A stretch of 64,000 nucleotides of DNA, from positions 397,911-461,910 of the forward strand of contig CAYSSX010000001.1 in assembly GCA_964434115.1 (NCBI GenBank), in the 5' to 3' direction. The position numbers were made by a program, and so were the translations under genes. The stretch is from an uncultured bacterium (lineage in GTDB: Bacteria > Omnitrophota > Omnitrophia > Omnitrophales > Aquincolibacteriaceae). Each line of letters begins with the position of its first letter. Positions within the stretch are counted from its first letter, which is position 1. Below the pieces are notes generated by a model that made no database searches, was not told the DNA's origin, and saw nothing but the letters and a program-made list of their open reading frames with translations. This document shows, piece by piece, positions 1 through 64,000 of this stretch.

Positions 1-854
1 TCGTCCTGGCGGTGAACAATGTCCTTAAAACGCCCTCCCCAGACAAGGTCCTCAGGCGTATAGGAATAGCGGGCATGGATATTCTGGGAAAAGGTCTCGT
101 CCACGCCGGAAACAGAAACAAAGATTTCGGTACCCACCCGCTCCAGATCTTCAAGAGTCGCCTGATAAAAAGGACTCCCGGCATCAATCGGGTGAATCAG
201 GGTCCAGGTCAAAGCAAACACAGGCGAATAATCCCGTTCCAGTTTCAGGCTGTAAATTTTCCGGAAAGATTCCCCCTCTTTAGAAACTTCGGTACGGACA
301 AGGCTCAGCCCCACCTTGGCCTCCGCGATTTGGTTCAGGCGTTCGTTGGCAATCCGCATCATGAGTACTTTTTCGCCGTCAAGCGTCGTGATCAAGGCCG
401 GGCGGCTGAAAAGAATGCGCGATGTGGGACGCGCAAACCGCGCGTAAAAAAGACCCGTGACCGTGGCCAGGCAAAGCATTCCGAGCAAAGCTTCCAGGGT
501 CACCAGAATATTGGCGATCAAGTTCACGGGGCTGATCCGGCCGTAACCAATTGTGGCAATGGTCTGCACGCTGAAAAAGAAACAATCCACAAAACGGTCG
601 AGACGAGTGCCGTCACGAATACCGCCCAGCGCATCCGGGCCGCAGAAAAAATACGCGGTGGCAAACTCCACGTTAATGGCCATATAAAGGATAAAGACCC
701 AGAGAAAAAACTCACCCCAGGACGCGGACAAAAAATAATGGTAAAGATCACTGATGGGAAATTTTTTCGGGCCTTTGCGGCGAAGATTAAAAGACCCGTC
801 CTTGTTGAGGATTTTCCAGCGCGGGGTTTTGGGGGCGGACGCTTCCTGGTTCAT
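1..854 (-). CDS. KirBac-like inward-rectifier potassium channel; partial, C-terminus lies beyond the left edge of the window
   Basis: A manual minus-strand translation in the register antisense to the listed ORF 12..893 gives an ATG at 852-854 and the sequence MNQEASAPKTPRWKILNKDGSFNLRRKGPKKFPISDLYHYFLSASWGEFFLWVFILYMAINVEFA..., which matches the Kir N-terminus/slide helix and M1 helix (compare KirBac RLVxKDGxxNV...DLYYW..SW). Further downstream the codons at 540-584 encode TIGYG, the K+ selectivity filter. No in-frame stop occurs before position 1. Confidence 0.75.
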   Translation of the reverse strand, partial: MNQEASAPKTPRWKILNKDGSFNLRRKGPKKFPISDLYHYFLSASWGEFFLWVFILYMAINVEFATAYFFCGPDALGGIRDGTRLDRFVDCFFFSVQTIATIGYGRISPVNLIANILVTLEALLGMLCLATVTGLFYARFARPTSRILFSRPALITTLDGEKVLMMRIANERLNQIAEAKVGLSLVRTEVSKEGESFRKIYSLKLERDYSPVFALTWTLIHPIDAGSPFYQATLEDLERVGTEIFVSVSGVDETFSQNIHARYSYTPEDLVWGGRFKDIVHRQD

Positions 855-859
855 TCGGT

Positions 860-1258
860 TTATCGGGGGCTCTCGGGCGCCAGATCCCTTTGAATCCTGG
901 AAGCCGCGCGGACGGAACCCCGGGCAGCGTTCTGCGCGTTCAAAGCCGCTTCCTTGGCGTCATCGGCGAATTTCGCGGACTCTTCGGCGGAACGCATGGC
1001 CTTGCGTGCGTATTCCTTGGAGTCCTCGATTTTGTCCGCGCGGTAAGCACGGCGCGCGAACTTCTGCGCCTCCACAGCCTTTTCAGAAGCCTGGCCCGCC
1101 AGATCCGCAGACTGCGCGGCAAAGGTCATGGCATCGCCGGAGTACCCCTGAACCGCCGTGGTTTGACGGCCCGTGTCCTCTGCCCCTGCCTGGGGAACTC
1201 CCACAAACGGAACGACCGCAAGAATCACCCACCGGAAACAAATATTCTTTAAGTGCAT
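860..1258 (-). CDS. small secreted alpha-helical (coiled-coil-like) protein of unknown function
   Basis: ORF 860..1378. The internal start MHLKNICFRWVILAVVPFVGVPQAGA at 1258 gives a signal peptide followed by an Ala/Lys/Glu-rich helical repeat (KAVEAQKFARRAYRADKIEDSKEYARKAMRSAEESAKFADDAKEAALNAQ). Starting at 1258 also removes the overlap with the upstream gene. The stop is 6 bp before the KirBac start. Confidence 0.45.
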   Translation of the reverse strand: MHLKNICFRWVILAVVPFVGVPQAGAEDTGRQTTAVQGYSGDAMTFAAQSADLAGQASEKAVEAQKFARRAYRADKIEDSKEYARKAMRSAEESAKFADDAKEAALNAQNAARGSVRAASRIQRDLAPESPR

Positions 1259-1277
1259 ACGTTTCTCAAGCCTCCCT

Positions 1278-1865
1278 TTAAAAGGAATTGTCCGCGTCCG
1301 CGAGAGCGCCGCCCGCAAGCAGGGTTTCGACATCCCGGGGCACATAGCGAAAACGGGACTGAATCTTCTGGTATTCAATGGTTCCGGAAAGGGCTCCGAG
1401 TTTGTCCTGAATCTTTTTGTACGCGGGATCCCCTTCCAGTTTCTTTTTCAACTTATCGATTTGTTTTTGTCTTTTCTGAAAGGCTTTATCGCCCGCCGCG
1501 ATCAGGGCTTCGTCTTCCGGCGTCCACGGAAAATTCACGAACGCGCTGAAACCTTTGTCGCGAATAATTTTCGAGGGGGCGTGGGCCAGCAAAAAATAAT
1601 AACGCGCGCTGTTCTGGTCAGCGGTCGCCAGCTGAAGGTCAAGGCTTTGCTCAACCGTGTCTCTCAAGTCATGAAGGTGGAGGCGCACAAGGTGGTGAAA
1701 CGCGACCTGGGTCTGCTTTTGGACCTTCACATAATAATCCCACGCCTCATCGGAGGGCGCGGCGGCTTTCTGGCCCGCCTGGGCGGAAGATACGGCCAGC
1801 ATTAAAAACAGGAAGGGGAAAAATCCGGCCTTGCGTTTCATCGGCATCCTTTTTTGAGGCTCCAT
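1278..1865 (-). CDS. secreted hypothetical protein
   Basis: The 195-aa ORF has an N-terminal signal peptide (MKRKAGFFPFLFLMLAVSSAQA; alternative starts at 1847 and 1841) and no recognisable catalytic motif. Confidence 0.5.
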   Translation of the reverse strand: MEPQKRMPMKRKAGFFPFLFLMLAVSSAQAGQKAAAPSDEAWDYYVKVQKQTQVAFHHLVRLHLHDLRDTVEQSLDLQLATADQNSARYYFLLAHAPSKIIRDKGFSAFVNFPWTPEDEALIAAGDKAFQKRQKQIDKLKKKLEGDPAYKKIQDKLGALSGTIEYQKIQSRFRYVPRDVETLLAGGALADADNSF

Positions 1866-1960
1866 CTTAGACGGGCCTTACTCCCGGGTCTATGTTTTTT
1901 TGTTTGAAAAAATTGTTTACTCCTGCAATGAAATGACGGCGCCTGCCTAAATACGCTGTC

Positions 1961-1988
1961 TTGCTAATCCCATGGGTTCAGGCATAAT
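1961..1988 (+). promoter_or_regulatory. putative sigma70-type promoter for the PEP-CTERM gene
   Basis: TTGCTA (1961-1966), a 16-bp spacer, then CATAAT (1983-1988). An AAGGA ribosome-binding site lies at 2023-2027, 5 nt before the ATG at 2033. Confidence 0.3.
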
Positions 1989-2032
1989 CACTGCCGGCTC
2001 TCCGGAGTCAATCTCAATACCTAAGGACGTCT

Positions 2033-2626
2033 ATGGAAACCCTGTCATTCAAAAAGTTTTTTCTGGCTCTATCTCTCGCTGCTTTCACCTATGTTCCGGC
2101 CGGAAACGCTGCCGTTTTCACGGACACTCTGAATTACGGGAGCGGCATCACCATTACGGAAACCCTTTTCAATTTCAATGCAGGTCCCAGCTGGACCCAT
2201 GACATTAACGATAACCTGGGCGGCTACAACTTTTCTAATGTCACGCTCCTGGATGCCACGCTGACCGTGACGTTCAGCGGCACCGCGGGCAACCGGACGT
2301 TCAACATTATCCCGAACCCTGAATTGTGGTCGATCGATGGTCTGGGTTCCCTGAATGCGGTGAACAACATCGCCACCGCAACGCAGGGTTTTTCATTCAC
2401 AGCCCCAACCCTTGCAGACCTTCAGGCGGACGGACTTTTCACAGCCACCCCCCGCGAATGGTCCCTTGATGTGCAGGACCTGATTGACAGAGACCGCTTT
2501 AAACTGATCTCTTCAACCTTGTCGGGCCATTACATCCCGCACTCGCCCGAACCGACGAGCTTTCTGCTTCTCGGTATGGGCCTCGCTCTTGGCGGATTTC
2601 TGAAAAGAAAGAAAGCTTCCGTCTAA
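2033..2626 (+). CDS. PEP-CTERM sorting-domain secreted protein (putative exosortase substrate)
   Basis: N-terminal signal peptide (LALSLAAFTYVPAGNA). The C-terminus reads HSPEPTSFLLLGMGLALGGFLKRKKASV, i.e. a PEP motif (nt 2546-2554), then a hydrophobic span, then a basic tail. This is the canonical PEP-CTERM tripartite signal. Confidence 0.75.
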   Translation: METLSFKKFFLALSLAAFTYVPAGNAAVFTDTLNYGSGITITETLFNFNAGPSWTHDINDNLGGYNFSNVTLLDATLTVTFSGTAGNRTFNIIPNPELWSIDGLGSLNAVNNIATATQGFSFTAPTLADLQADGLFTATPREWSLDVQDLIDRDRFKLISSTLSGHYIPHSPEPTSFLLLGMGLALGGFLKRKKASV

Positions 2627-2652
2627 ACGCTCGCAGCACTCTGGACTTAACC

Positions 2653-2690
2653 AAAGAAGGCCGCCCAAAATGCGGCCTTCTTTGGTTTTG
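2653..2690 (+). terminator. rho-independent terminator after the PEP-CTERM gene
   Basis: Stem AAAGAAGGCCGC (2653-2664), loop CCAAAATG, stem GCGGCCTTCTTT (2672-2683), followed by GGTTTTG. Confidence 0.6.
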
Positions 2691-2724
2691 CGATTCTCTG
2701 CTTTCGTTTCACTGCGCCGCCCCG

Positions 2725-2730
2725 TATAAT
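2725..2730 (+). promoter_or_regulatory. possible -10 element (TATAAT) upstream of a small Cys-rich ORF
   Basis: A perfect TATAAT at 2725-2730 lies 21 nt upstream of the ATG at 2752. No convincing -35 is present. Confidence 0.25.
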
Positions 2731-2751
2731 CGTTGCCGCTCAACAAGCGCT

Positions 2752-2976
2752 ATGACAATCCCCTCACCCGAAGAAGCCGCAAAGAGAATTGCGGAGATTC
2801 ACGAAAAGGCCTGCGCGGAAGGATCGGACACCTATGACGATCCTTTCACGGATGAAACCATTTTCACCCGCCACTACCTCACCCACAGGGGCTGGTGCTG
2901 CCAGCAGGGATGCCGCCACTGCCCTTACGGCGAAACCCATATCGTGGTCCGTTACAAGAACCCGCCCGCGGGTTGA
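2752..2976 (+). CDS. small cysteine-rich protein of unknown function
   Basis: The 74-aa ORF contains a cluster of conserved-looking Cys/His (GWCCQQGCRHCPYGETH), suggesting a metal-binding or zinc-ribbon-like small protein. Confidence 0.45.
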   Translation: MTIPSPEEAAKRIAEIHEKACAEGSDTYDDPFTDETIFTRHYLTHRGWCCQQGCRHCPYGETHIVVRYKNPPAG

Positions 2977-3043
2977 CTTCTCCTGTGTGAAGCGGTAACA
3001 TGCCCGAGTTTTCACGCATCCAACCATCACCCCGGAGAATGAC

Positions 3044-3382
3044 ATGAAACCATGGCTCCGCCGCCTTTTCGCAATTGTCTTTTTATTCCTGTTCGCCCGT
3101 CCGGCATCCGCGGCCATTGAAAACTGGCAGCCCAGCCCCTGGACCAAAGAAACCACTTACGTTGAAAAGAGCATCAATAAACTCGGCTTCGGCCTTCTCA
3201 ACGGCCTCACCGGCTGGACGGCGCTTTTTTTTGAACCCATGCGCGAGGAAAATAAATTCACGGGAATTGTCAAAGGCTCCTGGCGCACCCTCACCAACAC
3301 CGTGGGCGGCGCGCTCCATATCCTGACCTTTCCCATCCCTCTCGACATTCCTCTTCCCGACGGCGGGGTGAGCTTTGAATAA
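3044..3382 (+). CDS. secreted protein, paralog A of a tandem pair
   Basis: Signal peptide (LFAIVFLFLFARPASAA). It shares the blocks KLGFGL.N.L.GWT..F.E and L..LTFP.P.D.P with the next ORF. Confidence 0.55.
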   Translation: MKPWLRRLFAIVFLFLFARPASAAIENWQPSPWTKETTYVEKSINKLGFGLLNGLTGWTALFFEPMREENKFTGIVKGSWRTLTNTVGGALHILTFPIPLDIPLPDGGVSFE

Positions 3383-3824
3383 ACGCCGCCGCGCCCTGGT
3401 TCTGCTTTCCCTTTTCTGTTTACTGTCCGCTCCCGCCCGCACCGAAGCCGCGTCTCCCTGGGCCGCGCAGCCTACTTACGCCGGAAAAACGGGCGGCAAG
3501 CTGGGCTTTGGTTTAAAAAACAGCCTTCTGGGATGGACCATGATGTTCGTGGAAGCCAAGCAGCCCGAATATAAAAAAGACTGGGAAGGTTTCTGTGTGG
3601 GAATTTCCCGCTCTGTTTTCTACACCGCGGCCGGACTTGTTCAGCTCGTGACCTTTCCGGTGCCTGTCGATTTTCCCGATGTCGGAAAAGGCCTTCACGT
3701 TCCGACTCCGGAAAAAATTGCGGGCGGCTCCAGAAAGTTCGGGCTGGAACCGGATGCCTCCCTGCCGCCGGAAACCGCGCCGTCAGCCGAAGCGGATACC
3801 CTCACGCTCCCAGCCATCCCTTAA
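3375..3824 (+). CDS. secreted protein, paralog B of a tandem pair
   Basis: Signal peptide (LVLLSLFCLLSAPARTEA). It carries the same conserved blocks as 3044..3382, overlaps it by 8 nt (translational coupling), and has a Pro/Ala-rich tail. Confidence 0.55.
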   Translation: MNKRRRALVLLSLFCLLSAPARTEAASPWAAQPTYAGKTGGKLGFGLKNSLLGWTMMFVEAKQPEYKKDWEGFCVGISRSVFYTAAGLVQLVTFPVPVDFPDVGKGLHVPTPEKIAGGSRKFGLEPDASLPPETAPSAEADTLTLPAIP

Positions 3825-3840
3825 AACCGGATTTCCTTGA

Positions 3841-4224
3841 ATGCCTATGCCTAACAGAAATTGCTTCCTTCTTTTCCTTCTCTGCGCGGTCTTGTCCGGA
3901 TGCGCTCCGGGTTGTCTCGGCGCGCATATTCACATGGTCCGCGCCGAAGGCGCGTATGACAAGGCCCATGAGATGAGAAAATCCGGCGTTCCTTACACCG
4001 AGCGTTTGACCCTCTACCGCGTGGCCTGCGAAGAAGCGGTCAAGGCCTACAACGCCTCACCTTCGGTCTTTACGCTCAGCCGCATTGAAATCGCGGCAGA
4101 CGCCTGTTTCAGAGTTGAAGATCTTGAAAACCGGGAAATGTTTCTGGAGTTTGAAGCGAGGTATTCAGCGGAACATCCGGATGAAGTCCGCTACGGGGAC
4201 GCCTTCCCGACTCTGGAAGGTTAA
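3841..4224 (+). CDS. putative lipoprotein
   Basis: The N-terminus MPMPNRNCFLLFLLCAVLSGC has an LSGC lipobox. Confidence 0.5.
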   Translation: MPMPNRNCFLLFLLCAVLSGCAPGCLGAHIHMVRAEGAYDKAHEMRKSGVPYTERLTLYRVACEEAVKAYNASPSVFTLSRIEIAADACFRVEDLENREMFLEFEARYSAEHPDEVRYGDAFPTLEG

Positions 4225-4262
4225 AGCCTTTGACAAAGCCGGGAAGGTAGCCCGCAAGGGGT

Positions 4263-4490
4263 TTATTTCACGTAAGAATATTTACGTGCCGGCTGCACGG
4301 TCTGGACCGCGGGATCCACAACCTGAACGGGCTGCTGAGCGGCCATTGCGGCGCGTTCGGCGCGGGCCTGTTCAAGACGGCTGGCAACGTCGATCATCTG
4401 AGGTTCCTTTTTGCTTGCGCAGCCTGCCGCAGCAACGGCAATCAACCCCATCAGAACGGCTGATTTCATCAAATCTTTTTTCGTGCTCAC
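4263..4490 (-). CDS. small lipoprotein
   Basis: 75 aa with an LIAVAAAGC lipobox. An AAAGGAG ribosome-binding site lies upstream on the minus strand (reverse complement of 4495-4510). Confidence 0.5.
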   Translation of the reverse strand: MSTKKDLMKSAVLMGLIAVAAAGCASKKEPQMIDVASRLEQARAERAAMAAQQPVQVVDPAVQTVQPARKYSYVK

Positions 4491-4627
4491 AACTGCTCCT
4501 TTTTCCGGCTTCCCGCCGGTGACTCATGCCTCCTCGCGGAGACGGTTCGAATTGCGGAATTTTACTCCTAATCCCGCAACTTTTCTTCTACTTTTTTATG
4601 CGAATGCGGAAATTCCCGGCCTTCGCG

Positions 4628-5401
4628 CTACCCGTGGAAGAAAAAAATAAAGGCCAGCGCCAGCAGGATCCGGTAAACCCCAAAGGCTGTAAACCCGTGG
4701 TTCCGGATATAGCCCATCAGCCACCGGATCGCCAGAATGGCCACCCCAAAAGAAACCAAGGCCCCAATCCCAAGCAGGGTCCATTCCTCCGGCAGAAACG
4801 AGTGGGAGCTTTTCAAGAGGTCTAGTGCCGTGGCCGCCAGCATGGTCGGAATGGCCAGCAAAAACGAAAACTCCACAATGGTCTTCCGGCGCAGGCCAAG
4901 AAACATTCCGCCGACAATGGTCGCGGCCGCGCGGGAAACCCCGGGAATCATGGCCAAAGACTGAAAAACACCGATCAGGACCGCCGTCTTATAGGGAATG
5001 CGGGCCAAATCCTCCACAGATTCTTCCTTTTCCCGGAAAAGCCTTTCAAAAACAATCAGGAAAATGCCGCCGAGCAGCAGGGACGCGATCACCACCGTCT
5101 CCCCTGCCAGCAGGTATTTTTTTACGATTTTATACAGGATGAGCCCAAGCACGGCCGTGGGGATAAAGGCCGCGCAGACACGCTTGAACACCTCAAAATC
5201 CACGAGCAGACGGCGCCAGTAAAGAACAAGGACAGAAAAAATCGCTCCGGCCTGAATCGCAATTTCAAAGCTCTTGAGAAACTCCGTCTGCTCAAGCCCC
5301 ATCAGACGGCCTGATAAAATAAGATGCCCGGTCGAAGATATAGGTAAAAACTCCGAAATCCCCTCAACAATCCCTAAGACCACTGCGTGTATCCAATTCA
5401 T
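4628..5401 (-). CDS. uppP: undecaprenyl-diphosphatase (UppP/BacA)
   Basis: 257 aa with eight predicted transmembrane segments and the family motif VEGISEFLPISSTGHL near the N-terminus. Confidence 0.9.
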   Translation of the reverse strand: MNWIHAVVLGIVEGISEFLPISSTGHLILSGRLMGLEQTEFLKSFEIAIQAGAIFSVLVLYWRRLLVDFEVFKRVCAAFIPTAVLGLILYKIVKKYLLAGETVVIASLLLGGIFLIVFERLFREKEESVEDLARIPYKTAVLIGVFQSLAMIPGVSRAAATIVGGMFLGLRRKTIVEFSFLLAIPTMLAATALDLLKSSHSFLPEEWTLLGIGALVSFGVAILAIRWLMGYIRNHGFTAFGVYRILLALAFIFFFHG

Positions 5402-5685
5402 GCGGATCCTTTCAAAGGTTTTAAATAATAGGGGGGAAGGAGTATGGTATCAGGCCTGTCAACGGGCGGGAAAAGTATTGCTTGCAGGGGTTTTCATTCA
5501 CTGTTAGGCTGAACGGGAATTGAGAGCCAAAACCGGGGAATCCAGGATTCCTTTCTTTTCCTCTCTCTTTGCCGTACCGCCAAAGGGCACACCTCTTCCC
5601 CGTATCCCGGCGGCACCTCAGCACGAGCTGTCAGCGGCGGTTCAAAAATACTCGAAGCAAAGTTTTGAAGTCAAAAGGGATTTTC

Positions 5686-6567
5686 ATGTCAGACGTCATC
5701 GAAAACAAGAACCTTTATCCCCTGCCGGTGAGACGTGTCCGCTGGGTCGGCATTGTGTTCTTTGCCGTGATTCACGCGGTGGGGATTATCGGAGCGCCGC
5801 TGTATATGATTTACCACGGCGTCAGCACTTCGGAATGGATTCTTTTTTTGACCTACACTTCGCTGAGCGGCATGGCCATTACCATGGGTTATCACCGTCT
5901 CTTTGCCCACGCCACTTTCAAAACCGGCGCTGTCATCCGCTTTCTTCTTCTTTACTTCGGAGCTTCCACCTTTGAGCAGACCGCGCTGAAATGGGCCTCC
6001 CAGCACCGCCAGCATCATCAGTTCACGGATACGGAACGCGACCCTTACAGCATTCAAAAAGGGTTCTGGTATGCGCACATGGGCTGGATCATTTTGTGGA
6101 AACACAAAGTCAATTACGACATCGTCAAAGACCTGAGCAAGGACGCCCTGACAAAACATCAGCACGAATATGAAGGGGTCTGGGCCGTGGGAAGCGGCAT
6201 TGTCGTTCCCCTGATCCTTGGCGCGCTCACCGGGCACATCCTCGGCGCGTTTATCCTGACCGTGTGCCTCAGGCTTGTGATCGTGATGAATTCTGCGTTC
6301 TTCATTAACTCTTTCGCCCACACCTTCGGGTCACGCCCTTACGACAAAACGATTTCCGCGCGCGATCACTGGCTGGGAGCTTTTCTGACCAACGGCGAGG
6401 GCTATCACAATTTTCACCACCGTTTTCCTTCCGACTACCGCAACGGCGTGAAATGGTATCACTGGGATCCCAGCAAATGGCTTATTTACGCGCTTTCTAA
6501 GGTGGGGCTTACCTGGGATTTAAAACGCACTTCCGACGAAAAAATACGCTACGCAGAATCGCTGTAA
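5686..6567 (+). CDS. acyl-CoA desaturase (stearoyl-CoA delta-9 desaturase family)
   Basis: Three histidine boxes are present (HRLFAH, HRQHH, HNFHH) together with transmembrane helices. Start MSDVIENK at 5686 is preceded by an AAAAGGGA ribosome-binding site. The listed ORF 5569.. begins further upstream in the same frame. Confidence 0.85.
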   Translation: MSDVIENKNLYPLPVRRVRWVGIVFFAVIHAVGIIGAPLYMIYHGVSTSEWILFLTYTSLSGMAITMGYHRLFAHATFKTGAVIRFLLLYFGASTFEQTALKWASQHRQHHQFTDTERDPYSIQKGFWYAHMGWIILWKHKVNYDIVKDLSKDALTKHQHEYEGVWAVGSGIVVPLILGALTGHILGAFILTVCLRLVIVMNSAFFINSFAHTFGSRPYDKTISARDHWLGAFLTNGEGYHNFHHRFPSDYRNGVKWYHWDPSKWLIYALSKVGLTWDLKRTSDEKIRYAESL

Positions 6568-6574
6568 GCGCACC

Positions 6575-9500
6575 TTACGCGGACGCCGCGATCGACTGTT
6601 CGCTGAGCATGAAGGTGTGGAAGGCTTCGAGCATAATCCCGATCCTGTTCTGACTCAGATCAAACGACGCCCCGCCAAACAGGGATTCAAGACCGTACTC
6701 CCGCAGAAGTTCTGCCGGCAGCAAATCCTCTTCAAGCGCCACGGCCAGCGCCAAAAACACTTTGAGCTTCAACAAGGCCGCCCTTTCCAGAGCATTTAAT
6801 TTTGTCAGATCGCCGCTGTGTTCAATGGCCCAAACCCAGTTTTTCCCGCTGACGATTTTTGAATTTCCGGAAAGCGCCACCAGCCCGAGTTTCTTCTGTC
6901 CTGAAATGTCCCGCAGTTTCTCGGCGCGTTCAAGCCGGGCATCCGGCTGGATCCCTTTAATTCCCGCGTTTTGAAAAACCCGGACCAGGCTTTCGGCGAT
7001 ATGAAATTCCCCTTCCAGGGCTTCCGAAGAAGACAACGTCAGCCGGTCAATCCAGCCCGCGGAATTTTTCAGCGCCGCTTCCAGATCAGCGGTCCAGGCC
7101 CCGTCCTTTTCCAGCGGAAGATCCAGCGCGAGATTCACGCGTCGGTCCGGAAATTTACTTTGCAAGCGCTGATACGCCCGGGCAAGCGCCTGGTCCACAG
7201 CCGCCGACGAAGCCTGAATGCGCGCAGCCGCGGATTTCACTTCCGCATCGCGGCGGGATTCCAGATCAAGCATGGCCGACAAAAGACCTGTTTCAACATC
7301 CGTCAGATTTTCCGCCTGAGCGAGCCGATCCACGGCACCGGAATTGACAGGACCGCGGAAAGCCGCATCCGGCGCAAGCCGCTCAGCCACTTCCTTCATA
7401 TCCCCGATGCTGTACAAAGCCTCCGGCGCCGCCTCTCTCAATTCGGAGCGGTTTCCGGGCTGCGTATCAATCGCATAGTTGATCAGCCTCAGCCATTTCT
7501 GGGTGCCTGTGAGGTTCACCGCGCCCCTGTCTTTGACCGCGCGCTCCGAAGTCCTGTTGCGGCTGTTCTCAATATCCAGAAAATAACCGCCTTCAACGTC
7601 GAGCGCGAAACGGGCATAGCCGCCGGGCCCAAACTGATCATCCAGGAAAACAAATTTTTTCCGGCCCGTATGATTCTGGAAATGACGCGTGGTTTCAGCC
7701 TTATTCATACGCCCTTCAAGCGGGTGATAGGTGGGCACTCCCTCCGGAGACATGACCACAAAAATCATCGGCGTCCGGCCGTCTTCCCGGTCCACATACT
7801 CGCTGGCCACCCTGCCGTACCCGCCAAGGTGCTGTATCGCATCCGCACGGCCGACTTCTTCAAGGCGGCTAAGAACCGGGTAAAAAACCCTTCGCCGCAT
7901 TTCATCCGCGGAGTTTAGCGTATTGACCACCACCGGAACGCCCCGCACCAAAAGCCTGACAATTTCATCCGTGGTCCGGGGTTCCATTTCAAGCGTCTGC
8001 GGGTGATGCGTCAAGGTGCCGTCCATATCGACCATCACAAAACCTTTATCAGAAAAGTCCCTGACAAAGCGCGCAATCTCCTCGACTTTCTGGCGCTGTT
8101 TGACTTCGTGCTGCGCCATCATAAAAAGCTGGAGCGTTGCAATCAGGCTCTCTGCCGGGGCCTGACGGAAAACCGGCTGGCGCGCTTTCAACGAATCCTC
8201 CGGCGCGTAATAAAAAAGCCGGTAATGTTCCAGCGCCGCCATATCATCCGCATCCGTGATATCGGTGAATTGATAGCTTGCGAGCACGGCGCCGGAGTGC
8301 GCGCCGATCCGCTGATAGAACAGCGGCGCTTTTTCCTTTTCAAAATGAAGGACCGCTGACGCGATAAAAAATTGCTGCGCGCCCTGAACACCGATATCGA
8401 CAAACTGAAAAGGGCCGGATCCCGGAAACAGCCTGCGGAAGTCTTCGTAAATCTCCCGGGCCTTGAGCGCGAAAACATTTCTCTCTTCCAGAACCTTGAG
8501 CTGGCTTGTATAGAAGCGCAGAAGAGCTTCCCCTTCAGGTGTTTTTTCATCCCTCGGCCGGTTAATTTTCTTGAGGATCTCGTCCGCGAGCTCTTTCTGA
8601 AAGGTTCCTTCGGACATTTCGCGGTCAAACAGACGGCTCAGATTCGCGTAAAAGAGCGCGGGATTTCTCTGCTCCAGCTTATAAACCGGCGTGGTATCCT
8701 CGGCCGCGGCCGCGGCAAGAATTTTCCGGGTCACGGTATAGACAATCCCCTTGGACAATATTTCTTTCACAATCAAGGCAGAGCGCTTCAGGGGATCGGG
8801 TCTATCCACAAACTTTCCCGTATCGTCTTCGATGGGAAGGTTTGTCATTTTCATGAGCTCTTCGCTTAAAGGATATTCTTCGTCCGACAAGAACCGGTAG
8901 CGGTTCATGGGATAAACCGCCGCGTGTTCAAGGTCTGTTTCAAAGGCCATTTCATTGACGCCATCGCCTCCGAGGTAAATCCGGGTCAAGCCCTCCGGCT
9001 TGTCAAACCCTAACATCATCAGGATGCGGTGATTCAGCTCAGCCGCACGGCCTGAGACATCGTAGTAGCGTTCTCCGGTCAAAAGCTGATTGCTGCCGCC
9101 CAGTCTTTTTTCCAGCCAATGCCGGATTTTTCCTTCCTGTGAGACAAGGTCATCCTCTGACCAGGTTTCCCGTGTCAGCTTGACCAGTTCACGGCTCACA
9201 CGGGACACGTCCTCCGCTCCGCCGGTTTCCATTTCCTTGGTCAGCGCCAGCGCCTTGTCCGTGTACTCCGCGAGGCGCGCTTCCAAGGCCGGGTCCAGTT
9301 TAAAATTCGATTCCTGATAAGCGGAACCAAGCTGAATCGTGGGATCATATTCGTGGTCCACAATCGTCATCTCCCGCGTGGGCGCGTTGACGGCCGGGCC
9401 AATTTGAAAATCCGTATCATCCAGGGAGGCTGGTTCGGCCTCCACAAACTCCGCGCCATAGTATTCCTCGATCCTCTGGATTTCCTGAATCACCCTTGCC

Positions 9501-18911: not shown

Positions 18912-19343
18912 TTAAATCAGGAGAGAACGGAAAAGGACATAGAGGGGCTCCGGTCGAACGGCTTGCCCTTCATCGGTCTGATAAGAAAAGGCGCGCAGGC
19001 CTTCGAGAAAAAGCGGTGATTCTACAGCGGGTAAAACAGTTTCGATCTGAGTGGAAGGCGCGGAAAGGACCGCGAAATCAACCTTGGAATCCGCGGAAGC
19101 ACTGCGGTGATGCAAACAGCCCTCTGTGGAACAATCCTTCGCTGCCTCTTTTGAAGCGGTCTTGGGGCAGCAGTCATGGGCGTGCGAAACCGCCTTGGTC
19201 ACAACCGCAGTCTGTTCAGCCGCGTGCGCACACGGACAAAACCCCGCCGCAGCAGCGCCGAAAACAAAAAAAAGCAGCGTGAAAACCGCTGCTTTTCGAT
19301 GGCTGTGAAACGAACTTCTAAAAAATGACCTCTGCGTTTCCAT
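18912..19343 (-). CDS. small Cys/His-rich membrane-anchored protein, copy 1 (possible metal-binding protein)
   Basis: 143 aa containing the hydrophobic segment AAVFTLLFFVFGAAAAG and the Cys/His cluster FCPCAHAAE...HAHDCCPK...CLHH. It has a paralog at 29094..29513 and sits immediately upstream of cusC. Confidence 0.5.
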   Translation of the reverse strand: METQRSFFRSSFHSHRKAAVFTLLFFVFGAAAAGFCPCAHAAEQTAVVTKAVSHAHDCCPKTASKEAAKDCSTEGCLHHRSASADSKVDFAVLSAPSTQIETVLPAVESPLFLEGLRAFSYQTDEGQAVRPEPLYVLFRSLLI

Positions 19344-19385
19344 ACTTATAGCCTACTCTTACAAAGAGGAACTGTCAATCAGCTA

Positions 19386-19617
19386 GCCGACAACCTTTAG
19401 GTTGTCGGCAACAGGTGAAAGTTAGTCACATGCCTCTGGGGACTAACTTTCATCGTACGAGCCGAAAGTCGAAGACTTGTTATCTTTCTGACCCATTCCC
19501 GACTGAAGCCTCGGGAACGGCTTTGCCGACAAGTCAAAGACTTGTCCTCTCTCTGACCCATTCCCGACTGAAGCCTCGGGAACGGCTTTGCCGACAAGTC
19601 GAAGACTTGTCGGCTGC
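19386..19617. repeat. intergenic repeat cluster: a bipartite hairpin element (19386-19461) followed by about 2.4 tandem copies of a 63-65 bp unit
   Basis: A perfect palindrome GCCGACAACCtttagGTTGTCGGC is followed by CAACAGGTGA, then the stem AAGTTAGTC / GACTAACTT with loop ACATGCCTCTGGGG, then CATCG. Tandem units start at 19462, 19525 and 19590 and each contains the TTCCCGActgaagccTCGGGAA hairpin. Confidence 0.7.
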
Positions 19618-22600
19618 CTAACAAACATCGTGGTTATGACACGTCTCGACTCCCTGGTGAGATTCCCAGGCGAGCTTATATTCACCGTTCAGGAGAATGT
19701 AGCCCAGAAGGTCATCCTTGTGAGAGGCATCGTTAATCACGTACATTGTCCCGCCTTTGCCCGTCACAGTGCCATTGCTGCCCGAATAGTAGGGACGCAA
19801 ATTAACCTCATACACGGAAACGAGATTCCCCTCTTTTCCACGTACTTCAATGCGGTATCCGCTGTTGCCAGGACCCTGTCCTGACCCGTCGGCACCGTCA
19901 CGCCCTCCGGAACCGCTCACCACAAAGGTGTAGTCCTTGGCGCTTAATCCCGAATCCTTTTCAAACTGAAAGGCCGCGAGATTGCGGATTTTCATCTTGG
20001 CCTCATAGTCCTGCGCGTGGGTTCCCATAAAAGCACCTGCCATGGAGAAGTCATGATAGGTGTAGGAATTACCCGCCGTGTTCAGAAGCGCCACGTGAAA
20101 ACCCTGCTGGGAAGGATAGTCCGGGTAAAGATCCAGAGGATAGGCTCTTTGGGTCCAGCTATAGGCCCAGGAATCCTTGCCCGAGCGGATGTTATGAAAC
20201 ATCATGCTCAGATTTCCCATATAACCATCGTACGGCGAGTCTGTGGGAGACTGGCTGAAACTCATGTTGCGAAGCTCAAACTCCGCGGCCGCCACTCCGG
20301 TTTCCGCGGCGAGAAGTTCCGCGGTCTTGAACAGAATGTGAATCACGGCTGCGCCCGAGCCGGCCATCTCAATCAGCTCACCCAAGGTCCGGTTGCCGGA
20401 AATCCTGAGAGAACTTTCTCCCTCGACGGCAGACAGAAACACCGCGCCGTCCGCTCCGAAAGTAACGCGGCTAAGCGATTGCCCGGCCAAAGACTCTACC
20501 TTGATGCCAGTCAGCTGACCGTCCGCGTTGTAAATCATACGCCCCCGGTAAGACGCTGTTTCAATCATGGAGATACGGCCCTTGCGGTCCGAATCATCCG
20601 CGTACTCATAAAACGCCACGTTCCCGGAAGGTGTAAAACCGATTTTCCGGGTGGAGGAACTGTAGGCGTAAGTCACGGCCTTTGCACTCAGCACACGCCC
20701 CTGGGCATCCTTGGTCAGCACTTGATACCCGCCAGCCGTAAAATCAATGGTTTTTCCGTCGCTCATGAGCCGGGTCCAGCCGCCGCTCTCGTTAAAAGTG
20801 TCCTTGACCCAGCCCTTGGCAAAACCCAGCTGGCCTGACAAAGCATCCGCGTCATAACGGATTTCCTTAAGAACACCGTTGGCATCGTAATCGCGCGTCT
20901 CATTGCGCATGGTCGTGGAACTGATAAACGCGGGTGAAGACCAGGTATGTCCGTTGTTGACGAACAAACCTACGTCCACGCGGTTTGACAGAATGGAGCT
21001 TCCCAGGGAAGATCCGGGCGCAGACGCTTCCTCGTGATAATCAATTTCGATTTTCACGCGTGAGCCTTCGTCGTTCAGCTTGGTAATCCGCACGTGGTCA
21101 GCGTCTCCACGAAGCACGCGCCAGTCAAATTCAAGCGGATGACCGTTCACGTCAAAGCTTGCCCCCGCGTCCACAATCATGGTCTTGGTATACTCAAAAC
21201 CTCTGTGAATCCTCGAAACCGCAGCGGGTGTGTCGTACATCTTTTCAGTTTTGTTGTCAAAATTGCCCGTGCCTCCAAAGTTTTCGTCCTCAACCTTGAT
21301 CTGGGCAAACGCGGGAATATCGTCCAACGTCATAGCATTAGCCATACGCACCATGGCCATGAAATTACCGCTGTCATTAAAAGCCCTTGGGTGGGCTTCG
21401 CCCGTCAGGTACTTATCCTCATCACCGCCCACCCGTGTCATACGGAAAATCATTTCAAGGGTCGGCATCAAAAGGCCTTTTTCCTTAAGCGTCTTCTTCA
21501 CTTCCGGACGGAAGGCCGCGAGGGTGTACAAAAGTTTGGTCACCTCATCCATTTCACTGCCCGACGAACCCTGGGAAGTCAGAAGGTAGGCGTTGTTTGA
21601 AAAATAATAGTCCACGGCATCGTGGTCAATGTGCTCCGGATACAAATACAGAGCATTCGCCCGGTACTGATTGTACGTGGCCTGCGCCCCATAGCTCGAT
21701 TCCAAAGAGCCAGGGTTTGAAGTTCCCGCGGCACTTCCGGACGTGGAGGAATTTCCGATAATGACACGGTCCGGATAAGTCGCGTATTCCGCGGCCCAGC
21801 CATCATTCATGCGGCTCAACTGCGGCAGAGAGGAAACGCCGAAGTCCGTGTGTTTGCCGTCACGGTTGTGGTAATAATCCCCCACGTTTCCGGCAGCAAG
21901 ACCCAGTGCGGCTTGAGCTTTAAGGAACGTGCAGACTTCGGAATTCCCCGCGCAGATCGCGGGTGTCTTAACATCCAGGCTCATTTGCTGCTCCGCGCTA
22001 TAGCCCTCAATATCCTTGGCGGAAAACGTAATCACATACTGCCCGGCGTGCGCGGGTTCCGGCGTCCAGTCAAACTTTCCGTCGCTGGTCAAAGTCATGC
22101 GCGCCGGCGTATTAACCTTCACTCCGTCCCTAAGAATTTCCTTAATGCTGAAGGTCACGGCCCCGCCGTCAGGATCAGAGGCCTCAAGCACAGCGCTGAC
22201 TTTCGCGGCCAAAGATTCCACGGGCAGAACCGATGCGCCAGGGATGGATTTGAACACCGGGACATGCCCGGCCGGTATGATTTCAAACGCGATCACCGCG
22301 GCCTCTGAAATTTCTTTCCCGTCATTGACGGTAAACGAAAACTCATCGGTCCCGCTGTAGTCAGCGTCCGGTTTGTACGTAAACGCGCCGGTCTCGGCAT
22401 TGATTTCAAGCCTGCCGTGTTTGGGCTGAGAGGCTGCGGCGAAGGAGAGAACGTTTCCGTCCTCGTCACTGCCCGTGACAAAGCCGGTGATCTCGCCATT
22501 CTGATTCACTTTAAAACTGGCCGCATTGGCCACAGGTCTATGGTTCTGCGGCGCGTCCGGTTTATAAGTAATCGCGCGTATTTCACTGCGGCCTATATTC

Positions 22601-25600
22601 CCGGCCTCGTCTTTATGCTCGATAAACAACCCTTCGTTGAGGCCTTCCACAAGGCTGAATGTTTTCTCCATCTCGTTTCCGCCGTCAAGGGTATAAAGCA
22701 CCTTCAGCGTAGCTTGGTTCGTTGTTTCAGGAATATCGCTCGTGATCTTGATCGCGGGCGGAATTGTGTCGCGGCGGATACTCACCACCACTTCGGACTT
22801 GTTTCCCGCGTTATCCACGGCTGTGATCGTGTGCCGGTTATCGCCTTCCTGATCCAGCGAAACCTTTAACTCCTTAGCCTCGCCATCCAGCAGGTACTTC
22901 ACGATCTCGCTGAGGCGATTGCTCAAAGAGACATGCTCCACACCTGAAATTTTAGGCGCGATGGTATCACGCGTAATCACAATGCGGATTTCGGTCTCGT
23001 TACCCGCTCCATCCACTTCTTTAATGACATGACGGTTTTCGCCTTCCTGATCAAGCGGAACCTTCAACTCCTTGGCCTTACCGTCCACCAGGTACTTCAC
23101 AACCGCGCTATCCTGGTTGGTCAAGGACACGTGTTCCAGCCCGGTAATTTCAGGGGCCTTGGTGTCTCTTACCACTAGAAGTTCGATGCGGCTTTCATTC
23201 CCGGCCTTATCCAGCGCCGTGACCGCGAGCTTGTTATCCCCTTCGTTCTGGAGCGCGAATTCCTTACGCATGGCTTCGCCATCCACGGTGTAGCTGACCA
23301 CAACGCTCATCTGGTTGGTCAAAGACACATGCTCAATGTTCGCGATTTCAGGCGCAATCGTGTCCAGCGTTACCTTGAATTCAAACAGGCCGATATTCCC
23401 CGCTGCGTCCACGACCTGAATTTTAAGTTTGTTTTCACCCTCGGTTAAATCAAAATGCGCGTGAAGAATTTCCCCGTTGGCGCCTGTGGGATCCAAAACA
23501 TAATCCACCACCAGGTGTTTCTGATTGGTCAGAGCCGGAATTTCGGAAACCACTTTAATCTGCGGCCCGGCATTGTCCATGAGCACAGAAAGGACCCGCT
23601 CGGAAATATTACCCGCTTCGTCCTTGGCTTCGATCCGGAGTTCATTCTTTCCAGCCGCGAGCTGGAAGGTTTTCTCCATTTTGACCCCATCCGCCGTGTA
23701 AATCACAACCAGACTCCGCTGATTCGTGACTTCCGGAACATCACTTAATATCTCAATCGCGGGCGCCTGGGTATCGCGCACCACGATAAGCGCTATTTCG
23801 CTTTTGTTTCCCGCCTCGTCCGACGCGGTAATCAAAAGTTCATTTTTACCTTCGTTCGGGAGATCAAACGCCTGCTCTCTCGAAACACCGTCCAGCAGGT
23901 ACTTCACCACGGTCTTCAACTGATTGGTTAAAGACACATGCTCCACGTTTGTGATTTCGGGGGCTTTGGTATCCAGCGTGACGTCAAACTCGTAAAAGCC
24001 AATGTTACCCGCCTCATCCATGGCTTCAATCTTGAGTTTGTTTTTGCCTTCCGTTAATTTAAACTCCGCGCGGCGTTTCTGCCCATTGGACATTTGCGGA
24101 TCCACAATGTACTCAACAACAAGCTGCTCCTGGTTAGTCAGGGACGGAATCTGGGAAATCACCTTGATCACCGGCGCCTCATTGTCCATAAGCACCGCGA
24201 AATTCATTTCCGCGGCATTGCCCGCTTCATCCTTGGCCGCAATTTGAAGTTCATTCATTCCCGGCTTGAGTTCAAAACGCTTTTCCATTTCCTTTCCATC
24301 CACTTTATAGAGGACGGACAGGACCTGGGCGTTTGTGATTTTAGGAATCACACTCGTAATCGCGATTTCCGGAGCCTTGGTATCCCGGACAATCTCAATC
24401 ACAACTTCGGTCTGGTTCCCGGCTTCATCCGACTCCGTAATCACGTGCCGGTTCTTGCCTTCCTGATCCAGCGCGAGCTTCAATTCCTTGGCCTTTCCAT
24501 CCACCAGGTACTTCACAAGCGCGCTGAGCTGATTGGTCAAGGACACATGCTCGACACCCGAAATTTCGGGCGCCTTCGTATCCAATGTTATTTTGAATTT
24601 ATACGAACCCTTATTCCCTGCCGCATCCATGGCATCAATCGAGAATTCGTTCCCGCCTTCTTTCAAATCAAATTCGGCCTTAAGAACGGCACCCGTGGCG
24701 GAATTGCCATCCACCAGATAATTCACAACAAGATGCTTTTGGTTTGTAATCGACGGAATCTCGGAAATCACGCGGATGACCGGCGCCACATTGTCCATGA
24801 TCACAAAAAGACTGAGTTCCGCGGCATTCCCTGCCTCATCCTTGGCCGCTAGGCGAAGCTCGTTTTTTCCGGGCGCGAGCTCGAACTTCTTTTCCATCTC
24901 TTTTCCGTCCACGGTGTAAAGCACGGTCAACACCTGGGCGTTCGTAATTTGAGGGATCTCGCTCTTGACCGCAATTTCAGGCGCCTTTGTGTCACGCCGG
25001 ATCATAAGCGCTCTTTCGATCTTGTTCCCGGCTTCGTCTGAAGCCGTAAGCACAAAATGGTTTTCACCCTCTTCCGGAAGTTCAAAGGTCTGTTCCATGG
25101 GGATCCCGTCCAGCAGGTACTTCACCAGCGCCTTGAGCTGGTTGGTCAGGGACACATGCTCGACGTTTGTGATTTCGGGGGCTTTGGTATCCAGCGTTAT
25201 TTTAAATTCATAAACACCGACATTGCCCGCTTCATCCTTGGCTTGAATCGTGCGGGTGTTTGGGCCTTCCTCTAAATCAAACTCCGCGCGCAGTTTTTGG
25301 CCATTGGTCATTTGCGGGTCAATCACATACTCCACCACAAGGTGTTTCTGGTTGGTCAAAGCGGGAATCTGGGAAAGAACCCGGATCACAGGCGCCTCAT
25401 TGTCCCGGAGCACCCCGAAATTCATGACAGACATATTCCCAGCCTCGTCCTTGGCCGTGATCTGAAACTGATTCATTCCGGGCTTAAGCTCAATCTTCAT
25501 CTCCATGTCTTTTCCATCCACAGCATAGAGCACGGTCAAAACCTCGGCATTGGTGACTTTAGGAACATCGCTCCTCAACTTGATCACAGGCAGAGTGGTA

Positions 25601-28071
25601 TCCCGCGTAATGACGAAAGCCATTTCACTTTTGTTTCCCACCTCGTCTTGTGCTGTAATAACAAAGTGGTTTTCCCCTTCTAGTTCGAGCTTGAACGATT
25701 GCTCTTTGGCAATTCCATCCAGCGTGTAAGTCACCATAACTTCGAGTTTATTGGTCAAAGCCGGAAACTTTAAATTGGCGATCACCGGCCCTTCCTTATC
25801 CATGGCGTTTGCAATGCGCTTAATTAAAATCGCAAGGTCCCGGTCGTCAGCCGCTCCATCCTGGTTAAGATCAAGAAGAGCTGCCGTTTCCTTGGGCAGA
25901 TAAGCCAGAACACTCAGCGCCTGCGCGTAACCTGTTTTCGCGGCAGTAAAGTCATCATTGTTGGTAATCCCATCGCGGTTTATATCCGCAGAGAACGTGC
26001 CGTCCGCCTTAAGACTGATCCTTTTGGCGAATTCCGAGGCCACTTCAATTTCATGGCGAAGCGCGCCCTGCAAGGCCAGCGCTTCTTCGATCAAGCCCCG
26101 TTCAGACACAATCGCGTTCTTCAGCCCATCAATCACAGCATCGACATTAACTGCCGGCCGGCCCATGGCCCGAAGGGAAAGCGCCGGATGTTCAGGCACC
26201 TTGAACGCCGAGGGATCTGTTCCGGGAACCAAAGCTGCAGCAATTTTGTTCAACACCTCAACATACGCCATCAGGGCTTTAATGTCCTGCTGGTCCAGAG
26301 CCGCGTCACCCTTCATCCAATTCATGATCCACGTCACACCGTCAATGTCCTGCTTGGCCTTGGCATGAATTCCAGCGGCCGCTTCCAGAATCTCCAGCAT
26401 TCCCGGGATGTTTTTATCAAAACCATTGATCTTCTCAAAAAGCCCGCCTTCTTCACTTGCCAGCGGATTGATAACACCCGCGATTCTCTCAGCCTCTTGA
26501 TTTTTTGAAGCCGCGGATTGTTGAAACTGCGAGATCTCGGCAGACGCGGCATTGATCATCGCCGCCACTTTCGCGCGCAGGGCTTCAAGCTCGCCTTGAT
26601 TATCGATGACCGGCTTCAGACGGATCACACCGTCGGCCATGAGCTCAATCTCCCACGCCTTACCGCCGATTTTCACCTTCCGGTTTTCCGGAAAGTTTTC
26701 AACAAGAACCTGATCCTGCTGCCAGGTTTTGCTCACCGGGTCCTGATACCAGGAACTAAAACTGAGCCCGTACACAGGCTTGCCCATGCGTCCATCCGCC
26801 ATGTAAGTGCCCGCTGCCGTGATGCCATTTTTGTTCGAATAAGTCATACCGTATGACACGCTGTAATTCCGGCCCTCCACCGCAACACTCTGCCAGTTCT
26901 TGAACCGGAGCTTTTTCCATTGATCAGGCGTGCTTCCGCCGTTGCTGTTCACCACAATGTCCACGTTTTGATAATCGTTTTTATTGCGGACAAGACGCGG
27001 CACATAAATTCCGGCGTCATTGCGCACCGATTCAACACTGTAAAGCTGGTTGTTCCACGCGGCCGGAAGACCCGCGTAAGTCACGGCGGTCTTCATAAAA
27101 ACCGAGGAGTGTGATTCCATCATTTGTCCGAGTTCCTTATAATCAGGGTTCCCGGATTCCAGGCTCGCTCTTACTTTCAGATACAAATCCTTGATGCCTT
27201 GAATCTCTTCACCGCCATAAAGCGAAACCGAGGTCTTGACCGGTTTGCCATTAGCGTCCTGACTGCCGATGTCTGTCCAGATGGAATACTGCGTGACCGG
27301 CCTGCTGCCCGGCCCCGCGCCCGCCATAGTCAAAGAGTTGTTCACTGCCCCTGTGTCTGCATATAAAGACGGGTTGTAGGTAGAACGGTTCACGGAAATC
27401 GTGTGATCCATCCACCGGCCCTGCGCGTCATAAGTAAAAGAGCGGCGGTAAAGCGAGTCGGAGGAGCCATAGCGCTCAGAGCTTGACGCGTACTCAATGT
27501 AGCTCAAGCGCTGTTGTGAAAATCCATAGCGCTGTTCATAGTTGTAACCGGTCTGATTCATGATCACGTCAAAACGTTTCAAGGCAGTCTGCGAGCCTGA
27601 CTTTTCAACAAGGATATTCCAGCTATACCCATTGGTGACATTGTCGATCTCGATGCTCTGCGTAGCTTCGTCAAACTGGCCGGTGTAGGTCTGCTTTTGA
27701 CCGTATTGCGTCAGCGTGACACTGGCCTTCCCGCCTTCCTTGACTTCCACACTCAGAAAATCTTTTCCATCCGGGGAAACGGGTGCCTTGGCGGAAAAAG
27801 GACGCGTTGCCGGCTTCGGGGGTTCACTCATGGAAATAGGGTTGTCATCCAGGGAAAGCGTGTGGAGATCTGCAGGCGGGATCGTGTCCTGCGGCTCCGT
27901 GTTTTTCTGCTGTGTTGGGTCCGTTGTGGCGGATTTCTCCTGCACAGGGGTAATAAGCCCGGTCGGAGAACCACCATCCGCCAGAGCTGCCGGCATGACC
28001 GGAACTGAAAAGAAGGCCAGGCTTACCGCGAGAAAGCCCGCCAGAACGCGATTTTCGAAGTGGTTTTTCAT
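19618..28071 (-). CDS. giant cell-surface adhesin-like protein with dockerin-like Ca-binding segment, tandem Ig-like domain repeats and YD-repeat-like region
   Basis: Start MKNHFENRVLAGFLAVSLAFFSVPVMPAALA at 28071 with a signal peptide and a GAGAGGGA ribosome-binding site. A dockerin-like pair DINRDGITNNDD ... DLNQDGAADDRDL is encoded at about 25810-26000. At least 15 tandem roughly 100-aa repeats of the type TLDTKAPEI..VEHVSLTNQ / IRVISEIP.LTNQKHLVV.Y are encoded at about 22700-25750. The C-terminal third contains YD-repeat-like motifs (YDANGVLKEIRYDA..., KDAQGRVL...). Confidence 0.8.
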   Translation of the reverse strand: MKNHFENRVLAGFLAVSLAFFSVPVMPAALADGGSPTGLITPVQEKSATTDPTQQKNTEPQDTIPPADLHTLSLDDNPISMSEPPKPATRPFSAKAPVSPDGKDFLSVEVKEGGKASVTLTQYGQKQTYTGQFDEATQSIEIDNVTNGYSWNILVEKSGSQTALKRFDVIMNQTGYNYEQRYGFSQQRLSYIEYASSSERYGSSDSLYRRSFTYDAQGRWMDHTISVNRSTYNPSLYADTGAVNNSLTMAGAGPGSRPVTQYSIWTDIGSQDANGKPVKTSVSLYGGEEIQGIKDLYLKVRASLESGNPDYKELGQMMESHSSVFMKTAVTYAGLPAAWNNQLYSVESVRNDAGIYVPRLVRNKNDYQNVDIVVNSNGGSTPDQWKKLRFKNWQSVAVEGRNYSVSYGMTYSNKNGITAAGTYMADGRMGKPVYGLSFSSWYQDPVSKTWQQDQVLVENFPENRKVKIGGKAWEIELMADGVIRLKPVIDNQGELEALRAKVAAMINAASAEISQFQQSAASKNQEAERIAGVINPLASEEGGLFEKINGFDKNIPGMLEILEAAAGIHAKAKQDIDGVTWIMNWMKGDAALDQQDIKALMAYVEVLNKIAAALVPGTDPSAFKVPEHPALSLRAMGRPAVNVDAVIDGLKNAIVSERGLIEEALALQGALRHEIEVASEFAKRISLKADGTFSADINRDGITNNDDFTAAKTGYAQALSVLAYLPKETAALLDLNQDGAADDRDLAILIKRIANAMDKEGPVIANLKFPALTNKLEVMVTYTLDGIAKEQSFKLELEGENHFVITAQDEVGNKSEMAFVITRDTTLPVIKLRSDVPKVTNAEVLTVLYAVDGKDMEMKIELKPGMNQFQITAKDEAGNMSVMNFGVLRDNEAPVIRVLSQIPALTNQKHLVVEYVIDPQMTNGQKLRAEFDLEEGPNTRTIQAKDEAGNVGVYEFKITLDTKAPEITNVEHVSLTNQLKALVKYLLDGIPMEQTFELPEEGENHFVLTASDEAGNKIERALMIRRDTKAPEIAVKSEIPQITNAQVLTVLYTVDGKEMEKKFELAPGKNELRLAAKDEAGNAAELSLFVIMDNVAPVIRVISEIPSITNQKHLVVNYLVDGNSATGAVLKAEFDLKEGGNEFSIDAMDAAGNKGSYKFKITLDTKAPEISGVEHVSLTNQLSALVKYLVDGKAKELKLALDQEGKNRHVITESDEAGNQTEVVIEIVRDTKAPEIAITSVIPKITNAQVLSVLYKVDGKEMEKRFELKPGMNELQIAAKDEAGNAAEMNFAVLMDNEAPVIKVISQIPSLTNQEQLVVEYIVDPQMSNGQKRRAEFKLTEGKNKLKIEAMDEAGNIGFYEFDVTLDTKAPEITNVEHVSLTNQLKTVVKYLLDGVSREQAFDLPNEGKNELLITASDEAGNKSEIALIVVRDTQAPAIEILSDVPEVTNQRSLVVIYTADGVKMEKTFQLAAGKNELRIEAKDEAGNISERVLSVLMDNAGPQIKVVSEIPALTNQKHLVVDYVLDPTGANGEILHAHFDLTEGENKLKIQVVDAAGNIGLFEFKVTLDTIAPEIANIEHVSLTNQMSVVVSYTVDGEAMRKEFALQNEGDNKLAVTALDKAGNESRIELLVVRDTKAPEITGLEHVSLTNQDSAVVKYLVDGKAKELKVPLDQEGENRHVIKEVDGAGNETEIRIVITRDTIAPKISGVEHVSLSNRLSEIVKYLLDGEAKELKVSLDQEGDNRHTITAVDNAGNKSEVVVSIRRDTIPPAIKITSDIPETTNQATLKVLYTLDGGNEMEKTFSLVEGLNEGLFIEHKDEAGNIGRSEIRAITYKPDAPQNHRPVANAASFKVNQNGEITGFVTGSDEDGNVLSFAAASQPKHGRLEINAETGAFTYKPDADYSGTDEFSFTVNDGKEISEAAVIAFEIIPAGHVPVFKSIPGASVLPVESLAAKVSAVLEASDPDGGAVTFSIKEILRDGVKVNTPARMTLTSDGKFDWTPEPAHAGQYVITFSAKDIEGYSAEQQMSLDVKTPAICAGNSEVCTFLKAQAALGLAAGNVGDYYHNRDGKHTDFGVSSLPQLSRMNDGWAAEYATYPDRVIIGNSSTSGSAAGTSNPGSLESSYGAQATYNQYRANALYLYPEHIDHDAVDYYFSNNAYLLTSQGSSGSEMDEVTKLLYTLAAFRPEVKKTLKEKGLLMPTLEMIFRMTRVGGDEDKYLTGEAHPRAFNDSGNFMAMVRMANAMTLDDIPAFAQIKVEDENFGGTGNFDNKTEKMYDTPAAVSRIHRGFEYTKTMIVDAGASFDVNGHPLEFDWRVLRGDADHVRITKLNDEGSRVKIEIDYHEEASAPGSSLGSSILSNRVDVGLFVNNGHTWSSPAFISSTTMRNETRDYDANGVLKEIRYDADALSGQLGFAKGWVKDTFNESGGWTRLMSDGKTIDFTAGGYQVLTKDAQGRVLSAKAVTYAYSSSTRKIGFTPSGNVAFYEYADDSDRKGRISMIETASYRGRMIYNADGQLTGIKVESLAGQSLSRVTFGADGAVFLSAVEGESSLRISGNRTLGELIEMAGSGAAVIHILFKTAELLAAETGVAAAEFELRNMSFSQSPTDSPYDGYMGNLSMMFHNIRSGKDSWAYSWTQRAYPLDLYPDYPSQQGFHVALLNTAGNSYTYHDFSMAGAFMGTHAQDYEAKMKIRNLAAFQFEKDSGLSAKDYTFVVSGSGGRDGADGSGQGPGNSGYRIEVRGKEGNLVSVYEVNLRPYYSGSNGTVTGKGGTMYVINDASHKDDLLGYILLNGEYKLAWESHQGVETCHNHDVC
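22700..25750 (-). repeat. coding tandem repeats (roughly 300-bp units) inside the adhesin gene
   Basis: The roughly 100-aa domain units recur with nucleotide-level similarity, which is also visible as recurring antisense ORF fragments at 23455, 24094 and 25297. Confidence 0.7.
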
Positions 28072-28260
28072 GATTGAGATCCCTCTCTGTCTTCCTGGAA
28101 TAATTTCGATTTCCATCACCTGCTTAACAACTTTTAACAGCCTATTAATAAGTCTGTTTTAAAACCTTAACACCACATTCCAAGAGATGCAAAAAAGAAG
28201 CAAAAAAAGAGCAAAAAATAGCAGCAAAAACAGTCTGCATGTTATGAATGTATGTTTAAG

Positions 28261-28375
28261 CCGAAACCGATTTCGGGTTTCGGCAATAGGTGAAATAGCT
28301 GAAATGGCTTTTCATTTCAGCATAAGGTGAAGTGAAAACTCCGGCCTTAGGGAGTTATCACTTCATCGCGCGAGG
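28261..28375. repeat. bipartite hairpin repeat element (variant with a class-2 second hairpin)
   Basis: Perfect palindrome CCGAAACCGAtttCGGGTTTCGG, then CAATAGGTGA, then the hairpin GCTGAAATGgcttttCATTTCAGC, then ATAAGGTGA, then the stem AGTGAAAACTCC / GGAGTTATCACTT with loop GGCCTTAG, then CATCG. Confidence 0.65.
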
Positions 28376-28421
28376 AGGCCTGCTGAAGATAGGATTTTTC
28401 GGGACTGGCGGGGCAGAGACA

Positions 28422-28456
28422 AAAAAAACGCCGGGGAAAAATCCCCGGCGTTTTTG
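28422..28456 (-). terminator. bidirectional rho-independent terminator downstream of the ZraP-like gene
   Basis: An A-run (28422-28429), stem CGCCGGGGA, loop AAAA, stem TCCCCGGCG, then TTTTT (28452-28456). It therefore reads as hairpin followed by a U-run on both strands. Confidence 0.65.
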
Positions 28457-28479
28457 GTGGTCGTAATGAACGAACTGGG

Positions 28480-28986
28480 TTACTTTTCAGTCTTGGCCCA
28501 GATCTCCTTAGCCTTGTTCATTTGCCCCTCATTGAGAACGGCCCTCAGCTTGGCGTAATCAGCGAGTGTCGCTTTGGCCGAGGTCGCCCAACCGGCTGAA
28601 GCTTGATCAATGAACGCATTTAAAGCCGCCATATCCAGCACGGGTTCTGACATTTTATCCATCAGATCCATCTGGAAAATTTCCATCTCCGCCTTGGAGC
28701 GGATCATGGACTTCTTGGTCGTGCTCTTAATGGCCTTGATCTGGGAGACCTGATCGTCAGAAAGCCCGATCGCTTCCTTGTTGGAAAGGAAGAATTTTGC
28801 CTTCTTCATGATTTTCGCGGCAATAGGACATTCCCCCTCGCTTGAACAATCGTCCCCTTGATCGCACCCTTTCTTGTCATGAAAGGAGCAGCGCCCGCCT
28901 TCACATTCATGATTCGCAAACGCGGGGGCTCCAAGAAGAGACAACATCATCAACAAACCCAGCAAAAATCCAATCGACTTTTTCAT
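28480..28986 (-). CDS. ZraP/CpxP/Spy-family periplasmic protein with an N-terminal Cys-rich metal-binding segment
   Basis: Signal peptide, then a Cys/His cluster (HECEGGRCSFHDKKGCDQGDDCSSEGECP), then two LxxxQ helical motifs (LSDDQVSQIKAI and LNEGQMNKAKEI) typical of the ZraP/CpxP heavy-metal-resistance family. Confidence 0.6.
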   Translation of the reverse strand: MKKSIGFLLGLLMMLSLLGAPAFANHECEGGRCSFHDKKGCDQGDDCSSEGECPIAAKIMKKAKFFLSNKEAIGLSDDQVSQIKAIKSTTKKSMIRSKAEMEIFQMDLMDKMSEPVLDMAALNAFIDQASAGWATSAKATLADYAKLRAVLNEGQMNKAKEIWAKTEK

Positions 28987-29093
28987 AAGACTTTCTCCTT
29001 TAGGTTAATAATTACGTGGAAGATTAGACGAGCAGCCGAGATTGCTTTCCCATCTCGGCTGAGTTTTAAATAAACGGCTTTTTTGGGAGAATC

Positions 29094-29513
29094 TCAAATC
29101 AGGAGAGTGCGAAAAAGCAGAAAAATCGGCTGCGGCGGAAGCACATCCCTGCCGGAAACCGGAGCAAAAGAAACCTGAGGAACTTGAAAAACTGCAGGCA
29201 CTGAATGCTCTGCGGCTGAAAACGCATTTAAAGAAGCACTGGGAACAATCCCTTGAAAGCGCCCGGCTTGTTCAGCCGCCGAACTGTGGTAAAAGCACTG
29301 GCCGGCGCAATCATTCCCCGCTTTCGCAGTCTTTTTGGCGCAGCAGTCATGCCCGGAAACCGCCATTTGATGGCCTTTCGGAGCTGTTTCAGACGCGTGC
29401 GCGCAGCGGCAAAACGCCGGGACAGCCGTGAAAATAAAAAAAAGCAGCGTAAAAATCGCTGCTTTTCGCTGGCCGCTAAACCGGGATTTAGGAAAGGGTT
29501 TTATCGCTTTCAT
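29094..29513 (-). CDS. small Cys/His-rich membrane-anchored protein, copy 2 (paralog of 18912..19343)
   Basis: Start MKAIKPFPKSRFSGQRKAAIFTLLFFIFTAVPAFCRCAHASE. It shares the RKAA(V/I)FTLLFF, C.CAHA.E, HDCC.K and C-terminal (I/L)(F/Y)(L/V)LFR(T/S)LLI blocks with copy 1. The listed ORF extends to 29549. Confidence 0.5.
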   Translation of the reverse strand: MKAIKPFPKSRFSGQRKAAIFTLLFFIFTAVPAFCRCAHASETAPKGHQMAVSGHDCCAKKTAKAGNDCAGQCFYHSSAAEQAGRFQGIVPSASLNAFSAAEHSVPAVFQVPQVSFAPVSGRDVLPPQPIFLLFRTLLI

Positions 29514-29553
29514 AGTGGACAGGCTAACCCTGTTCTTAAAACAAGTCAAGCAG

Positions 29554-29831
29554 CCGATTAGTTTGAGGGCAAGCCGAGGCTTGCCCCTTACTAATCGGCA
29601 ATAGGTGAGATGTTAATCTCATGCACCTGGGGATTAACATCTCATCGTCGAGCCAGCTGAAATAGCTTTTCATTTCAGCACTAGGTGAAGTGAAAACTCC
29701 GGCCTTAGGGAGTTATCACTTCATCGCACGAGGAATAACTGTAAGCTTCAGGCGGGAATGCAGCCGGTAAGCACCGCTTACCGGCAACAGGTGAATATTA
29801 CTCTCACGCTTCTGGGGAGTAATATTTCACC
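29554..29831. repeat. dense array of bipartite hairpin repeat elements (two class-1 units and one class-2 unit)
   Basis: Palindrome 29554-29597; a class-1 unit at 29598-29646 (CAATAGGTGA, stem GAGATGTTAATC / GATTAACATCTC, loop TCATGCACCTGGGG, CATCG); hairpin 29655-29678; a class-2 unit at 29679-29731; palindrome CCGGTAAGCaccGCTTACCGG at 29764-29784; a class-1 unit at 29785-29831 (CAACAGGTGA, stem ATATTACTC / GAGTAATAT, loop TCACGCTTCTGGGG, TCACCG). Confidence 0.7.
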
Positions 29832-30062
29832 GCCCAGGAAACGGCGTAAAGTGAAGTGAATCCTTTTATTGAATTTGGGTCGTTTGGGAGGGGTACCTAA
29901 TTTTAGTTGTTTGTTTTTGCAACCCAAACATCCTTTTGTTTCAGCTGAACAGCCCCCCTCCTCCTTGTGTAAAACAACGGATGTGTTATCGTTTACATGA
30001 GAGTTGCTCATAACCTTCTGTGAGTGGCCGAAGTTCCAATCATAAAATACCCGGGGGTTCAC

Positions 30063-30749
30063 ATGAAGCACTTCAAACTTTTTTCTCTTAATCTTGTTTT
30101 TTGCATGTCCATTCTTTCCCTGCCTCTTCACGCTCAAGGGGAAATGGGCTTTGTTGAACAAGGTGCGGAGCCAGTTCAGCCTGTTGCCACGGTAGAGAAC
30201 AGCGCGCCAGAGACTTCAACGGACCAGCCTACGCAAGGAGATGCCTTTTCTGATTTTATGCAGCCCGGTGCCTTAGCAGCGGCATCTGAGGATCCCATGG
30301 AAGGGACTGCAGAAAATCCGCCTGCAAACAATCCCAACAAAACTGAAACAGTCACAGTTGCACCGGACGGCACAAAGACCGTTATAACGGAGGAAATAGA
30401 AAAGGACAGCCAGGGCAATCAGAAGTCTCGAACGCTTTCAACCTCAGTTTACAACAGTGAAGGAACTCTTACGCATTGGGAGATGAGTTCTTTCGATGAA
30501 AATAATCAATTTGTTTTCAAAAGCTGGGATGACTTTAACAGTCAGGGATGGTTGATGGAACAAGGGACGGAATATGCTGATGGGAGCAAGGAAGTCACCA
30601 ACTACACCTATGATCCTGACGGCTATGTCATCGAGATCACTCAAGTGAAAGTCAAAGCAAACGGTGAGACTACTACTAAAATCGACAATCCGAAGAATTC
30701 GCTGTCCGCGAAAGAACTTATCATTAAGCAAAGTAAATCGAAAAAATAA
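30063..30749 (+). CDS. secreted hypothetical protein at the left end of the lower-GC island
   Basis: Start MKHFKLFSLNLVFCMSILSLPLHAQG gives a signal peptide. The protein is rich in Thr/Asn/Glu and has no catalytic motifs. Its GC content is lower than the flanking chromosome. Confidence 0.5.
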   Translation: MKHFKLFSLNLVFCMSILSLPLHAQGEMGFVEQGAEPVQPVATVENSAPETSTDQPTQGDAFSDFMQPGALAAASEDPMEGTAENPPANNPNKTETVTVAPDGTKTVITEEIEKDSQGNQKSRTLSTSVYNSEGTLTHWEMSSFDENNQFVFKSWDDFNSQGWLMEQGTEYADGSKEVTNYTYDPDGYVIEITQVKVKANGETTTKIDNPKNSLSAKELIIKQSKSKK

Positions 30750-30830
30750 TCCAGAGTGCGCGGGAGGTTTTGGCCATTAAAACTTACCTGTCCCGTGCGA
30801 ACACTGAAGCCTCAAACTTCAGGGAGCCTG

Positions 30831-30874
30831 CCGAAAATAAGAACTTTTCGGCTTTGGTACCCGGTACCTTTTTT
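30831..30874. terminator. bidirectional terminator between two convergent genes
   Basis: Hairpin CCGAAAAtaagaacTTTTCGG (30831-30851), then palindrome GGTACCcGGTACC (30856-30868), then TTTTTT (30869-30874), which overlaps the stop codon of the minus-strand ATPase gene. Confidence 0.5.
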
Positions 30875-33203
30875 ACACATCAGCTGCCCCGAAATACATA
30901 TCTTTAAAACTCAAACGGGATGTATTTAAACCATATTTTTGAAATTTATATCTCATAAAGGCAGACATTTTATCCTCGTGAGTTGATAAAAATATCTGTC
31001 GGTCAGAAAATTCATTCCTTAGCAAATCAACCAAACTCGATATGTTTAACTCATCAAGCGTCTGAACAGGATCATCAATAAACAACATTTTATTCTGAGA
31101 GTATCTTTTATTTAGAGTTAAAGTAAAAGCTAAAATCAAAACCGCTAATTGCCCGGAACTCATTGTGAAAATTGCATCATAGGATTTCTTGGGGTCGGGT
31201 AAAAACCTAATGCCATTTTTATCAGAAATAAATAACCCCATCCCCTCTTGGCAGTCCTGAACAATCCGCCCCGAATATAAATGAAATAATATTTCAATAT
31301 CAGCAATAATTTTTCTTTGATACTCCAAAAGGGATTTCTCGTAAATCCTCTTAAGCTTATTTAGCCCATCCTTCATCTTTGAGGCATTCTCGAAGCGCCC
31401 CTGACTTTCATCATATTCTCTCTTTCGATCTTTTAAAGATTTACTCTGATGTAATGAATACTGCCATTTAATGTACTCTTTTTTCTCATCAATATCTTTA
31501 ATACTTATTTCCCTAACCAATTCTGATTTCTCATTAAAAAATTTCAGAAAAATGTCGGCAAAATACGGCTTTATCTTTGTCGCGTCTAAAGGTCGCTTTT
31601 GTTCTACTAATGCTTTTTTTAGAGATGCTAACTTTGAATCCAAATTCGATTTGGGCTCATCCAAATCCTGAACAATAATACCCTTTTGACGCAATTGCTC
31701 ACCAATAGCTATAAGTGTAGATTGATTGCGAACCGCAGCTTGAAGCCCAGCTACAAAAACCTCATCAATGGGGTTGCTAATTAAATAATCATTCAACATT
31801 TTCTTAATGGGGATAATGAACTCGGCCTCGAACCTTTCAACCAGTGATTTTAAATCTTTACCGGATTCTTCCGTTAATTTTCGAAAGCGATTCTGTTGAA
31901 CTTCAATTTGAAGCTTTAATACATCTAATGACACCCAGTCATGTCCGCACATCGGGCATTCTGTTTCTTTGCTTAATTCCGTAAAAGCAGTAAATATTCG
32001 AGCGAATGAGCTTCTGGAGTCTTCTAACTTAGCCACAATTTCTGAAAATTTATTTAGTGACGCGGATTGCTCAGCAATATTTTGCTTTACGCGATCATAT
32101 GCTTTAAAATCAATTTGATGAGATAAAACAGATTCAACCCTTGCTAAAACCACATTCTTGTCCAACGCAAATTTTAAGGTACCCTTATCAAACTCCGCCA
32201 AGATTCTTTTGATCTCCTGACGAATACTCAATTTATTCACATAAAGTTCAACATCATTTAAATGCTTCGAATACAAAATTATTTGTTTTAGAGAGGCCTC
32301 CTGACCGATCAAACCATCTAATTCGCGGTTCCTTTTCTCCTGTTCGAAAATATCAATATTACCTATAAGTGATTTAACTTTTTCCAACAAGCCATCTTCG
32401 CCAATCCAGCTAGCATACTGACCCTCTTTAAATTGCACTTGTTGTCTATCCCAATCAAAGTCGCCCCACGCGAAAAGCTTCGCGTATGCCACCTCGCGAA
32501 TATCACCTAACATCTCCGCCTCAATCGCTTCTATTTCTTTTTTTAAGATTTCTAGTCGGCTAGATTCAGCAGCGCCGCACAGTTCGCCGATCTTCGAAAT
32601 CGAATCTTTAATTTTATCTACTTGATTTTGGAAGCTAAGAGTATTGAACAAATAATCAATAGCATCTTTTCTTTCTCGATCTTTACATTTCAGCAAAGCA
32701 ATATTCTCTTCCTGCTCTACGTAATGGAGAAAACGAAAATTCTCACGGTAATTTAACCCTAACAACTCTTTCAAATAATCATTTTCATTCTTTACCAAAT
32801 TGCCTTCTGTAGCTTCAAAAGCTGTCAGTTCATATAATGGAGAGACGAATTCAGATATCCTCGTCTTTTGAGATAGCTCCAAACGAGTACTCTTCCTCAT
32901 CAATATTCTATCCTTACCATTAGCTTCGATTACGGCTTTGATAATAAGGTCACCGTCCTTGCGCCTACTATTTAAATAAGGATTTTCAGTAAAACTCTCA
33001 CGCCCATCTGTTGCAAGCTTGGCCCATTCTTCATACCTACGAATTTTCCCAGTAAGGAGTAGCTCCATAGCGTCAAAAAATGTGGTTTTCCCAAAGCCAT
33101 TCGGACCATCAAAAATAATAAAGTCCGAATCGTTAAGGTCAACCGAAAACGTTTGAAAAACCTTAAAATTTTCTATGTGAAATTTTCTAATTTTAATGCC
33201 CAT
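30873..33203 (-). CDS. SMC/Rad50-like ABC ATPase with a long coiled coil and a central CPxC hook (LmuB-like, Lamassu/ABC-3C-type defence ATPase)
   Basis: Walker A GPNGFGKTT; ABC signature MSSGQ; Walker B MLFIDDP; H-loop STHE. About 500 aa of coiled-coil sequence lie between the head halves. ETECPMCGHDW is encoded at about 31935-31967, at the midpoint, like a Rad50 zinc hook. The preferred start is MGIKIRKFHIENFKVF at 33203; the listed ORF starts at 33218. The gene is low in GC. Confidence 0.75.
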   Translation of the reverse strand: MGIKIRKFHIENFKVFQTFSVDLNDSDFIIFDGPNGFGKTTFFDAMELLLTGKIRRYEEWAKLATDGRESFTENPYLNSRRKDGDLIIKAVIEANGKDRILMRKSTRLELSQKTRISEFVSPLYELTAFEATEGNLVKNENDYLKELLGLNYRENFRFLHYVEQEENIALLKCKDRERKDAIDYLFNTLSFQNQVDKIKDSISKIGELCGAAESSRLEILKKEIEAIEAEMLGDIREVAYAKLFAWGDFDWDRQQVQFKEGQYASWIGEDGLLEKVKSLIGNIDIFEQEKRNRELDGLIGQEASLKQIILYSKHLNDVELYVNKLSIRQEIKRILAEFDKGTLKFALDKNVVLARVESVLSHQIDFKAYDRVKQNIAEQSASLNKFSEIVAKLEDSRSSFARIFTAFTELSKETECPMCGHDWVSLDVLKLQIEVQQNRFRKLTEESGKDLKSLVERFEAEFIIPIKKMLNDYLISNPIDEVFVAGLQAAVRNQSTLIAIGEQLRQKGIIVQDLDEPKSNLDSKLASLKKALVEQKRPLDATKIKPYFADIFLKFFNEKSELVREISIKDIDEKKEYIKWQYSLHQSKSLKDRKREYDESQGRFENASKMKDGLNKLKRIYEKSLLEYQRKIIADIEILFHLYSGRIVQDCQEGMGLFISDKNGIRFLPDPKKSYDAIFTMSSGQLAVLILAFTLTLNKRYSQNKMLFIDDPVQTLDELNISSLVDLLRNEFSDRQIFLSTHEDKMSAFMRYKFQKYGLNTSRLSFKDMYFGAADV

Positions 33204-33900
33204 TTTGATCACCTTCAAAAAACGGCCATAACAATTTGTAAAATTCGCTTGGCTTCATATTTTTTATATCACCCGATGAGACTTTATCGAGTACCGTCAT
33301 TAGCGATTTATTAACGTCTAGCATTCCATCTTTAGCCAAGGCCTTGTCATGCTCCTCAAGTAATGATTGCAGCCCTTGAGACTCACCAATATTAATTTTT
33401 ATGAAAGGCAATTTAATTGCTAATCGATAGATTAAAGATTGCCATGTTTTTACATAGGGATCATTTTTATAGTCATCAAATATTTGCTTAGAAACAATGC
33501 CGTCCTCTATGAATTTCGCGATGTCTCTTTCTGCAATTTGGTTTTGTAATTGCTGCAACTCTTTAGCAGCATAACCCAAAACATACTTTTTAAAAAAATA
33601 CGGGTCTTCCTCTATTTTCATTTTATTTTTTTTAAACTGTTCGCGCGGCACGCTTCCATCTGTTTCCCACAGCACCAACATCGAAAGATTTTTATCAACT
33701 CCAGGTTCAGAGCAAATTTTCTTACACTCGTTAAAATTAAAAGCCTGTTGCTCTAAAACCGAATCGATTTTGTCGGTTACTTTTATTACAAGCCAATACT
33801 GTTCGCGATTTTCGTTGGCACTCTCACAGAAAAGTCCGTTTTTAAATTCGAAAGTTTTAAATCCGTACCGCTCGAAAAGGATTTTTGTCAGCTCAAGCAT
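33193..33900 (-). CDS. small protein encoded between effector and ATPase (LmuC-like/middle component), function unknown
   Basis: 235 aa. It overlaps the upstream gene by 8 nt and the downstream ATPase by about 11 nt, consistent with a three-gene operon. It is low in GC and has no catalytic motifs. Confidence 0.5.
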   Translation of the reverse strand: MLELTKILFERYGFKTFEFKNGLFCESANENREQYWLVIKVTDKIDSVLEQQAFNFNECKKICSEPGVDKNLSMLVLWETDGSVPREQFKKNKMKIEEDPYFFKKYVLGYAAKELQQLQNQIAERDIAKFIEDGIVSKQIFDDYKNDPYVKTWQSLIYRLAIKLPFIKINIGESQGLQSLLEEHDKALAKDGMLDVNKSLMTVLDKVSSGDIKNMKPSEFYKLLWPFFEGDQNGH

Positions 33901-35176
33901 TGATAATTCCTTTCGCTTCAGCCAAAGGGATTAATGCGATTTTTTTCCATAATGTAATGCGATTATATTCGCTGGCTTTTTGAGAGTCATTTTTTGCTGT
34001 ATCTAAGACGTGAGGGGCTTTATCGGTAATAGAATCCACTTTTATATCGGTTGTGATTAGATTATCTCTTTCATAGCTAAGTCCCAAATCTGTTCGCAGG
34101 GCATTTTGAATGATTTTTTCACAAATAGCTGCATCATGGCTTGGACCGGCTTGAATAGCTGTCGGATAGTAGCGCTCAGATGCGCTCAAACATTCAAATA
34201 CGGATTTAGCTTCTTTAAAATCTAGCTGTTTAAGCTCGGCTAAGATTTTAAAAAAAGCACCCTGCACTTCCGATTGGATTAAAGTGTGGTTATGATAATC
34301 CGTTATCGAGTCAAATTTTATTTCTCGATGAGGTGTTATATTTTGAATGAAGGTCACAATGCTTTTAGTATCTAATTTTTCTATCGTCTCAAAGTAAGAA
34401 GCCATTTTTTTACAAAGTTCAGAATCGCTAAACTTTTCACAAAATTCCAGGTAATACCTGCGAAAATCCATTCGAATCAAATATAAAAAATATTTAGCAT
34501 CGCCACTTTGACTTAAGTTAGCATTCAAAATTGATGTAAATTCGGTCAGGTTTATTTTTTCTCGAAAAGCAACGGCGGCCATACTTCCTTTACTTTTTTG
34601 ACCCATCGCATGAATTTTCAAAACCCTGTCGTGGACAAGTTCAAACAAGAAGACCTTAACCTTCTGAATATAAGCGCTGTCACATCTCCAAGACTTTTCA
34701 GGTTCTGGAGAATGTTCAGAAAAATACTTCCTCACTTGTTCTTCTATTTTTGAATCAATGCCATCGACAGGACATTCATACCTTTCCTCATACTTGTAAA
34801 CCTTGACGGGGGAGAATTCAGATTCTATTTCACTAATAGGTTTGTTCGTAATCTCATTAGCCAAATGAAAAAAGGCGCGATCACAACCGTATTCAGAAGC
34901 GCGATTTTTTAATTTTTCAAAAGCACTATTTCCAGCCGAATCGTTATACCCACTAAAAGGTCCTTTTGCATGCGCTTTCACTTGGTGAAGAGATATTATT
35001 TCGTTTTCTTTTTTCAAAAGAGCAAAATCCTCTAAAGAATCTAATTGGAGATAGCAATCTTCCTGGGGGCGTTCGCACAAGGTCTTGATGACGTGATATA
35101 TAGCAACTTTCCCTTGATACACATAACCGCTCCATGAAGGAATTGCGGTATCTGGGAAGGCGGAGGCTTCGGGCAT
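33893..35176 (-). CDS. LmuA-like effector with an N-terminal Cap4-type (DUF4297-like) PD-(D/E)xK nuclease domain
   Basis: The N-terminal roughly 90 aa read SWSGYVYQGKVAIYHVIKTL...LQLDSLEDFALL...IISLHQVKA, which fits the GxxYQ ... E.(E/D)D ... QxK pattern of Cap4/LmuA nuclease domains. The roughly 330-aa C-terminal region is of unknown function. It lies 3 nt downstream of the preceding gene. Confidence 0.55.
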   Translation of the reverse strand: MPEASAFPDTAIPSWSGYVYQGKVAIYHVIKTLCERPQEDCYLQLDSLEDFALLKKENEIISLHQVKAHAKGPFSGYNDSAGNSAFEKLKNRASEYGCDRAFFHLANEITNKPISEIESEFSPVKVYKYEERYECPVDGIDSKIEEQVRKYFSEHSPEPEKSWRCDSAYIQKVKVFLFELVHDRVLKIHAMGQKSKGSMAAVAFREKINLTEFTSILNANLSQSGDAKYFLYLIRMDFRRYYLEFCEKFSDSELCKKMASYFETIEKLDTKSIVTFIQNITPHREIKFDSITDYHNHTLIQSEVQGAFFKILAELKQLDFKEAKSVFECLSASERYYPTAIQAGPSHDAAICEKIIQNALRTDLGLSYERDNLITTDIKVDSITDKAPHVLDTAKNDSQKASEYNRITLWKKIALIPLAEAKGIINA

Positions 35177-35179
35177 TAT

Positions 35180-36436
35180 TTATTCTTCCTTTGTATCATC
35201 GACTGGTAACTCCAATGGTTTTATTGCTTGAAGCGCATTACCAGCTAACCCCTCTAGATCCCCATACATGCCAGCCGTATTTGAGACGATTCGTTCAATT
35301 TGCTTTTGCCTTTTATCCCAAATGCGTTGCATGGCTCTTTTTTCGGCATCGAGATCTTCCTGCATAGTTCGGAAAGCTTCGATAATCGCTGTAACCTTAT
35401 TCCGAAATTCCGAACCTGTCACATACCGATAAATTAGTTCTTTTTTATCATCTTTGCTGCTTTCAATTTCCCGCGCGGTAGCCACTTGTATTAAAACCAT
35501 TCTTAACGCCAAAGCGAGGCTTAACGCAGAGGGAATGTCCGTTACCCACACGTCTTGTATTTGTCTAAAATGATGAAATCCCGGAGGAAGCGTTTCTGAT
35601 ACTAAAACAGACAGATCTGCTTTAGCTTCTCGCTGATCGTCTTTAAGCTTTAACAACCAAGATTCAGTCCAGTTCTTAGCCCGTTTGGTTTCCCAAAGGA
35701 TTTTTCCGCATACACGACCCGATTGCGTCCTGACAGTCTGTAAAATATCCCCGCCACGAACCCCCTTAGAAACCGGTTCAATTTCATCAAAAGGAAATTC
35801 TCGTCTGAAAGCAGCCTCAAGCTCAAGCTCTAATACTTCCCCCTGTGTTTGCTGCGAACCTTGCTCCATTTTTCGTTTAAGATCCTCAATCTGTTTTAAA
35901 GCGTCTGTTAACTTCTTTTCTTTTTCCGCATCCTTAAGCTTGTGCTGCTCTTCTAAACGGACAAACAGAGCATGCTCTATCTTCGCTCGTTCCTCATCAA
36001 GCTTTCTTGCCATATCCAACTCCAGAGATCTTTCCTTCTCTTCGAGTAAGTGTTGACGTTTGCGCAACTCAACTTCGTTATCCTGCGCAACCTTCAAACG
36101 CGCTCTCGCGGCATCAGCCTGCGCTTTCAGGTCTGCGAGCTCGACATCAACTGCTTCTTTGGCTTCCTTCTGAAGCTTTGTCTCCAATAACTTTCGTTGT
36201 TCTTTAAATCTCTGTTCTATTTCTAGCTCTCTTTGCACCAGCGCTTGGCGTTCGGCTTCGATTTTAGTTGCAAGCGATTTGTCTTTTTCCGCCAACTGTG
36301 ACCGCAAAGCCGCTTTTTCTTTATCCAAGGCCTGAAGATACTTTTGACGAGTTCTCTCTTCAATATCATGAGAAAGAGCTTCGGTAAGTGGTATTAGCTC
36401 ACCACATTTGGGACATTTAATTGATTCTTGGGCCAT
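35180..36436 (-). CDS. DUF2130-like protein: N-terminal zinc ribbon, long coiled coil and C-terminal PD-(D/E)xK-like nuclease fold
   Basis: CPKCGELIPL zinc-ribbon at the N-terminus, then about 200 aa of Glu/Lys/Arg/Leu-rich coiled coil, then a C-terminal GGDILQ...ILWETKRAKNW motif (D...ExK). Confidence 0.55.
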   Translation of the reverse strand: MAQESIKCPKCGELIPLTEALSHDIEERTRQKYLQALDKEKAALRSQLAEKDKSLATKIEAERQALVQRELEIEQRFKEQRKLLETKLQKEAKEAVDVELADLKAQADAARARLKVAQDNEVELRKRQHLLEEKERSLELDMARKLDEERAKIEHALFVRLEEQHKLKDAEKEKKLTDALKQIEDLKRKMEQGSQQTQGEVLELELEAAFRREFPFDEIEPVSKGVRGGDILQTVRTQSGRVCGKILWETKRAKNWTESWLLKLKDDQREAKADLSVLVSETLPPGFHHFRQIQDVWVTDIPSALSLALALRMVLIQVATAREIESSKDDKKELIYRYVTGSEFRNKVTAIIEAFRTMQEDLDAEKRAMQRIWDKRQKQIERIVSNTAGMYGDLEGLAGNALQAIKPLELPVDDTKEE

Positions 36437-36457
36437 ATTATCCTTCGCACATCTCGG

Positions 36458-37357
36458 TCAAATGATGGTTGCGTTTACTCTATCTATAAGCTGTTTCTTT
36501 AAATCATTCTCTTCTTCCCATAAAATGTGACTGAATTGCCGCGTATCAAAATGCAGGGTCTCGCCTTTTTTGCAAACCCAGATTACTTCTTTACCGATTC
36601 CTTTTGCATACCCCGCTTCGTAGTATGCACTCGGACGTTCACCGCTTAACTCAGCAACTACGAACTTGCTCTTTTTTATACCCGAAATTATCAGATTTGT
36701 TACATCATCGTTTGTTTGCTCACCTTTAACACGATATGCCTCATAGCCACAAGTGGCCAGCGCTTCAGCAATCTTTTCATAGGCAAAATCATAATTAGGT
36801 GAAAAATTCATAGCAACAAAACACAATCTCGCATTTACATTTATTTTTTCTAAATCATAAAAATGCCGCCATCCCGTCATTGTTAACCTGTATTCGAATA
36901 TAGAGCTTGCTGCACTTTTCGATCTACCCTCGAACAGTTTTTCAGACATAAGATATTTAAGAATATCTGACAATTCTTGTGCGCTGGGTGAAAAAGTCAG
37001 CGAATAATCATTATCGCGATCAATATCTATATATTGTCCAAACGCATTACTCTTTTTGCCAATATATGTAACTATTTTGTCAATTTTATCCGGAACTTTG
37101 CGGGGTATATCCGCACCATTTAGAATACCGCTGATACTTTCCGTAGTAATAAGAATAGTATTCGCGTTGCGCTCTGTTCGCCACCGCAGCACGCCAGAGA
37201 TTTCAGCTCTTCGCTCTGTTACTGAGCCTGCTAAGCAAGATCCCGTTATAGAGTACTTACCGCATCTTTTACATTCGATATGAAAGCAATCCCTTAGAGG
37301 CTCACGATCGAATTTCGAGTATTTCTTTCCGCAAAACGGACAGTTGTTCTCAGTCAT
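36458..37357 (-). CDS. zinc-ribbon protein with a C-terminal nucleoside 2-deoxyribosyltransferase/Rcl(DNPH1)-like domain
   Basis: The N-terminus has two Cys pairs (CPFCGKKY...CFHIECKRCGKY). The C-terminal domain aligns with the Rcl/NDT fold: LCFVAMNF...Y...I, then FVVAELSGERPSAYYEAGYAKGIGKEVIWV (compare VVAEVTQPSLGVGYELGRAVALGKPILCL), then WEEENDLKKQLIDR. Confidence 0.6.
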   Translation of the reverse strand: MTENNCPFCGKKYSKFDREPLRDCFHIECKRCGKYSITGSCLAGSVTERRAEISGVLRWRTERNANTILITTESISGILNGADIPRKVPDKIDKIVTYIGKKSNAFGQYIDIDRDNDYSLTFSPSAQELSDILKYLMSEKLFEGRSKSAASSIFEYRLTMTGWRHFYDLEKINVNARLCFVAMNFSPNYDFAYEKIAEALATCGYEAYRVKGEQTNDDVTNLIISGIKKSKFVVAELSGERPSAYYEAGYAKGIGKEVIWVCKKGETLHFDTRQFSHILWEEENDLKKQLIDRVNATII

Positions 37358-37408
37358 TATCAGCCTTCGTTTTGAACGTTATCACTTTCCAAAAGCACCG
37401 GGTTCAAC

Positions 37409-37984
37409 TTAAGCTTTTCTTGAAGGCACTTTTTTATACTTTGCCTTCATGAACTTATTAAAGTGAGTTGTGTACCTGTCATGAAAGCACACTTTGAAGA
37501 TTTGCTTGTATGAGATCGAATAATCCTTTTCCCATGTAGCATCCGCGTCGTAACAGAATATTTTAAAACTCTCATCATGCATTTCAACAACTGGGCCGAC
37601 ATAAAACGCAGAATCTTTTCCGTTAGCGGATAGGGCTTCTATCCCGGGCCAAACTTGCCGTTTTTGACATTCTTTAATTACTTCCTTCAAAGATTCGCAT
37701 CTATCGACCCATCCAGGAATTTTCAATTTGTTAATGGCACCGTTAAACCTGATAATTTTGTTGTAGCAACTCTCAAAACGATTATCCCTGAATCCTTTGA
37801 TAAATCGCTTGGCCAAGATTGTAACGCCATCAAACTCCAACTCATCCATCTGAGCTAAAACAACAAAGGTCTGAGTTTCCTTTAACACGACTCCATCGTA
37901 ATGATCTCCATCCGGATGCCTTGTTTTAAGGCGGATAACCCATTTCTTTTTTAGCGATTTGCAGTAAATGTCAGATAGTTTCAT
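37409..37984 (-). CDS. hypothetical protein, first gene of the low-GC island operon
   Basis: The ORF extends to 38137, but the first roughly 50 codons are GC-rich flank-like sequence. The start MKLSDIYCKSLKKKWVIRLK at 37984 matches the island composition. No recognisable motif. Confidence 0.4.
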   Translation of the reverse strand: MKLSDIYCKSLKKKWVIRLKTRHPDGDHYDGVVLKETQTFVVLAQMDELEFDGVTILAKRFIKGFRDNRFESCYNKIIRFNGAINKLKIPGWVDRCESLKEVIKECQKRQVWPGIEALSANGKDSAFYVGPVVEMHDESFKIFCYDADATWEKDYSISYKQIFKVCFHDRYTTHFNKFMKAKYKKVPSRKA

Positions 37985-38140
37985 TTTCTTACGTACACTT
38001 TCCAAAAGTTCCGGGTTCAGTCTGGGTCTTTGCACCTGAACAAAAAGTTTTCCGCCGCGAGTTCCGCAGGCGCGCAGCGACGAGGACTGTCTGAGCGCCG
38101 GAAAAGCTTTTTGAGAAGGTGCTGACGCCTCAGCCATCCA

Positions 38141-38198
38141 GCCGACAACCTTCTAGTTGTCGGCACCGCCGTTCCCGAAGCTTCAGTCGGGAATGGCG
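38141..38198. repeat. inverted partial copy of the 19386-19617 repeat family
   Basis: GCCGACAACCttctagtTGTCGGC at 38141-38164 is the same palindrome as 19386-19409. GTTCCCGAAGCTTCAGTCGGGAATGG at 38171-38196 is the reverse complement of CCATTCCCGACTGAAGCCTCGGGAAC from the 63-bp tandem unit. Confidence 0.65.
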
Positions 38199-38333
38199 TT
38201 GAGAAGAGAAGTTAAAAACTCTGACGCTGCGCTATTTCCTATACAGCGGTGCGCTGTTCCCAGCAGATGCATCTGGGAACAAGCTTTAAGGAAACAGCGT
38301 TGCCCACAGGGGGGAATAAAGCTAGAAGCTGCT

Positions 38334-39041
38334 TTATTCCCCTAGGTATGCCTGTTTAATCTGCGGGCTTTCCAGAAGCTCCTGCCCGCTGCCTTCCATC
38401 TGGATTTTGCCGCTCTCAATGACATAGCCGTAATCCGCGATTTCGAGGGCTTTGAAGGCGTTTTGTTCCACGAGGAGAACGGTCATGCCGCCCGCGTGGA
38501 TCTTTTGAATGAGGGAGAAAATCATTTCGACCATTTTGGGCGCGAGTCCCAAACTGGGTTCATCAAGAAGAAGAAGCTTGGGGCGGCTCATGAGCGCGCG
38601 GGCCATGGCCAGCATCTGCTGTTCGCCGCCGCTTAGATTTCCGGCCAAGCCTTTCAAACGTTTTTTCAATACCGGGAAAAGTTCCAGCATTTCTTCGCGG
38701 TCGCGCTGGACTTCTTTTCCATCTGTGCGGATATACGCGCCCAAATCAATATTCTCACTCACCGTGAGGTGCTGAAACACGCGGCGGCCTTCCGGCGAAT
38801 GCGTAATGCCCTGACGCACCACGCGGTCAGGCGTCATTTTTTCAATGGCCTTGCCTTCGAATTCAATACTGCCCTTGCGGGCTTGCACAATACCGGAAAG
38901 CGTCATGAGAAACGTGGTCTTGCCCGCGCCATTGGAACCGATCAAGGTGATGATCTTTCCCTCCGGCACCCGGAGGCTGATGCCTTTCAGGATCTCCACC
39001 TTACCGTAACCCGCATGAAGATTCGTGACTTCGAGAAGCAT
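38334..39041 (-). CDS. livF: branched-chain amino acid ABC transporter ATP-binding protein LivF
   Basis: Start MLLEVTNLHAGYG at 39041; GSNGAGKTT Walker A; LSGGEQQM signature; LLLDEPS Walker B. The listed ORF starts at 39086. Confidence 0.85.
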   Translation of the reverse strand: MLLEVTNLHAGYGKVEILKGISLRVPEGKIITLIGSNGAGKTTFLMTLSGIVQARKGSIEFEGKAIEKMTPDRVVRQGITHSPEGRRVFQHLTVSENIDLGAYIRTDGKEVQRDREEMLELFPVLKKRLKGLAGNLSGGEQQMLAMARALMSRPKLLLLDEPSLGLAPKMVEMIFSLIQKIHAGGMTVLLVEQNAFKALEIADYGYVIESGKIQMEGSGQELLESPQIKQAYLGE

Positions 39042-39051
39042 TTTTGTCCCG

Positions 39052-39864
39052 TTATTTTTTAGCGCATTTGCCAAGATAGGCCTCAATCACCCGCGGGTCG
39101 TTTTGAATGTCCCGGGGTTCGCCTTCCGCGATTTTTTTCCCATAATCCAGCACCACCACATGGTCCGAAACCGGCATCACGACTTTCATGTCATGCTCGA
39201 TCAAAAGCACCGTGACCCCGCGGTCGCGGATGGCGCGGATCGTGGCCAAAAGCTCTTCTTTTTCCTTGGGATTCATGCCGGCAGCAGGTTCATCGAGAAG
39301 CAGAAGATCGGGTTCCGAAGCCAAGGCGCGCGCAATCTCCAGCCTGCGCTGATGGCCGTAGGCAAGGTTTACGGCAAGTTCCTGCGACTTGGAAGCAAGA
39401 CCGAAAAAGCTGAGCAGGCGGTGCGCGTGATGAATCAGTTTCCGCTCTTCCGTGCGTGCCCATTTCGGCCTGACGATGCCGGCCCAGATGCCTGCGCGGG
39501 CGCGGCAATGAGCGCCGGCCATCACATTTTCAAGCGCGGTCATATGTTTGAACAAACGGACATTCTGAAAAGTGCGTGCAATCCCCCGGTCCGTAATTAA
39601 ATGCGGGTCCATGGCATTGAGCAGCGTCTGGGAAGCGCCAAAACAAATCGTGCCTTCATCCGGGCAGTAAAGGCCGGTAATACAGTTAAACAAGGAAGTT
39701 TTTCCCGCGCCGTTGGGGCCGATCAAACTGACCACCGTCCCTTTGTTGACGGTAAAGCTCACGTCATCAATGGCCGTCACGCCGCCAAAACGTTTGGTGA
39801 GGTTTTCCACCTTAAGCAGCACCGAATCAAGTTCGGCATGTTCGGTTTTTTTCCGGAGCCTCAT
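39052..39864 (-). CDS. livG: branched-chain amino acid ABC transporter ATP-binding protein LivG
   Basis: GPNGAGKTS; LAYGHQRRLEIARAL; LLLDEPAAGMNP; and the LivG-specific C-terminal extension. Confidence 0.85.
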   Translation of the reverse strand: MRLRKKTEHAELDSVLLKVENLTKRFGGVTAIDDVSFTVNKGTVVSLIGPNGAGKTSLFNCITGLYCPDEGTICFGASQTLLNAMDPHLITDRGIARTFQNVRLFKHMTALENVMAGAHCRARAGIWAGIVRPKWARTEERKLIHHAHRLLSFFGLASKSQELAVNLAYGHQRRLEIARALASEPDLLLLDEPAAGMNPKEKEELLATIRAIRDRGVTVLLIEHDMKVVMPVSDHVVVLDYGKKIAEGEPRDIQNDPRVIEAYLGKCAKK

Positions 39865-40832
39865 AGTTCAACCGGCTCCTTTTTTCTTTTGAATTCCTCG
39901 CGGTGGCGGCTTTCCCCCAAAATCCCCTGCGGACGGAACAGCATCATGAGGATCATGGCAATGCCGAAAAGCAGCATGCGGTAAATGGCAAACCCGCGAA
40001 GAAGTTCCGGCAGCACACTCAGGATAAAAGCTCCGAAGAGAACGCCCGTGATATTGCCGAGGCCGCCCAGCACCGCCATGGCCAGCACCATCACGGAAAG
40101 GATGAAGTCAAAACTGTCGGGCGAAACCGTACCCTGTTTGGCCGCGAAAATACAGCCCGCGACCCCGGCCACAAACCCGGAGATTCCAAAGGCCGAGAGC
40201 TTGGCCCACAGCGGGTTGATGCCCATGCAGGACGCCGCGAGTTCATCCTCGCGAAGCGCGACCCAGGCGCGGCCCAGACGGGAGGACTCAAGGCGCTTCA
40301 AGGCCCAGATGAGCAAAAGAACGCAAACCAGCACAAGATAATAATAAGGCTTGGGACGAACCCCGAAATTAAACCAAAGCTGCGGGTGCGCGATATTGAG
40401 AAGACCGTTAGGGCCGCCCGTGATTTCATCCAGGTTGTTCAGCACAATGCGCACAATCTCTCCCGCGCCAAGCGTCACAATGGCGAGGTAGTCCCCGCTC
40501 AAGCGGAGCGCGGGCCAGGCCAGCAGCATTCCGAAACCCGCGGCCACAGCAGCGGACACAAAAAGACCGGGCCAGAATGGCAGGCCAAAGTGAAGGTTCA
40601 TGAGCGCGTAGGTGTAGGCGCCCACGGCAAAAAAAGCCGCGTAGCCAAGATTCAAAATACCCGTGTACCCCACCACCACGTTGAGTCCCAAGGCCAGCAG
40701 CATAAAAATGCCCGTGGAAACCAGGACATCCAGGTGATAGGAATTCGAATCAATGAGGGGGTAAAGGAAGAAAAGGACGGGAACCAGGTAAGACAAAACT
40801 TGGGAGTGCTGGCGCGTGAGTTTAAACTTCAT
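39861..40832 (-). CDS. livM: branched-chain amino acid ABC transporter permease LivM
   Basis: 323-aa polytopic membrane protein of the LivM type, overlapping livG by 4 nt. Confidence 0.8.
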   Translation of the reverse strand: MKFKLTRQHSQVLSYLVPVLFFLYPLIDSNSYHLDVLVSTGIFMLLALGLNVVVGYTGILNLGYAAFFAVGAYTYALMNLHFGLPFWPGLFVSAAVAAGFGMLLAWPALRLSGDYLAIVTLGAGEIVRIVLNNLDEITGGPNGLLNIAHPQLWFNFGVRPKPYYYLVLVCVLLLIWALKRLESSRLGRAWVALREDELAASCMGINPLWAKLSAFGISGFVAGVAGCIFAAKQGTVSPDSFDFILSVMVLAMAVLGGLGNITGVLFGAFILSVLPELLRGFAIYRMLLFGIAMILMMLFRPQGILGESRHREEFKRKKEPVEL

Positions 40833-41746
40833 ACTTTTTTACACACCCTTGAACCCAGCAAGCCTGAGGGACGAAACAGCAAAATAAGAATCAGAATAAA
40901 AAACGCGAAAACGTTTTTCCATTCAGACGAGATATACCCCGCGCCCAAACCTTCAAAGACACCAATCAACACACCGCCCACCATGGCCCCGGGAATATTC
41001 CCGATACCGCCCAGCACCGCGGCCGTGAAGGCCTTAAGACCCGCGAGATAGCCGTCGTGGAAGTTGATGGTGTTGTAATACATGCCAAACATCACGCCGC
41101 CCGCGCCAGCCAAAGCCGCGCCGATCAGGAATGCGATCATAATCACCCGGTCCACATCAATGCCCATGAGGCTCGCGGCCTTCATGTCATCCGCGAGCGC
41201 GCGCATGGCCTTGCCGGTTTTGGTCTGGGTGATAAAAAGATGAAGAACGCCCATCAGCACCGTGGAAATCACGGCAATCAGAATCTGCAGATTGGTAAGC
41301 GTCACGGCCCCAAAAGAAAACTTATGGAGCTTGAAAACCATGGGGAAGCTTTTATCCGCGGGGCCGAACATCAGCATCACGGCATTCTGTAAAAGGAAGG
41401 AAACACCGATCGCGGTGATGAGCGGCGCAAGACGCGGCGCGGTCCGCAAGGGGCGGTAAGCAAAGCGCTCAATGGTCATTCCGAGAAACGCGGTTCCGGC
41501 CATGACCAGCATAAGCACAATCGGAAGCAGGTAAACCGTTCCCTGCAGCGCCGGAAAAACCTTTTGGAGAATCAGGAAGAAAAGAAGGCCGAGGTACGCG
41601 CCCACCATAAACACTTCGCCGTGCGCGAAATTGATGAGCTGGACAATGCCGTAAACAATGGTGTAGCCAAGCGCGATCAGGGCATAAATCATCCCGATCG
41701 TCACCCCGTTAATCACCTGCTGAAAAAAAACTTCCGTTGAACCCAT
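40829..41746 (-). CDS. livH: branched-chain amino acid ABC transporter permease LivH
   Basis: 305-aa LivH-type permease, overlapping livM by 4 nt. Confidence 0.8.
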   Translation of the reverse strand: MGSTEVFFQQVINGVTIGMIYALIALGYTIVYGIVQLINFAHGEVFMVGAYLGLLFFLILQKVFPALQGTVYLLPIVLMLVMAGTAFLGMTIERFAYRPLRTAPRLAPLITAIGVSFLLQNAVMLMFGPADKSFPMVFKLHKFSFGAVTLTNLQILIAVISTVLMGVLHLFITQTKTGKAMRALADDMKAASLMGIDVDRVIMIAFLIGAALAGAGGVMFGMYYNTINFHDGYLAGLKAFTAAVLGGIGNIPGAMVGGVLIGVFEGLGAGYISSEWKNVFAFFILILILLFRPSGLLGSRVCKKV

Positions 41747-41807
41747 TCCTGGATCAGAAACTCCGCTGATGGTTCAGATGAGGAAAACCGGGACAGTCAT
41801 CCAGGCG

Positions 41808-42986
41808 CTATTCCGCCGGACCGATGTAGACAAGCTTGCCGCCCGTGAATTTAAAAATGCCGATACTCTGGTTCTTGTTGTCGCCGCGTTCATCAAAAAT
41901 AATTTTTCCCGTGACGCCTTTGAACTCCGGAATTTCACGCATGGCCTTGAGGACCGCCAAACGGTCTTTCTTTCCGGCCTTGATCACGGCATCGATCAGG
42001 ACATTGACCGAGTCGTAAGCGTACGCGGACCATTGCCCCACCGGCCCATACTTCCCTTCATAAACCCGCACAAAATCCGCGGCTTCGGGAATGGCCTTAA
42101 TATCGCCCCCGACCATGGTGGCATAAGTGCCTTCCACAATGTCCGCGGAAGCCAGCTCAATCAAGGTCGGCGCCGCAAGGCCGTCACCGCCCATAAACAC
42201 AGACTTTATATCCAGCCCGCGCGCCTGGCGGATCAGAAGCGCGCCTTCGGGGTAGATGCCTCCGAAATAAATGATTTCCGGCTGAAGCGGTTTGATCTTG
42301 GTGAGAAGCGGTGTGAAGTCCTTGTCGCCCTGCGTAATGCCTTCATGCCCGAGGACCTCAAAGCCCAGCTCGCGCGCCTTTTTGTCAAACTCATCGGCCA
42401 GGCCTTTTCCGTAGGTGGTCTTGTCATCAATAATAAAAATTTTCCGGAACCCCAGCTTGTGGTACGCATAGTCCGCGCCGCGCGGGCCTTGAACATCGTC
42501 TGTGGCGCAGGTGCGGAAGAAAGTTTTAAAACCCTGGCGGGAAAGTTCGGGATTGGTGGAAACAGCGGTCACGGAAGTGAGTTCAGCAGAGGCATAAATC
42601 GCGGAGGCCGGCTTGGTGCAGCTCGAATTGAAATGGCCGACCACGCCGACTACATCCGGGTCTGAGGCTAAGCGGTTCGCCATATTCACGGCCTGCGACG
42701 GGTTATGCTGGTCATCCAGAATCACAAGTTCAAACTTGAACCCGGTCAGCCCCTTGCCCTCGGCATTGGCCTGGTCAATGGCCACCTGCGCTCCGTTGCA
42801 GGTATCAATCCCCAATTTGGCCTGATCGCCGGTCAACGGGGCCACACAGCCAATTTTAATGGTTGAAGAGGAGGAGCTTTGTCCGCATCCAGCAGCGAAC
42901 ATCAGGGATAACATCAAAGCAGACGCGAGATAGGCTTTCTTCAAAAGACCCTCGGGGGTGTTTTTAAACGGAAATTCCAGGTTCAC
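41808..42986 (-). CDS. livK: branched-chain amino acid ABC transporter substrate-binding lipoprotein (LivK/LivJ family)
   Basis: Periplasmic-binding-protein type I fold sequence with the lipobox LMFAAGC. The listed start at 42986 is a GTG; the true start may lie slightly downstream. Confidence 0.75.
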   Translation of the reverse strand: MNLEFPFKNTPEGLLKKAYLASALMLSLMFAAGCGQSSSSSTIKIGCVAPLTGDQAKLGIDTCNGAQVAIDQANAEGKGLTGFKFELVILDDQHNPSQAVNMANRLASDPDVVGVVGHFNSSCTKPASAIYASAELTSVTAVSTNPELSRQGFKTFFRTCATDDVQGPRGADYAYHKLGFRKIFIIDDKTTYGKGLADEFDKKARELGFEVLGHEGITQGDKDFTPLLTKIKPLQPEIIYFGGIYPEGALLIRQARGLDIKSVFMGGDGLAAPTLIELASADIVEGTYATMVGGDIKAIPEAADFVRVYEGKYGPVGQWSAYAYDSVNVLIDAVIKAGKKDRLAVLKAMREIPEFKGVTGKIIFDERGDNKNQSIGIFKFTGGKLVYIGPAE

Positions 42987-43073
42987 TTTTGTTCGGGCGG
43001 ATTATACGTTCAAAAAGCCTTTGGATGCAAGCAGATGCATCACTTTTAGGAAAATTTTTTTACAGGTTAGGCT

Positions 43074-43117
43074 GGGGTAAAAAAGAGGGCGCTGAAACCG
43101 GTTAGTTCTTTTTCAGC
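43074..43117 (-). terminator. possible rho-independent terminator after pntB
   Basis: On the minus strand: GCTGAAA aagaactaaccgg TTTCAGC followed by GCCCTCTTTTTTACC. The hairpin overlaps the pntB stop codon. Confidence 0.3.
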
Positions 43118-44469
43118 TCAGCGGCAAGATGCCCGACGGTTTCCTTGGCGGAACCAAAAAGCATCAGGGTCTTGGAATTGTAGAAAAGCTCGTTTTCAAC
43201 ACCGGCGAAACCGGTTGAGAGACCGCGCTTGAGGAAAATGATCTGACGGGCCTTATCCACTTCAATGACCGGCATTCCGTAGATCGGGCTTCCGGGATTG
43301 GTCTTGGCCGCGGGATTCACCACGTCATTGGCGCCGATCACGATCGCGATATCAACCTGAGGCATTTCCGGGTTGATCTCGTCCATCTCAATCAAATTGT
43401 CATAAGGAATATCCGCTTCAGCCAAAAGCACGTTCATGTGGCCCGGCATGCGTCCGGCCACGGGGTGAATCGCGAACTTCACTTCAATCCCCCGCTTGGT
43501 GAGGTTATCAAAAAGTTCGCGCACCTTGTGCTGGGCCTGCGCCACGGCCATCCCATACCCAGGGACGATCACGACTTTCTGCGCTTCTTTCAGGTATTCC
43601 GCGGCTTCTTCAGCCGTGACGGAACGGTGGATCTTTTCCCCTTCCGGACCCGCCGCGCTCTTCTGGACTTTTCCAAACGCGCCAAACAGCACATTCGTGA
43701 AAGAGCGGTTCATGGCTTTGCACATAATAATGGAAAGAATCAAACCGCTGGCGCCGTCAAGCGCGCCCGCAATAATCAAAAGGTGGTTGTTCAGCACAAA
43801 GCCCATGGCCACGGCCGAAAGACCGGCATACGAGTTCAAAAGAGAAATTACGGTCGGCATGTCCGCGCCGCCGATCGGCATCACCAGAAGCACGCCGAAC
43901 AGAAGAGATAAGAGAACAATCGTCACAAACATCCAGCTCTGCGCCGGATTAAGGACCAGAAGAACGCCGAGAATCACCGCGCCGCCCAGCACCGAGAGAT
44001 TGATAAAATTCTGGCCGGGGTAAGTGATGGGGCGCCCGGAAATCACTTCCTGCAGTTTTAAGGCCGCGATAATACTTCCGGTAAAGGTCACGGAACCCAG
44101 AAGCACTTCAAACACAATGGCGCCGGTCACAAAGGGCGTCATTTCCGAGTGACTGAAAACAAAATATTTCCCAACACCCACAAGCGTGGCGGCCAAAGCG
44201 CCAAACGCGTGAGAAAGCGCGGTTCTCTGAGGCACCGCGGTAATGGGCACCGCGGCAAGAGGCACACCGGCGATTGTTCCAAGCACCATGGCAATGGCAA
44301 TAGCCACGAAATGGTCCACGCTGGGGCTGAGAAGCGTACCGCCCACAGCCAGCACCATGGCCGCAACGCCTGAAAAAATACCGCGCCGCGCGGTCACCGG
44401 CGAGTTCATCCAGCGAAGGGAAAGAATAAAAAGCGCGCCCGCTACGATATAGGTCAACTGGGTAATCAT
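43102..44469 (-). CDS. pntB: NAD(P) transhydrogenase subunit beta
   Basis: Start MITQLTYIVAGALF at 44469 forms an ATGA overlap with the pntAB stop. It has transmembrane helices and the C-terminal NADP(H)-binding domain (GYGMAVAQAQ, VIGANDVVNPAA). The listed ORF extends to 44646 in the same frame. Confidence 0.9.
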   Translation of the reverse strand: MITQLTYIVAGALFILSLRWMNSPVTARRGIFSGVAAMVLAVGGTLLSPSVDHFVAIAIAMVLGTIAGVPLAAVPITAVPQRTALSHAFGALAATLVGVGKYFVFSHSEMTPFVTGAIVFEVLLGSVTFTGSIIAALKLQEVISGRPITYPGQNFINLSVLGGAVILGVLLVLNPAQSWMFVTIVLLSLLFGVLLVMPIGGADMPTVISLLNSYAGLSAVAMGFVLNNHLLIIAGALDGASGLILSIIMCKAMNRSFTNVLFGAFGKVQKSAAGPEGEKIHRSVTAEEAAEYLKEAQKVVIVPGYGMAVAQAQHKVRELFDNLTKRGIEVKFAIHPVAGRMPGHMNVLLAEADIPYDNLIEMDEINPEMPQVDIAIVIGANDVVNPAAKTNPGSPIYGMPVIEVDKARQIIFLKRGLSTGFAGVENELFYNSKTLMLFGSAKETVGHLAAELKKN

Positions 44470-44777
44470 GACTTCTTGACCTCTTCGGTTTTGCGCTTCT
44501 TGAACATCTTGAGCATGCGGTCCGTGATCAGGAAACCGGAAACAATGTTGGTCATGGAACAGAACACCGCGATGGAACCCAGAATCGTGCCGAGCGTGCT
44601 GTGGTGTTCCGCGGAACCCGCGACAAGAATGGCGCCCACAATGCAAATGGCGCTGATCGCGTTGGTGAGCGACATCAAAGGCGTGTGAAGGAGCGGAGAA
44701 ACCTTTTTAATAACATCCAGGCCGACAAACGTGGCCAGCATGAAGACCATCAAACCGCTGACAAAGAATTCATTCAT
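44466..44777 (-). CDS. pntAB: NAD(P) transhydrogenase subunit alpha part 2 (membrane domain)
   Basis: 103-aa protein with three transmembrane helices typical of PntA-II. It lies 4 nt from pntAA. Confidence 0.8.
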   Translation of the reverse strand: MNEFFVSGLMVFMLATFVGLDVIKKVSPLLHTPLMSLTNAISAICIVGAILVAGSAEHHSTLGTILGSIAVFCSMTNIVSGFLITDRMLKMFKKRKTEEVKKS

Positions 44778-45898
44778 GACGCGAGCAATCCTTTCACTCT
44801 TTCATTAACGACCTGGCCGCCGTGCGCGACGCAGGCTCCTTTAATAATGTCGTCATTGAAGTCGAGGTTCAGCTTGCCGTCTTTCACAAGAAGGCCGAGC
44901 AGGGAAAGAATGTTACGGGAATAAAGCTGGCTGGCATGAACCGGCAAAGATGAAGGAAGATTCACGGGGCCGATGATGCTGACGCCGCCTGTGACCACGG
45001 TTTCGCCGGCCTTGGAGCCTTCGACATTCCCGCCCTGTTCCGCGGCCATGTCCACAACCACGGAACCGGCTTTCATTTTGGCCACCATGTCACGCGTCAC
45101 CAGCACCGGCGCTTTTTTGCCCGGCACCTGCGCGGTGGTAATCACCACATCGGACGCCGCGACGGTCTCAGCAAGCGCTTCCTGAAGTTTACGCTTGGTG
45201 TCGTCACTGACTTCCTTGGCATAGCCGCCTTCGGCGCGCGCGTCGACTTCAACCTTGGCTTCCACAAACTTCGCGCCAAGACTCTGAACCTGTTCTTTCA
45301 CTTCCGGACGGATATCAAAGGCGCTGACCACGGCACCCAGACGGCGGGCTGTGGCAATGGCCTGCAAACCGGCAACCCCGACGCCAATCACAAGGACCTT
45401 GGCCGGAGGTACGGTGCCTGCCGCGGTAGTTAACATAGGAAGGTATTTCCCGATGGTCATGGAAGCGGTGAGAACAGCCTTATACCCCCCAATATTGGCC
45501 TGGGAGGAAAGCGCGTCCATGCTCTGGGCGCGGCTGGTACGGGGAATGAGTTCCATGCTAAAGGCGGTAACGCCTTTTTTGGCAAGTTCGCCGCTGATAG
45601 AAGGCTCGGCAAGAGGATTCAGGAAACCGATGGTCACGGTCCCCTGTTTAAGACGGGCAATTTCAGCGGCTGCGGGCGCCGCGACCTTGACCACAATCTC
45701 GGAGGAAAAGACTTCCTCAACGCTGGCCATGACAGCCCCGGCCTTCTCATAATCCGCGTCGGAATGAAAGGCTTTCAGGCCTGCTCCGCGCTCAATGCGG
45801 ACCTGATAACCCGCTTTAATAAGCTTGGCCACGGTTTCAGGCACCAAAGCGACCCGGTTTTCACCGGTCTGAACTTCTTTAGGAACACCGAGTATCAT
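44774..45898 (-). CDS. pntAA: NAD(P) transhydrogenase subunit alpha part 1 (alanine dehydrogenase/PNT NAD(H)-binding domain)
   Basis: 374 aa with the Rossmann motif VLVIGVGVAGLQAIATARRLGAVV. A GAGGA ribosome-binding site lies 6 nt upstream of the ATG at 45898. Confidence 0.9.
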   Translation of the reverse strand: MILGVPKEVQTGENRVALVPETVAKLIKAGYQVRIERGAGLKAFHSDADYEKAGAVMASVEEVFSSEIVVKVAAPAAAEIARLKQGTVTIGFLNPLAEPSISGELAKKGVTAFSMELIPRTSRAQSMDALSSQANIGGYKAVLTASMTIGKYLPMLTTAAGTVPPAKVLVIGVGVAGLQAIATARRLGAVVSAFDIRPEVKEQVQSLGAKFVEAKVEVDARAEGGYAKEVSDDTKRKLQEALAETVAASDVVITTAQVPGKKAPVLVTRDMVAKMKAGSVVVDMAAEQGGNVEGSKAGETVVTGGVSIIGPVNLPSSLPVHASQLYSRNILSLLGLLVKDGKLNLDFNDDIIKGACVAHGGQVVNERVKGLLAS

Positions 45899-46038
45899 GA
45901 AAAATCCTCAAGGAGTGTGGATAGAAATATGGGGCATCATCATAAACACCTTCACGCCCAAGTCAAGAAAGACTTTAGAGTGCCTAACAGACTCGCTCGA
46001 TTCAGGTTAAAAACTCTACGGCTTTCGGAAGGATTTCT

Positions 46039-49000
46039 TTAAGCAGCGGTTTCAACAAGGCGGTTCTGAAGAACGGCTTCGGCAATGAAGGCGGCCATGC
46101 GGATTTTGAAGGAATTCCCGGTAAGGGAACTTCCGGGAAGGATCTCCTGGATACGGGCTTGTAAAACCTGCCTTTGCGCCAAAGGCTCCCCAATGCCTTT
46201 TATTAAAGAAGCAGCTTTCAGAAGCGCGGGCAAAAGCAAAGCCGCGGCCGCGAGATCATCCTCGGCCAGGGTCCCGGCATCCAGAGAAAAGTTCGCGCCC
46301 AGGAGTTCCAGGGCCGGGTTGCCTTCATGGAGCACGGCCACCCCGTAGTCCTGGGCCTTGAGGTATTCCTGCACCCCTTCCGGAGCCACGGGCTTGAAAA
46401 GTTTTTGAAGATTTCCGTTTTCAGCAAGGTCCCGGATTTTCGCGTTCTCTTCCGGAGTAAACCCGTTGGCCTTTTGCTGAAGAATCCGGCCAATCTCCTT
46501 GAGCGTGCTTTCATCTCCGGTAATGGCCGCGGCTTCCTGCCCGCTTTGCCGGACGTGCTCAAGCGCGCCGACAAGAAGGAAGAGTCCTCTCGGGGAATGT
46601 CTCCCCCAGTTCAAAAGCCAGCTGCCGTCAAAAAGAATTTTCCCTCCGCTCGCCGCCCCTTCATCAAGCCAGCTCTGGTAAGCCCCGGAAGTCTTAAGCG
46701 GCATCACCGCATGGCCCTCGGACAGAAGGCTGATAATCTGTTCCGGAACAATACCCGCGGTCTCCGCGTACACGGTCCGGCCCAAAAGGTTCCCAAGCAG
46801 AGACGTGAGCGCGGGCACAGGGCGCGTTTCCATATAAGAGAGCGGGAGAATTTCCGCGCGGACTTCACGGAAATAGGAAAGCGCCGTGGGTGTGGGTGCC
46901 TCCAGCCGAAGTTCAGAACGGACCGCGGAAGGAAGCTGAGCCTGGGAAGACTCTAAAGTTCCGTCCGGGGCCAGTCTCGCCGAGGCTGTTTTAAAGACCC
47001 GGTAAAGAAAAGGCATCTGGTTCCCCCACGATGCGCCGGGAACATAAAGGGGTGGGCTTTCAATGCGGAACCCTCTTTCCCCGGCCATGCCCTTGATCTT
47101 CTCGATCACAGGGAGGTACTGATCGGGAACCAAAACACTCCCCACCAAATAGCCGCCATCCGCGACATCCCGAAGAAACCGCTCAATCAACTCTTCGCGG
47201 TTTCTCACGTTCGGATCATCCAGCACATTAAAAAACATCACGATCTTCTGGGAGGATTCTTCCACCGGAAATTTTAGATAATCCTGCGCAGGGTGAACGG
47301 TGTAGGCCCCGGATACGCGTTCGAAATCCTTGCGGTGATTCGAGACAAACATATTCTCGTTTTCCTGAAACCGGGGGTCCAGCGATACGGAATCAACCCG
47401 CGCGCCAAGCAGCGCGAGCGCGATCCCGTAGAAAGGTTCTGACCCTGTACCCACGGACAATACGCGGTCACCGGGTTTAATGCCAAACTGGCGGGCAAAC
47501 AAGGCGCGCTGCTGAAAAGCCTCGACCCGGCTGTTTTCCCAGGGCGTGAGCGCGTCACCCTCTTTGTTCTCCGTGATACGGAGCTCGGAGCGGGTTTTCC
47601 TGCCTCTCTCCGGAACACGGTAAACATACGTCGAAAGCCTGCCGTGCGGGATCACTTTTTCAAGATCCAGAAAAGCAAGATCCTCATCCGTCAATTCCTG
47701 ACGGAAGTGGATGACAAGCCGCGAACCGGGCGGAAGTTTTTTGAGTTTGGCGAGAAATTTTTCTTTTTCAAACATTTGGGCCGCGGAGCTGAGGTCAAAA
47801 TAGTAGTACACGTTTTTCGAAGGGTCTTTGACGTTACCCGCCCCGGCAAGATCCGAGGTCATGTAATTCCTTTTCACAATGTTGACTTTGAGCGGATTAA
47901 AAACAAGCAGCAGCCGGGGGTCTTCAGAAAGAGTCCTTAGTAAATGACGGCTTACGGTAAAAAGCCCGGGGTCGCTTTCATAGCCTGTGGCTTTCGCGGC
48001 CCCCAGCGCGGCCGCGAGAAAAAGAACCACCCCGCTGCCGCTTCCAAGATCAATGACATGCTCCCCGCCCTGCAAAATCTCTTTGAGAATCTCTGCCGCC
48101 ATAAAGGGGTCCGAAGGAATGAACATGCCGTCCTTGGTTTCTTCAGCCCGCGCGTCGAGCGGAAACTGTTCATCCTGAAGTTTGGCCAAAGCCGTGAGAA
48201 ACACAAGTTCCAAACCGTTAAAAAGGGGCTTTGTCCCGCTTTCTTCCGCCCGAAGCTCAGCGCGGGCCGTGGACGCAGCAGTCCCGCTCTCCGGGTCCCG
48301 GGCAAACACGTACAAGGCCTCATCCGCCGCGCCATTCCCGCGGATATAATTCGTAAAGGGATAATCCCGGGGCGCGTGCGGAAACATTTTGACGAGGGAA
48401 TAACCCCAGCGTTTAAACTCGCCGATCACGCCTTCCCGGTAAGCCCAATCAATTTCATGAATCCGAAGCAGCACAACACTGCCCCGGGGGTCCGCAAGAT
48501 GCACGGCCTCATCCACGATGGTTTCCAGGGCTTTCTGATTGTCCAGATAAGGGGCATTCATAAAAAGAACCTGCGAAAGGAGTTCCTCGGAATGGTTCTT
48601 TACAATGCGCGGCGCTAATTCCTGCTGAACGGTTCTCAATTCATATCCCGCTCCCGTTTCCAGCGGCGTCAAAACGCGCAGATGATCTTTGTCCAAAGCC
48701 TGCGCGGACGCCACAACCCCTGCCAAGGAAGGGTCTGCAGTCATCAGGGACTGAAGAAAACTTCCGTCACTGGCCAAATCAAAGACTTTCAATTTCTCAC
48801 TGCCGGAAATTCCCGGGAAAATTCCCTGCAGGAATTCCTTTGTCGTCAACGCGGATAAATCCGTCCACTCCCTGAGGGCTTTCAAATTCACGGCCGAAGG
48901 CTCCGTCTCTTCAAGTTTTTGGAGAAACGCGGGTTTTAAAACCTGATTTAAATCAACGGGCTTTCCGATTTTCAGGGCCTTCAAAATCACGGGCAGAGAC

Positions 49001-52000
49001 TGCCTTGAGCGCAACCCTCTTAAACTGTCCATCTCATCACGCACCATCGCAGCGTTTTCCCAGAACGAATGCGCCTGAAAAACCTGCGGATAAACATGGT
49101 AATCCGCCAGCCCGGCTTTAACATTGCCAAGGGCAGGAGCGTTTCCATTGGCATTAAGCGGGTAACTGAAAAGAGCGGTCACCGGGCCTTGATATCCGTT
49201 TTGTCTCAGCTGAGCGACAACCTCTTCAGCATTAAGGCTTTTGTCCTCGATAAGAGGATCAAAGTACTCGTGGTCCGCCACAACGACCAGGTCAAACTCC
49301 CGGCTCAGATCGCGCCACGGTGATGATTTCACCTCGAATAGATGCTGATAAAATGATTCCGCGGAGCCGAACTCAATCACCTCAGCACCTTCATAGAGAT
49401 TCCGGCCGAGCACATGCCGCGTCACTTCCACCACGCGCAGCACCGGTTTTTCCGGATCAAAAAGGGCCTGCCGGTTCAATCCCGTCAGATGTTTCTTTGC
49501 TTTGTAGAGCTGATCAAGAAGATAGCGGACAGCCCAGCCAAGGGTTTCCGGGTCAGAGCTTTCGCGGCTGTCAAAACGCTTCACCACCTCGGAGAAAACA
49601 CTGCGGCCGGCTTCCCAATTTGCGGCATTCCGGTAAACCTCTTCCCCGGCCAAGGCCTCCCATTCTTTCAAACTTTCGCCAAAAGCCCGTGGAAGTTCCT
49701 CATCAGAATTTCCGGTCTCAGACCATGTCTTCAAACGTTCCTGACTGTTTTCGAGCCGGCGGATGGCTGAATTCAGCTTTAACATCGCGGCTTTCCAGGC
49801 ACCTTCTTCCATGGGCGGAACTTCCTTGAGATCCTCTTCTGATGCTGCGGGAAGATTCACAGGCGCTTTCTCTTCACCCGGAAGGCTGGTCAAAAGAAGC
49901 GTCCTTCCGCCGGGGATGTCTCTGACGGAATACCGGAAACGGGGGAACTTTGCCCCCTCCCGGTGAATGCGTGAAAAAACTTCATAAGCAATATCCTGCT
50001 GAACGGTGAAGAGAAAACTCTTCTGCTTTAAATTAAACTGCGCGACATTAAAAAGAAGCACGGAGCTGATCTCGCCCGGATTGTGAAGAGCTTTGTTAAG
50101 CCTCTTCATGAAATCAAAATAGCCGTAAAAACTGTCGACGCTTCCCGATCCCTCCAAAAATCTCAGTTCAGAGCGGCTGGCGCGGCGGACATACAAGTTC
50201 TGCTGAAGAAATGTTTCTGAATCCAGAATTTCCTGAGGATTTTCACTGGCATAAAGAGTCTTGAAAAGCGTGCGCGCGCGGGCCGCGGTCTCTTCTGAAA
50301 AAAGCGCACCGGGGATGGTGCTATAAACCCGGGAAAGCTGTTCAAGCACGATTGTTTTCCTGCGCGGGTCCGTGAGATCGAAAAGAGCGCTATGGCTCCC
50401 CACAAAATCATTGCCGTCCGTACGCACCAGCGGCCGGTCAAGATTGCCGGTCATGGTCTGGCGGTGTTTTTCCGCTTCCTGAATCAAATCGTCCCGGCCT
50501 TTTTTCCGGGCCTCCGCAATTACTTCCTCCAAATGCACGAGCGTGGCCGATTTCCAGTCCTGACCGCTGAACCCCTGAAGGCGGTGAAGTTCAGCTTCCA
50601 CTCCTGGATTGAAAACCGCGGCGAGGCCATGTTCCGAAGCCCAGGCTTCTGCCTGTGCTTGGGTCATCACTACCCTGCCAAGACTTTTATCCGCTGCCAT
50701 GCCGTAAAACTCGGCCAAACTTTCACTGCCAGGTGTCAGAGCCGTCATAGTAAGACCTGTCCTGACCAGGAACCGCGGGGTGGCCGCGTATTTAACAAGA
50801 AAGTCCATCAGTACACGGGAAACACCGCGAAGATCCCCGTTTTGTCCGATGTTGCGGTAGTAATTTTCAATCTGCGAAATGCCGAGACCGTAGGTCCATT
50901 CCCGGAGAGGTCCGTCGAAACCCGTGTACTCAGGCTGAATGCCCACGAACCCCTCAAGGCGCTCTTTTTGATCTGTCACAGAGACAAGGCCGACACTATA
51001 GGGGCTGATGTAGCTGAAACGCGGCAAGCGGTCTGCCCAAACACCTTTCCTGGCCCATTGTTCCTGCCAGGCTGTGTCTTGATTAAGATCAGCCTTCCAA
51101 TCTGAAATGAAGTGAAGGTCTTTTTCAGGATCAAGGCGCCTCAGATAAAAACGCGTGCCCGAAGTTTTGGCTTTGTTCAAAGCCTCGTTTCCAAAATAAG
51201 CCGTGATTTCGTCATCCGCCAATTCCAGGGCTTCTGGAAGGGCCTGCGTAAACAATTCGTCAAAGGAACGGAGTTCAGACCTCATGGGTTTAAACTCGTA
51301 AAGCACGGCACGCTTGATACCGTCGGAATACGGCACAGAAACAAAGGACGCTGAAGCCGGCCCCATCTTTGAGGTTTTCACCATTTCCATGGCAAAGGGT
51401 TCCAGAAAGGGAACGTTCGAAGTCATTCGTCCCGACACCTGGACATATTCCGGAACGCTGAAAAGAACACGGCCCGGCTCGGAGCTTTTCAATTGCGCGG
51501 CCAGTTTGAACATTTTCTCAATCTTGTTCTGCTCATAGGTCGGCGGCGCCTTTGGAGAACCCACGGCCATGGCACGGCTGGGCGTTACCACATCGGTCAT
51601 CAGGAGATGCTTGAACTTTCTGCCTTCAAGGGTCTTTGCAGTTTGAGGGTCCGCAAGATCGCCCTCCACAATTTCAAAACTTCCGCCGGCCTGACGAATC
51701 AAACTCTCGAGGCGCTGGGCGTGAGCGCGAAGAGCGGTGACAGACTCAGGCCTTGATTCCACGGCCACAACCTTGGCTCCGAGCATGGCGGCGATAAGCC
51801 CAAGGCCCCCGCGTTCACCCGCGCCAAGGTCAATCAGGGTGTCCCCTGGCTGGATGTTGAGCGCCCGAAGCGCTTCAATGCCGCGCTGAGTGACGAGGTC
51901 CGCGCTGTAAACATCGTCCGCCTTACCGTCAAAAATCCGGTTCAGCAGGGGCCATTCAGGCCTGATGAGCAGCGCCGCATCCTGGCCTTCCTGCTTCGCG

Positions 52001-55000
52001 TAAAGTCTTTTGACTTCCTCTTTCACTTCCTGTGAAAAGGTCTGGCGGTAGAGATCCGCGGCGGTTTCAAACCCGGGCTGGGATTCCAGCAGGCTGAAAA
52101 TATAATCCAGAGCCGCGTCCGCGCGCGCAATCCAGAGCGGCGCGGGGTTATCGGAAAATAAACTGATTTTGGCATAGCGGCCGTGCCGGTAGCGCGGATC
52201 GTTTAATAAGGGTTTCGTCCCGGTCTGCAGGACCCGGTAATAACTTTCCATATCTTCCTGCGCATATCCGAAAAGGGTCCCGTAAAACCAGTGCGCCTTT
52301 TCAAGATTCGCCGGAGACCCGGAAGCCATCTGCGAATGAATTTTCATCAGCAGTTCGTGGGTTTTTGAAAAAAGCGTGTTGATGTCACCGCCGCGCAGGG
52401 CCTGATCCATGGAATCAAGAGCCGCATTATCTTCAGTCCCCAAAACTTTTTTCTGTGTCAGCCAACCGCGGTTTGAAAGAATTTTTACAGCGGCCGGCAG
52501 AAGCGCGATGAAATGGCTTTCGTCCGCGTAAAACATGAGCCGTGACCCGGCCAGAATTTCCTGGGCATTGATGGACGCGATCATTTCTCTGGGGTTCGGG
52601 GCGCCGTCTTCCACGGCGTAATAAAGCGGCTTTACGCCCAGCAGTACGAGCAGAAGGTTGGGGTAAAGAAACTTCTTTTGATTCTCTTCACTGAGTTTTG
52701 AAAAAACACTGGCAAACCAGCGTGCCTGATACTGGATGCGGCTGCCTTCCTGCTGTCCGAACACCTGAAACATCCGGTCTTCCTCCGGTGTGCGGAGTTC
52801 GGAACGGGCACCGGGTTTTGTAAACGTCAGAACATCCGGCGTGGACACAAGACCCATGGCCCAGAGGCTCTGGGGAACCGCCTGCCCTGTTTTGGCATCC
52901 AGCTGCCACGCATCCATAATGGGCGCGAGAAACTTTTCCCAGATCGGGACAAACTTTTCCCGGTTCGCCTGTTCGGGCAGGATCTCAACAATCAACTGTC
53001 CGGATTCTTGCAGCGCTCCCTTGACCCAGTCCCAGAAAGGCGCGGAGTCGAGAATCTGCGGAACATAGGCCCAGACATTTTTCAAACGAATGGTTCCGAA
53101 CTTTTCATCCTGCCCGATCATCGCCAGCATGTCCTGACGGCGCACTTCGACCTGATCCGCTTTAAGGATCTTCGCAGCTTCTTCAAGGTATGCGGCCGCG
53201 AAATAAGAGTTATCCACGAAAATGAATTTCCGTGTCTTGGGAAGGTTTTTGAAAAACACGGCAGCATAAATACCCGAAGCAAAATCAAGATACGGCAGGG
53301 TTTGCCCGTCTTGCCCCGGCAAAGTCCGATTGAGGTTTCCGCTTCGTTCAGCGTCCGGAATTTCCCCCCTTGCCGTAATCCGGCCCATAAGCTCCAGGAA
53401 TTCCCGCGCCTCAGCGTTTGCATCGGCCTGCTGGGTAAACGCAAAAAGGGCGGCGGCCTTAGGTTCCGGAACAAACGAGAACTCCGGATTACCCTGTTTC
53501 ATCAAGGTCATGGCAAGTTCGTGGGAGGCTGCCTTGTTCAGCTGTTTTAAATAAGCCGCGGCATAGTCGAGCAGGCTGTAAGCGCGCGCTTTCAGAAGTG
53601 TTTCCAGTTGGGGATCCAGCGTTCTCAAAATCGCTTCAGCACGGTCTTCGTCCGCACTTCTTAATTCACTGCGTTTTTGCAGATCCAGGTTTTTAAGATT
53701 GAAATACATCTGCGTTCCGGAACCGGAAAGCTTGACCGGCGGTTCCGAGGCGTCCGGGTCCAGATTGCGGGTTTGATTCCAGTCTTTCTGAAGATTCTCA
53801 AGAAAATCAGGAAACGAAATGTCCATACGGACCCATTCCACGCCCTTGCTTTTGATCCAGGACAGGATGCCCCGGAGCATTTCCTGAGATGGAACACCCG
53901 GATAACCGGCGCTTTCGATGGCCATAATCTGACCCCCGGAATTCTGGCGGATTTCGAGCATGACGCGGTCTTTTCCTTTTTGAACCAGCTCGGAATTCTC
54001 ATCCACAAAATCAAAGCTCAGGTTGTCACCGATGTTCCAGGCCCGAAGCTTCTGGGTCTTCAGGTCATTTGAAAGCCAGTCCCTTTTCCATTCCTGGAGC
54101 GTTTGCCAGGCAAAGTCACTTTCGGGTAAGCCGTCAGGCCAGAGTTTGTCCAGATCCCCGCTTCTCAGTTCGCTGCGCAAAGTGCTAAGCTCGATAGACT
54201 TCTGGCTCATCACAGACTGGATGTAGTTTTCCAGATCCCGCTTCTCGGAAGCATGCAGCACCCGGCCTCCGCGGTTCACATAAAAGGTGTCATTGACCAT
54301 GGCCGGATGCGTGGACACCGGCGCTGCCACGAGATTAATGCCGCGCTGATTGAGAATCAGCGACAGCGCGTGAAGCAGGCCCAGCCGGTTGGCGGTTTTG
54401 AGATTAAAAACACTAGCGCGGGTTCCGTAAATCTCCGTATCCTCGAGAAACTGGACTTCGGTTCCCACCGCCTCAATAATTTTCTCAGAAACATACGGCC
54501 GCTTGCCGCGCTCAAAAAGGGCTTCGACCGAAGGAAGGGTTCCAAGAAAAACATCCCGCATGTCCCGTGTCATCTGGTCCTGCATCAGGATATGGGCATG
54601 TGCATCCGGGTAGTCATCGTGAAAAAAGCCCTGAAAGGTGTCGACCACTTCCCCGTTGGTCAGGGTGCGGATATCGGCTTCCTCAATATCAAAACGGTGA
54701 TTCAGCAGAACGCCCGTTGCTTTTTCAAAAAAACCCTCGCTGTCGGCGGCGGCCCCCACCACGATTTCGTACCCGCGTTCATAGGTGCGCGAAAACTGAG
54801 GATTGAAATAAATCACAGGCGCCGGGTTCCCGGTGTCTTTCTGATAATCGAGGTGCAGAAGAAAAATGAGACGCTCCGCGGCCTGTTCTTCGGTGTAATC
54901 CCGGATCTGGTCCATGGAAAAAGCCGCGAGAAGCCGCTCAAGAAGATAATCAAACGCGCCGTCATCCGCCGCAGCGCCCTTTGCTTTAGCAATCAAACCG

Positions 55001-58000
55001 TCACGAACGCTCTCAAATTTGCCTTCATCCACAACCGCAACATTCTTGAAATAACCGCGTATCGTCTTCGGATCTAATTCTGAAAGAATCCGGCGCAGGC
55101 CCCCGCGGTTTTGTTCTTTATACTCGCTCCACTCTTTGTGTGTTTTAGCATGCGCCTGCCTCTGGATGTCTTCAATATGCCGGGATCGGTCCGGTTCCGA
55201 AGTGTCGAAATAATCCTCCAGCATGGCATAGATGTAATTCAGGCGGTCCAGCACGTCCGGACTCATGATCGGCGCCCAGGGATTTACGGAATCACGGTCG
55301 GTGAGGGATATCAGATAAAGCAGCTTCAGACGTTCCTGTGAAATTCCCGGATCCAGCGCGAAATGTTTCATGAGAACAGGCAGCTTGGCTTCAAAGCGGA
55401 CATCCTGCATGCGGGCAAAGGCGTTCAGCACCATGTGATCGCGCACCACCCATGCAGCATTTTCGATTTTGTCCGCAGGCACGCCCAGTTCTTTCAGGCG
55501 CACCGGAACAATATCGCGGGAGGACACAATCGCGTGGTCCGGTTCTACGGGCGTTTTGGACATGCGTTTGCCCAGATCATGAAAAAGCAGGGTCAGGCGG
55601 ATTTGCATCATCTGGTCTGGACTTAAGCCCTCAAGAACCGCCCGGCCTTTCTGAAGCTGCTCGTCCTCCGTCACGCGCAGGTCATCCAGTTTTTTAAGGT
55701 TATACAGCGTGTGCTGTCCCACGGTAAAAGCGTGGATATTAAAATTCGAGGGAATATCGCGGACATTCCTCAGTTCGGGAACAATGGCTTCGAGAATTCC
55801 GGACCGGTACATTTCCCAAAGCGCCCCGGTCACGGACTGCTGCCTCGAAAGCAGCTCGAGAAGGTTTCTGCCCAGTGCCTGAAAAGCCGCGGACGGAGTT
55901 TCCTTCACTCGTTCCTGATCGGCCCAGGCCTGCAGTTCCGGCTGAAAACGAAGAAGGGCAAAGCGGATCGAACTGCTGAGCGGAACTTCAAATTCCAGAG
56001 AGCGCAGGTACACGGAAACAGCACGCGAAGGATTGGCGCGGAAATACTCCAAGGCATCCGTGCCTGAGCGCAATCCGATCTGTTCCCGCTCCTCACGGAC
56101 AAATCCCCGAGACAGGGAAAAATGCAGCGAGGTTTCCTTCTGCAGTTCGAGGCCGTCTTCCACATCATGAACCGGCGCCGCAGCTGCAGCCTGCTTCAAA
56201 CGGGCCATGGCTTCCACCAGAACCGGGACGCTTTTGAAAGTTTCAGAAGCCGCATGGTAATAAGCCCGCAGGAATTCGTCGCGATCCGGAAGACCCGTGA
56301 GCTTGGCATCCGAATGGTATTTTCCGGCGGATTTTTCAAGAACCGCAAAAGACTCCAGGAGGTTCTTTTCAATGTCCTCATCAATAAGCCCGGATTTTTT
56401 GAGTTCGCCGAGAATCATTTCGGTTTCCTTGCGGGAGGAATATTTTTCCGGACTAATCGCAAGGCCGCGGTCACTAAGAAACTCACGCGCCGCCTCTTTT
56501 AGAAAATCAAATTCATAAATACTCCCCGGCCCGGTCTCCATGTTCACATCCCGGAACTGCACCCCCAGATGGCCTTCCTCGGAATCCGGTTTGCCGCGCT
56601 GGTGCAAATAATGATTTTCATTCCACTCCCGAAGCGCCTCCTCAAACCTTAATTCAGAACGAGGGACACCCGGCTCCGTTTCGCCGGTCTGGGGCTGCGG
56701 GGTTTGAAGCGCGCGCTCTTCGAGCAGCAGCATTTGTTCATAAAGGGCTTTAAAACTCGCGTATTGGGGCAGATTGAAATCAACAAACCTTTCGGCTGTC
56801 TCAGCGTAATTCTGTTCCCGGAAGTAATAATCCAGCGGGCCGGCAAAACTGAAGGTGCTTAGCGGCGCAAAAAGTTCCTCCGCTCCAGCCTCGTTTCCCG
56901 CATACCCCTTCAGAAATTCAAGCTGGAGTTCCAGGACATTGTTCTGATCTTCATGACGCCGGAAATAGCGGACGCTTTTGGAAAGATCGATCCACCTGAG
57001 CATGGCCGCCATCTCCCGCCGTCCTTTATCATCAGAGGCTTGAATTTCGGATCGCTCGCGGGTGGTTCCCAAATCACGGATCACAAGGTCCTGAAGAGTC
57101 AGCTGATTCCAGTCTGCCCCGGGTTTGATTCCGAAGTTTTCAAAATGCGGAAAGCGGTGGTAATAACCGGCATCATGATAAAGGCGCATAAGCTGCCCCA
57201 AAGCCCGGGCAAACCTTTCAGCGCCTTCACGGCTTAAGGGCGTCATCTGGCGGGTTTCATAATCCGAGAGGTAGAAAACGAGTTTGCGGGCATCTTCATC
57301 TTCACTGTCATCATCCCGCTCCACAAGGGGCTGAATACGGCGGTCGGTGCCGCGCATCCCGATCACCACAAAACCCAGTTTCTGTCCGCTGAACACGGCA
57401 TCCTTGTAAAGGCCCACTGCAAGGGCTTTATCCGCATGAGATGAAAGGACCTCTGAGGCCTGCAGTTTTTGCAGGGTCGCCTTTTCACGCTGTGACGACT
57501 CTTCGCTGCTGCCTCCAAAGACTTTGTAGCCCTCTGTTTTTTTCCAAAAGCGGAGCACTCCGGGAGCCGCAGCTTCCACATCCACGGGAACAAAACCGCG
57601 CCCCTGTTCACCGTAGCCGATCCATGCCCCCTCCTGATCCACGCGCGGCCGGACTCCTTTGAGGCGCAGCGTATCGATCCCGTCAAAACTTTCGGAAAGT
57701 TTCAGATAAACCGTGCGGCCTTCAAGGGCGCTCAGCTCCCATCCCGACTCAGCCTGCTGGACTTCTTTCACATAAATTTTTTCCGGATACTGTTTCAAAA
57801 GCCCGCGAAGAACGTCATCGCCGCCGGTGATGATTTTCTCAAAAAGCTCCCGCTCCGTTTTGCGGGCGGGCACATCCGAGTTGAACCATTTCCAAAAGTC
57901 CTGATTGAGAGACTCCTCTTCCAGAGCATACCCCAGCGCCTGCTGGGTTCTCAGCTCCGAACGCGCCGGAAGAAACCGGTTCTTGAGATTCCGCTCGTCC

Positions 58001-64000: not shown

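Follow-up and report, generated by a model that had tools for sequence, protein, structure and literature searches.

The question raised by this locus is whether a set of short, two-part hairpin elements that recurs between its genes belongs to a structured RNA or to a DNA repeat recognised by its fold. The elements lie in a 64-kb stretch of DNA from an uncultured bacterium, the whole of which we call the window. A sequence-only reading had described them in four intervals, with covarying stems and conserved loops, and had leaned towards a structured cis-regulatory RNA or small RNA, transcribed from the plus strand, that would control the neighbouring genes for metal resistance and adhesin.

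A covariance model of the unit, R1, was scanned over the window with filters off (128 kb searched). The scan recovered five complete units (~75 nt), a truncated one and two 5' hairpins that stand alone; beyond these and the pieces of a sister family described below, no match rose above noise in the rest of the 64 kb. The E-values of the complete units (1e-14 to 1e-19 in 128 kb) and the DNA folding z-scores of the units (-6.6 to -9.2) show that the hairpins do not arise by chance. All complete units are on the plus strand, and at the unit sites the reverse strand scores merely 14-28 bits, so that the element is directional. No tRNA or tmRNA was found in the 64-kb window.

The described elements were present in all four intervals, and a separate copy that had not been listed occupies 29655-29729. 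The first family-1 unit, U1 (19385..19458, plus strand, R1 76 bits, E 6e-17; DNA fold -23.5 kcal/mol, z -8.1), has a 5' hairpin, hairpin A, with arms GCCGACAACC/GGTTGTCGGC and then AAC-AGGTGA, and a second hairpin, hairpin B, with stem AAGTTAGTC and loop ACATGCCTCTGGG and then TCATCG-TAC; it abuts the apparent -35 box of one of the two Cys/His genes. The next site starts with a truncated unit, U2a (28259..28296, plus strand, R1 22 bits), made of hairpin A and AAT-AGGTGA-AAT without hairpin B (hairpin A plus AATAGGTGAAAT over 28259-28296), and continues with U2b (28297..28371, plus strand, R1 81 bits), a complete unit with the class-2 loop GGCCTTAG. U3a (29552..29654, plus strand; R1 match 29552-29650, 66 bits) has an additional small palindrome in the loop of its hairpin A (29567-29586), and its 5' end lies 2-3 nt from an apparent -35 box (TTGACT) of the Cys/His gene. 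Head-to-tail with it stands U3b (29655..29729, plus strand, R1 84 bits), the other class-2 copy in the window and, at 95% identity, a duplicate of U2b. The last unit, U4 (29762..29835, plus strand, R1 67.5 bits), closes with the helix GGTGA/TCACC and has a G-C pair where other copies usually have G·T. Of the solo pieces, a hairpin A (AGCCGAGATTGC..CATCTCGGC; 29034..29060, plus strand, R1 19.8 bits) lies between a 168-aa gene and the second Cys/His gene and is near-identical to hairpin A of two copies in related contigs (L064:925 and L095:11164), and an A-type palindrome (GCCGAAAA..TTTTCGGC; 30830..30852, entered without strand, R1 20 bits on the minus strand) lies at the left edge of a low-GC island.

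The unit has a fixed order: AGC-hairpin A-GC, ANN-AGGTGA, hairpin B, TCAYCG and, usually, a 3-nt tail. Hairpin A, a palindrome that varies between copies, has the pattern AGCCGAAA...TTTCGGC; (C/T)(T)A stands before it and ANNAGGTGA after it. Hairpin B, with 15-17 pairs and a loop of 9-13 nt, combines a conserved GGTGA/TCATC base, including a fixed G·T pair, with a variable, A/T-rich upper stem and a loop that reads ...G(C/T)NNC|(T/A)GGG; it is followed by G plus TAC, TCC or CTC. The tail after TCATCG is variable (0-4 nt, TAC commonest), and the 3' boundary falls either right after TCATCG or 3-4 nt further.

The window and related contigs together supplied 29 copies for measuring covariation. 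Hairpin B is paired in 97.1% of cells, against 81.5% after shuffling and 34-59% when the partner strand is slid, and its 11 pairs with two-sided changes among 17, with 68 compensatory cells, were equalled in 0 of 500 shuffles. Hairpin A is 98% paired, with two-sided changes in six of its eight pairs, and more than 20 distinct hairpin-B stems were found. The earlier claim that the stems covary is therefore upheld by these compensatory changes; the accompanying statement that they differ completely was too strong, as the three class-1 stems of the window agree at about two thirds of positions and show compensatory differences at three. The G·T pair of GGTGA/TCATC is retained in 26 of the 29 copies, and all stems together contain 31 G·T or T·G pairs and a single A·C pair. 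DNA folding gives stable hairpins on both strands.

These properties are also what a regulatory RNA would offer: strong covariation, conserved loops, a stable fold and a conserved wobble compatible with G·U on the plus strand. The G-T argument on the folding strand holds to the extent that it identifies the best-pairing strand; it does not separate RNA from single-stranded DNA. Comparison of the whole window with Rfam 15 gave no gathering-score match to any family, and over the element regions a search at E <= 10 returned sub-threshold noise only, which counts against an RNA. The units had been placed in the 5' regions of minus-strand genes. We find them between co-directional genes and not in 5' UTRs, past the end of one gene and ahead of the apparent -35 box of the next, so that they fall outside the transcripts of the minus-strand genes. 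Furthermore, neither a plus-strand ORF nor a consensus promoter is found nearby. The suggested likeness of AGGTGA to a Shine-Dalgarno sequence does not survive either, with no plus-strand ORF after it and the loop ATG missing in many copies.

Related sequences were sought by pattern scans. Of 17 loci in GTDB genomes, 16 were stemless chance matches and one (L009) was real; at least 120 loci matched in metagenomes, and among the matches listed the real ones are L042, L054, L064, L079 and L095 only. Viral contigs gave two matches, both due to chance, and blastn of the U3-U4 array against plasmids gave none. Altogether at least 45 copies occur in ~110 kb of related sequence from about four genomes, all of them intergenic. 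Their neighbours are unrelated genes (katG, TPMT, an HTH regulator, a LexA-like peptidase, restriction-modification genes), to which the element may be sense or antisense, upstream or downstream. Conversely, no family-1 copy is present at six loci of relatives where the neighbouring protein is 67-83% identical. An RNA that controls the genes beside it would be expected neither to change its neighbours in this way nor to be missing next to their orthologues. Head-to-tail arrays are present in every contig, with one orientation per native contig. Beside arrays in both L079 and L009 lies an ORF of 283/313 aa that encodes a multi-pass membrane protein and was rejected on that ground as a mobilising enzyme.

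Copies are also nested inside the hairpin-B loop of other copies, up to three deep and with matching separated halves. A nest in L079 (4252->4040) is three deep; in L009, between 79 and 370, X2 contains X3 and X4, and X4 contains X5, and a further nest occupies 7715-7880 of the same contig. At a shared boundary (cagtt|), L009 has an additional 76-nt unit ahead of the element of L079. Modules are exchanged as well: L064 and L095 have a common hairpin A and a 92% identical flank, yet different hairpin B modules, and at the site of U2a, upstream of the gene for a 2833-aa protein, L054 and the window have the same hairpin A, with a complete hairpin B in L054 only. Hairpin-B variants recur identically across genomes and contexts; that of U3a is identical to L054:5997-6049, and the hairpin-B stem of U1 is found again in L095:541-614. 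At the DNA level, the element both spreads and undergoes rearrangement in a small set of related uncultured genomes: insertion beside existing copies, in one orientation, produces arrays, and insertion into hairpin-B loops produces nests. Nesting and truncation would ruin a functional RNA. We regard regulation of adjacent genes by such an RNA as very improbable. Of the sequence-only reading, the structure kept by selection for pairing, and its direction, stand; an RNA tied to particular genes is not supported, given the lack of an Rfam match and the unrelated neighbours.

The suggested check whether copies mark MITE-like insertion sites proved productive. About 30 junctions show no consistent target duplication. 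To be small, non-coding, repeated and intergenic would also be expected of an ordinary MITE whose parent is an insertion sequence with a DDE transposase and which has terminal inverted repeats and a target duplication. It would not have ends such as AGCCGAAA... and ...TCATCGTAC, which are unrelated and not inverted repeats of each other, nor junctions of the kind just described, nor so strictly polarised an orientation, and we find this origin scarcely credible. The unit has no terminal inverted repeats. The 3 nt ahead of a unit match its 3' tail at just 3-4 of ~25 junctions (TTC(T), TAC), and we therefore regard the tail as, for the most part, an intrinsic and variable piece of the unit. C or CT is the usual end of the left flanks (TTC, TAC, ATC, AGC, GCC), with no fixed 4-5-mer emerging, and no complementarity of the IS608 guide/cleavage kind was observed between the ANN spacer and the tail.

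The conserved core is where break points cluster: two L079 units end precisely at AGGT|, and hairpin B swaps start directly after AGGTGA. Such clustering might suggest folded sites of a site-specific recombinase, similar to attC, in which hairpin A, AGGT|GA and hairpin B form the site and modules are exchanged like cassettes; a kept structure with variable sequence, directionality and head-to-tail arrays would be shared with attC. The core sites RYYYAAC/GTTRRRY are absent, the base of the stem being GGTGA/TCATC instead, units abut without ORF cassettes between them, and neither an integrase nor a tyrosine recombinase is encoded nearby. Loop insertions are unexpected for exchange of this type, and slippage or deletion between adjacent copies, at the longest block that they conserve, would also account for the AGGTGA break points. 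We consider attC-like sites improbable. The arrays are partly scrambled: some 3' halves are orphans, and some 5' fragments stop at AGGT. Recombination between copies, instead of transposition, may account for part of the pattern.

A second family shares hairpin A with the first and has a different second hairpin, and is thus a sister family. Two loci in the window, and probably a third, belong to it. At 19459..19615, minus strand, lies a tandem array of 2.3 units, each 65 nt long (Tandem Repeats Finder, period 65, 93% matches), which begins 3 nt past the stop codon of the 2833-aa protein gene, with partial R1 matches on the minus strand at 19554-19615 and 19489-19550. Read on that strand, the unit consists of an A-type hairpin (AGCCGACAAGTC..GACTTGTCGGC), AAAGCC, a hairpin GTTCCCGA..TCGGGAA, and TGGGTCAGAGAG. 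A single unit at 38140..38211 (plus strand, R1 31 bits, fold z -6.9) lies at the right edge of the low-GC island and is orthologous to L054 ~5830-5760. Finally, 28372..28420 (plus strand, ..TTTTTCGGGACTGGCGGGGCAGAGAC) is probably the decayed 3' end of a family-2 unit; this assignment was made by eye against L054 ~600-650, with no scored match. A bidirectional terminator (28424-28455) follows it directly, and L054 has an intact family-2 unit at the corresponding place, ahead of the same terminator.

A separate proposal is that REP-like elements have been domesticated by the host and now serve a physiological role with little or no ongoing mobility. Such roles might include protection of mRNA 3' ends, transcriptional insulation of co-directional genes from one another, or service as nucleoid or topology sites polarised with replication. 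They would be suited by the strictly intergenic position of the units between genes read in one direction, by hairpins that are stable on either strand and by polarity with replication, and REPs have been credited with such roles (PMC3733652). Element content that differs at orthologous sites, a recent hairpin B swap between 92% identical flanks, nesting and a patchy distribution together indicate ongoing turnover instead. Moreover, the window units are antisense to all flanking genes, so that the mRNA strand has an A·C mismatch in place of the conserved pair. Domestication with mobility largely lost seems to us rather unlikely; being a matter of use and not of origin, it is compatible with a mobile repeat.

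The sign of the GC skew is unchanged over genes of both strands, as expected of replication-type skew. In six of six contigs with native GC, comprising ~12 independent arrays, the strand that reads from hairpin A to hairpin B is the C-rich strand, and the orientation of the element is fixed relative to replication. By the IS608 rule the active strand lies on the lagging-strand template, here the G-rich strand. The strand made active by this rule would be the reverse complement of the G·T-pairing strand, and the two indicators of the strand consequently disagree.

The explanation that we favour, and hold to be moderately probable, is a small (~75 nt) non-coding, non-autonomous, modular repeat that is recognised by its structure and resembles REP/BIME elements or miniature elements derived from IS200/IS605. 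A nuclease or recombinase with its gene elsewhere in the genome would recognise hairpins A and B, and the covariation would then arise because only copies that keep their stems stay mobile. We infer both the enzyme and its class, since Pfam found no transposase, integrase or reverse transcriptase among ~65 ORFs of the 64-kb window and ~44 kb of related loci. The likeliest candidate would be an HUH/Y1-type single-strand DNA transposase, of the RAYT or the IS200/IS605 kind, with folded single strands at replication forks as its substrate. It could cut and join at similar sites in the exposed hairpin-B loop and at the ends of the element; many of these sites read C|T or C|A. We give rather little credence to the bolder idea of an undescribed class of replication-polarised single-strand hairpin elements, recognised by fold only, with their own loop as the preferred landing site, A and B modules exchangeable across sister families, and an enzyme that is neither a classical RAYT nor an IS200 TnpA.

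Two defence islands have arrays at their edges, and arrays also coincide with the break points of a gene-order change against related genomes; they may in this way shape genome plasticity in this uncultured, possibly PVC-type, lineage. The PntB protein is most similar (64%) to a copy on a planctomycete plasmid, which hints only weakly at such a lineage. Under the favoured explanation, such positions would be a side effect of the repeat. An apparent covarying regulatory RNA is here better read as a selfish or domesticated DNA repeat, a distinction that matters for RNA-motif discovery pipelines. Should the mobilising enzyme be found, the element would offer a tractable case of fold-directed DNA recognition.

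In the literature on nested or loop-targeting bacterial repeats we found no description of this element. Arrays that are exclusively head-to-tail, nesting in its own loop, two hairpins with the 5' one common to two families, over 20 stem variants that all pair fully, and an orientation strictly polarised with replication form a combination for which we found no description among REP, BIME, PATE or attC elements, and the element falls outside every named family checked. It resembles the Neisseria dRS3/NIME elements (CGTC-1 REP family) as modular intergenic mosaics of small palindromes that form large clusters and are recombination targets, but differs in sequence, structure and taxon, with no IS110-type enzyme or phage link seen here; the family-2 hairpin TTCCCGA..TCGGGAA may bear a superficial likeness to dRS3 ends. 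Integron attC sites are likewise recognised by fold rather than sequence and directional, keep the base of the stem while its upper part and the loop vary, and form head-to-tail arrays, whereas the present element has no R''/R' core consensus, gene cassettes or integrase and does have loop insertions.

With the IS200/IS605 family (IS608, ISDra2) and its miniature derivatives (PATE-type MITEs) the element shares different sub-terminal hairpins at both ends, the absence of terminal inverted repeats and target duplication, and a strand- and orientation-specific behaviour polarised with replication. However, its hairpins abut the ends (0-4 nt), whereas in IS608 the cleavage sites are ~10-19 nt away, beside guide sequences; no conserved 4-5 nt target emerged from the left flanks; the best-pairing strand is on the C-rich strand, opposite to the IS608 rule; and no cognate full-length insertion sequence was seen among the related loci.

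In REP/BIME systems, TnpAREP acts on the folded single strand and cuts it at C|T; because the position of the cut varies and may be on the 5' or the 3' side of the hairpin, BIME variants are produced (PMC3333891). REP families show complementary stem changes and dimers inserted inside palindromes (PMC3733652). The present unit differs in being bipartite, with two unlike hairpins, a conserved linker and a much longer hairpin B; in lacking a GTAG/CGTC tag at the hairpin foot (CGTC occurs in about 7 of 29 tails, GTAG in one); in forming no inverted pairs (REPIN/BIME) but exclusively the head-to-tail arrangement that is rare among REP dimers; in nesting in its own loop; and in that neither the window nor ~44 kb of related loci contains a RAYT/Y1 gene. 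It is like REP/BIME elements in its many short extragenic palindromes, its clustered mosaic arrays, the complementary variation of its stems and its tolerance of G·T pairs, as well as in a mobilising enzyme that, as proposed here, would be encoded elsewhere in the genome.

The family-1 unit, a repeat of about 75 nt, reads on the plus strand as A, hairpin A, ANN, AGGTGA, hairpin B and TCAYCG, usually with three further bases, hairpin A being a palindrome that starts GCNG and ends CNGC. A covariance model (A3/R1) built from 21 units was run over the whole window with no filters and recovered five complete units, all on the plus strand (66-84 bits, E 2e-14 to 7e-19), at 19385-19458 (U1), 28297-28371 (U2b), 29552-29650 (U3a), 29655-29729 (U3b) and 29762-29835 (U4). 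The model also matched a truncated plus-strand unit (U2a, 28259-28296) and two solo A-type hairpins (29034-29060 and 30830-30852), with no further matches elsewhere in the 64 kb; at the unit sites the opposite strand reached just 14-28 bits. Folded as DNA, single units of either strand do far better than shuffles (z -6.6 to -9.2). The sequence-only reading had reported hairpin elements in four intervals of the window, and their sequence is as it described.

The covariation of the hairpins is real. Over 29 modules (alignment A1) the hairpin-B helix is 97.1% paired, against 81.5% when shuffled and 34-59% with a slid partner; two-sided changes occur at 11 of 17 pairs, and the 68 compensatory cells were reached by none of 500 shuffles. 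Hairpin A is 98% paired, with two-sided changes at 6 of 8 pairs. At the second pair of the GGTGA/TCATC base, 26 of the 29 copies have G·T and two have G-C, and all stems pooled contain 31 G·T or T·G pairs against one A·C. Both the compensatory stem changes and the strand asymmetry of the wobble pair, as first proposed, are thus borne out. The accompanying statement that stems differ completely between copies goes too far for the window, where compensated changes at three positions distinguish the stems AAGTTAGTC, ATGTTAATC and ATATTACTC, although more than 20 stem variants exist over all loci.

GTDB genomes and metagenome contigs were each scanned once with patterns that needed AGGTGA, a CTGGG loop and TCATC(G); the matches listed were mostly chance ones without stems and included a few true relatives: L009, from an uncultured-bacterium MAG, L042, and L054, L064, L079 and L095, which come from a single metagenome and occupy three contigs (one of them, of 20 kb, holds both L064 and L079). 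A short contig, L001, is identical to the window. In 44 kb of related loci the covariance model found 27 further complete units. L054 keeps synteny with the window at a nucleotide identity of about 70-77%, and synteny between L009 and L079 is partial, so that, among the matches listed, the carriers form a small set of related genomes. Among plasmid records, the window's PntB matches a planctomycete best, at 64%, which hints only faintly at a PVC-type lineage.

Every unit in the window lies between minus-strand genes, and the sequence-only reading had placed the element in their 5' regions, as a structured RNA or a protein-recognised hairpin. The minus-strand neighbours are CusB/CusC-type efflux genes with a small Cys/His protein gene (18912-19343), the genes of a 2833-aa repeat protein (19618-28119) and a 168-aa protein (28480-28986), and a second Cys/His gene (29094-29512); a low-GC island is a further neighbour. 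On visual inspection, U1 and U3a have their 5' ends 2-6 nt upstream of TTGACA/TTGACT boxes, with a spacing of 17 nt to TAGGCT/TAGCCT and of a few bases to the ATG; a consensus promoter scan did not call these boxes. If they are promoters, U1 and U3a lie outside the transcripts.

The two Cys/His proteins are small, paralogous and without a Pfam match. One of their genes is directly upstream of a CusC/CusB/AcrB-type efflux operon, and at both a hairpin unit abuts the apparent -35 box at almost equal distance. Within both ORFs, 45-75 nt past the ATG, a perfect 11-bp hairpin with T8 (GAAAAGCAGCG..CGCTGCTTTTTTTT; minus strand, 29439-29467 and 19269-19297) scores as an intrinsic terminator and sits in the paralogues' best-conserved stretch (81% over 67 nt); it may act as an attenuator or leader, or just be coding sequence for a hydrophobic signal peptide. 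The 2833-aa ORF, one of three giant minus-strand ORFs (the others at 6575-12706, 2043 aa, and 46039-63897, 5952 aa), has internal repeats of 609 nt (203 aa) and no Pfam match at either end.

The units of the related contigs are flanked by genes without relation to the window's neighbours, namely katG and genes for a thiopurine methyltransferase, an HTH regulator, a LexA-like peptidase, a membrane protein and restriction-modification; they lie upstream or downstream of these genes, sense or antisense. Units there stand head-to-tail in arrays and are also nested. On the minus strand of L079, from 4252 to about 4040, the loop of an outer unit (..CATGCTTCT ^ .. ^ TGGGGAGCAATATT TCATCG, carets marking junctions) is split by a second unit, whose own loop (..GGCTTCT ^ .. 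^ AGGGAATTATCAAT TCATCG) is split by a third, complete one. In L009 (1-370), units X3 and X4 lie inside X2, and X5 inside X4, the two parted halves of X4 being perfectly complementary. The point of splitting is constant, 3' of ..(T/A)TC(T) and 5' of (T/A)GGG or TGAA. Other units adjoin a neighbour's 3' end (..TCATCG(TAC)(T)^AGC..), two are placed after a 5' fragment terminating exactly at AGGT, one interrupts a hairpin-A loop, and many arrays are trailed by orphan 3' halves (xGGG-stem-TCATCG). A comparison with Rfam, which the sequence-only reading had called for, gave no match. Arrays, nesting, unrelated neighbours and the absence from Rfam together argue that the element is not a gene-linked RNA; the same reading's alternative, a protein-recognised hairpin or MITE-like element, is the one supported. 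Extra small palindromes were seen within hairpin-A loops, GGGCAAGCC..GGCTTGCCC at 29567-29586 of the window and GGACAGCT..AGCTGTCC at about 3630-3665 of the related locus L141, so that this loop is likewise an insertion site, for another kind of short palindrome.

Orthologous sites reveal turnover. At a boundary shared by L009 and L079 (..aaacagtt^), one element begins at once in L079, and L009 has an extra 76-nt unit (first A to ..TCATCG) ahead of a truncated copy of L079's element; by this comparison, the A of AGC is the 5' end of the unit. The flank of L064 is 92% identical to that of L095, and both loci continue with the same hairpin A and AGA-AGGTGA, followed by unrelated hairpin B modules. 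In L054 the site upstream of the 2833-aa gene holds hairpin A, a complete hairpin B and a unit of class 2 (one of two hairpin-B loop types), and the orthologous site in the window has L054's hairpin A, then AGGTGAAAT, then the class-2 unit; that hairpin B of L054 is identical to the one of U3a, 1.3 kb away in the window. The U1 stem is found again in L095, and six loci from relatives with a 67-83% identical 168-aa protein lack family-1 units altogether. The element is structured, non-coding and directional, and it multiplies and is rearranged as DNA. Its units preferentially join onto copies already present, either at the ends of those copies or within the loop of hairpin B, and the element has neither terminal inverted repeats nor a consistent target duplication. 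Slippage or recombination between conserved blocks of adjacent copies could explain part of the disorder, such as orphan halves and swaps directly behind AGGTGA.

A sister repeat, family 2, occurs in the window as a 65-nt tandem repeat read on the minus strand (19459-19615) and as a unit at 38140-38211, with further copies in L054 and L141. It is built of an A-type hairpin (AGCCGACAA..TTGTCGGC), A(A/C)(A/C)(G/C)CC, a hairpin GTTCCCGA..TCGGGAA and TGG..GAGA(A/G)AGA. Because its hairpin A is of the same kind, hairpin A is a module common to two families; it is also found alone.

Gene order in L054 and the related locus L143 runs Cys/His gene, 168-aa gene, liv ABC-transporter operon, 2833-aa gene. 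The window differs in having the liv operon on the opposite side and, separating U4 from the family-2 unit at 38140, a low-GC island of 7-8 kb. The break points all fall within hairpin-element clusters, which suggests that the repeats may serve as recombination substrates or landing pads. Across 28376-42986, the liv operon and the block of 168-aa and Cys/His genes have swapped places relative to L054 and L143. The island (30000-38140; 37-41% GC against about 54%) is edged by family-1 units on the left and the family-2 unit on the right, is lacking from the syntenic contig L054, and encodes an ABC-3C defence system (SMC-like ATPase at 30873-33218, MComp1, CTD1), a DUF2130 protein and a nucleoside deoxyribosyltransferase-like protein.

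Unit orientation is tied to replication. GC skew in the window and related contigs keeps its sign over genes of both strands, and therefore reflects replication, not transcription. Across about a dozen independent arrays, every contig of native composition (window, L009, L042, L054, L064, L079) has its A-to-B sequence on the C-rich strand; both orientations occur in L095 only, a 40% GC restriction-modification island. This defence island (L095 1-11425; Dcm methylase, NgoFVII-type endonuclease, Z1, Vsr, RES, Mrr, NERD) has inversely oriented family-1 units on either side.

The hairpins are probably recognition elements for an enzyme encoded elsewhere in the genome, which would work on folded single-stranded DNA and for which HUH/Y1 enzymes are the closest functional models. 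For TnpA of IS608/ISDra2, activity is confined to one strand, sub-terminal hairpins are the recognition signal and the lagging-strand template is the target (PMC3333891, PMC6006769). TnpAREP cuts REP/BIME DNA, when folded, at C^T in several places, either 5' or 3' of the hairpin, and the authors propose that this variable cleavage gives rise to BIME variants (PMC3333891). A survey of REPs described complementary stem changes and REP dimers inside palindromes (PMC3733652). Many junctions of our element are C^T or C^A (loop ..TTC^T.., ends ..TAC^(T)AGC.., flank C^(T)AGC). About 110 kb of window and related loci yielded no candidate enzyme, the junctions compared have no fixed target word, and the 3' boundary of the unit varies. 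By the IS608 rule the active strand would be the G-rich one, where the conserved pair is an A·C mismatch, not G·T.

In behaviour the element comes closest to REP/BIME elements or to miniature elements derived from IS200/IS605, yet it lacks defining features of these groups. Unlike REP/BIME, it has no GTAG or CGTC tag and no inverted pairs, and its arrays are head-to-tail only, an arrangement rare in REP families. A defined tetranucleotide target, as in IS200/IS605-derived miniature elements, does not emerge from the junctions compared. The core sites of attC and the terminal repeats of a MITE are absent as well, and we class the element as a structured extragenic repeat that belongs to none of the named families compared.

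Follow-up and report, generated by a model that had tools for sequence, protein, structure and literature searches.

Almost all Lamassu systems that have been studied experimentally or solved structurally are of the short type (Haudiquet et al. 2025, PMC12663957). The long type is characterised by an LmuB of about 800 aa with a Walker A motif of the form Gx4GK[ST], a Walker B motif of the form hhhhDD and a single CxxC hook (PMC12663957). The mechanistic account of Lamassu comes from the Vibrio cholerae system, where DNA ends are sensed, LmuA is released and the effector tetramerises (PMC12663957). DUF2130 (PF09903), a family that concerns us below, is placed by Steczkiewicz et al. (2012, PMC3424549) among the PD-(D/E)xK phosphodiesterase-related families.

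We analysed a 64-kb stretch of DNA from an Omnitrophota-like genome, which in its full length is referred to as the window. Omnitrophota are a poorly studied lineage whose members carry giant genes. Within the window, six minus-strand genes lie between the livKHMGF operon on one side and a small native gene on the other, and the neighbouring genes encode housekeeping functions (liv, pntAB) or giant proteins. We consider the segment from 30873 to about 38040 to be a horizontally acquired mosaic defence island with a Lamassu core in an Omnitrophota-like chromosome, and put the probability of this reading at roughly 0.85. The initial annotation had proposed an acquired anti-phage or conflict island at this place, which is supported by the foreign composition of the block, by its Lamassu genes, by three further genes whose families occur on plasmids, in prophages and at conflict loci, and by its absence from a relative, L099. 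Since the relative lacks the block, and since a standard Lamassu system stands here with three accessory genes typical of mobile elements, we regard the island as acquired and fairly ordinary.

A predicted long-type Lamassu operon

Three of the six genes were assigned to Lamassu:

30873..33218, minus strand: lmuB, long-type Lamassu SMC/Rad50-like ABC ATPase, 781 aa
33193..33900, minus strand: lmuC, ABC-3C middle component (MComp1), 235 aa
33893..35176, minus strand: lmuA, 427-aa Lamassu effector carrying CTD1 behind an N-terminal Cap4-like PD-(D/E)xK domain

LmuB matched the PADLOC LmuB profile over its full length (E 7e-64) as well as Pfam AAA_23 and SMC_N (E 2.6e-15 each), and a three-sequence LmuB profile matched Rad50 ATPases in the PDB. 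Every long-type feature listed in PMC12663957 is present in this protein. Its Walker A motif, GPNGFGKT (residues 38-45), fits Gx4GK[S/T]; its Walker B motif, MLFIDD (711-716), has the hhhhDD form, with I714, D715 and D716 invariant in three sequences; and its zinc hook, CPMC (421-424), is the sole CxxC motif, with C421, P422, C424 and G425 invariant. The signature SSGQ is found at 687-690 and the H-loop STHE at 745-748. In two plasmid homologues K44, C421/C424, S687-Q690, D715-D716 and H747 are unchanged.

The gene for LmuC sits between the other two, with overlaps of 8 nt (lmuA) and 26 nt (lmuB), and its product matched MComp1 (PF20289; E 2.4e-12, 47 bits, cut-off 27.3). LmuA matched Pfam CTD1 (PF20276) over residues 124-378 (E 1.3e-43) and the PADLOC LmuA profile (E 4.9e-25). 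The match of its N-terminal 134 residues to Cap4_nuclease (PF14130; E 5.7e-4, 20.6 bits) falls under the cut-off of 26.2; residues D46, D50, Q65 and K67 are invariant in homologues. The lmuA-lmuC-lmuB order and the overlaps are those of plasmid operons annotated 'ABC-three component system'. As judged from the Pfam and PADLOC matches, lmuA-lmuC-lmuB is a bona fide long-type Lamassu/ABC-3C system.

Three further genes upstream of lmuA

The remaining genes of the block, together with a short repeated element, are as follows:

35180..36436, minus strand: gene 4, DUF2130 protein, 418 aa, with CxxC at the N-terminus, a coiled coil (about 170 residues) and, at the C-terminus, a PD-(D/E)xK nuclease domain
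36458..37357, minus strand: gene 5, 299 aa, with a zinc ribbon, a winged-helix-like middle region and a C-terminal NDT/TIR-fold N-glycosidase-like domain
37409..37984, minus strand: gene 6, uncharacterised protein of 191 aa with two tandem Sm/Tudor-like beta-barrels
37996..38019, minus strand: 24-nt element TGAACCCGGnnCTTTTGGAAAGTG upstream of gene 6, with a second copy at 37383-37406 upstream of gene 5

The DUF2130 protein matched PF09903 over its full length (E 5.4e-71, 239 bits, cut-off 26.7) and carries the motifs GGD(230)IL and WE(249)TK(251), that is, D...ExK. It has no PADLOC match, the family being absent from PADLOC, and to our knowledge DUF2130 has been assigned neither a function nor a role in defence. 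Homologues are stand-alone genes on conjugative plasmids, where they adjoin relaxase and ParA genes in backbone regions, and in Helicobacter prophages, where they adjoin ParA. A Granulicella DUF2130 gene adjoins NB-ARC and helicase genes. The possibility that this protein is a Lamassu subunit was rejected because no DUF2130 gene was found upstream of the other Lamassu operons inspected. In composition the block is a two-part mosaic. The DUF2130 gene exceeds the Lamassu genes in GC content (43.9% against 36-38%); this difference suggests that the DUF2130 gene is of separate origin.

In an AF2 model of gene 5 (pLDDT 89.8), Foldseek matched the C-terminal domain to the TIR domains of SARM1 and TcpB, to the CMP N-glycosidase BcmB and to DNPH1 (TM about 0.7, probability 1.0). 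Gene 5 also gave the sole PADLOC match among the three extra genes, to the CBASS 'Effector TIR' profile (E 1.7e-11), and matched PHROG 16139 (E 7.6e-35). Pfam Nuc_deoxyrib_tr is matched by 31 of the 33 family members aligned, gene 5 itself scoring 25 bits, under the cut-off of 28.8. Within the motifs YYEAGYA (245-251) and HFD (269-271), residues Y245, E247, A248, G249, A251, F270 and D271 are invariant, E247 in all 33 sequences. Going by the modelled fold and this conserved Glu, the domain belongs to the NDT/TIR N-glycosidase superfamily and is a candidate enzyme. Homologues of gene 5 were found on at least 52 viral contigs (with loci of 33% to 65% GC), 2 plasmids and 5 metagenome contigs, whereas PADLOC does not contain the family. 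Their neighbours vary: members of the family occupy prophage 'moron' slots between ArpU/integrase genes and terminase, and homologues adjoin restriction-modification-like and other defence genes. No CBASS, Thoeris or Pycsar partner (CD-NTase, ThsA/ThsB pair, pyrimidine cyclase) was matched by PADLOC or Pfam in the neighbouring genes. An assignment to Swarozyc/DUF4062 (PF13271) was also tried and dropped; gene 5 gave no match, and only 3 of the 33 family members matched weakly (best E 2.6e-4).

Gene 6 had no match in Pfam, NCBIfam, PADLOC or PHROGs. Its family comprises 244 clusters at 50% identity, and the structure matches of its AF2 model (pLDDT 96.8) were to generic Hfq or Tudor barrels only. 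A 242-aa version of the ORF, reaching 38137, was judged to run too far into native DNA, since the alignment with every homologue begins at residue 52; the start at 37984 given by the initial annotation is confirmed. The homologues lie on contigs of 36-41% GC, and both of their long contexts are Rhs-associated: at L103 the homologue follows an Rhs toxin gene at a distance of 27 nt, and at L104 it is embedded among Rhs C-terminal tips and small ORFs that form an array (Rhs-tip cassettes). On three short contigs the homologues are accompanied by small membrane ORFs. No toxin gene was found beside gene 6 or in the window.

The 24-nt element gave two matches in the window and none in 100 shuffles. 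Both copies lie within the acquired block and end 11 nt (gene 6) and 25 nt (gene 5) before the start codons, a position that points to a shared putative promoter or operator. An integron cassette site was rejected as an explanation because the repeat is non-palindromic and no integrase is present. A general scan for promoters and terminators performed no better than on shuffled sequence, and Rfam detected no known RNA in the window.

The three extra genes are independent units and not one system, since their relatives never sit beside one another. No neighbour related to DUF2130 or gene 6 was seen for gene 5 homologues in the 5 metagenome contigs, 2 plasmids and 52 viral contigs, and no gene 5 neighbour was seen in the five gene 6 contexts. 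PADLOC recognised none of the three as a system. Of the six-gene defence content first proposed, three genes are Lamassu by Pfam and PADLOC, and the block as a whole holds one system plus three independent genes.

Tentatively, and with the odds somewhat against it, we propose that gene 5 and its relatives may act singly as an abortive-infection system not described before, in which the N-terminal module would sense a phage component and the N-glycosidase would destroy NAD+ or (deoxy)nucleotides; likewise, DUF2130 and the gene 6 family could be unrecognised conflict genes, and gene 6 could have a new Rhs-immunity fold. It is rather unlikely that the three genes are hitch-hiking cargo with no anti-phage role, the DUF2130 protein being an RmuC-like nuclease for recombination or element maintenance, gene 5 a nucleotide salvage enzyme and gene 6 a toxin immunity gene. 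Such cargo would agree with the lack of a PADLOC system match for DUF2130 and gene 6, the plasmid-backbone setting of DUF2130 homologues, the Rhs immunity positions of gene 6 homologues and the identity of the Pfam match of gene 5, a nucleoside 2-deoxyribosyltransferase. However, gene 5 has a sensor-type N-terminus (zinc ribbon plus winged-helix-like region) unlike that of salvage NDTs, and its homologues keep company with restriction-modification-like and other defence genes, as the Granulicella DUF2130 gene does with NB-ARC and helicase genes. Moreover, all three genes adjoin Lamassu here.

Composition and boundaries of the block

GC content is 38.5% in 30873-37984 (and likewise when the block is taken as 30873-38040) compared with 54.1% in the remainder of the window. 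In 7.1-kb windows of background sequence GC averages 54.2% (sd 0.76%, minimum 52.2%), which places the block about 20 sd below them. Tetranucleotide correlation with the background is 0.22-0.38 in the block versus 0.78-0.93 elsewhere, and GC3 is 33-42% in the six block genes versus 59-70% in flanking genes. All three measures bear out the sharp GC drop claimed in the initial annotation, and the profile is strongly deviant rather than uniform; the background, given there as about 58%, measures about 54%. The low-GC extent had been drawn from 29870 to about 38100. Sharply low GC is confined to 30873 to about 38040 (7.2 kb, nearly all coding), whereas 29870-30872, which includes a plus-strand ORF of 241 aa, is only intermediate (GC 46%, GC3 46%). 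The six genes are co-directional, as described, and tightly packed: the first three intervals measure 51, 21 and 3 nt, and at the last two the genes overlap.

The features that flank the block are:

28480..28986, minus strand: gene for a 168-aa Cys/His-rich periplasmic protein, native, left anchor of the synteny comparison
30024..30749, plus strand: 241-aa secreted-looking ORF, GC 45.7%, GC3 46.3%, of uncertain island membership
30830..30868, no strand assigned: hairpins separating the lmuB stop codon from the 241-aa ORF, which converges on lmuB; terminator-like on the plus strand only
38041..38119, minus strand: segX, a conserved 79-nt long hairpin in the native flank, marking the right junction
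38141..38210, no strand assigned: REP-like double hairpin lying between the island and livF and belonging to a family with copies both within one genome and across genomes

Comparison with L099 places the right junction at 38040/38041: segX (fold -42.6 kcal/mol, z -2.3) shares 94.9% identity with L099 4405-4483, and the homology breaks off at 38041. The left junction falls somewhere between 30872 and 29017. To its left, the gene for the 168-aa protein has a GC3 of 62% and 76.7% nucleotide identity to L099 5163-5761. The 241-aa ORF has no family match and no counterpart in L099 or in a second genome, L095.

In L099, whose LivF is 85% identical, the distance from segX to the 168-aa protein gene is 680 nt, compared with about 9 kb here (38040 to 29017), and no homologue of any island gene was found in L099 or L095. 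Conserved synteny of the six genes at this locus, which the initial annotation named as a refutation, is not seen in L099. The initial annotation had also asked whether livF and the Cys/His-protein gene adjoin where the island is absent. The island is indeed absent from L099, but the two genes are not simply adjacent there, because the livF neighbourhood is rearranged among relatives; in L099 the orthologue of the 2833-aa protein comes 745 nt after livF. Only distant relatives are informative (LivF 85-86%, nucleotide identity about 77%), and these are rearranged around livF, so that on synteny alone the block may conceivably have been lost in their lineages. L002 was too distant for comparison and was left out. 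Exact-protein look-ups with LivF, LmuA and gene 5 gave either no match or a 1.3-kb contig that is identical to the window and stops short of the junction; in a LivF scan of genome contigs, identity was at most 65% among the matches listed; and single-protein scans of viral contigs with DUF2130, gene 5 and LmuA gave no match.

Two structural features had been proposed as bounds of the island. The first was a bidirectional terminator at 30831-30874. A hairpin with an 8-bp stem does lie at 30830-30852, and the GGTACC palindrome (GGTACCCGGTACC) is followed by T6 on the plus strand, but no minus-strand T-run follows the hairpin. The second was a pair of hairpin repeats on either side, which are real (fold z -4.7 to -8), the right one being inverted: at 38141-38210 (fold z -4.85) it aligns in inverted orientation with the homologous copies at 19480-19598, scoring 82 where the null reached at most 30. 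As island termini they were rejected because the family also occurs away from the island, at 19.3-19.6 kb, and in L099.

Origin of the block

No integrase, transposase, recombinase, structural or transfer gene was matched by Pfam, NCBIfam or PHROG in the genes scanned, namely the six island genes, the small ORFs to the left (28480-30749) and the genes to the right (38334-45898). Nor did we find a tRNA gene in the window, or a target-site duplication or att-like repeat at the block. These same absences, in and beside a block that measures just 7.2 kb and is almost fully coding, make it improbable that we are dealing with the decayed cargo of an integrated prophage, ICE or plasmid that lost its mobility genes, with no discrete insertion, even though viral contigs commonly carry members of the gene 5 family, which also occupies moron slots, DUF2130 accompanies relaxase and ParA on plasmids and ParA in Helicobacter prophages, and the composition is a two-part mosaic.

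We consider it very improbable that all six genes make up one novel six-component system, a Lamassu to which three accessory sensors or effectors have been added. All six genes do point the same way and lie close together, with 3 nt from the DUF2130 stop to the lmuA start; no terminator-like site lies between them, and low GC is common to all six. However, other Lamassu operons do without the three extra genes, and the more than 60 gene 5, several DUF2130 and five gene 6 contexts show no co-occurrence either with one another or with Lamassu. The higher GC of the DUF2130 gene also argues against a single system. Finally, native low GC arising from amino-acid composition or local mutational bias without horizontal transfer can be dismissed, because, although the abundance of Lys, Glu, Ile and Asn in the encoded proteins depresses GC1 and GC2, GC3 as the least constrained position falls by about 25 points, synonymous codon usage of block genes correlates with that of native genes at only 0.42-0.50 (native genes among themselves 0.72-0.97), the genes are missing from relatives, and gene 6 homologues lie on low-GC contigs while viral gene 5 loci span a wide GC range.

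Proposed function and comparison with known systems

Our preferred reading, an acquired island with a Lamassu core, allows a mechanism to be sketched by analogy. Searches of the PDB with LmuA, LmuB and LmuC by phmmer and profile (hmmsearch) reached none of the solved Lamassu structures, and found no sequence similarity to the V. cholerae short-type proteins; since no solved Lamassu structure is detectable by sequence, the mechanism is extrapolated from the short to the long type. By analogy with V. cholerae, LmuA would be kept inactive as a monomer by an LmuB2-LmuC complex. When DNA ends or replication intermediates from an incoming phage or plasmid are bound, and with slow ATP hydrolysis, LmuA would be released; it would then tetramerise so that its Cap4-like nuclease degrades DNA and the infection is aborted. 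Upstream of Lamassu, and probably co-transcribed with it, stand three independently mobile single-gene cargo units. Among these, gene 5 could couple a zinc-ribbon sensor to an N-glycosidase that, once triggered, probably depletes NAD+ or nucleotides, and gene 6 may be an orphan immunity protein that counters Rhs-type toxins.

The island does not overturn current understanding; it is real but fairly ordinary. It is a clean example of defence-island acquisition in the Omnitrophota lineage and adds a divergent long-type Lamassu system of the putative Cap4 subtype. Through guilt by association it also nominates the DUF2130 nuclease, zinc-ribbon-NDT/TIR and tandem-barrel families, uncharacterised yet widespread, as candidates for defence or conflict screens.

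Gene 6 homologues are placed like candidate immunity genes of Rhs/YD polymorphic toxin loci in two informative contexts (L103 and L104), whereas gene 6 itself has no adjacent toxin gene and matched no described Imm family in Pfam. The effector of retron Ec86 is NDT-like and was compared with the NDT/TIR-fold domain of gene 5, which, unlike the retron, has no reverse transcriptase or msDNA partner. In having a TIR/NDT-like domain and a non-catalytic auxiliary region, gene 5 is like Swarozyc/DUF4062, a single-gene NADase defence (bioRxiv 10.64898/2026.05.01.722283). It further resembles single-gene NADase defences in its invariant Glu (E247) and as a stand-alone gene in defence and prophage neighbourhoods, but differs from Swarozyc-type and retron defences in that its auxiliary region (zinc ribbon plus winged-helix-like) is N-terminal. 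The DUF2130 protein shares the full-length match and the D...ExK motif with the family as placed in PMC3424549, and is here encoded directly upstream of Lamassu.

The three core proteins share with long-type Lamassu having MC1 and CTD1 (PMC12663957) the gene order, the LmuB motifs, an MComp1 LmuC and a CTD1 LmuA. They differ in being only 24-31% identical to the nearest plasmid examples, in a putative LmuA Cap4 domain too divergent for the Pfam cut-off, in the Omnitrophota-like host and, alone among the Lamassu operons inspected, in the DUF2130 gene that adjoins lmuA 3 nt upstream. The short-type LmuB of V. cholerae, at about 600 aa, with no zinc hook and with a Walker B motif of the form hhhhD[QSTE], is unlike the LmuB described here. 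With the solved V. cholerae system (DdmABC/Lamassu Vc-Cap4), the present operon would share a division of labour in which an SMC-like protein senses, a small subunit bridges and a Cap4 nuclease acts as the effector.

Composition of the block and its absence from relatives

Between 30873 and about 38040, GC content falls to 38.5%, compared with about 54% for the window average. In equally sized background windows GC averages 54.2% (sd 0.76%, minimum 52.2%), which places the block about 20 sd low, and its tetranucleotide correlation with the remaining window is 0.22–0.38, versus 0.78–0.93 elsewhere. The sharp GC drop described in the initial annotation is thus borne out over 30873 to about 38040. 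However, the 58% background quoted there is too high, and the low-GC extent does not reach back to 29870, as composition from 29870 to 30872 is merely intermediate.

Features of the island and its surroundings
30873–33218, minus strand: predicted lmuB; Pfam AAA_23 and SMC_N (E 2.6e-15), PADLOC LmuB (E 7e-64, full length)
33193–33900, minus strand: predicted lmuC; Pfam MComp1 (E 2.4e-12)
33893–35176, minus strand: predicted lmuA; Pfam CTD1 (E 1.3e-43), PADLOC LmuA (E 4.9e-25)
35180–36436, minus strand: DUF2130 protein gene (DUF2130 match, E 5.4e-71)
36458–37357, minus strand: gene 5; zinc ribbon, middle domain and C-terminal NDT/TIR-like domain
37409–37984, minus strand: gene 6; two Sm/Tudor-like barrels, no family match in Pfam, NCBIfam, PADLOC or PHROGs
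29094–29549, minus strand: 151-aa ORF; GC3 intermediate (46–49% with the 241-aa ORF)
30024–30749, plus strand: 241-aa ORF; GC3 intermediate (46–49% with the 151-aa ORF)
19618–28119, minus strand: giant ORF, 2833 aa; native composition
46039–63897, minus strand: giant ORF, 5952 aa; native composition
19330–19620, 28230–28376, 29554–29860: hairpin arrays; strong hairpins, z -4.7 to -8

GC3 is 33–42% in the six minus-strand island genes versus 59–70% in flanking genes, and synonymous codon usage of the six correlates with that of native genes at only 0.42–0.50. The island contains two compositional sub-blocks: its three downstream genes have 36–38% GC and the upstream part is higher, with 43.9% in the DUF2130 gene and about 39% in the two genes upstream of it.

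Relatives of LivF share 85–86% identity with it, and one carries the label Candidatus Omnitrophica; the locus was compared with L099 and L095, contigs of such relatives. The order in L099 is giant protein A, segX (a 79-nt long hairpin), an 84-aa ORF, the native 168-aa Cys/His-rich protein gene, livKHMGF and, beyond a 745-nt spacer containing REP-like hairpins, an orthologue of the 2833-aa protein of the window. The 168-aa gene region (window 29017–28418) is 76.7% identical to its L099 counterpart. It lies 680 nt from segX in L099 versus about 9 kb in the window, where the interval contains the island, the 241-aa ORF, a hairpin array and the 151-aa ORF. L099 homology stops at 38041, the position of the GC step. 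None of the six island genes has a counterpart in L099 or L095; the comparison with relatives that had been named as a check supports horizontal acquisition. Foreign composition, Lamassu genes and the lack of all six genes in these relatives together support the horizontally acquired defence island that had been proposed, and we put the probability that the block is a mosaic island of this origin at about 85%.

Relatives have orthologues of the giant ORFs, of at least 3233 aa for the 5952-aa ORF and of 2869 aa for the 2833-aa ORF, in which cadherin-like and Big-like domains occur. These ORFs fit an Omnitrophota-like genome.

Boundaries and repeats

In a comparison of window 38334–6557 with L095 and L099, livF is followed by the island in the window, by the 2869-aa giant protein gene in L099, and by a fatty-acid desaturase and BacA, corresponding to window 6557–4640, in L095. 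Since the gene 3' of livF is different in all three related genomes, this intergenic region, with its many REP-like hairpins, appears to be a hot spot of rearrangement. No tRNA genes were found in the window, and Pfam, NCBIfam and PHROG detected no mobility genes among the six island genes, the small ORFs to their left (28480–30749) and the genes to their right (38334–45898).

At the right junction, segX (window 38119–38041) is 94.9% identical to its L099 counterpart although neighbouring genes are merely about 77% identical, and it is placed differently there, upstream of livK. Possible explanations are a conserved RNA and a mobile repeat.

The hairpin-repeat arrays reported to flank the island are real, folding with z of -4.7 to -8, and the family recurs at 19.3–19.6 kb of the window and in L099, where an intergenic copy is 93% identical to one array copy. 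Units share the conserved frame CGGCAAYAGGTGA...TCAYC; their stems of about 17 bp vary among copies yet remain complementary. No Rfam family matched the arrays. The 151-aa ORF and the native 168-aa gene lie between the two copies of an 80-nt direct repeat (28297–28376 and 29655–29734, 95% identical), which suggests that this module was moved or duplicated via recombination between hairpin arrays. The 241-aa and 151-aa ORFs, which have no family match and no counterpart in L099 or L095, were perhaps acquired earlier or separately, or may not be real genes.

Within the island, the 24-nt direct repeat TGAACCCGGnnCTTTTGGAAAGTG has just two copies in the window (37383–37406 and 37996–38019). They flank gene 6, ending 25 nt before the gene 5 start and 11 nt before the gene 6 start, and may act as a promoter or operator common to both genes, or reflect assembly from cassettes.

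Predicted cargo genes

Judged from their sequences and contexts, the DUF2130 gene, gene 5 and gene 6 are independent cargo of unproven function. Features of the DUF2130 protein are an N-terminal CxxC, about 170 residues of coiled coil, and a nuclease motif, D230...E249-x-K251. Its homologues occur as stand-alone genes, adjoining relaxase, ParA and ArdC-like genes on Mesorhizobium plasmid pMLa and an NB-ARC gene on a Granulicella plasmid; others are found in Helicobacter prophages. The other Lamassu operons that were inspected lack a DUF2130 gene upstream.

Across the gene 5 family the domain layout is conserved, with a zinc ribbon (CPFC and CKRC), a middle domain and a C-terminal domain carrying conserved FxAMxF, YYEAGYA and HFD motifs. 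Pfam NDT matched 31 of 33 members, and DUF4062 weakly matched 3 of 33. In an AF2 model (pLDDT 89.8), the C-terminal domain structurally matched TIR domains (SARM1, TcpB), the CMP N-glycosidase BcmB, and DNPH1. Homologues occur in PHROG 16139, on plasmids and on at least 52 IMG/VR contigs, either in prophage accessory-gene ('moron') slots or adjoining restriction-modification-like genes. None of the contexts examined, viral contigs included, held homologues of other island genes nearby.

The gene 6 family comprises 244 clusters, and the two barrels of the gene 6 protein were modelled with a pLDDT of 96.8. On metagenome contig L103, the gene for a 1161-aa Rhs protein ends 27 nt before the start of a homologue; on L104, a further homologue lies among Rhs tips and small ORFs arranged in an array. 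These Rhs-linked positions suggest that gene 6 encodes a putative immunity protein; on short contigs, homologues have other neighbours, not Rhs. The public annotation gives gene 6 as a 242-aa product (P0001, 37409–38137), whose residues 1–51 span the junction of the island, reaching into segX and GC-rich native sequence. Because all homologues begin at residue 52 of P0001, the annotated start is probably wrong.

Along positions 818–7290 of L103, the Rhs toxin gene and then the gene 6 homologue are followed by genes for a serine resolvase and a TIR_2 protein of 450 aa, a small conflict locus deserving its own study.

A divergent Lamassu system

The genes at 33893–35176, 33193–33900 and 30873–33218 form a Lamassu/ABC-3C system, the one identifiable system of the island, which is divergent and probably of the Lamassu-Cap4 subtype. 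On the type criteria given by Haudiquet et al. 2025 (PMC12663957), the long type is indicated by LmuB, through its size (781 aa), Walker A (GPNGFGKT), hhhhDD Walker B (MLFIDD) and single CxxC hook (CPMC, 421–424). The Cap4_nuclease match of the LmuA N-terminus is weak (E 5.7e-4, under the cut-off); the motif D46/D50...Q65-x-K67 is retained there and invariant. A profile search with LmuB matched Rad50, and sequence searches from the window proteins did not reach the solved short-type Lamassu structures. Plasmid-borne ABC-three component operons of Catenovulum, E. coli and Klebsiella have the same gene order and overlaps as lmuA-lmuC-lmuB of the window, at 24–31% identity.

Follow-up and report, generated by a model that had tools for sequence, protein, structure and literature searches.

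An intact three-gene operon in a low-GC island, very probably a long-type Lamassu system with a predicted Cap4-type nuclease

Genes at the locus

Within the window, a 64,000-nucleotide stretch of DNA, the ORF listing contains three overlapping minus-strand reading frames (33893-35176, 33193-33900 and 30873-33218), to which we assign the names lmuA, lmuC and lmuB. They form the distal half of a low-GC island of six co-directional minus-strand genes.

30850-38020, no strand: low-GC island of 7.2 kb, delimited by composition profiles and ORFs
33893-35176, minus strand: lmuA, 427 aa from an ATG; predicted effector with an N-terminal Cap4-type nuclease and ABC-3C C-terminal domain 1
33193-33900, minus strand: lmuC, 235 aa from an ATG; middle component
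30873-33203, minus strand: lmuB, 776 aa from the ATG at 33203 or 781 aa from a TTG at 33218; Rad50/SbcC-like ABC ATPase with a coiled coil, long type

The overlap between lmuA and lmuC is 8 nt; that between lmuC and lmuB is 11 nt if lmuB starts at the ATG and 26 nt if it starts at the TTG. The sequence GAAGGTGA precedes the ATG at 33203. The LmuB product recorded at NCBI (P0121) has 776 aa, which corresponds to this ATG, so an earlier sequence-only reading of the locus was right to give the ATPase about 777 aa.

The A-C-B gene order is conserved across 82-84 independent loci in Bacteroidota, Campylobacterota, Desulfobacterota, Gammaproteobacteria and Omnitrophica, often adjoining restriction-modification (R-M), nSTAND or integrase genes. 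LmuA has 126 homologues and LmuB 341. Because each has many homologues, their order is kept in these loci and key residues are invariant, the three reading frames are not chance ORFs. In the databases searched, the highest identity to another protein is 54% for LmuB and 89% for LmuA. Where the sources name the homologues at all, they use 'hypothetical protein', 'AAA family ATPase' or 'SbcC'; the window's own three proteins are unnamed in the sequence collection.

Composition profiles place the GC content of the island at 33-47%, against about 54% in its flanks; besides the trio it carries three further genes that were imported. Of these, the one at 35180-36436 lies directly upstream of lmuA at a distance of 3 bp and encodes a DUF2130 protein with a Zn-ribbon, a coiled coil and a PD-(D/E)xK domain. 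The window contains no tRNA gene, profile scans of the six island proteins gave no integrase-like match, and no direct repeats flank the island.

Conserved features of the three proteins

LmuB matches the PADLOC LmuB model over its full length (7e-64, 215 bits). A Lamassu ATPase is expected to have an ABC head split by a coiled coil, and this is the arrangement found, with the following motifs.

33081-33107, minus strand: Walker A GPNGFGKTT (aa 38-46; G38-K44 invariant)
32712-32723, minus strand: Q-loop region YVEQ (aa 166-169; Y166 and Q169 invariant)
31935-31967, minus strand: zinc-hook motif ETECPMCGHDW (aa 418-428; C421 and C424)
31149-31163, minus strand: ABC signature motif MSSGQ (aa 686-690; S687, G689 and Q690 invariant)
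31068-31088, minus strand: Walker B MLFIDDP (aa 711-717; D715, D716 and P717 invariant)
30975-30986, minus strand: H-loop STHE (aa 745-748; T746, H747 and E748 invariant)

K44, Q169, C421, C424, D715, D716 and H747 are all invariant in alignments which, for LmuB as for LmuA, span 23-54% identity. The helices that separate the head halves span about 460 aa in the AF2 model (aa 194-652), close to the roughly 500 aa of coiled coil first estimated, and the CxxC, CPMC at 421-424, sits in a turn between helices 371-415 and 431-481. Beside the two invariant cysteines, G425 and W428 are conserved in at least 90% of sequences. In each of the 118 full-length homologues a single CxxC occurs, at relative position 0.534 +/- 0.005, and 115 of them have a DD Walker B. 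Most ABC ATPases carry a catalytic Glu at the position of Asp716. Full-length homologues measure 706-790 aa (median 772); the family is populous and uniform.

A Rad50-like ATPase of this kind could in principle be a housekeeping SbcC/Rad50, RecF or RecN with unrelated ORFs upstream, and a best match of that sort was the outcome that the sequence-only reading had named as counting against its proposal. The result went the other way, with the LmuB profile far stronger than SbcC. The SbcC profile TIGR00618 reaches only 19.6 bits on LmuB against a cut-off of 478.5, and the RecF profile 48.8 bits against 172, over the N-terminus only. In a profile control, genuine SbcC and SbcD from related loci passed or approached their own cut-offs; on the LmuB model genuine SbcC scored 52-73 bits, three to four times lower than the 215 bits obtained here. 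Furthermore, a profile scan detected no Mre11/SbcD metallophosphatase in the island, the trio sits in low-GC DNA and the upstream genes belong to ABC-3C-specific families (CTD1 and MComp1) that accompany the ATPase at over 80 loci. We consider a housekeeping identity extremely unlikely. More remote still is membership of another defence system with an ABC ATPase, such as Gabija GajA, PARIS AriA, Septu PtuA, MADS mad3 or PrrC/RloC: most such matches are confined to the P-loop N-terminus (about aa 9-60 to 9-87) or to the C-terminal lobe, all have E-values at least 50 orders of magnitude weaker than the LmuB match, and the partner genes of these systems are absent.

The features of LmuA and LmuC are as follows.

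34808-35176, minus strand: LmuA, predicted Cap4-type PD-(D/E)xK nuclease domain (aa 1-123)
35024-35044, minus strand: LmuA LDSLEDF, with putative catalytic D50 (aa 45-51)
34976-34990, minus strand: LmuA LHQVK, with putative catalytic Q65-x-K67 (aa 63-67)
34043-34807, minus strand: LmuA ABC-3C C-terminal domain 1 (CTD1; aa 124-378), presumed docking and oligomerisation module
33517-33798, minus strand: LmuC MComp1 domain (aa 35-128), followed by a C-terminal extension of about 105 aa

LmuA matches the PADLOC LmuA model PDLC03848 (4.9e-25, aa 9-376). Its N-terminal domain contains GYVYQ (aa 17-21) and supplies the acidic residue and (E/Q)xK motif sought in a catalytic site of this type as D50, Q65 and K67, which are invariant in an alignment of 48 sequences. 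The lysine equivalent to K67 in V. cholerae LmuA, K57, is essential (PMC12663957). Against Pfam Cap4_nuclease (PF14130, formerly DUF4297) LmuA scores 20.5 bits (E 6.2e-4), short of the gathering score of 26.2, in an alignment that spans the catalytic region (aa 16-73); half of the LmuA homologues (24/48) match this family at E<=0.01, the best at 6.5e-7. The AF2 model (pLDDT 86.7) has S. enterica LmuA (9hr5) as its best Foldseek match. A Cap4-type assignment calls for a fold that resembles Cap4-family nucleases more closely than generic restriction-endonuclease folds, and this is what we observed. Motif positions in LmuA and LmuB, including that of the hook, were exactly as first described.

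As in Lamassu effectors generally, the effector domain is fused to an ABC-3C C-terminal domain. CTD1 (PF20276) is matched over profile positions 1-243 of 243 at 1.3e-43 (149.7 bits, above the gathering score) and occurs in 48/48 LmuA homologues. The modelled C-terminal domain consists of helices and five beta-strands, with strands at 319-338, 372-375 and 414-417. At 427 aa, LmuA is longer than the solved short LmuA chains (304-391 aa).

Lamassu also has a small middle component encoded between lmuA and lmuB, and lmuC occupies this place. LmuC carries Pfam MComp1 (PF20289; 2.4e-12, 47 bits, gathering score 27.3), and in 83 loci lmuA and lmuB are separated by an LmuC-homologous ORF. The proposed PADLOC check bore out LmuA and LmuB, both matched over their full length, but no PADLOC model matches LmuC, even at E<=10.

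Class, neighbouring genes and proposed mechanism

Long Lamassu systems are defined by an LmuB of about 800 aa, a Walker B of the form hhhhDD and exactly one CxxC (Haudiquet et al., PNAS 2025, PMC12663957), whereas short LmuB proteins average about 600 aa and have hhhhD[Q/S/T/E] (PMC12663957). In that work long LmuB also forms a clade that branches nearer to SbcC than short LmuB does. We assigned the type by LmuB length, Walker B and CxxC count, following that definition. The protein here has 776-781 aa, LFIDD at aa 712-716 and a single apical CxxC, and so agrees with the long type on all three counts. Profile, structure and synteny agree with the original proposal of a Lamassu (ABC-3C) operon that encodes, in this order, a Cap4-type nuclease effector, a middle component and an SMC/Rad50-like ATPase bearing a CxxC hook. 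Two parts of that proposal did not hold. The proteins are not too divergent for a subtype, given their LmuA and LmuB profile matches and the long-type features; nor is there support for treating a CPxC hook paired with Cap4 as an unclassified variant, since long LmuB proteins always have one CxxC and Cap4 is listed among long Lamassu effectors (PMC12663957). A 2023 review (PMC10586767) had already described many LmuB proteins as carrying CPxCG hooks and named Cap4 as a frequent effector in LmuA.

A short-type (type II, DdmABC-like) or truly unclassified system would share the gene order and effector family of V. cholerae DdmABC, and could draw on the fact that the best PADLOC LmuB model is just 611 positions long and that solved Lamassu chains are out of reach by sequence: PDB sequence searches with single proteins or profiles reached none. 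The length of LmuB, its invariant DD and the uniform length of its 118 homologues, together with the agreement on all three published features, make this reading very unlikely. We conclude that the trio is, with high probability, an intact three-gene Lamassu of the long type, directed against phages or plasmids, with a predicted Cap4-type DNA endonuclease effector, acquired horizontally in a small low-GC defence island.

Given the 3-bp spacing to lmuA, the DUF2130 protein, a member of the PD-(D/E)xK superfamily (PMC3424549), might be a functional Lamassu accessory, a second nuclease or DNA-end processor, making this a four-gene variant. In 4/84 loci a DUF2130 gene runs in the same direction as the operon at close spacing, upstream of lmuA in the window, L001 and L012 and downstream of lmuB in L044; the Lamassu proteins of the other three are just 28-46% identical to those of the window, so these loci are not copies of one island. 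Similarly, sbcD-sbcC, a pair of nuclease and coiled-coil ATPase, fills the flanking slot in five other loci (upstream of lmuA in L010, L027, L042 and L058, downstream of lmuB in L059). By contrast, about 95% of loci in this Lamassu clade are without DUF2130, and none of 80 metagenome DUF2130 loci carries this lmuA or lmuC, including that of the closest relative (73% identity). The neighbours of DUF2130 vary, from an OLD-family ATPase with AIPR, hsdS and AAA_13 to housekeeping dfp and gyrA, and unrelated neighbours of the trio recur equally often (hsdS in 7 loci, Mrr-nSTAND3 in 8). GC content also differs, at 42-47% in the window's DUF2130 gene against 33-41% in the trio. An accessory role for DUF2130 is thus unlikely. 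The broader idea that long Lamassu-Cap4 operons repeatedly recruit a co-transcribed DNA-end-processing module beside the trio, either DUF2130 or sbcD-sbcC, is only slightly less doubtful. If it were true, the recruited modules might create or trim the DNA ends sensed by LmuB, the window would hold a four-gene variant, and sbcDC-lmuACB blocks could be seen as physical remnants of the proposed descent of Lamassu from SbcCD.

For the three-gene long Lamassu, we propose a mechanism whose steps follow cryo-EM and biochemical work on short Lamassu (10.1101/2025.03.14.643221; PMC12663957; 10.1101/2025.06.23.660979). It is an extrapolation, because the Lamassu literature cited here contains solved structures for the short type alone, and the one long system with demonstrated defence is that of B. 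cereus B4077, whose effector is a hydrolase-protease (PMC12663957). The single CxxC hook, at the tips of the antiparallel coiled coils, would join two LmuB chains into a dimer, as motif, conservation and the monomer model suggest. By analogy with short systems, the dimer and LmuC would hold one LmuA as an inactive monomer until ATP-bound heads close on a DNA end, free or abnormal, that phage or plasmid replication has produced; this would release LmuA. Released LmuA may then tetramerise through its C-terminal domain, and its Cap4-type site (D50, Q65-x-K67) would cut DNA indiscriminately, so that infection is aborted. On the basis of published AlphaFold3 models, the probable docking site of LmuA and LmuC in the long type is close to the LmuB heads, in the manner of SbcD on SbcC. 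ATP hydrolysis is probably slowed by the Asp-Asp of Walker B.

The practical value of these results is in annotation, as the three proteins can be named LmuA, LmuC and LmuB of a long system with a Cap4 effector; nothing here would be unexpected to a specialist. The trio is also a compact, fully intact candidate for experiments on long Lamassu, a class in which no Cap4 system is reported solved or tested in the Lamassu literature cited here. Such a system could be used to ask whether the effector of a hook-bearing, SbcC-like long Lamassu is held at the heads in line with predictions from published AlphaFold3 models, and whether the Asp-Asp Walker B alters ATP control.

Comparison with known systems

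The trio is a new example of the already described long Lamassu and not a new kind. It resembles long Lamassu-Cap4 (PMC12663957) in its LmuB of about 800 aa with hhhhDD and one CxxC, in A-C-B order, in its defence-island setting and in a Cap4-type LmuA; set against the published description, it may also do so in a helix-and-sheet LmuA C-terminal domain and in an LmuC longer than in short systems. We found no difference.

V. cholerae DdmABC (Lamassu Vc-Cap4; short, type II) is a partial parallel. The comparison made by the sequence-only reading stands just for gene order and effector type; the putative catalytic lysine and the predicted abortive-infection logic agree as well. DdmABC is of the short type: its LmuB, DdmC (653 residues in the solved chain 9uxl_A), lacks a zinc hook, its Walker B is not DD, and its LmuA C-terminal domain and LmuC come from other, shorter families. 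DdmABC has a solved structure and a demonstrated function, whereas the trio here is known from sequence and models.

S. enterica LmuACB (short; cryo-EM 9hqx, 9hr5 and 9hqu) likewise has a PD-(D/E)xK nuclease as LmuA, sequestered as a monomer and active as a tetramer, the scheme proposed here; its LmuB has a zinc hook that is required for defence, and LmuB here has a predicted one too. The B. cereus B4077 system shares the long LmuB class but uses its hydrolase and protease pair in place of a Cap4 nuclease.

SbcCD/Mre11-Rad50 differs in its partner, the Mre11/SbcD nuclease, where LmuB has the ABC-3C proteins LmuA and LmuC. The coiled coil of LmuB is about 200-270 aa shorter than that of SbcC (the E. 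coli-type SbcC model has 1047 positions, and the genuine SbcC proteins in L010, L042 and L058 have 1053-1265 aa), and its Walker B reads DD, compared with DE in SbcC.

A Lamassu operon in an AT-rich island

The three co-directional open reading frames (ORFs) that a sequence-only reading had described as a Lamassu-like module were all recovered, and every motif it quoted was found in place, including ETECPMCGHDW at 31935-31967. Composition profiles show no part of the window richer in AT than the trio, whose GC content is 33-41% versus about 54% in the flanks. Long ORFs arise least readily by chance in sequence of this kind. The observation is confirmed.

Features of the low-GC island
~30850-38020, minus strand: low-GC island with six co-directional genes (ORFs and composition)
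30873-33218, minus strand: lmuB ORF, 781 aa from a TTG codon (ORF listing)
33193-33900, minus strand: lmuC ORF, 235 aa (ORF listing)
33893-35176, minus strand: lmuA ORF, 427 aa (ORF listing)
35180-36436, minus strand: DUF2130 gene, 3 bp upstream of lmuA (Pfam, 5.4e-71)
36458-37357, minus strand: gene for a 299-aa protein, upstream of lmuA within the island
37409-38137 (more probably 37409-37984), minus strand: orphan ORF, 242 aa (ORF listing)

lmuA and lmuC overlap by 8 nt, and lmuC and lmuB by 11 nt (26 nt counting from the TTG). LmuB has 776 aa when read from the ATG at 33203, which follows GAAGGTGA, and this is the NCBI product on record.

Profile searches support the Lamassu identity of all three proteins. 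The ATPase matched the PADLOC LmuB model (PDLC03859) over its full length (7e-64) and carries Pfam SMC_N and AAA_23 domains; the 427-aa protein matched PADLOC LmuA (4.9e-25) and contains the ABC-3C C-terminal domain CTD1 (Pfam, 1.3e-43); and the 235-aa protein contains the ABC-3C middle component MComp1 (Pfam, 47 bits against a gathering score of 27.3). The competing possibility, that the ATPase belongs to a housekeeping family, was not borne out: it scored 19.6 bits as SbcC against a cut-off of 478.5 and 48.8 bits as RecF, over the N-terminus only, against a cut-off of 172. As a control, genuine SbcC proteins of related loci scored 52-73 bits on the LmuB model, compared with 215 bits for the window ATPase.

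Searches of the PDB with the single sequences of LmuA, LmuB and LmuC returned nothing informative. A profile of 48 LmuA homologues reached only spurious designed TIM barrels, through a short 'D-AI-D...QVK' resemblance. With a profile of 41 LmuB homologues, the matches were to Rad50 heads and PtuA, and no solved LmuB was among them. Solved Lamassu chains were thus out of reach of PDB sequence and profile search, so that fold comparison was needed.

The LmuB hook and the LmuA effector domain

An alignment of 41 LmuB homologues (32-54% identity) shows, among other invariant positions, C421 and C424, those of Walker A, Q169, S687/G689/Q690, D715-D716-P717 and T746-H747-E748. The 118 full-length homologues (706-790 aa, median 772) each contain exactly one CxxC, at a relative position of 0.534 +/- 0.005, and in 115 of them Walker B ends in Asp-Asp. 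In an AlphaFold2 (AF2) model of LmuB (pLDDT 82.3), the two halves of the head lie at about 9-190 and 655-780, and CPMC sits in a short turn joining long helices 371-415 and 431-481. The modeled placement of CPMC is that of a Rad50 hook.

Both coiled-coil arms of this model are broken by non-helical segments, at aa 237-266 and about 512-552 (~32421-32510 and ~31563-31685). Invariant W256 and D257 fall inside the break of the N-terminal arm, and G276 just past it. The predicted break could be a conserved elbow or docking site, a feature absent from descriptions in the Lamassu literature covered.

The first 139 residues of LmuA, searched alone, gave a sub-threshold match to Pfam Cap4_nuclease (E 6.2e-4; 20.5 bits, gathering score 26.2), with an alignment spanning GYVYQ...LHQVK. 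Across 48 LmuA homologues (23-89% identity), CTD1 was present in all and Cap4_nuclease matched 24; D50, Q65 and K67 are invariant in their alignment. Foldseek ranked the S. enterica LmuA first, and in a further fold comparison Cap4-family nucleases came above ordinary restriction enzymes. The Pfam score of the window LmuA is insufficient alone, and the proposed Cap4 effector is upheld mainly by fold and family context. These results support a predicted Cap4-type nuclease as the N-terminal domain of LmuA.

Neighboring genes and other features of the window

The DUF2130 protein encoded next to lmuA has an N-terminal CxxC ribbon, a long coiled coil and a C-terminal domain of the PD-(D/E)xK superfamily. 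DUF2130 adjoins long Lamassu in 4 of 84 loci: the window and three other loci distantly related to it (DUF2130 at 6849-7985 in L001, 6794-7984 in L012 and 12254-13504 in L044). We judged a dedicated partnership with Lamassu unlikely and treat DUF2130 as a separate island gene, because lmuA and lmuC were absent from all 80 DUF2130 loci taken from metagenomes and the neighbors of DUF2130 vary. These are often defense genes: an OLD-family ATPase with AIPR and an Eco57I-type methylase (locus L089), AAA_13 (L109), hsdS (L108) or a 1025-aa AAA_23 ATPase (L120). A search of viral contigs did not find DUF2130. It looks like an uncharacterized gene that tends to reside in defense islands, with a small residual chance of its being a Lamassu accessory.

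The 299-aa protein carries two CxxC pairs at its N-terminus, and its C-terminus resembles a TIR or nucleoside 2-deoxyribosyltransferase domain (PADLOC TIR effector, 1.7e-11; phrog_16139, 7.6e-35; Pfam PF05014, 25 bits, below threshold). Its family is small, with 50 matches, nearly all metagenomic and unnamed. The three homologues examined lie in unrelated phage-like or mobile-genetic-element-like contexts without a conserved partner or a link to Lamassu, and we rejected the gene as a Lamassu partner. It may be a stand-alone defense or counter-defense gene.

Pfam, NCBIfam, PADLOC and PHROGs returned no match to the orphan ORF at 37409-38137. A direct repeat of 24 nt, TGAACCCGGWRCTTTTGGAAAGTG (minus strand), occurs at 37383-37406 and 37996-38019 (two copies; chance alone would give 0). 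The start of the 299-aa gene is 26 nt downstream of one copy; the other lies inside the 242-aa ORF, exactly at the drop in GC content and 12 nt upstream of an internal ATG at 37984. Given this position of the repeat and the GC drop, the true product is probably 191 aa (MKLSD...). The repeat may be a regulatory element common to the two genes, or mark the boundary of a cassette. We found no tRNA gene in the window, no integrase-like match among the six island proteins and no direct repeats flanking the island, the only repeat being the internal 24-nt one. An Rfam scan of the window gave no match, and promoter and terminator scans, which did not exceed what shuffled sequence gives, were set aside.

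Outside the island, three giant ORFs together occupy about half of the window.

Giant ORFs
6575-12706, minus strand: 2043 aa
19618-28119, minus strand: 2833 aa
46039-63897, minus strand: 5952 aa

The 2833-aa product comprises many tandem modules of ~90-100 aa with recurring '...VTLDTKAPEI...' units, and by sequence looks like a surface adhesin. The two copies of an 80-nt direct repeat (28297-28376 and 29655-29734, 95% identical) each lie ~100-180 nt upstream of a minus-strand gene start. One of these genes encodes the 2833-aa product; the other is an ORF of 151 aa, rich in Cys and His, that judging by eye seems to have a signal peptide. Whichever strand is folded, the repeat gives a pair of neighboring hairpins (z -4.5 to -6.0 versus shuffles). 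It has no Rfam match and could be a cis-regulatory RNA or operator; shorter GGTGAAGTGAA-like motifs recur nearby. Small ORFs at 28480-28986 and 29094-29549 adjoin the repeats and resemble, by eye only, periplasmic metal-binding proteins.

Related loci and the place of the operon among Lamassu systems

Among 1.84 billion clusters at 50% identity, the LmuA family had 386 representatives at E<=1e-3, 59 of them also at E<=1e-30. The exact window LmuA was absent from the gene-position index and a single-protein genome scan was empty; an alignment-based pattern scan of one genome per species recovered 80 loci. Combining scan and exact look-up loci, the A-C-B order was kept in 82-84, spanning Bacteroidota, Campylobacterota, Desulfobacterota, Gammaproteobacteria, Alphaproteobacteria and Omnitrophica. 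The usual neighbors are integrases, nSTAND3 NTPases, type ISP enzymes and conjugative-element genes. This distribution and these surroundings are as expected for a mobile defense operon.

In four related loci from Flavobacteriia and related taxa (L022, L024, L025 and L026; ~4100-15400), long Lamassu-Cap4 is nested between hsdM-hsdS and hsdR of type I restriction-modification. In eight loci, an Mrr_cat-nSTAND3 (AVAST-like) gene directly follows the operon (L016, L018, L023, L035, L038, L041 and others; ~12300-14700, in L038 ~8800-11150). A genuine sbcD-sbcC pair directly adjoins long Lamassu-Cap4 and is co-directional with it (gaps of 4-52 bp), upstream of lmuA in L010, L027, L042 and L058 and downstream of lmuB in L059; L008 has an sbcD-like gene 1.4 kb downstream. 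By NCBIfam, SbcC of these loci scored up to 780 bits and SbcD 189-227 bits. Between L027 (Legionellaceae) and L042 (Terrimonas, Bacteroidota), SbcD, SbcC, LmuA and LmuB are 50-68% identical, and from this the block of five genes seems to have been transferred whole from one phylum to another. The arrangement is absent from the window, and the adjacency goes unmentioned where the paper that proposes SbcCD as the ancestor of Lamassu discusses Lamassu origins (section 11).

Our results bear on which genes are present, on the integrity and conservation of their catalytic and structural motifs, on fold relationships and on synteny; the steps of a mechanism are taken from short Lamassu. There, an LmuB dimer and LmuC hold LmuA monomeric and inactive; LmuB heads sense DNA ends under control of ATP binding and hydrolysis, LmuA is released, and an LmuA tetramer formed through the C-terminal domain is the active non-specific DNase that causes abortive infection (10.1101/2025.03.14.643221, PMC12663957, 10.1101/2025.06.23.660979). 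In this long-type member, LmuB would dimerize through the C421/C424 hook, and LmuA and LmuC would probably dock near its heads in an SbcD-like manner, as in published AlphaFold3 models. ATP turnover would be slow because Asp716 stands in place of the usual catalytic Glu.

Haudiquet et al. divide Lamassu into short and long families (PMC12663957). LmuB is ~600 aa in the short and ~800 aa in the long family; Walker B reads hhhhD[Q/S/T/E] versus hhhhDD; and LmuB has zero, one or two CxxC motifs versus always one. LmuC and the LmuA C-terminal domain are longer in the long family, in which the latter consists of helices plus a beta-sheet, long-family LmuB is nearer SbcC in the published phylogeny, and a Cap4 effector is listed for both families (PMC12663957). 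By LmuB length, Walker B and the single CxxC, the window system is assigned to long Lamassu with a predicted Cap4 effector. In the solved S. enterica Lamassu, the hook is required for defense (10.1101/2025.03.14.643221), and a 2023 review had pointed out that many LmuBs have CPxCG hooks and that Cap4 is a common effector (PMC10586767). Because the published class already covers the pairing of hook and Cap4, the suggestion that it marks an unclassified variant is unsupported; the sequence-only reading identified the system correctly and overestimated its novelty. The three genes form a genuine, intact system, and its class is already published. The parallel drawn with the V. cholerae DdmABC arrangement is only partial: DdmABC is of the short type and its LmuB has lost the hook (PMC12663957).

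Follow-up and report, generated by a model that had tools for sequence, protein, structure and literature searches.

The three genes that form the upstream part of a low-GC island in the analysed window (the whole 64-kb stretch of DNA) are probably independently acquired single-gene modules lying beside a self-sufficient Lamassu operon: a sensor-effector candidate (g5), a travelling predicted nuclease (g4) and an Sm/WYL-like protein (g6). The initial annotation had put these genes forward together as a candidate new defence system. This proposal was not upheld, as the genes did not co-occur in any of 247 related loci and are unlinked singletons elsewhere, an outcome that the annotation itself had listed among its grounds for refutation. 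Among the three, g5 is the best functional candidate. The locus comprises the following features:

30873..35176, minus strand: Lamassu (ABC-3C) trio, context genes in the same orientation as g4 to g6
30873-33218, minus strand: LmuB (Pfam SMC_N/AAA_23, 2.6e-15; PADLOC LmuB, 7e-64)
33193-33900, minus strand: LmuC/MComp1 (Pfam MComp1, 2.4e-12)
33893-35176, minus strand: LmuA (Pfam CTD1, 1.3e-43; PADLOC LmuA, 4.9e-25)
35180..36436, minus strand: g4, DUF2130 protein, 418 aa (Pfam PF09903, E=5.4e-71)
36458..37357, minus strand: g5, zinc ribbon-winged helix-N-glycosidase-fold protein, 299 aa
37383..37406, minus strand: 24-nt direct repeat, downstream copy (TGAACCCGGTGCTTTTGGAAAGTG, coding strand); 25 nt separate its end from the g5 start codon that follows
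37409..37984, minus strand: g6, 191 aa, two Sm/Hfq-like (WYL-like) beta barrels with helices after each
37996..38019, minus strand: 24-nt direct repeat, upstream copy (22/24 identical); 11 nt separate its end from the g6 start codon that follows

The ORFs of g4, g5 and g6 were confirmed on the minus strand at these coordinates. The island measures approximately 7.2 kb, with g6, g5 and g4 at its upstream end and the complete Lamassu operon as its downstream half. The low GC originally described for the three genes was confirmed, with values of 0.387, 0.394 and 0.439 (~0.39 for g5 and g6, 0.44 for g4) against the host level of ~0.53 found in the flanking liv genes. The Lamassu genes have a GC of 0.36-0.38, and the differences between these, g5/g6 and g4 point to a mosaic origin of the island. 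Matches to PADLOC Lmu models were confined to the three downstream genes, and none was obtained for g4, g5 or g6. Intergenic gaps are 51 nt between g6 and g5, 21 nt between g5 and g4, and 3 nt between the g4 stop and LmuA, with no internal terminators. The 3-nt gap, the common strand and the lack of internal terminators fit co-transcription with Lamassu, which we infer from this layout, and the genes may be functionally coupled with Lamassu at this locus. Promoter-like and terminator-like sites were no commoner than in shuffled sequence, and neither Rfam families nor tRNA genes were found. A polymorphic-toxin cassette, considered because of a nearby giant ORF, was rejected when that ORF proved to encode an Ig-repeat adhesin without a toxin domain.

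The common strand, the spacing, the uniformly low GC and the effector-type domains in g4 and g5 would all suit one new three-component defence system, in which a further partner accompanies a nuclease and a nucleotide-processing effector, but the distribution of the genes makes such a system very improbable. In total, 247 loci (3.2 Mb) were examined, comprising 134 g5-family (82 + 52), 108 DUF2130 and five g6-family loci. A second component was detected by tblastn or profile HMM near none of them (0/134, 0/108 and 0/5, respectively), with each scan covering at most 80 loci and the g5 scans seeded by a motif pattern that divergent linked versions could escape. When the window proteins were used as tblastn queries, the 82 + 52 g5-family loci yielded nothing for DUF2130, g6 or Lamassu, and the 108 DUF2130 loci yielded nothing for g5, g6 or Lamassu. 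Profile HMMs of the three families, run against the six-frame ORFs of all 247 loci, gave zero cross matches. Co-occurrence of DUF2130 with Rcl/NDT-like proteins, which the initial annotation had named as a check on its proposal, was seen with neither method. Nor did clustering of the ORFs within 10 kb reveal a conserved partner, with no cluster above ~10% across the 82 g5-family and 108 DUF2130 loci. A 203-aa gene upstream of one g5 homologue (locus L001) and a 400-aa gene downstream of another (L002) were considered as counterparts of g6 and g4, and were dismissed as not a g6 relative and not DUF2130, respectively. In each family the neighbouring genes vary from locus to locus, and most members stand by themselves. 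Because g4, g5 and g6 were never together in the other loci examined, we regard them as separate imported genes; rejecting the three-gene system keeps a misleading entry out of defence catalogues.

From its N terminus, the g4 protein has a CxxC knuckle and then a coiled coil that spans ~175 residues, and it ends in a PD-(D/E)xK nuclease domain. Its match to PF09903 scores 239.3 bits (gathering cut-off 26.7) and aligns residues 166-411 with positions 2-253 of the 255-position profile, while residues 25-200 are 76% E/K/R/Q/L/A and contain no Pro. An alignment demonstrated that D230, E249 and K251 (D...E-T-K) are invariant across 25 homologues; judged by this conserved triad, g4 is a predicted nuclease of the PD-(D/E)xK superfamily with its catalytic residues intact. 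A survey of the superfamily lists DUF2130 as a PD-(D/E)xK member of unknown function (PMC3424549). The DUF2130 assignment, the coiled coil and the D...ETK nuclease motif of the earlier description therefore stand. Its zinc ribbon does not, since the N terminus carries a single CxxC pair (CPKC, residues 8-11, with C8 and C11) together with a conserved His23, and no second Cys pair. A weak UBZ-type match (E=0.012) was also observed for g4 in the Pfam search. No relatives of g4 were found in PADLOC or NCBIfam, and comparison with solved structures in the PDB returned coiled-coil noise only. With RmuC and other coiled-coil PD-(D/E)xK nucleases, g4 shares the order of a long coiled coil and then a restriction-endonuclease-fold domain; it differs from RmuC in belonging to a separate Pfam family, with no RmuC match, and in having its own N-terminal CxxC...H knuckle.

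More than 3193 DUF2130 relatives of g4 were found, with identities of up to 73%. The family occurs as singletons in defence islands, on plasmids and in phages, often beside OLD/ABC-type ATPases. Operon-like neighbours among 80 scanned proteins, which are descriptive counts as for the g5 family, included AAA_21 (12), AAA_15 (8), AAA_13 (6), OLD-TOPRIM (4), SIR2_2 (4) and GmrSD (2), and plasmid-borne members have NB-ARC and SIR2+PIN genes nearby. These associations raise the question of whether g4 is an accessory nuclease of ABC/SMC-type ATPase defence, which here would belong to Lamassu, with its LmuB ATPase, and not to g5 and g6. The 3 nt separating the g4 stop from the LmuA start are consistent with this, as are the closest DUF2130 homologues, which are followed by OLD/AAA_15 ATPases at 8-34 nt (73% identity in locus L086, 68% in L087), and a Bradyrhizobium plasmid with an AAA ATPase directly upstream of DUF2130. 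An ABC-like P-loop protein adjoins DUF2130 in 12 of 61 loci, as opposed to 3 of 48 control loci, but this difference is borderline and suggestive (Fisher p=0.053, with near-duplicate viral contigs counted in). Lamassu homologues were found near none of the 108 DUF2130 loci, and the majority of DUF2130 genes lie next to genes of other kinds or by themselves, some being phage-borne beside DNA polymerase A. Lamassu is a complete system without DUF2130, and the operon in the window is likewise complete without g4 by its Pfam and PADLOC matches. We consider such an accessory role of g4, here within Lamassu, quite unlikely. As a single-gene module, g4 is a plausible stand-alone defence candidate from its genomic context, and would act as a coiled-coil PD-(D/E)xK DNA nuclease that spreads as a singleton via defence islands, plasmids and phages. 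In contrast to RmuC-type nucleases, DUF2130 has no reported function, and its contexts here are defence islands or mobile elements; this strongly conserved nuclease family, with neighbourhoods pointing to defence or mobile-element biology, is thus a lead.

Three domains and a linker helix could be distinguished in g5: a four-Cys zinc ribbon (residues 6-32), in agreement with the Cys pairs recognized earlier, a MarR-like winged helix (~88-158) preceding the linker, and an NDT/MilB/DNPH1-like domain (~175-299). The NDT/Rcl-like assignment of the C-terminal domain was borne out: it has the NDT-type flavodoxin-like fold and most closely resembles the structures of MilB, NDT and DNPH1, TIR domains ranking just after them. 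Sequence profiles gave a Pfam PF05014 score of 25.0 bits (E=2.2e-5), below the gathering threshold of 28.8, and a TIR_2 score of 15.4 bits (E=0.028; TIR: PF13676 / PF01582), below the threshold of 28. The strongest sequence match was to a PADLOC effector model labelled TIR, covering residues 203-288 (1.7e-11); ThsB was the only other PADLOC model matching at E<=0.1.

Of the catalytic residues expected from Rcl, the Glu is present in g5 and the Asp is not. E247 aligns with the catalytic Glu of the Rcl GYE-LG motif and is invariant in 28/28 homologues that were collected without a search pattern; the equivalent nucleophile, E98 in NDT and E93 in rat Rcl, begins the helix that follows the third strand. 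The general-acid position, Asp69 in rat Rcl and Asp72 in NDT, is Ile223 in g5 and Ile in 114 of 121 family members. The first strand, CFVAMNF, also lacks an Asp and has an invariant F180 (the strand lies outside the tool alignments, with the Pfam match starting at residue 185); the first strand of NDT and Rcl carries a Tyr (Tyr7 and Tyr13, respectively). Near-invariant positions in 121 further family sequences, all outside the search pattern, are F180, A182, M183, F185, D/E236, H269, F270, D271 and W280. The chemistry of g5 may differ from that of its relatives, because its Pfam NDT score falls short of the gathering threshold and the Rcl/NDT general-acid Asp is missing. NAD+ is no less likely than dNMPs to be the substrate, and g5 could also be a ligand-binding regulator rather than an enzyme.

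The zinc-ribbon/winged-helix/NDT-like family has at least 578 genomic relatives in many phyla, and the loci of g5 and DUF2130 alike show singletons amid restriction-modification genes, OLD/ABC ATPases, SIR2-HerA, integrases and prophages. Neighbours of the g5 family include HsdS/M/R, MmeI, integrases, STAND ATPases and AlbA_2, and 7 of 82 loci lie within or beside type I R-M operons. Members adjoin an ATPase and an HNH endonuclease on a Hydrogenimonas plasmid and in a B. mycoides prophage remnant. From this context, g5 is a plausible stand-alone anti-phage candidate. The family could instead have a non-immune role, either as a nucleotide-responsive transcription factor, with the zinc ribbon and winged helix binding DNA and the NDT-like domain sensing or processing a nucleoside, or as a phage or plasmid enzyme of nucleotide salvage or DNA modification. 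The MarR-like winged helix is a classic DNA-binding module, RefSeq relatives are labelled 'nucleoside 2-deoxyribosyltransferase', 52 IMG/VR contigs and one PHROG carry the family, and many neighbours are housekeeping genes, e.g. tRNA synthetases and glycosyltransferases; the missing general-acid Asp fits as well. However, the invariant catalytic-type Glu and a second invariant motif, H-F-D, point to catalysis, the best-scoring model is that of a defence effector, the genes are repeatedly embedded in type I R-M operons, and no conserved target operon adjoins them. On balance, a non-immune role is a minor but serious possibility. The idea of a nucleotide-depleting effector, originally attached to the three-gene system, remains plausible for g5 as a single-gene module.

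By its layout, g5 would be a one-protein abortive-infection sensor-effector. The zinc ribbon and winged helix would sense nucleic acid or a phage factor, and the TIR-related NDT/MilB/DNPH1-like domain would use Glu247 to cleave an N-glycosidic bond, possibly in NAD+ or in a nucleotide, and so deplete an essential metabolite. The defence role, the substrate and the sensing step are what we infer for this protein. Related arrangements are known. The NDT-like effector of retron Ec86 has a catalytic E106, and triggered Retron-Eco1 (Ec86) depletes adenine-containing metabolites (bioRxiv 10.1101/2023.08.16.553469). Swarozyc, a DUF4062 TIR-like NADase, is a single-gene defence (bioRxiv 10.64898/2026.05.01.722283), and NDT domains fused to Abi-type N-terminal domains have been described (PMC3710099). 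In g5, as in Retron-Eco1, an NDT-fold domain that carries the catalytic Glu is linked to a nucleic-acid-binding part, the toxic output being predicted in g5. The two differ in that g5 lacks both a reverse transcriptase and an msDNA partner, includes a zinc ribbon with a MarR-like winged helix, and shows the reverse domain order, with the sensor N-terminal and the NDT domain C-terminal. Swarozyc likewise combines a TIR/NDT-superfamily glycosidase domain with a catalytic Glu and an auxiliary sensing domain in a single polypeptide, and shares with the g5 family a patchy distribution in defence islands. In contrast, g5 has no Pfam DUF4062 match at E<=0.1, and its catalytic domain lies at the C terminus, with a structure closer to MilB/NDT than to TIR. 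Compared with DNPH1/Rcl, MilB/BcmB and the NDTs, the g5 family has Gly in place of the phosphate-binding Ser in most members and its own invariant F-x-A-M-x-F and H-F-D motifs, in addition to the sub-threshold Pfam score, the replacement of Asp69 and the extra zinc-ribbon and winged-helix domains noted for g5.

This combination of a DNA-binding-type sensor and an NDT/MilB-like glycosidase is absent from PADLOC, and no description was found in the searchable literature. As a widespread one-protein architecture it makes g5 a lead, and if g5 is active, the NAD+/nucleotide-depleting immune effectors (TIR, SIR2, the retron NDT effector and DUF4062) would gain another superfamily branch. Tentatively, and as a possibility well short of probable, the g5 family may be an undescribed single-gene abortive-infection system with an N-glycosidase effector nearer MilB/DNPH1 than TIR, and DUF2130 an undescribed defence-island nuclease that has been transferred very widely, with a tendency towards OLD/ABC-type ATPases as partners.

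The third gene, g6, had been described as lacking recognizable sequence features, which agrees with the failure to find a Pfam family or a PADLOC match for it. It is nevertheless a real gene: two close homologues are 186-189 aa long, and the search gave 542 cluster representatives at E<=1e-3. A longer ORF of 242 aa starting at 38137 was rejected as the g6 reading frame: it extends into DNA of host GC (0.536) and has no homologue support. In contrast to WYL regulators (BrxR, CapW, DriD) and Hfq/Sm proteins, g6 has two tandem barrels, with neither an HTH nor a Pfam WYL match. Its relatives, unlike the WYL defence regulators, stand alone among ordinary chromosomal and housekeeping genes; nothing in their few observed contexts (five loci) hints at defence, and none of these relatives were found in viral contigs or plasmids. 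The 24-nt repeat in front of g6 and g5 occurs twice in 64 kb at <=3 mismatches, with no copies expected by chance, and inspection by eye gave no convincing match to a sigma-70 or sigma-54 promoter. The upstream copy marks the point where GC drops from host to island level. Since the two copies bracket g6, they suggest that g6 was inserted, or the leader duplicated, ahead of g5.

The candidate genes lie in a low-GC island with sharp edges (~30.8-38.02 kb of the window; GC 0.32-0.47 inside against ~0.53-0.55 outside), which contains six co-directional genes on the minus strand. The three downstream genes were identified with Pfam and PADLOC as a complete Lamassu/ABC-3C system, and the initial annotation had proposed that the three upstream genes, here called g4, g5 and g6, together form a new defence system. 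All three reading frames were present at the proposed positions.

Genes of the low-GC island
37409-37984, minus strand: g6
36458-37357, minus strand: g5
35180-36436, minus strand: g4
33893-35176, minus strand: LmuA (Pfam CTD1, 1.3e-43; PADLOC LmuA, 4.9e-25)
33193-33900, minus strand: LmuC (MComp1, 2.4e-12)
30873-33218, minus strand: LmuB (SMC_N/AAA_23, 2.6e-15; PADLOC LmuB, 7e-64)

The upstream genes are separated by gaps of 51 nt (g6-g5), 21 nt (g5-g4) and 3 nt (g4-LmuA). Co-transcription is plausible, since the frequency of terminator-like and promoter-like sites did not exceed that in shuffled sequence. The first ~120 residues of LmuA, before CTD1, carry D...ED...QVK-like motifs, which at the sequence level suggest a Cap4/Mrr-type nuclease effector.

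Homologous loci were collected for each of the three families: 82 g5-family loci, 80 of them taken from contigs of one genome per species (confirmed relatives number at least 578), and a further 52 from IMG/VR; 80 metagenomic and 28 viral loci for DUF2130, the family of g4; and five short g6 loci, with three long ones examined afterwards. Using tblastn with the six proteins, no second component was found near any collected locus. The three family HMMs recovered all expected self hits and gave no cross hits among all six-frame ORFs of 247 loci (134 + 108 + 5; 3.2 Mb), and all-against-all clustering of neighbouring ORFs revealed no partner recurring in more than ~1/10 of the g5-family or DUF2130 loci. 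On one Bradyrhizobium plasmid, ~17 kb separate a DUF2130 gene from a partial domain of the g5 type. A three-gene system is therefore not supported, and by the initial annotation's own criterion, occurrence as unlinked singletons elsewhere, this reading is refuted. A mosaic defence island, in which Lamassu is combined with two unrelated candidate single-gene modules and one orphan, is the best description of the region. At the level of individual domains, the earlier interpretation was largely right.

The DUF2130 assignment of g4 was confirmed with Pfam (E=5.4e-71, residues 166-411). This family is large and strongly conserved, with more than 3193 homologues of g4 at E<=1e-10; the nearest is 73% identical over its full length, and several source-named homologues are from Omnitrophota. 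A 2012 survey placed DUF2130 in the PD-(D/E)xK superfamily with function 'unknown' (PMC3424549). The D...ETK motif noted previously was borne out, as D230, E249 and K251 were unchanged across an alignment of 25 homologues, and these are the predicted D...ExK residues of such a nuclease. Residues 25-200 consist of 76% E/K/R/Q/L/A with zero proline, a composition that fits the long coiled coil expected. The proposed zinc ribbon was recovered only in part: a lone CxxC (C8, C11) is present at the N terminus together with a conserved His (H23), but neither the sequence nor the 25-homologue alignment contains a second Cys pair. These residues look more like a putative UBZ-type knuckle, for which a weak Pfam match was obtained (E=0.012), or they may alternatively form a metal site spanning two chains. 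No g4 matches were found in PADLOC, NCBIfam or PDB sequences and no defence role for DUF2130 in the searchable literature; its link to defence islands seems not to have been reported before. The protein may be a dimeric coiled-coil DNA nuclease that would act by itself or together with ATPases encoded nearby, in this locus possibly LmuB.

The operon-like neighbours of DUF2130 genes (n=80) included AAA_21 (12), AAA_15 (8), AAA_13 (6), OLD-TOPRIM (4), SIR2_2 (4, with HerA one gene beyond), PDDEXK_1 (4) and GmrSD (2), as well as DNA polymerase A in phage contigs (3/80). Plasmid copies were found close to NB-ARC, SIR2+PIN and AAA ATPase genes. An ABC-like P-loop protein was adjacent in 12/61 loci for DUF2130 and in 3/48 for the g5 family (Fisher p=0.053), a crude test with near-duplicate contigs counted among the loci; an adjacency above the g5-family level is suggestive only. 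OLD-family/AAA_15 ATPases lie 8-34 nt after the closest DUF2130 homologues (loci L086:11275-13191 and L087:2062-3885), and a SIR2-HerA pair directly follows DUF2130 in loci L133, L137, L152 and L153. DUF2130 may form two-gene modules with either type of partner.

Both zinc-ribbon Cys pairs described for g5 were found (C6/C9 and C29/C32). Sequence evidence for its C-terminal domain is weak one by one, yet consistent. The claimed likeness to Rcl and NDT proteins, drawn from a motif at residues 232-260, held in a profile of 28 family sequences, for which rat Rcl/DNPH1 was the best match among PDB sequences (E=9e-4; FvVadft....YYEAGYAkglgkeVI against VVVAEVTQPSLGVGYELGRAVALGKPIL), while the Pfam Nuc_deoxyrib_tr score fell under the cut-off (E=2.2e-5; 25.0 against 28.8 bits). 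Further matches were to Pfam TIR_2 (E=0.028), a PADLOC effector model labelled TIR (1.7e-11) and phrog_16139 (7.6e-35). Of the expected catalytic residues, the Glu was retained and the Asp was not: Glu247 lines up with the nucleophile of Rcl and is unchanged in 28/28 homologues, collected without a motif filter, whereas the Rcl general acid Asp69 corresponds to Ile223 (Ile in 114/121 relatives), and the first strand, CFVAMNF, has no Asp and no Tyr. Near-invariant positions outside the search pattern were F180, A182, M183, F185, D/E236, H269-F270-D271 and W280 (121 relatives); Y245, E247, A248 and G249 are conserved by construction in this set, as the motif was used in the locus scan. Asp271 could be an alternative acid.

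The architecture of g5 is thus a zinc ribbon, a MarR-like wHTH, a linker helix and a TIR-related domain of NDT/MilB/DNPH1-like type, which makes this putative effector a new architectural variant within a known kind. The best-supported reading, given the fold, the invariant Glu, the descriptive genomic context and precedents, is a one-protein sensor-effector. The N-terminal zinc ribbon and wHTH would recognize nucleic acid or protein, and the C-terminal N-glycosidase, coupled to this module, would act via Glu247; activation would deplete NAD+ or nucleotides and abort infection. Precedents are the NDT-like effector of retron Ec86, with catalytic E106 (bioRxiv 10.1101/2023.08.16.553469), the DUF4062 TIR-like NADase Swarozyc (bioRxiv 10.64898/2026.05.01.722283), and predicted toxins in which NDT domains are fused to Abi-type N-terminal domains (PMC3710099). 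The MilB/DNPH1 similarity favours nucleotide monophosphates as substrate; NAD+ is equally possible, given that the domain is related to TIR and lacks the Asp.

Homologues of g5 were located in or next to type I R-M operons at 7/82 loci, a siting typical of accessory defence genes. They lie within or at the end of such operons in L010, L014, L025, L061, L071 and L005, e.g. as HsdM-g5-HsdS-HsdR. Immediate neighbours (n=119) included HsdS (5), HsdM (4), ResIII/HsdR (4), MmeI/Eco57I (2), integrases (3), AAA_16 (3), AlbA_2 (2) and Peptidase_M78 (2), and housekeeping genes too. One plasmid copy had ATPase and HNH endonuclease genes next to it; another lay within a prophage remnant. DUF4145 (HEPN-like) genes were observed near two of the closest homologues (L001:6983-7633 and L002:398-1030); L002, with its DnaB-type helicase and numerous small ORFs, has a phage-derived look.

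For g6, a word-indexed search returned only two homologues (51% identity, 186-189 aa), and profile searching across 1.84 billion representatives gave 542 at E<=1e-3, mostly ~185 aa. Two of these (P0175 and P0308; 372 and 400 aa) are tandem duplications of the whole unit with two separate profile matches each, and P0321 (275 aa) is a fusion of the domain to an N-terminal extension bearing a HEIAH metallopeptidase-like motif. The g6 product is a tandem Sm/WYL-like protein, which probably binds a ligand or nucleic acid. The public record is a 242-aa ORF starting at 38137; a start at 37984 is more likely, given the homologue lengths, with none sharing the 51-codon extension, and the host-like GC (0.536) of these extra codons (37985-38137). 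On three long contigs, g6 relatives were found among HEAT-repeat, acetyltransferase, NUDIX, ankyrin, LeuCD and NQR genes, with no defence signal around them.

A 24-nt direct repeat, TGAACCCGG(AA/TG)CTTTTGGAAAGTG, occurs in two coding-strand copies (38019-37996 and 37406-37383; 22/24 identical), where none was expected by chance (100 shuffles). The upstream copy stops 11 nt short of the g6 start and coincides with the island's GC boundary, and the downstream copy stops 25 nt short of the g5 start, so that g6 is bracketed exactly. This arrangement fits a g6 insertion (scar) or a leader duplication before g5; a shared regulatory site is possible.

Downstream of Lamassu, a 2833-aa ORF (19618-28119, minus strand) composed of repeats of the bacterial Ig-like and cadherin-like types (Big_13, Big_9, Cadherin_5, He_PIG) is a giant surface adhesin, in which no toxin domain was detected. 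The intermediate-GC stretch between this ORF and Lamassu contains an 80-nt direct repeat (28297-28376 and 29655-29734) whose two copies share 95% identity at a distance of 1358 nt; shorter, related copies lie close by. Small ORFs in this stretch at 28480-28986, 29094-29549, 29778-30161 and 30024-30749 had no Pfam or NCBIfam matches. Between the end of a livF-like gene and the island, a perfect 9-bp hairpin without a T-run (GCCGACAAC-TAGAAG-GTTGTCGGC; 38141-38164, minus strand) may represent a terminator or, at the point of insertion, a site of recombination.

Follow-up and report, generated by a model that had tools for sequence, protein, structure and literature searches.

Giant genes pose a recognised puzzle in Omnitrophota and in other bacteria that are ultra-small and depend on a host. 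West-Roberts 2023 described Archaeovorins and dockerin-type proteins with tens of thousands of residues, asked whether giants work as one chain or are cleaved, proposed post-translational cleavage for those of Omnitrophota, and stated that information on cleavage points was nonexistent (bioRxiv 10.1101/2023.11.21.568195). A second preprint described ‘multi-enzyme metabolic cluster’ giants in Omnitrophota of at least 10,000 aa; the terms linker, cleav-, motif and junction are absent from it (bioRxiv 10.64898/2026.06.07.730766). Both preprints invoke C39 or S8 peptidase domains. Among secreted giants of other bacteria, the MARTX toxins carry an internal protease that cuts the inter-domain linkers and frees the effectors, and the TIKI superfamily, to which PMT, HopBA1, Bcr135, ChaN and RRSP belong, has a described catalytic 2His/2Glu set and endopeptidase activity (PMC6254334).

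The window analysed here, a stretch of 64,000 nucleotides, contains two members of one Omnitrophota family, which is apparently undescribed. The larger is the minus-strand frame of about 18 kb leaving the window that had been reported in the initial annotation; it is a single frame encoding 5,986 residues, and its stop codon lies at 46039-46041. An ortholog of 78% identity (L001) adds approximately 65–70 residues including a signal peptide, so that a similar N-terminal extension probably lies upstream of the window and the full-length giant would comprise approximately 6,050 aa. The features of this giant, from N- to C-terminus, are as follows.

46039..64000, minus strand: giant ORF; 5,986 codons plus stop in the window, frame still open at the edge
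62620..63999, minus strand: N-module, aa 1-460; predicted alpha/beta core of TIKI/TraB/ChaN/Ere type plus a helical insertion of ~300 aa
62509..62619, minus strand: low-confidence linker from N-module to first motif, aa 461-497; pLDDT <50 at 460-471 and 484-497
62494..62508, minus strand: RSELR motif 1 (aa 498); kept in L001
61885..62493, minus strand: cassette 1, GNAT acetyltransferase (PF00583, E = 1.4e-6)
61870..61884, minus strand: RSELR motif 2 (aa 706); kept in L001
61312..61869, minus strand: cassette 2, GNAT acetyltransferase (PF00583, E = 8.9e-6)
61297..61311, minus strand: RSELR motif 3 (aa 897); L001 has two additional motif-bounded cassettes at exactly this point
59452..61296, minus strand: cassette 3, four ~125-aa repeats and a helical C-terminal tail; unknown fold
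59437..59451, minus strand: RSELR motif 4 (aa 1517)
59377..59391, minus strand: RSELR motif 5 (aa 1537), 20 aa past motif 4
57964..59376, minus strand: cassette 4, two copies of a ~230-aa repeat (ERLEGF...YYRN.G.NGDL)
58627-58641, minus strand: degenerate motif ASELR between the two repeat copies of cassette 4
57949..57963, minus strand: RSELR motif 6 (aa 2013)
56662..57948, minus strand: cassette 5, 434 aa; no match in Pfam or NCBIfam
56647..56661, minus strand: RSELR motif 7 (aa 2447); homology block with relative P0038 begins at aa 2442
54178..56646, minus strand: cassette 6, GlnD-like HD phosphohydrolase with ACT-type C-terminus (TIGR01693, E = 6.5e-37)
54163..54177, minus strand: RSELR motif 8 (aa 3275)
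53659..53673, minus strand: RSELR motif 9 (aa 3443)
52792..52806, minus strand: RSELR motif 10 (aa 3732)
51268..51282, minus strand: RSELR motif 11 (aa 4240); start of the third copy of the 230-aa repeat
50161..50175, minus strand: RSELR motif 12 (aa 4609); homology block with relative P0100 begins at aa 4601
48250..48264, minus strand: RAELR motif 13 (aa 5246); homology block with relative P0090 begins at aa 5245
47593..48249, minus strand: cassette, PrmA-like class-I methyltransferase (PF06325, E = 1.7e-6, above cutoff)
47578..47592, minus strand: RSELR motif 14 (aa 5470); pLDDT 35
46921..47577, minus strand: cassette, class-I SAM methyltransferase
46906..46920, minus strand: RSELR motif 15 (aa 5694), adjoining the C-module; ~40-aa linker with pLDDT <50
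46042..46905, minus strand: C-module, ~290 aa, at the extreme C-terminus of family members

Both GNAT domains proposed in the initial annotation score above the Pfam cutoff, and cassette 2 repeats cassette 1, with the similarity beginning at the motif. Two novel repeats had been put at four copies of roughly 130 aa and three of roughly 190 aa; these copy numbers are correct, with lengths of ~125 aa and ~215–230 aa, respectively. Searches of Pfam and NCBIfam with cassette 3 gave no match. The GlnD-like HD phosphohydrolase that had been predicted is present as an HD/ACT cassette, but its match falls under the family cutoff, far below the equivalog level, and is limited to the HD and ACT parts; the same cassette is found in P0038 as one block at a different place in the order. 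A Methyltransf_23 match in the giant lies just under the Pfam cutoff. The C-module ends in [SAM]-A, and conserved His, Cys and Ser residues are absent from it.

The pentapeptide had been counted at least 15 times, and the 15 sites found (14 RSELR and one RAELR) agree with this and with the positions given for individual copies. Composition predicts 0.04 sites, and 2,000 residue shuffles of the giant, a control suggested at the outset, averaged 0.05 sites and never exceeded 2. Sites are either complete or missing altogether, apart from three near-misses, ASELR (aa 1787), RSEIQ and RIEKR. Across the 18 sites of both window genes, Ser is encoded by six codons (TCN and AGY), Leu by five, and Arg by CGN as well as AGR codons; nucleotide identity in the flanks is 0.28, i.e. 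random. Since synonymous codon families are all in use, selection acts on the peptide, as had been argued from the differing codons of a few copies.

The three sites covered by AlphaFold2 models all fall in segments of pLDDT <50 lying between domains of pLDDT ~90, so that prediction by segment, which had been proposed, places the motif in low-confidence linkers. Moreover, the motif marks the edges of homologous units: for 56% of homology-block ends a motif is no more than 30 aa away, compared with 15% in the null (maximum 31%). The stronger statement that almost every domain boundary is so marked holds for cassettes, which are separated by the motif, and not for domains in general: no motif occurs between the four 125-aa repeats, and several cassettes of 430–830 aa contain more than one domain.

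The initial annotation described the motif for the giant alone. It is not unique to that ORF, as a second family member in the same window carries three more sites.

6575..12706, minus strand: second family member, 2,043 aa; signal peptide, N-module, three motifs and C-module
10766..10780, minus strand: RSELR
10397..10411, minus strand: RAELR
7436..7450, minus strand: RSELR adjoining the C-module

The N-modules of the two proteins are 21–26% identical. A kinase/HAD assignment for the 2,043-aa ORF was considered and dropped, the kinase similarity being weak (E = 0.002) and without a Pfam match.

The extent of the family became apparent when the 497-aa N-module query was used in an exhaustive HMMER profile search, which gave at least 9,356 clusters at 50% identity; a word-indexed search had returned 6 relatives. 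Members are 500–7,800 aa long and share a layout of signal peptide, 460-aa N-module, variable cassettes each following R-[SA]-E-x-R, and 290-aa C-module. Among 152 relatives, R.E.R occurs 1,114 times against 160 expected, with S (65%) or A (17%) at position 2, mostly L, V, A or M at position 4, and almost uninformative flanks; the N-module makes up 15% of the residues and yet holds 1.5% of the sites. Across 75 Omnitrophota loci, the density of sites is 2.33 per 1,000 aa in ORFs with the module and, once truncated giants are removed, approximately 0.03 in the other ORFs, which is the random expectation; the motif is essentially restricted to this family. Every motif-bearing ORF with an intact N-terminus has the N-module. 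One relative, P0002, was considered as a stand-alone N-module that would be evidence for action in trans, and rejected; it lies on a contig of 3.65x coverage, with many short ORFs of the same strand after it, and is therefore probably a frameshift-broken giant gene.

Comparison of relatives shows how the cassettes and the motif vary. The motif is kept in L001, the ortholog check proposed for it, and two whole cassettes, each bounded by R[SA]ELR, are inserted in that protein exactly at a motif; P0038, P0090 and P0100 share cassettes with the giant singly or in changed order. Paralogs of one genome share a motif variant (distance 1.31 within and 2.11 between genomes, a result matched in 0 of 5,000 permutations), and in the JBMONI genome position 2 is almost always Ala. 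A minority of relatives have instead [GA]ASLG or ARLA, each mutually exclusive with the common motif. Cargo in the family includes GNAT, methyltransferase, HAD and phosphoglucomutase domains, no single enzyme being universal. These cargo enzymes need cytoplasmic cofactors and yet are predicted to be exported; a Sec-exported precursor of ~6,000 aa with SAM-, AcCoA- and ATP-dependent enzymes lacks an obvious site of action. The conserved neighbours of relatives are housekeeping genes (ScpB, S1, FabF, LpxA and pyrimidine genes). A co-occurring protease, which had been put forward as something to look for, was not found among them, and neither was a dedicated secretion partner or receptor gene.

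The conserved N-terminal module recognised in the initial annotation is borne out, and its modelled fold is of the TIKI/TraB/erythromycin-esterase type: the predicted alpha/beta core has a parallel beta-sheet that superposes on solved TIKI/TraB/ChaN/Ere members. Conserved positions are H20, E48, E102, R393-D394 and GGFH421; of these H20, E48, E102 and H421 are 99–100% conserved, are placed at C-terminal strand ends, and form a candidate 2His/2Glu set. A Foldseek search against the PDB gave no significant match, a PDB sequence search with the N-module profile was empty, and no Pfam or NCBIfam family matched at E ≤ 0.01 (the thresholds of PF01963, PF04187 and PF05139 were not reached). Weak sub-cutoff ChaN/Tiki matches were seen, with PF04187 in 3 of 21 members (best E = 0.006). 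The TIKI superfamily also includes esterases and a haem-binding protein, and the fold is therefore no proof of peptidase activity.

The initial annotation had suggested that the pentapeptide is a processing or recognition site, and it does behave as a recognition site in being conserved in orthologs, genome-specific in its variant, family-restricted and situated in flexible junction linkers. It is very probably read by a co-evolving protein partner. Whether that reading ends in cleavage is evenly balanced, and the best explanation, a proteolytic processing site of an exported polyprotein, is given the same even standing. A modular giant precursor would be exported by Sec, and the pentapeptide would be the site-specific proteolytic signal at which it is cut into cassettes after export; the precursor is called a polyprotein because of this proposed role of the pentapeptide. 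Junctions would be lineage-specific, R-S/A-E-x-R or, in some clades, [GA]ASLG or ARLA. The leading candidate for the protease would be the TIKI-like N-module on each precursor, acting in cis and on paralogs, and the conserved C-module would be non-catalytic. The N-module is singled out because endopeptidase activity is described for the TIKI superfamily, its candidate catalytic residues are almost invariant, the neighbouring genes are housekeeping and the module is in cis on motif-bearing proteins. That it is indeed the protease is doubtful, since motif class does not follow N-module similarity and one variant is shared by modules of ~25% identity. Cleavage itself is opposed by the multi-domain cassettes and the motif-free 125-aa repeats. 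The released set would comprise acetyltransferases, methyltransferases, kinase-like proteins, GlnD-like units and glycolytic-type enzymes; their site outside the producer could plausibly lie inside host or prey cells, and action there is speculative. The full proposal, that Omnitrophota make thousands of Sec-exported polyproteins which are cut by their own N-terminal TIKI-fold protease and whose enzymes act outside the producer, is improbable as a whole.

Several of the same observations would also be expected if the pentapeptide were an uncleaved docking motif, the linkers being bound by a partner that folds, assembles, tethers or exports the intact giant; such a partner could be the giant's own N- or C-module, a chaperone, a surface receptor or a secretion component. 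Motifs in disordered linkers, selection on the peptide, genome-specific variants and restriction to proteins with N- and C-modules all accord with docking; furthermore, the alternating conserved side-chains of R-x-E-x-R suit extended-strand binding, and a C-module that has no catalytic residues could be a binding domain. However, docking has no need of a site at every cassette boundary, or of sites that exactly flank both terminal modules. The close pairs, such as the motifs 20 aa apart at aa 1517 and 1537, are more typical of redundant cleavage sites (11% of spacings are very short, <60 aa), and the neighbouring genes include no candidate receptor. Docking is judged unlikely.

A further alternative retains cleavage and assigns it to a separate trans-acting protease encoded elsewhere, the N-module being otherwise employed, as an esterase, in anchoring or in a host-directed function. 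The mismatch between motif class and N-module and the shared variant would be explained no less readily by a separate trans-acting factor. Indeed, the variant follows the genome rather than the N-module: position 4 is L in 18 of 18 window sites despite N-modules only ~25% identical that share RSELR, motif class does not track N-module similarity, the N-modules of the ASLG class form no clade, and the candidate catalytic residues are conserved across motif classes, equally so in members without RSExR. Against this, no conserved protease gene adjoins the giants, every protein with the motif carries the N-module in cis, and the first motif always follows closely behind it (median 115 aa past GGFH). 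Such a protease is considered quite unlikely.

Modification of the motif by a cargo enzyme, for example phosphorylation of Ser or Arg, is suggested by cargo rich in GNATs, methyltransferases and kinase-like regions and by Ser being the commonest residue at position 2. The Ser is dispensable, however, because 17% of sites have Ala at position 2, as do nearly all sites of some genomes, JBMONI among them; moreover, the ASLG and ARLA classes have no modifiable residue in common, and no cargo enzyme is universal in the family. This explanation is very improbable.

It is similarly hard to credit that the motif is a passive, reader-free by-product of cassette shuffling, either a recombination joint or a neutral linker copied with its cassette. 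Duplicated cassettes do bear the motif at their N-terminal edge, and ortholog indels are motif-bounded. Nevertheless, identity is random beyond the 15 nt and the codons within are fully diversified, which excludes a DNA-level recombination site. The motif is also strictly kept while neighbouring linker residues diverge, unrelated folds follow it, and whole genomes have switched variant or class, for which selection by a reader is required. An assembly artefact, in which a chimeric or mis-joined contig would account for the long ORF and its repeated peptide, is suggested by the unusual length alone and has a negligible probability, as the 18 kb frame is uninterrupted, the giant is colinear with L001 (78% identity across 1,520 aligned residues) and with P0100 and P0090 through the last 740–1,400 residues, the architecture recurs in hundreds of independent assemblies, and the AlphaFold2 models are confident.

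The N-module and the junction motif are described in neither Pfam, NCBIfam nor the literature searched, in keeping with the initial annotation, to which the linker was unfamiliar. The sole literature context found for R(S/T/N)E(L/V)R, PL7 alginate lyase, in whose jelly-roll domain R-x-E-x-R accompanies Q(I/V)H and YFKAG(V/I)YNQ, was rejected because the giant lacks QIH/QVH and YFKAG and has its motif in disordered linkers; as a substring, RSELR turned up in the literature only in the name of the varSelRF software. The novelty lies in the junction motif and the terminal modules, the polyenzyme idea being already in the 2026 preprint. The motif and the TIKI-fold module supply a precise candidate site and a candidate enzyme for the processing of giants, and the motif provides a rule for dividing them into units before structure prediction or annotation; at present, public pipelines label whole 4–5 kaa proteins by one cargo domain. 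Metaproteome searches can now be targeted at junction-spanning versus junction-terminated peptides. Should processing be true, a polyprotein and MARTX-like logic would extend to a whole bacterial phylum and the TIKI superfamily would gain a new role; should the full proposal be true, cellular prokaryotes would have their first known consensus-site polyprotein strategy, and effectors would be delivered, or host metabolism reprogrammed, by a new route.

The closest described systems each resemble these proteins in part. The published Omnitrophota giants come from the same phylum, have many distinct enzyme domains tiling one polypeptide, and commonly carry signal peptides; the present giant, at ~6,050 aa, is under the 10,000-aa length of class 1 in the 2026 preprint, and the TIKI-like N-module, the C-module and the RSExR junction are mentioned in neither preprint. 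Unlike the TIKI, TraB-PrgY, ChaN and erythromycin-esterase proteins, the N-module has a helical insertion of ~300 aa and is fused N-terminally to giant modular proteins. In secreted precursors of the PatE and Kex2 type, each unit is preceded by a copy of a short recognition sequence. The giants resemble the cyanobactin precursor PatE and the fungal Kex2-processed repeat proteins in this respect, but there the units are short peptides and the proteases subtilisin-like or Kex2, whereas the units of the giants are folded enzymes of 100–800 aa.

MARTX toxins are likewise giant and secreted, with conserved ends around a strain-variable array of unrelated effector or enzyme domains, and their effector RRSP has the fold of the N-module. 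In the giant, the terminal modules gave no Pfam match to RTX or glycine-rich repeats and no GGxGxD was found, and 16 segments gave no Pfam match to Peptidase C80, the inositol-hexakisphosphate-activated cysteine protease. Relatives have a Sec-type signal peptide, whereas MARTX toxins use type I secretion; the strict pentapeptide contrasts with the loose Leu-X site of MARTX; and the TIKI domain is cargo in MARTX rather than the processing enzyme, a role that in the giants is itself a proposal. Differences from the viral polyproteins processed by picornavirus 3C or potyvirus NIa are that the giants are cellular and lie in conserved housekeeping synteny, that their cargo is interchangeable and repeated, and that their candidate protease is TIKI-like rather than chymotrypsin-like. 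The likeness to viral polyproteins is in the organisation: one ORF encodes many units with a short consensus at the junctions, the chain itself includes a putative hydrolase domain, and the consensus drifts among lineages while being uniform inside a genome.

The giant ORF runs without interruption for 5,986 codons on the minus strand, from its stop codon (46039-46041) to the window edge. It contains 14 RSELR sites and one RAELR site, in agreement with the initial annotation, which had counted at least 15 sites and whose example coordinates were recovered. Composition predicts 0.04 sites, and the shuffled-composition control (2,000 residue shuffles) gave a mean of 0.05 and a maximum of 2 against the 15 observed. 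Moreover, the motif is all-or-nothing, since the only near-misses in ∼ 6,000 residues are ASELR (aa 1787, where it separates two repeat copies), RSEIQ and RIEKR. Across the 18 motif sites of the window six Ser codons (both families), five Leu codons and both CGN and AGR Arg codons are in use, and the 30 nt on each side are 0.28 identical, which is the random level. The motif is therefore conserved as a peptide, as originally claimed, and the observation behind the initial annotation is confirmed and considerably extended.

In BLAST comparisons of the giant ORF with its family, 56% of homology-block termini are no more than 30 aa away from a motif, versus 15% in position-shuffled controls (maximum 31%). 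The relative P0038 shares only the GlnD-like unit with the giant ORF (50% identity, at a different position), whereas several units recur in the relatives P0090 and P0100 with a changed order or copy number. The best match among 75 loci identified in a scan of species-representative genomes, L001 (76–78% identical, region 3000-7695), carries ∼ 440 extra residues exactly at the RSELR at aa 897 (window 61297-61311). Two cassettes, one of them a third GNAT, make up this insertion, and R[SA]ELR bounds each of them; the remaining motifs are kept in place and the adjacent linker residues diverge. In an AF2 model of aa 5470-5986 an RSELR sits inside a ∼ 40-residue joint (pLDDT below 50) between a methyltransferase and the C-module core (both ∼ 90), and the RSELR that opens the model has a pLDDT of 35. 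Thus the motif does coincide with unit boundaries, and it is retained in the ortholog.

The domain list proposed initially largely stands. Pfam searches returned two GNAT domains, the GlnD-like HD/ACT cassette matched TIGR01693 (E = 6.5e-37, far under the equivalog cutoff), and four repeats of ∼ 125 aa and three of ∼ 215–230 aa were found. The three methyltransferases are only partly upheld: two are present by Pfam E-value and the third is weak, and only the PrmA-like domain scores above its gathering cutoff (Methyltransf_23, 24.2 bits versus a cutoff of 27). Similarly, the claim that the motif marks almost every domain boundary holds for cassettes but not for every domain, as the 125-aa repeats have no motif between copies and several cassettes are multi-domain. 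Internal duplications start at a motif. Pfam coverage of the cargo is sparse in 12 relatives, where matches include GNAT, methyltransferases, HEAT, DUF218, glutamate dehydrogenase, 2-hydroxyacid dehydrogenase, cupin, phosphoglucomutase, HAD, PP-binding and HTH_8. In public records, members of 4–5 kaa (P0020, P0023, P0038) bear single-cargo-domain names that hide the shared architecture, such as ‘6-phosphofructokinase, partial’ (for a 5,129-aa protein), ‘tRNA G46 methylase TrmB’ and ‘UTP:GlnB uridylyltransferase’.

The initial view of a single gene can be extended. A six-frame scan of the window revealed two RSELR sites and one RAELR site in a 2,043-aa ORF (6575-12706, minus strand), which has a signal peptide, a region (residues 51–471) homologous to the N-terminal 470 residues of the giant ORF, and the C-module. 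The two N-modules are 21–26% identical, and the two genes together occupy ∼ 37% of the 64-kb window. The smaller ORF also contains a weak protein-kinase-like stretch (E = 0.002 versus CaMKIV). An exhaustive search of 1.84 billion representative proteins with an N-module profile gave 9,356 matches at E ≤ 1e-3, including 6,050 at E ≤ 1e-30. In the best 150 of the 9,356 the module lies at or near the N-terminus of proteins of 300 to 7,800 aa, and in most of these 150 the commonest 5-mer is R-[S/A/T]-E-x-R. Among 152 relatives (448,000 residues) R.E.R occurs 1,114 times versus 160 expected, with S (65%) or A (17%) at position 2 and L (30%), V (20%), A (14%) or M (9%) at position 4. The flanks are nearly uninformative, with small residues at -1/+1 and acidic enrichment downstream, and the first 450 residues hold 1.5% of motif sites versus 15% of all residues.

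Where named, the 75 loci come nearly all from Candidatus Omnitrophota, and several paralogs occur per genome, in some cases in tandem. Module-bearing ORFs at these loci have 2.33 motif sites per 1,000 aa. The remaining ORFs contain 97 sites, 89 of which fall within 12 large same-strand ORFs, either giants that are truncated or carry frameshifts or members escaping the crude regular expression; without those 12 the density is ∼ 0.03 per 1,000 aa, the random expectation. Family genes follow either ScpB, aminotransferase, prephenate dehydrogenase, S1, FabF and LpxA genes or pyrimidine-biosynthesis genes (loci L009, L012, L015, L019, L030 and L039, L049, L055–L057). This conserved housekeeping synteny indicates that family members are stable core-genome components rather than mobile islands. 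An apparent stand-alone N-module protein, P0002 (in L076 10001-20993), was rejected as such: it lies on a contig of 3.65x coverage, and many short ORFs without Pfam matches come after it on the same strand. The likeliest explanation is a giant gene broken up by frameshift errors, and short database ‘family members’ should therefore be treated with caution.

The window also carries the following features:
30000-38200, low-GC island (GC 0.37–0.40 versus ∼ 0.54 elsewhere) encoding an ABC-3C (ABC-three-component) conflict system
30873-33218, SMC-like ABC ATPase of the ABC-3C system
33193-33900, MComp1 of the ABC-3C system
33893-35176, CTD1 of the ABC-3C system
13036-18840, minus strand, CusCBA-like heavy-metal RND efflux operon, adjoining the 2,043-aa gene on its upstream side
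19618-28119, minus strand, 2,833-aa ORF with bacterial Ig-like and cadherin-like domains (Big_13, Big_9, Cadherin_4/5, He_PIG)

The low-GC island is probably a defence island gained by horizontal transfer; its ABC-3C genes are followed by DUF2130 and a nucleoside 2-deoxyribosyltransferase-like gene. The efflux operon encodes an outer-membrane factor, a membrane-fusion protein with a heavy-metal-binding domain and an AcrB-family pump. The 2,833-aa ORF, with one chance-compatible RSEIR, has the look of a giant adhesin-type protein outside the RSELR family.

Just upstream of the window end, L001 encodes a signal peptide, in the form of a hydrophobic leader ending in AxA; 134 of 151 relatives have a similar h-region. 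The AF2 model of the N-module (pLDDT 84) is folded over residues 1–460 and then disordered up to the RSELR at aa 498. Residues H20, E48, E102, R393 and H421 (the latter in GGFH) are 99–100% conserved in 148 N-modules and are located in the model at the C-terminal ends of core strands. The TIKI superfamily, whose named proteins include PMT, HopBA1, Bcr135, ChaN and RRSP itself, has a 2His/2Glu set in its active members, and RRSP is a site-specific endopeptidase (PMC6254334). From GGFH to the first motif the median distance is 115 aa, and the inter-motif spacing has a median of 219 aa (interquartile range 114–412). Right behind the final motif lies the C-module (∼ 290 aa), which is at the extreme C-terminus in at least 46 of 154 members and is devoid of conserved His, Cys or Ser. 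Its terminus (window 46042-46060 and 46 relatives) is a conserved [S/A/M]-Ala-COOH, for example ETAA, EISA or GTMA; this end resembles C-terminal recognition tags.

Motif variants are genome-specific. Position 4 is L in 18/18 sites of the window, RAE[LVA]R is used by each of the four giant ORFs in MAG JBMONI, CAZIQJ prefers RSEMR, and JAUYMS is restricted to RSELR, which also predominates in JAFGHI. The variant-profile distance is 1.31 within genomes versus 2.11 between them (0/5,000 label permutations as extreme). The uniformity in the window does not stem from recent duplication, because the two N-modules are so divergent. In a minority of relatives RSExR is absent and [GA]ASLG is repeated, at 1.53 per 1,000 aa versus 0.09 elsewhere, the first copy again just behind the N-module and at the same linker positions. 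One member repeats ARLA (alternative-motif relatives: P0129, P0139, P0148, P0120, P0058; P0006), and the motif classes are mutually exclusive. Alignment of the classes on Leu suggests, speculatively, a common hydrophobic position. Such wholesale, mutually exclusive switches speak for a co-evolving reader, and against both passive linkers and recombination sites at the DNA level.

The initial annotation had read the pentapeptide as a processing or recognition site; a recognised junction signal is supported, and cleavage is still a proposal. We regard a proteolytic processing site as the likeliest reading of the motif, with about an even chance of being right; at this site the exported precursor would be cut (R-[SA]-E-x-R) into cassettes. 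Both terminal modules would be freed too, as motifs flank the variable array on both sides. Processing is favoured by this flanking arrangement, by a strict, short and exposed motif at every cassette boundary, by occasional doubled sites 20 aa apart, by the uniformity of the motif within a genome, and by the hydrolase-fold domain with an intact candidate catalytic set in every precursor. An uncleaved docking motif, which we judge fairly improbable, would account for nearly all of the same data. A post-translational modification site is unlikely, given that the Ser is dispensable, and a passive linker or recombination scar is contradicted by the codon diversity and the genome-wide variant switches. 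An assembly artefact or chimera is excluded by colinear orthologs and hundreds of independent assemblies.

If the motif is cleaved, the strongest candidate for the protease is the N-module, a role that we regard as tentative. It is preferred because it is always in cis, its modelled fold is that of the TIKI superfamily, which includes proven sequence-specific endopeptidases (PMC6254334), and no other conserved protease is nearby. Indeed, the suggested search for a co-occurring protease found no dedicated enzyme near the giant genes, whose conserved neighbours are ScpB, S1, FabF, LpxA and pyrimidine-biosynthesis genes. Against this role, the TIKI superfamily also contains esterases and a haem-binding protein, and the class of motif does not track how similar the N-modules are; one variant shared by two very divergent modules is explained at least equally well by a separate factor at the level of the genome. 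As a speculation, the released enzymes would act in a host or prey cell, which is attractive because the cargo needs SAM, acetyl-CoA, ATP or NAD(P) while the precursor has a Sec signal and the phylum is thought to be host-dependent.

The idea of a polyenzyme is not itself new, since ‘multi-enzyme metabolic cluster’ giants of Omnitrophota have been described in a 2026 preprint, which never mentions linkers, motifs or cleavage (bioRxiv 10.64898/2026.06.07.730766). A 2023 study proposed cleavage by C39 or S8 domains and stated that cleavage-point information was absent (bioRxiv 10.1101/2023.11.21.568195). The initial statement that no annotated domain family with this linker was known is borne out: Pfam and NCBIfam hold no model for the N-module or the C-module, and a whole-word literature search for motif variants returned PL7 alginate-lyase papers only, in which R-x-E-x-R is an unrelated catalytic motif. 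With a defined site and a defined candidate enzyme, the question of whether, and where, Omnitrophota giants are cleaved can be put as a hypothesis that is directly testable in thousands of proteins.

Modular giant proteins and autoprocessing multi-domain precursors are already known; the family definition, the junction signal and the candidate role for a TIKI fold are new. The closest functional analogues are the MARTX toxins, in which conserved termini enclose a variable set of effectors and the linkers are cut by an internal protease, and viral polyproteins, which combine a consensus junction peptide with an encoded protease. The giant ORF does not itself belong to the MARTX family, because it has neither RTX repeats nor a C80 protease domain and its export signal is Sec-type, whereas that of MARTX is type I.
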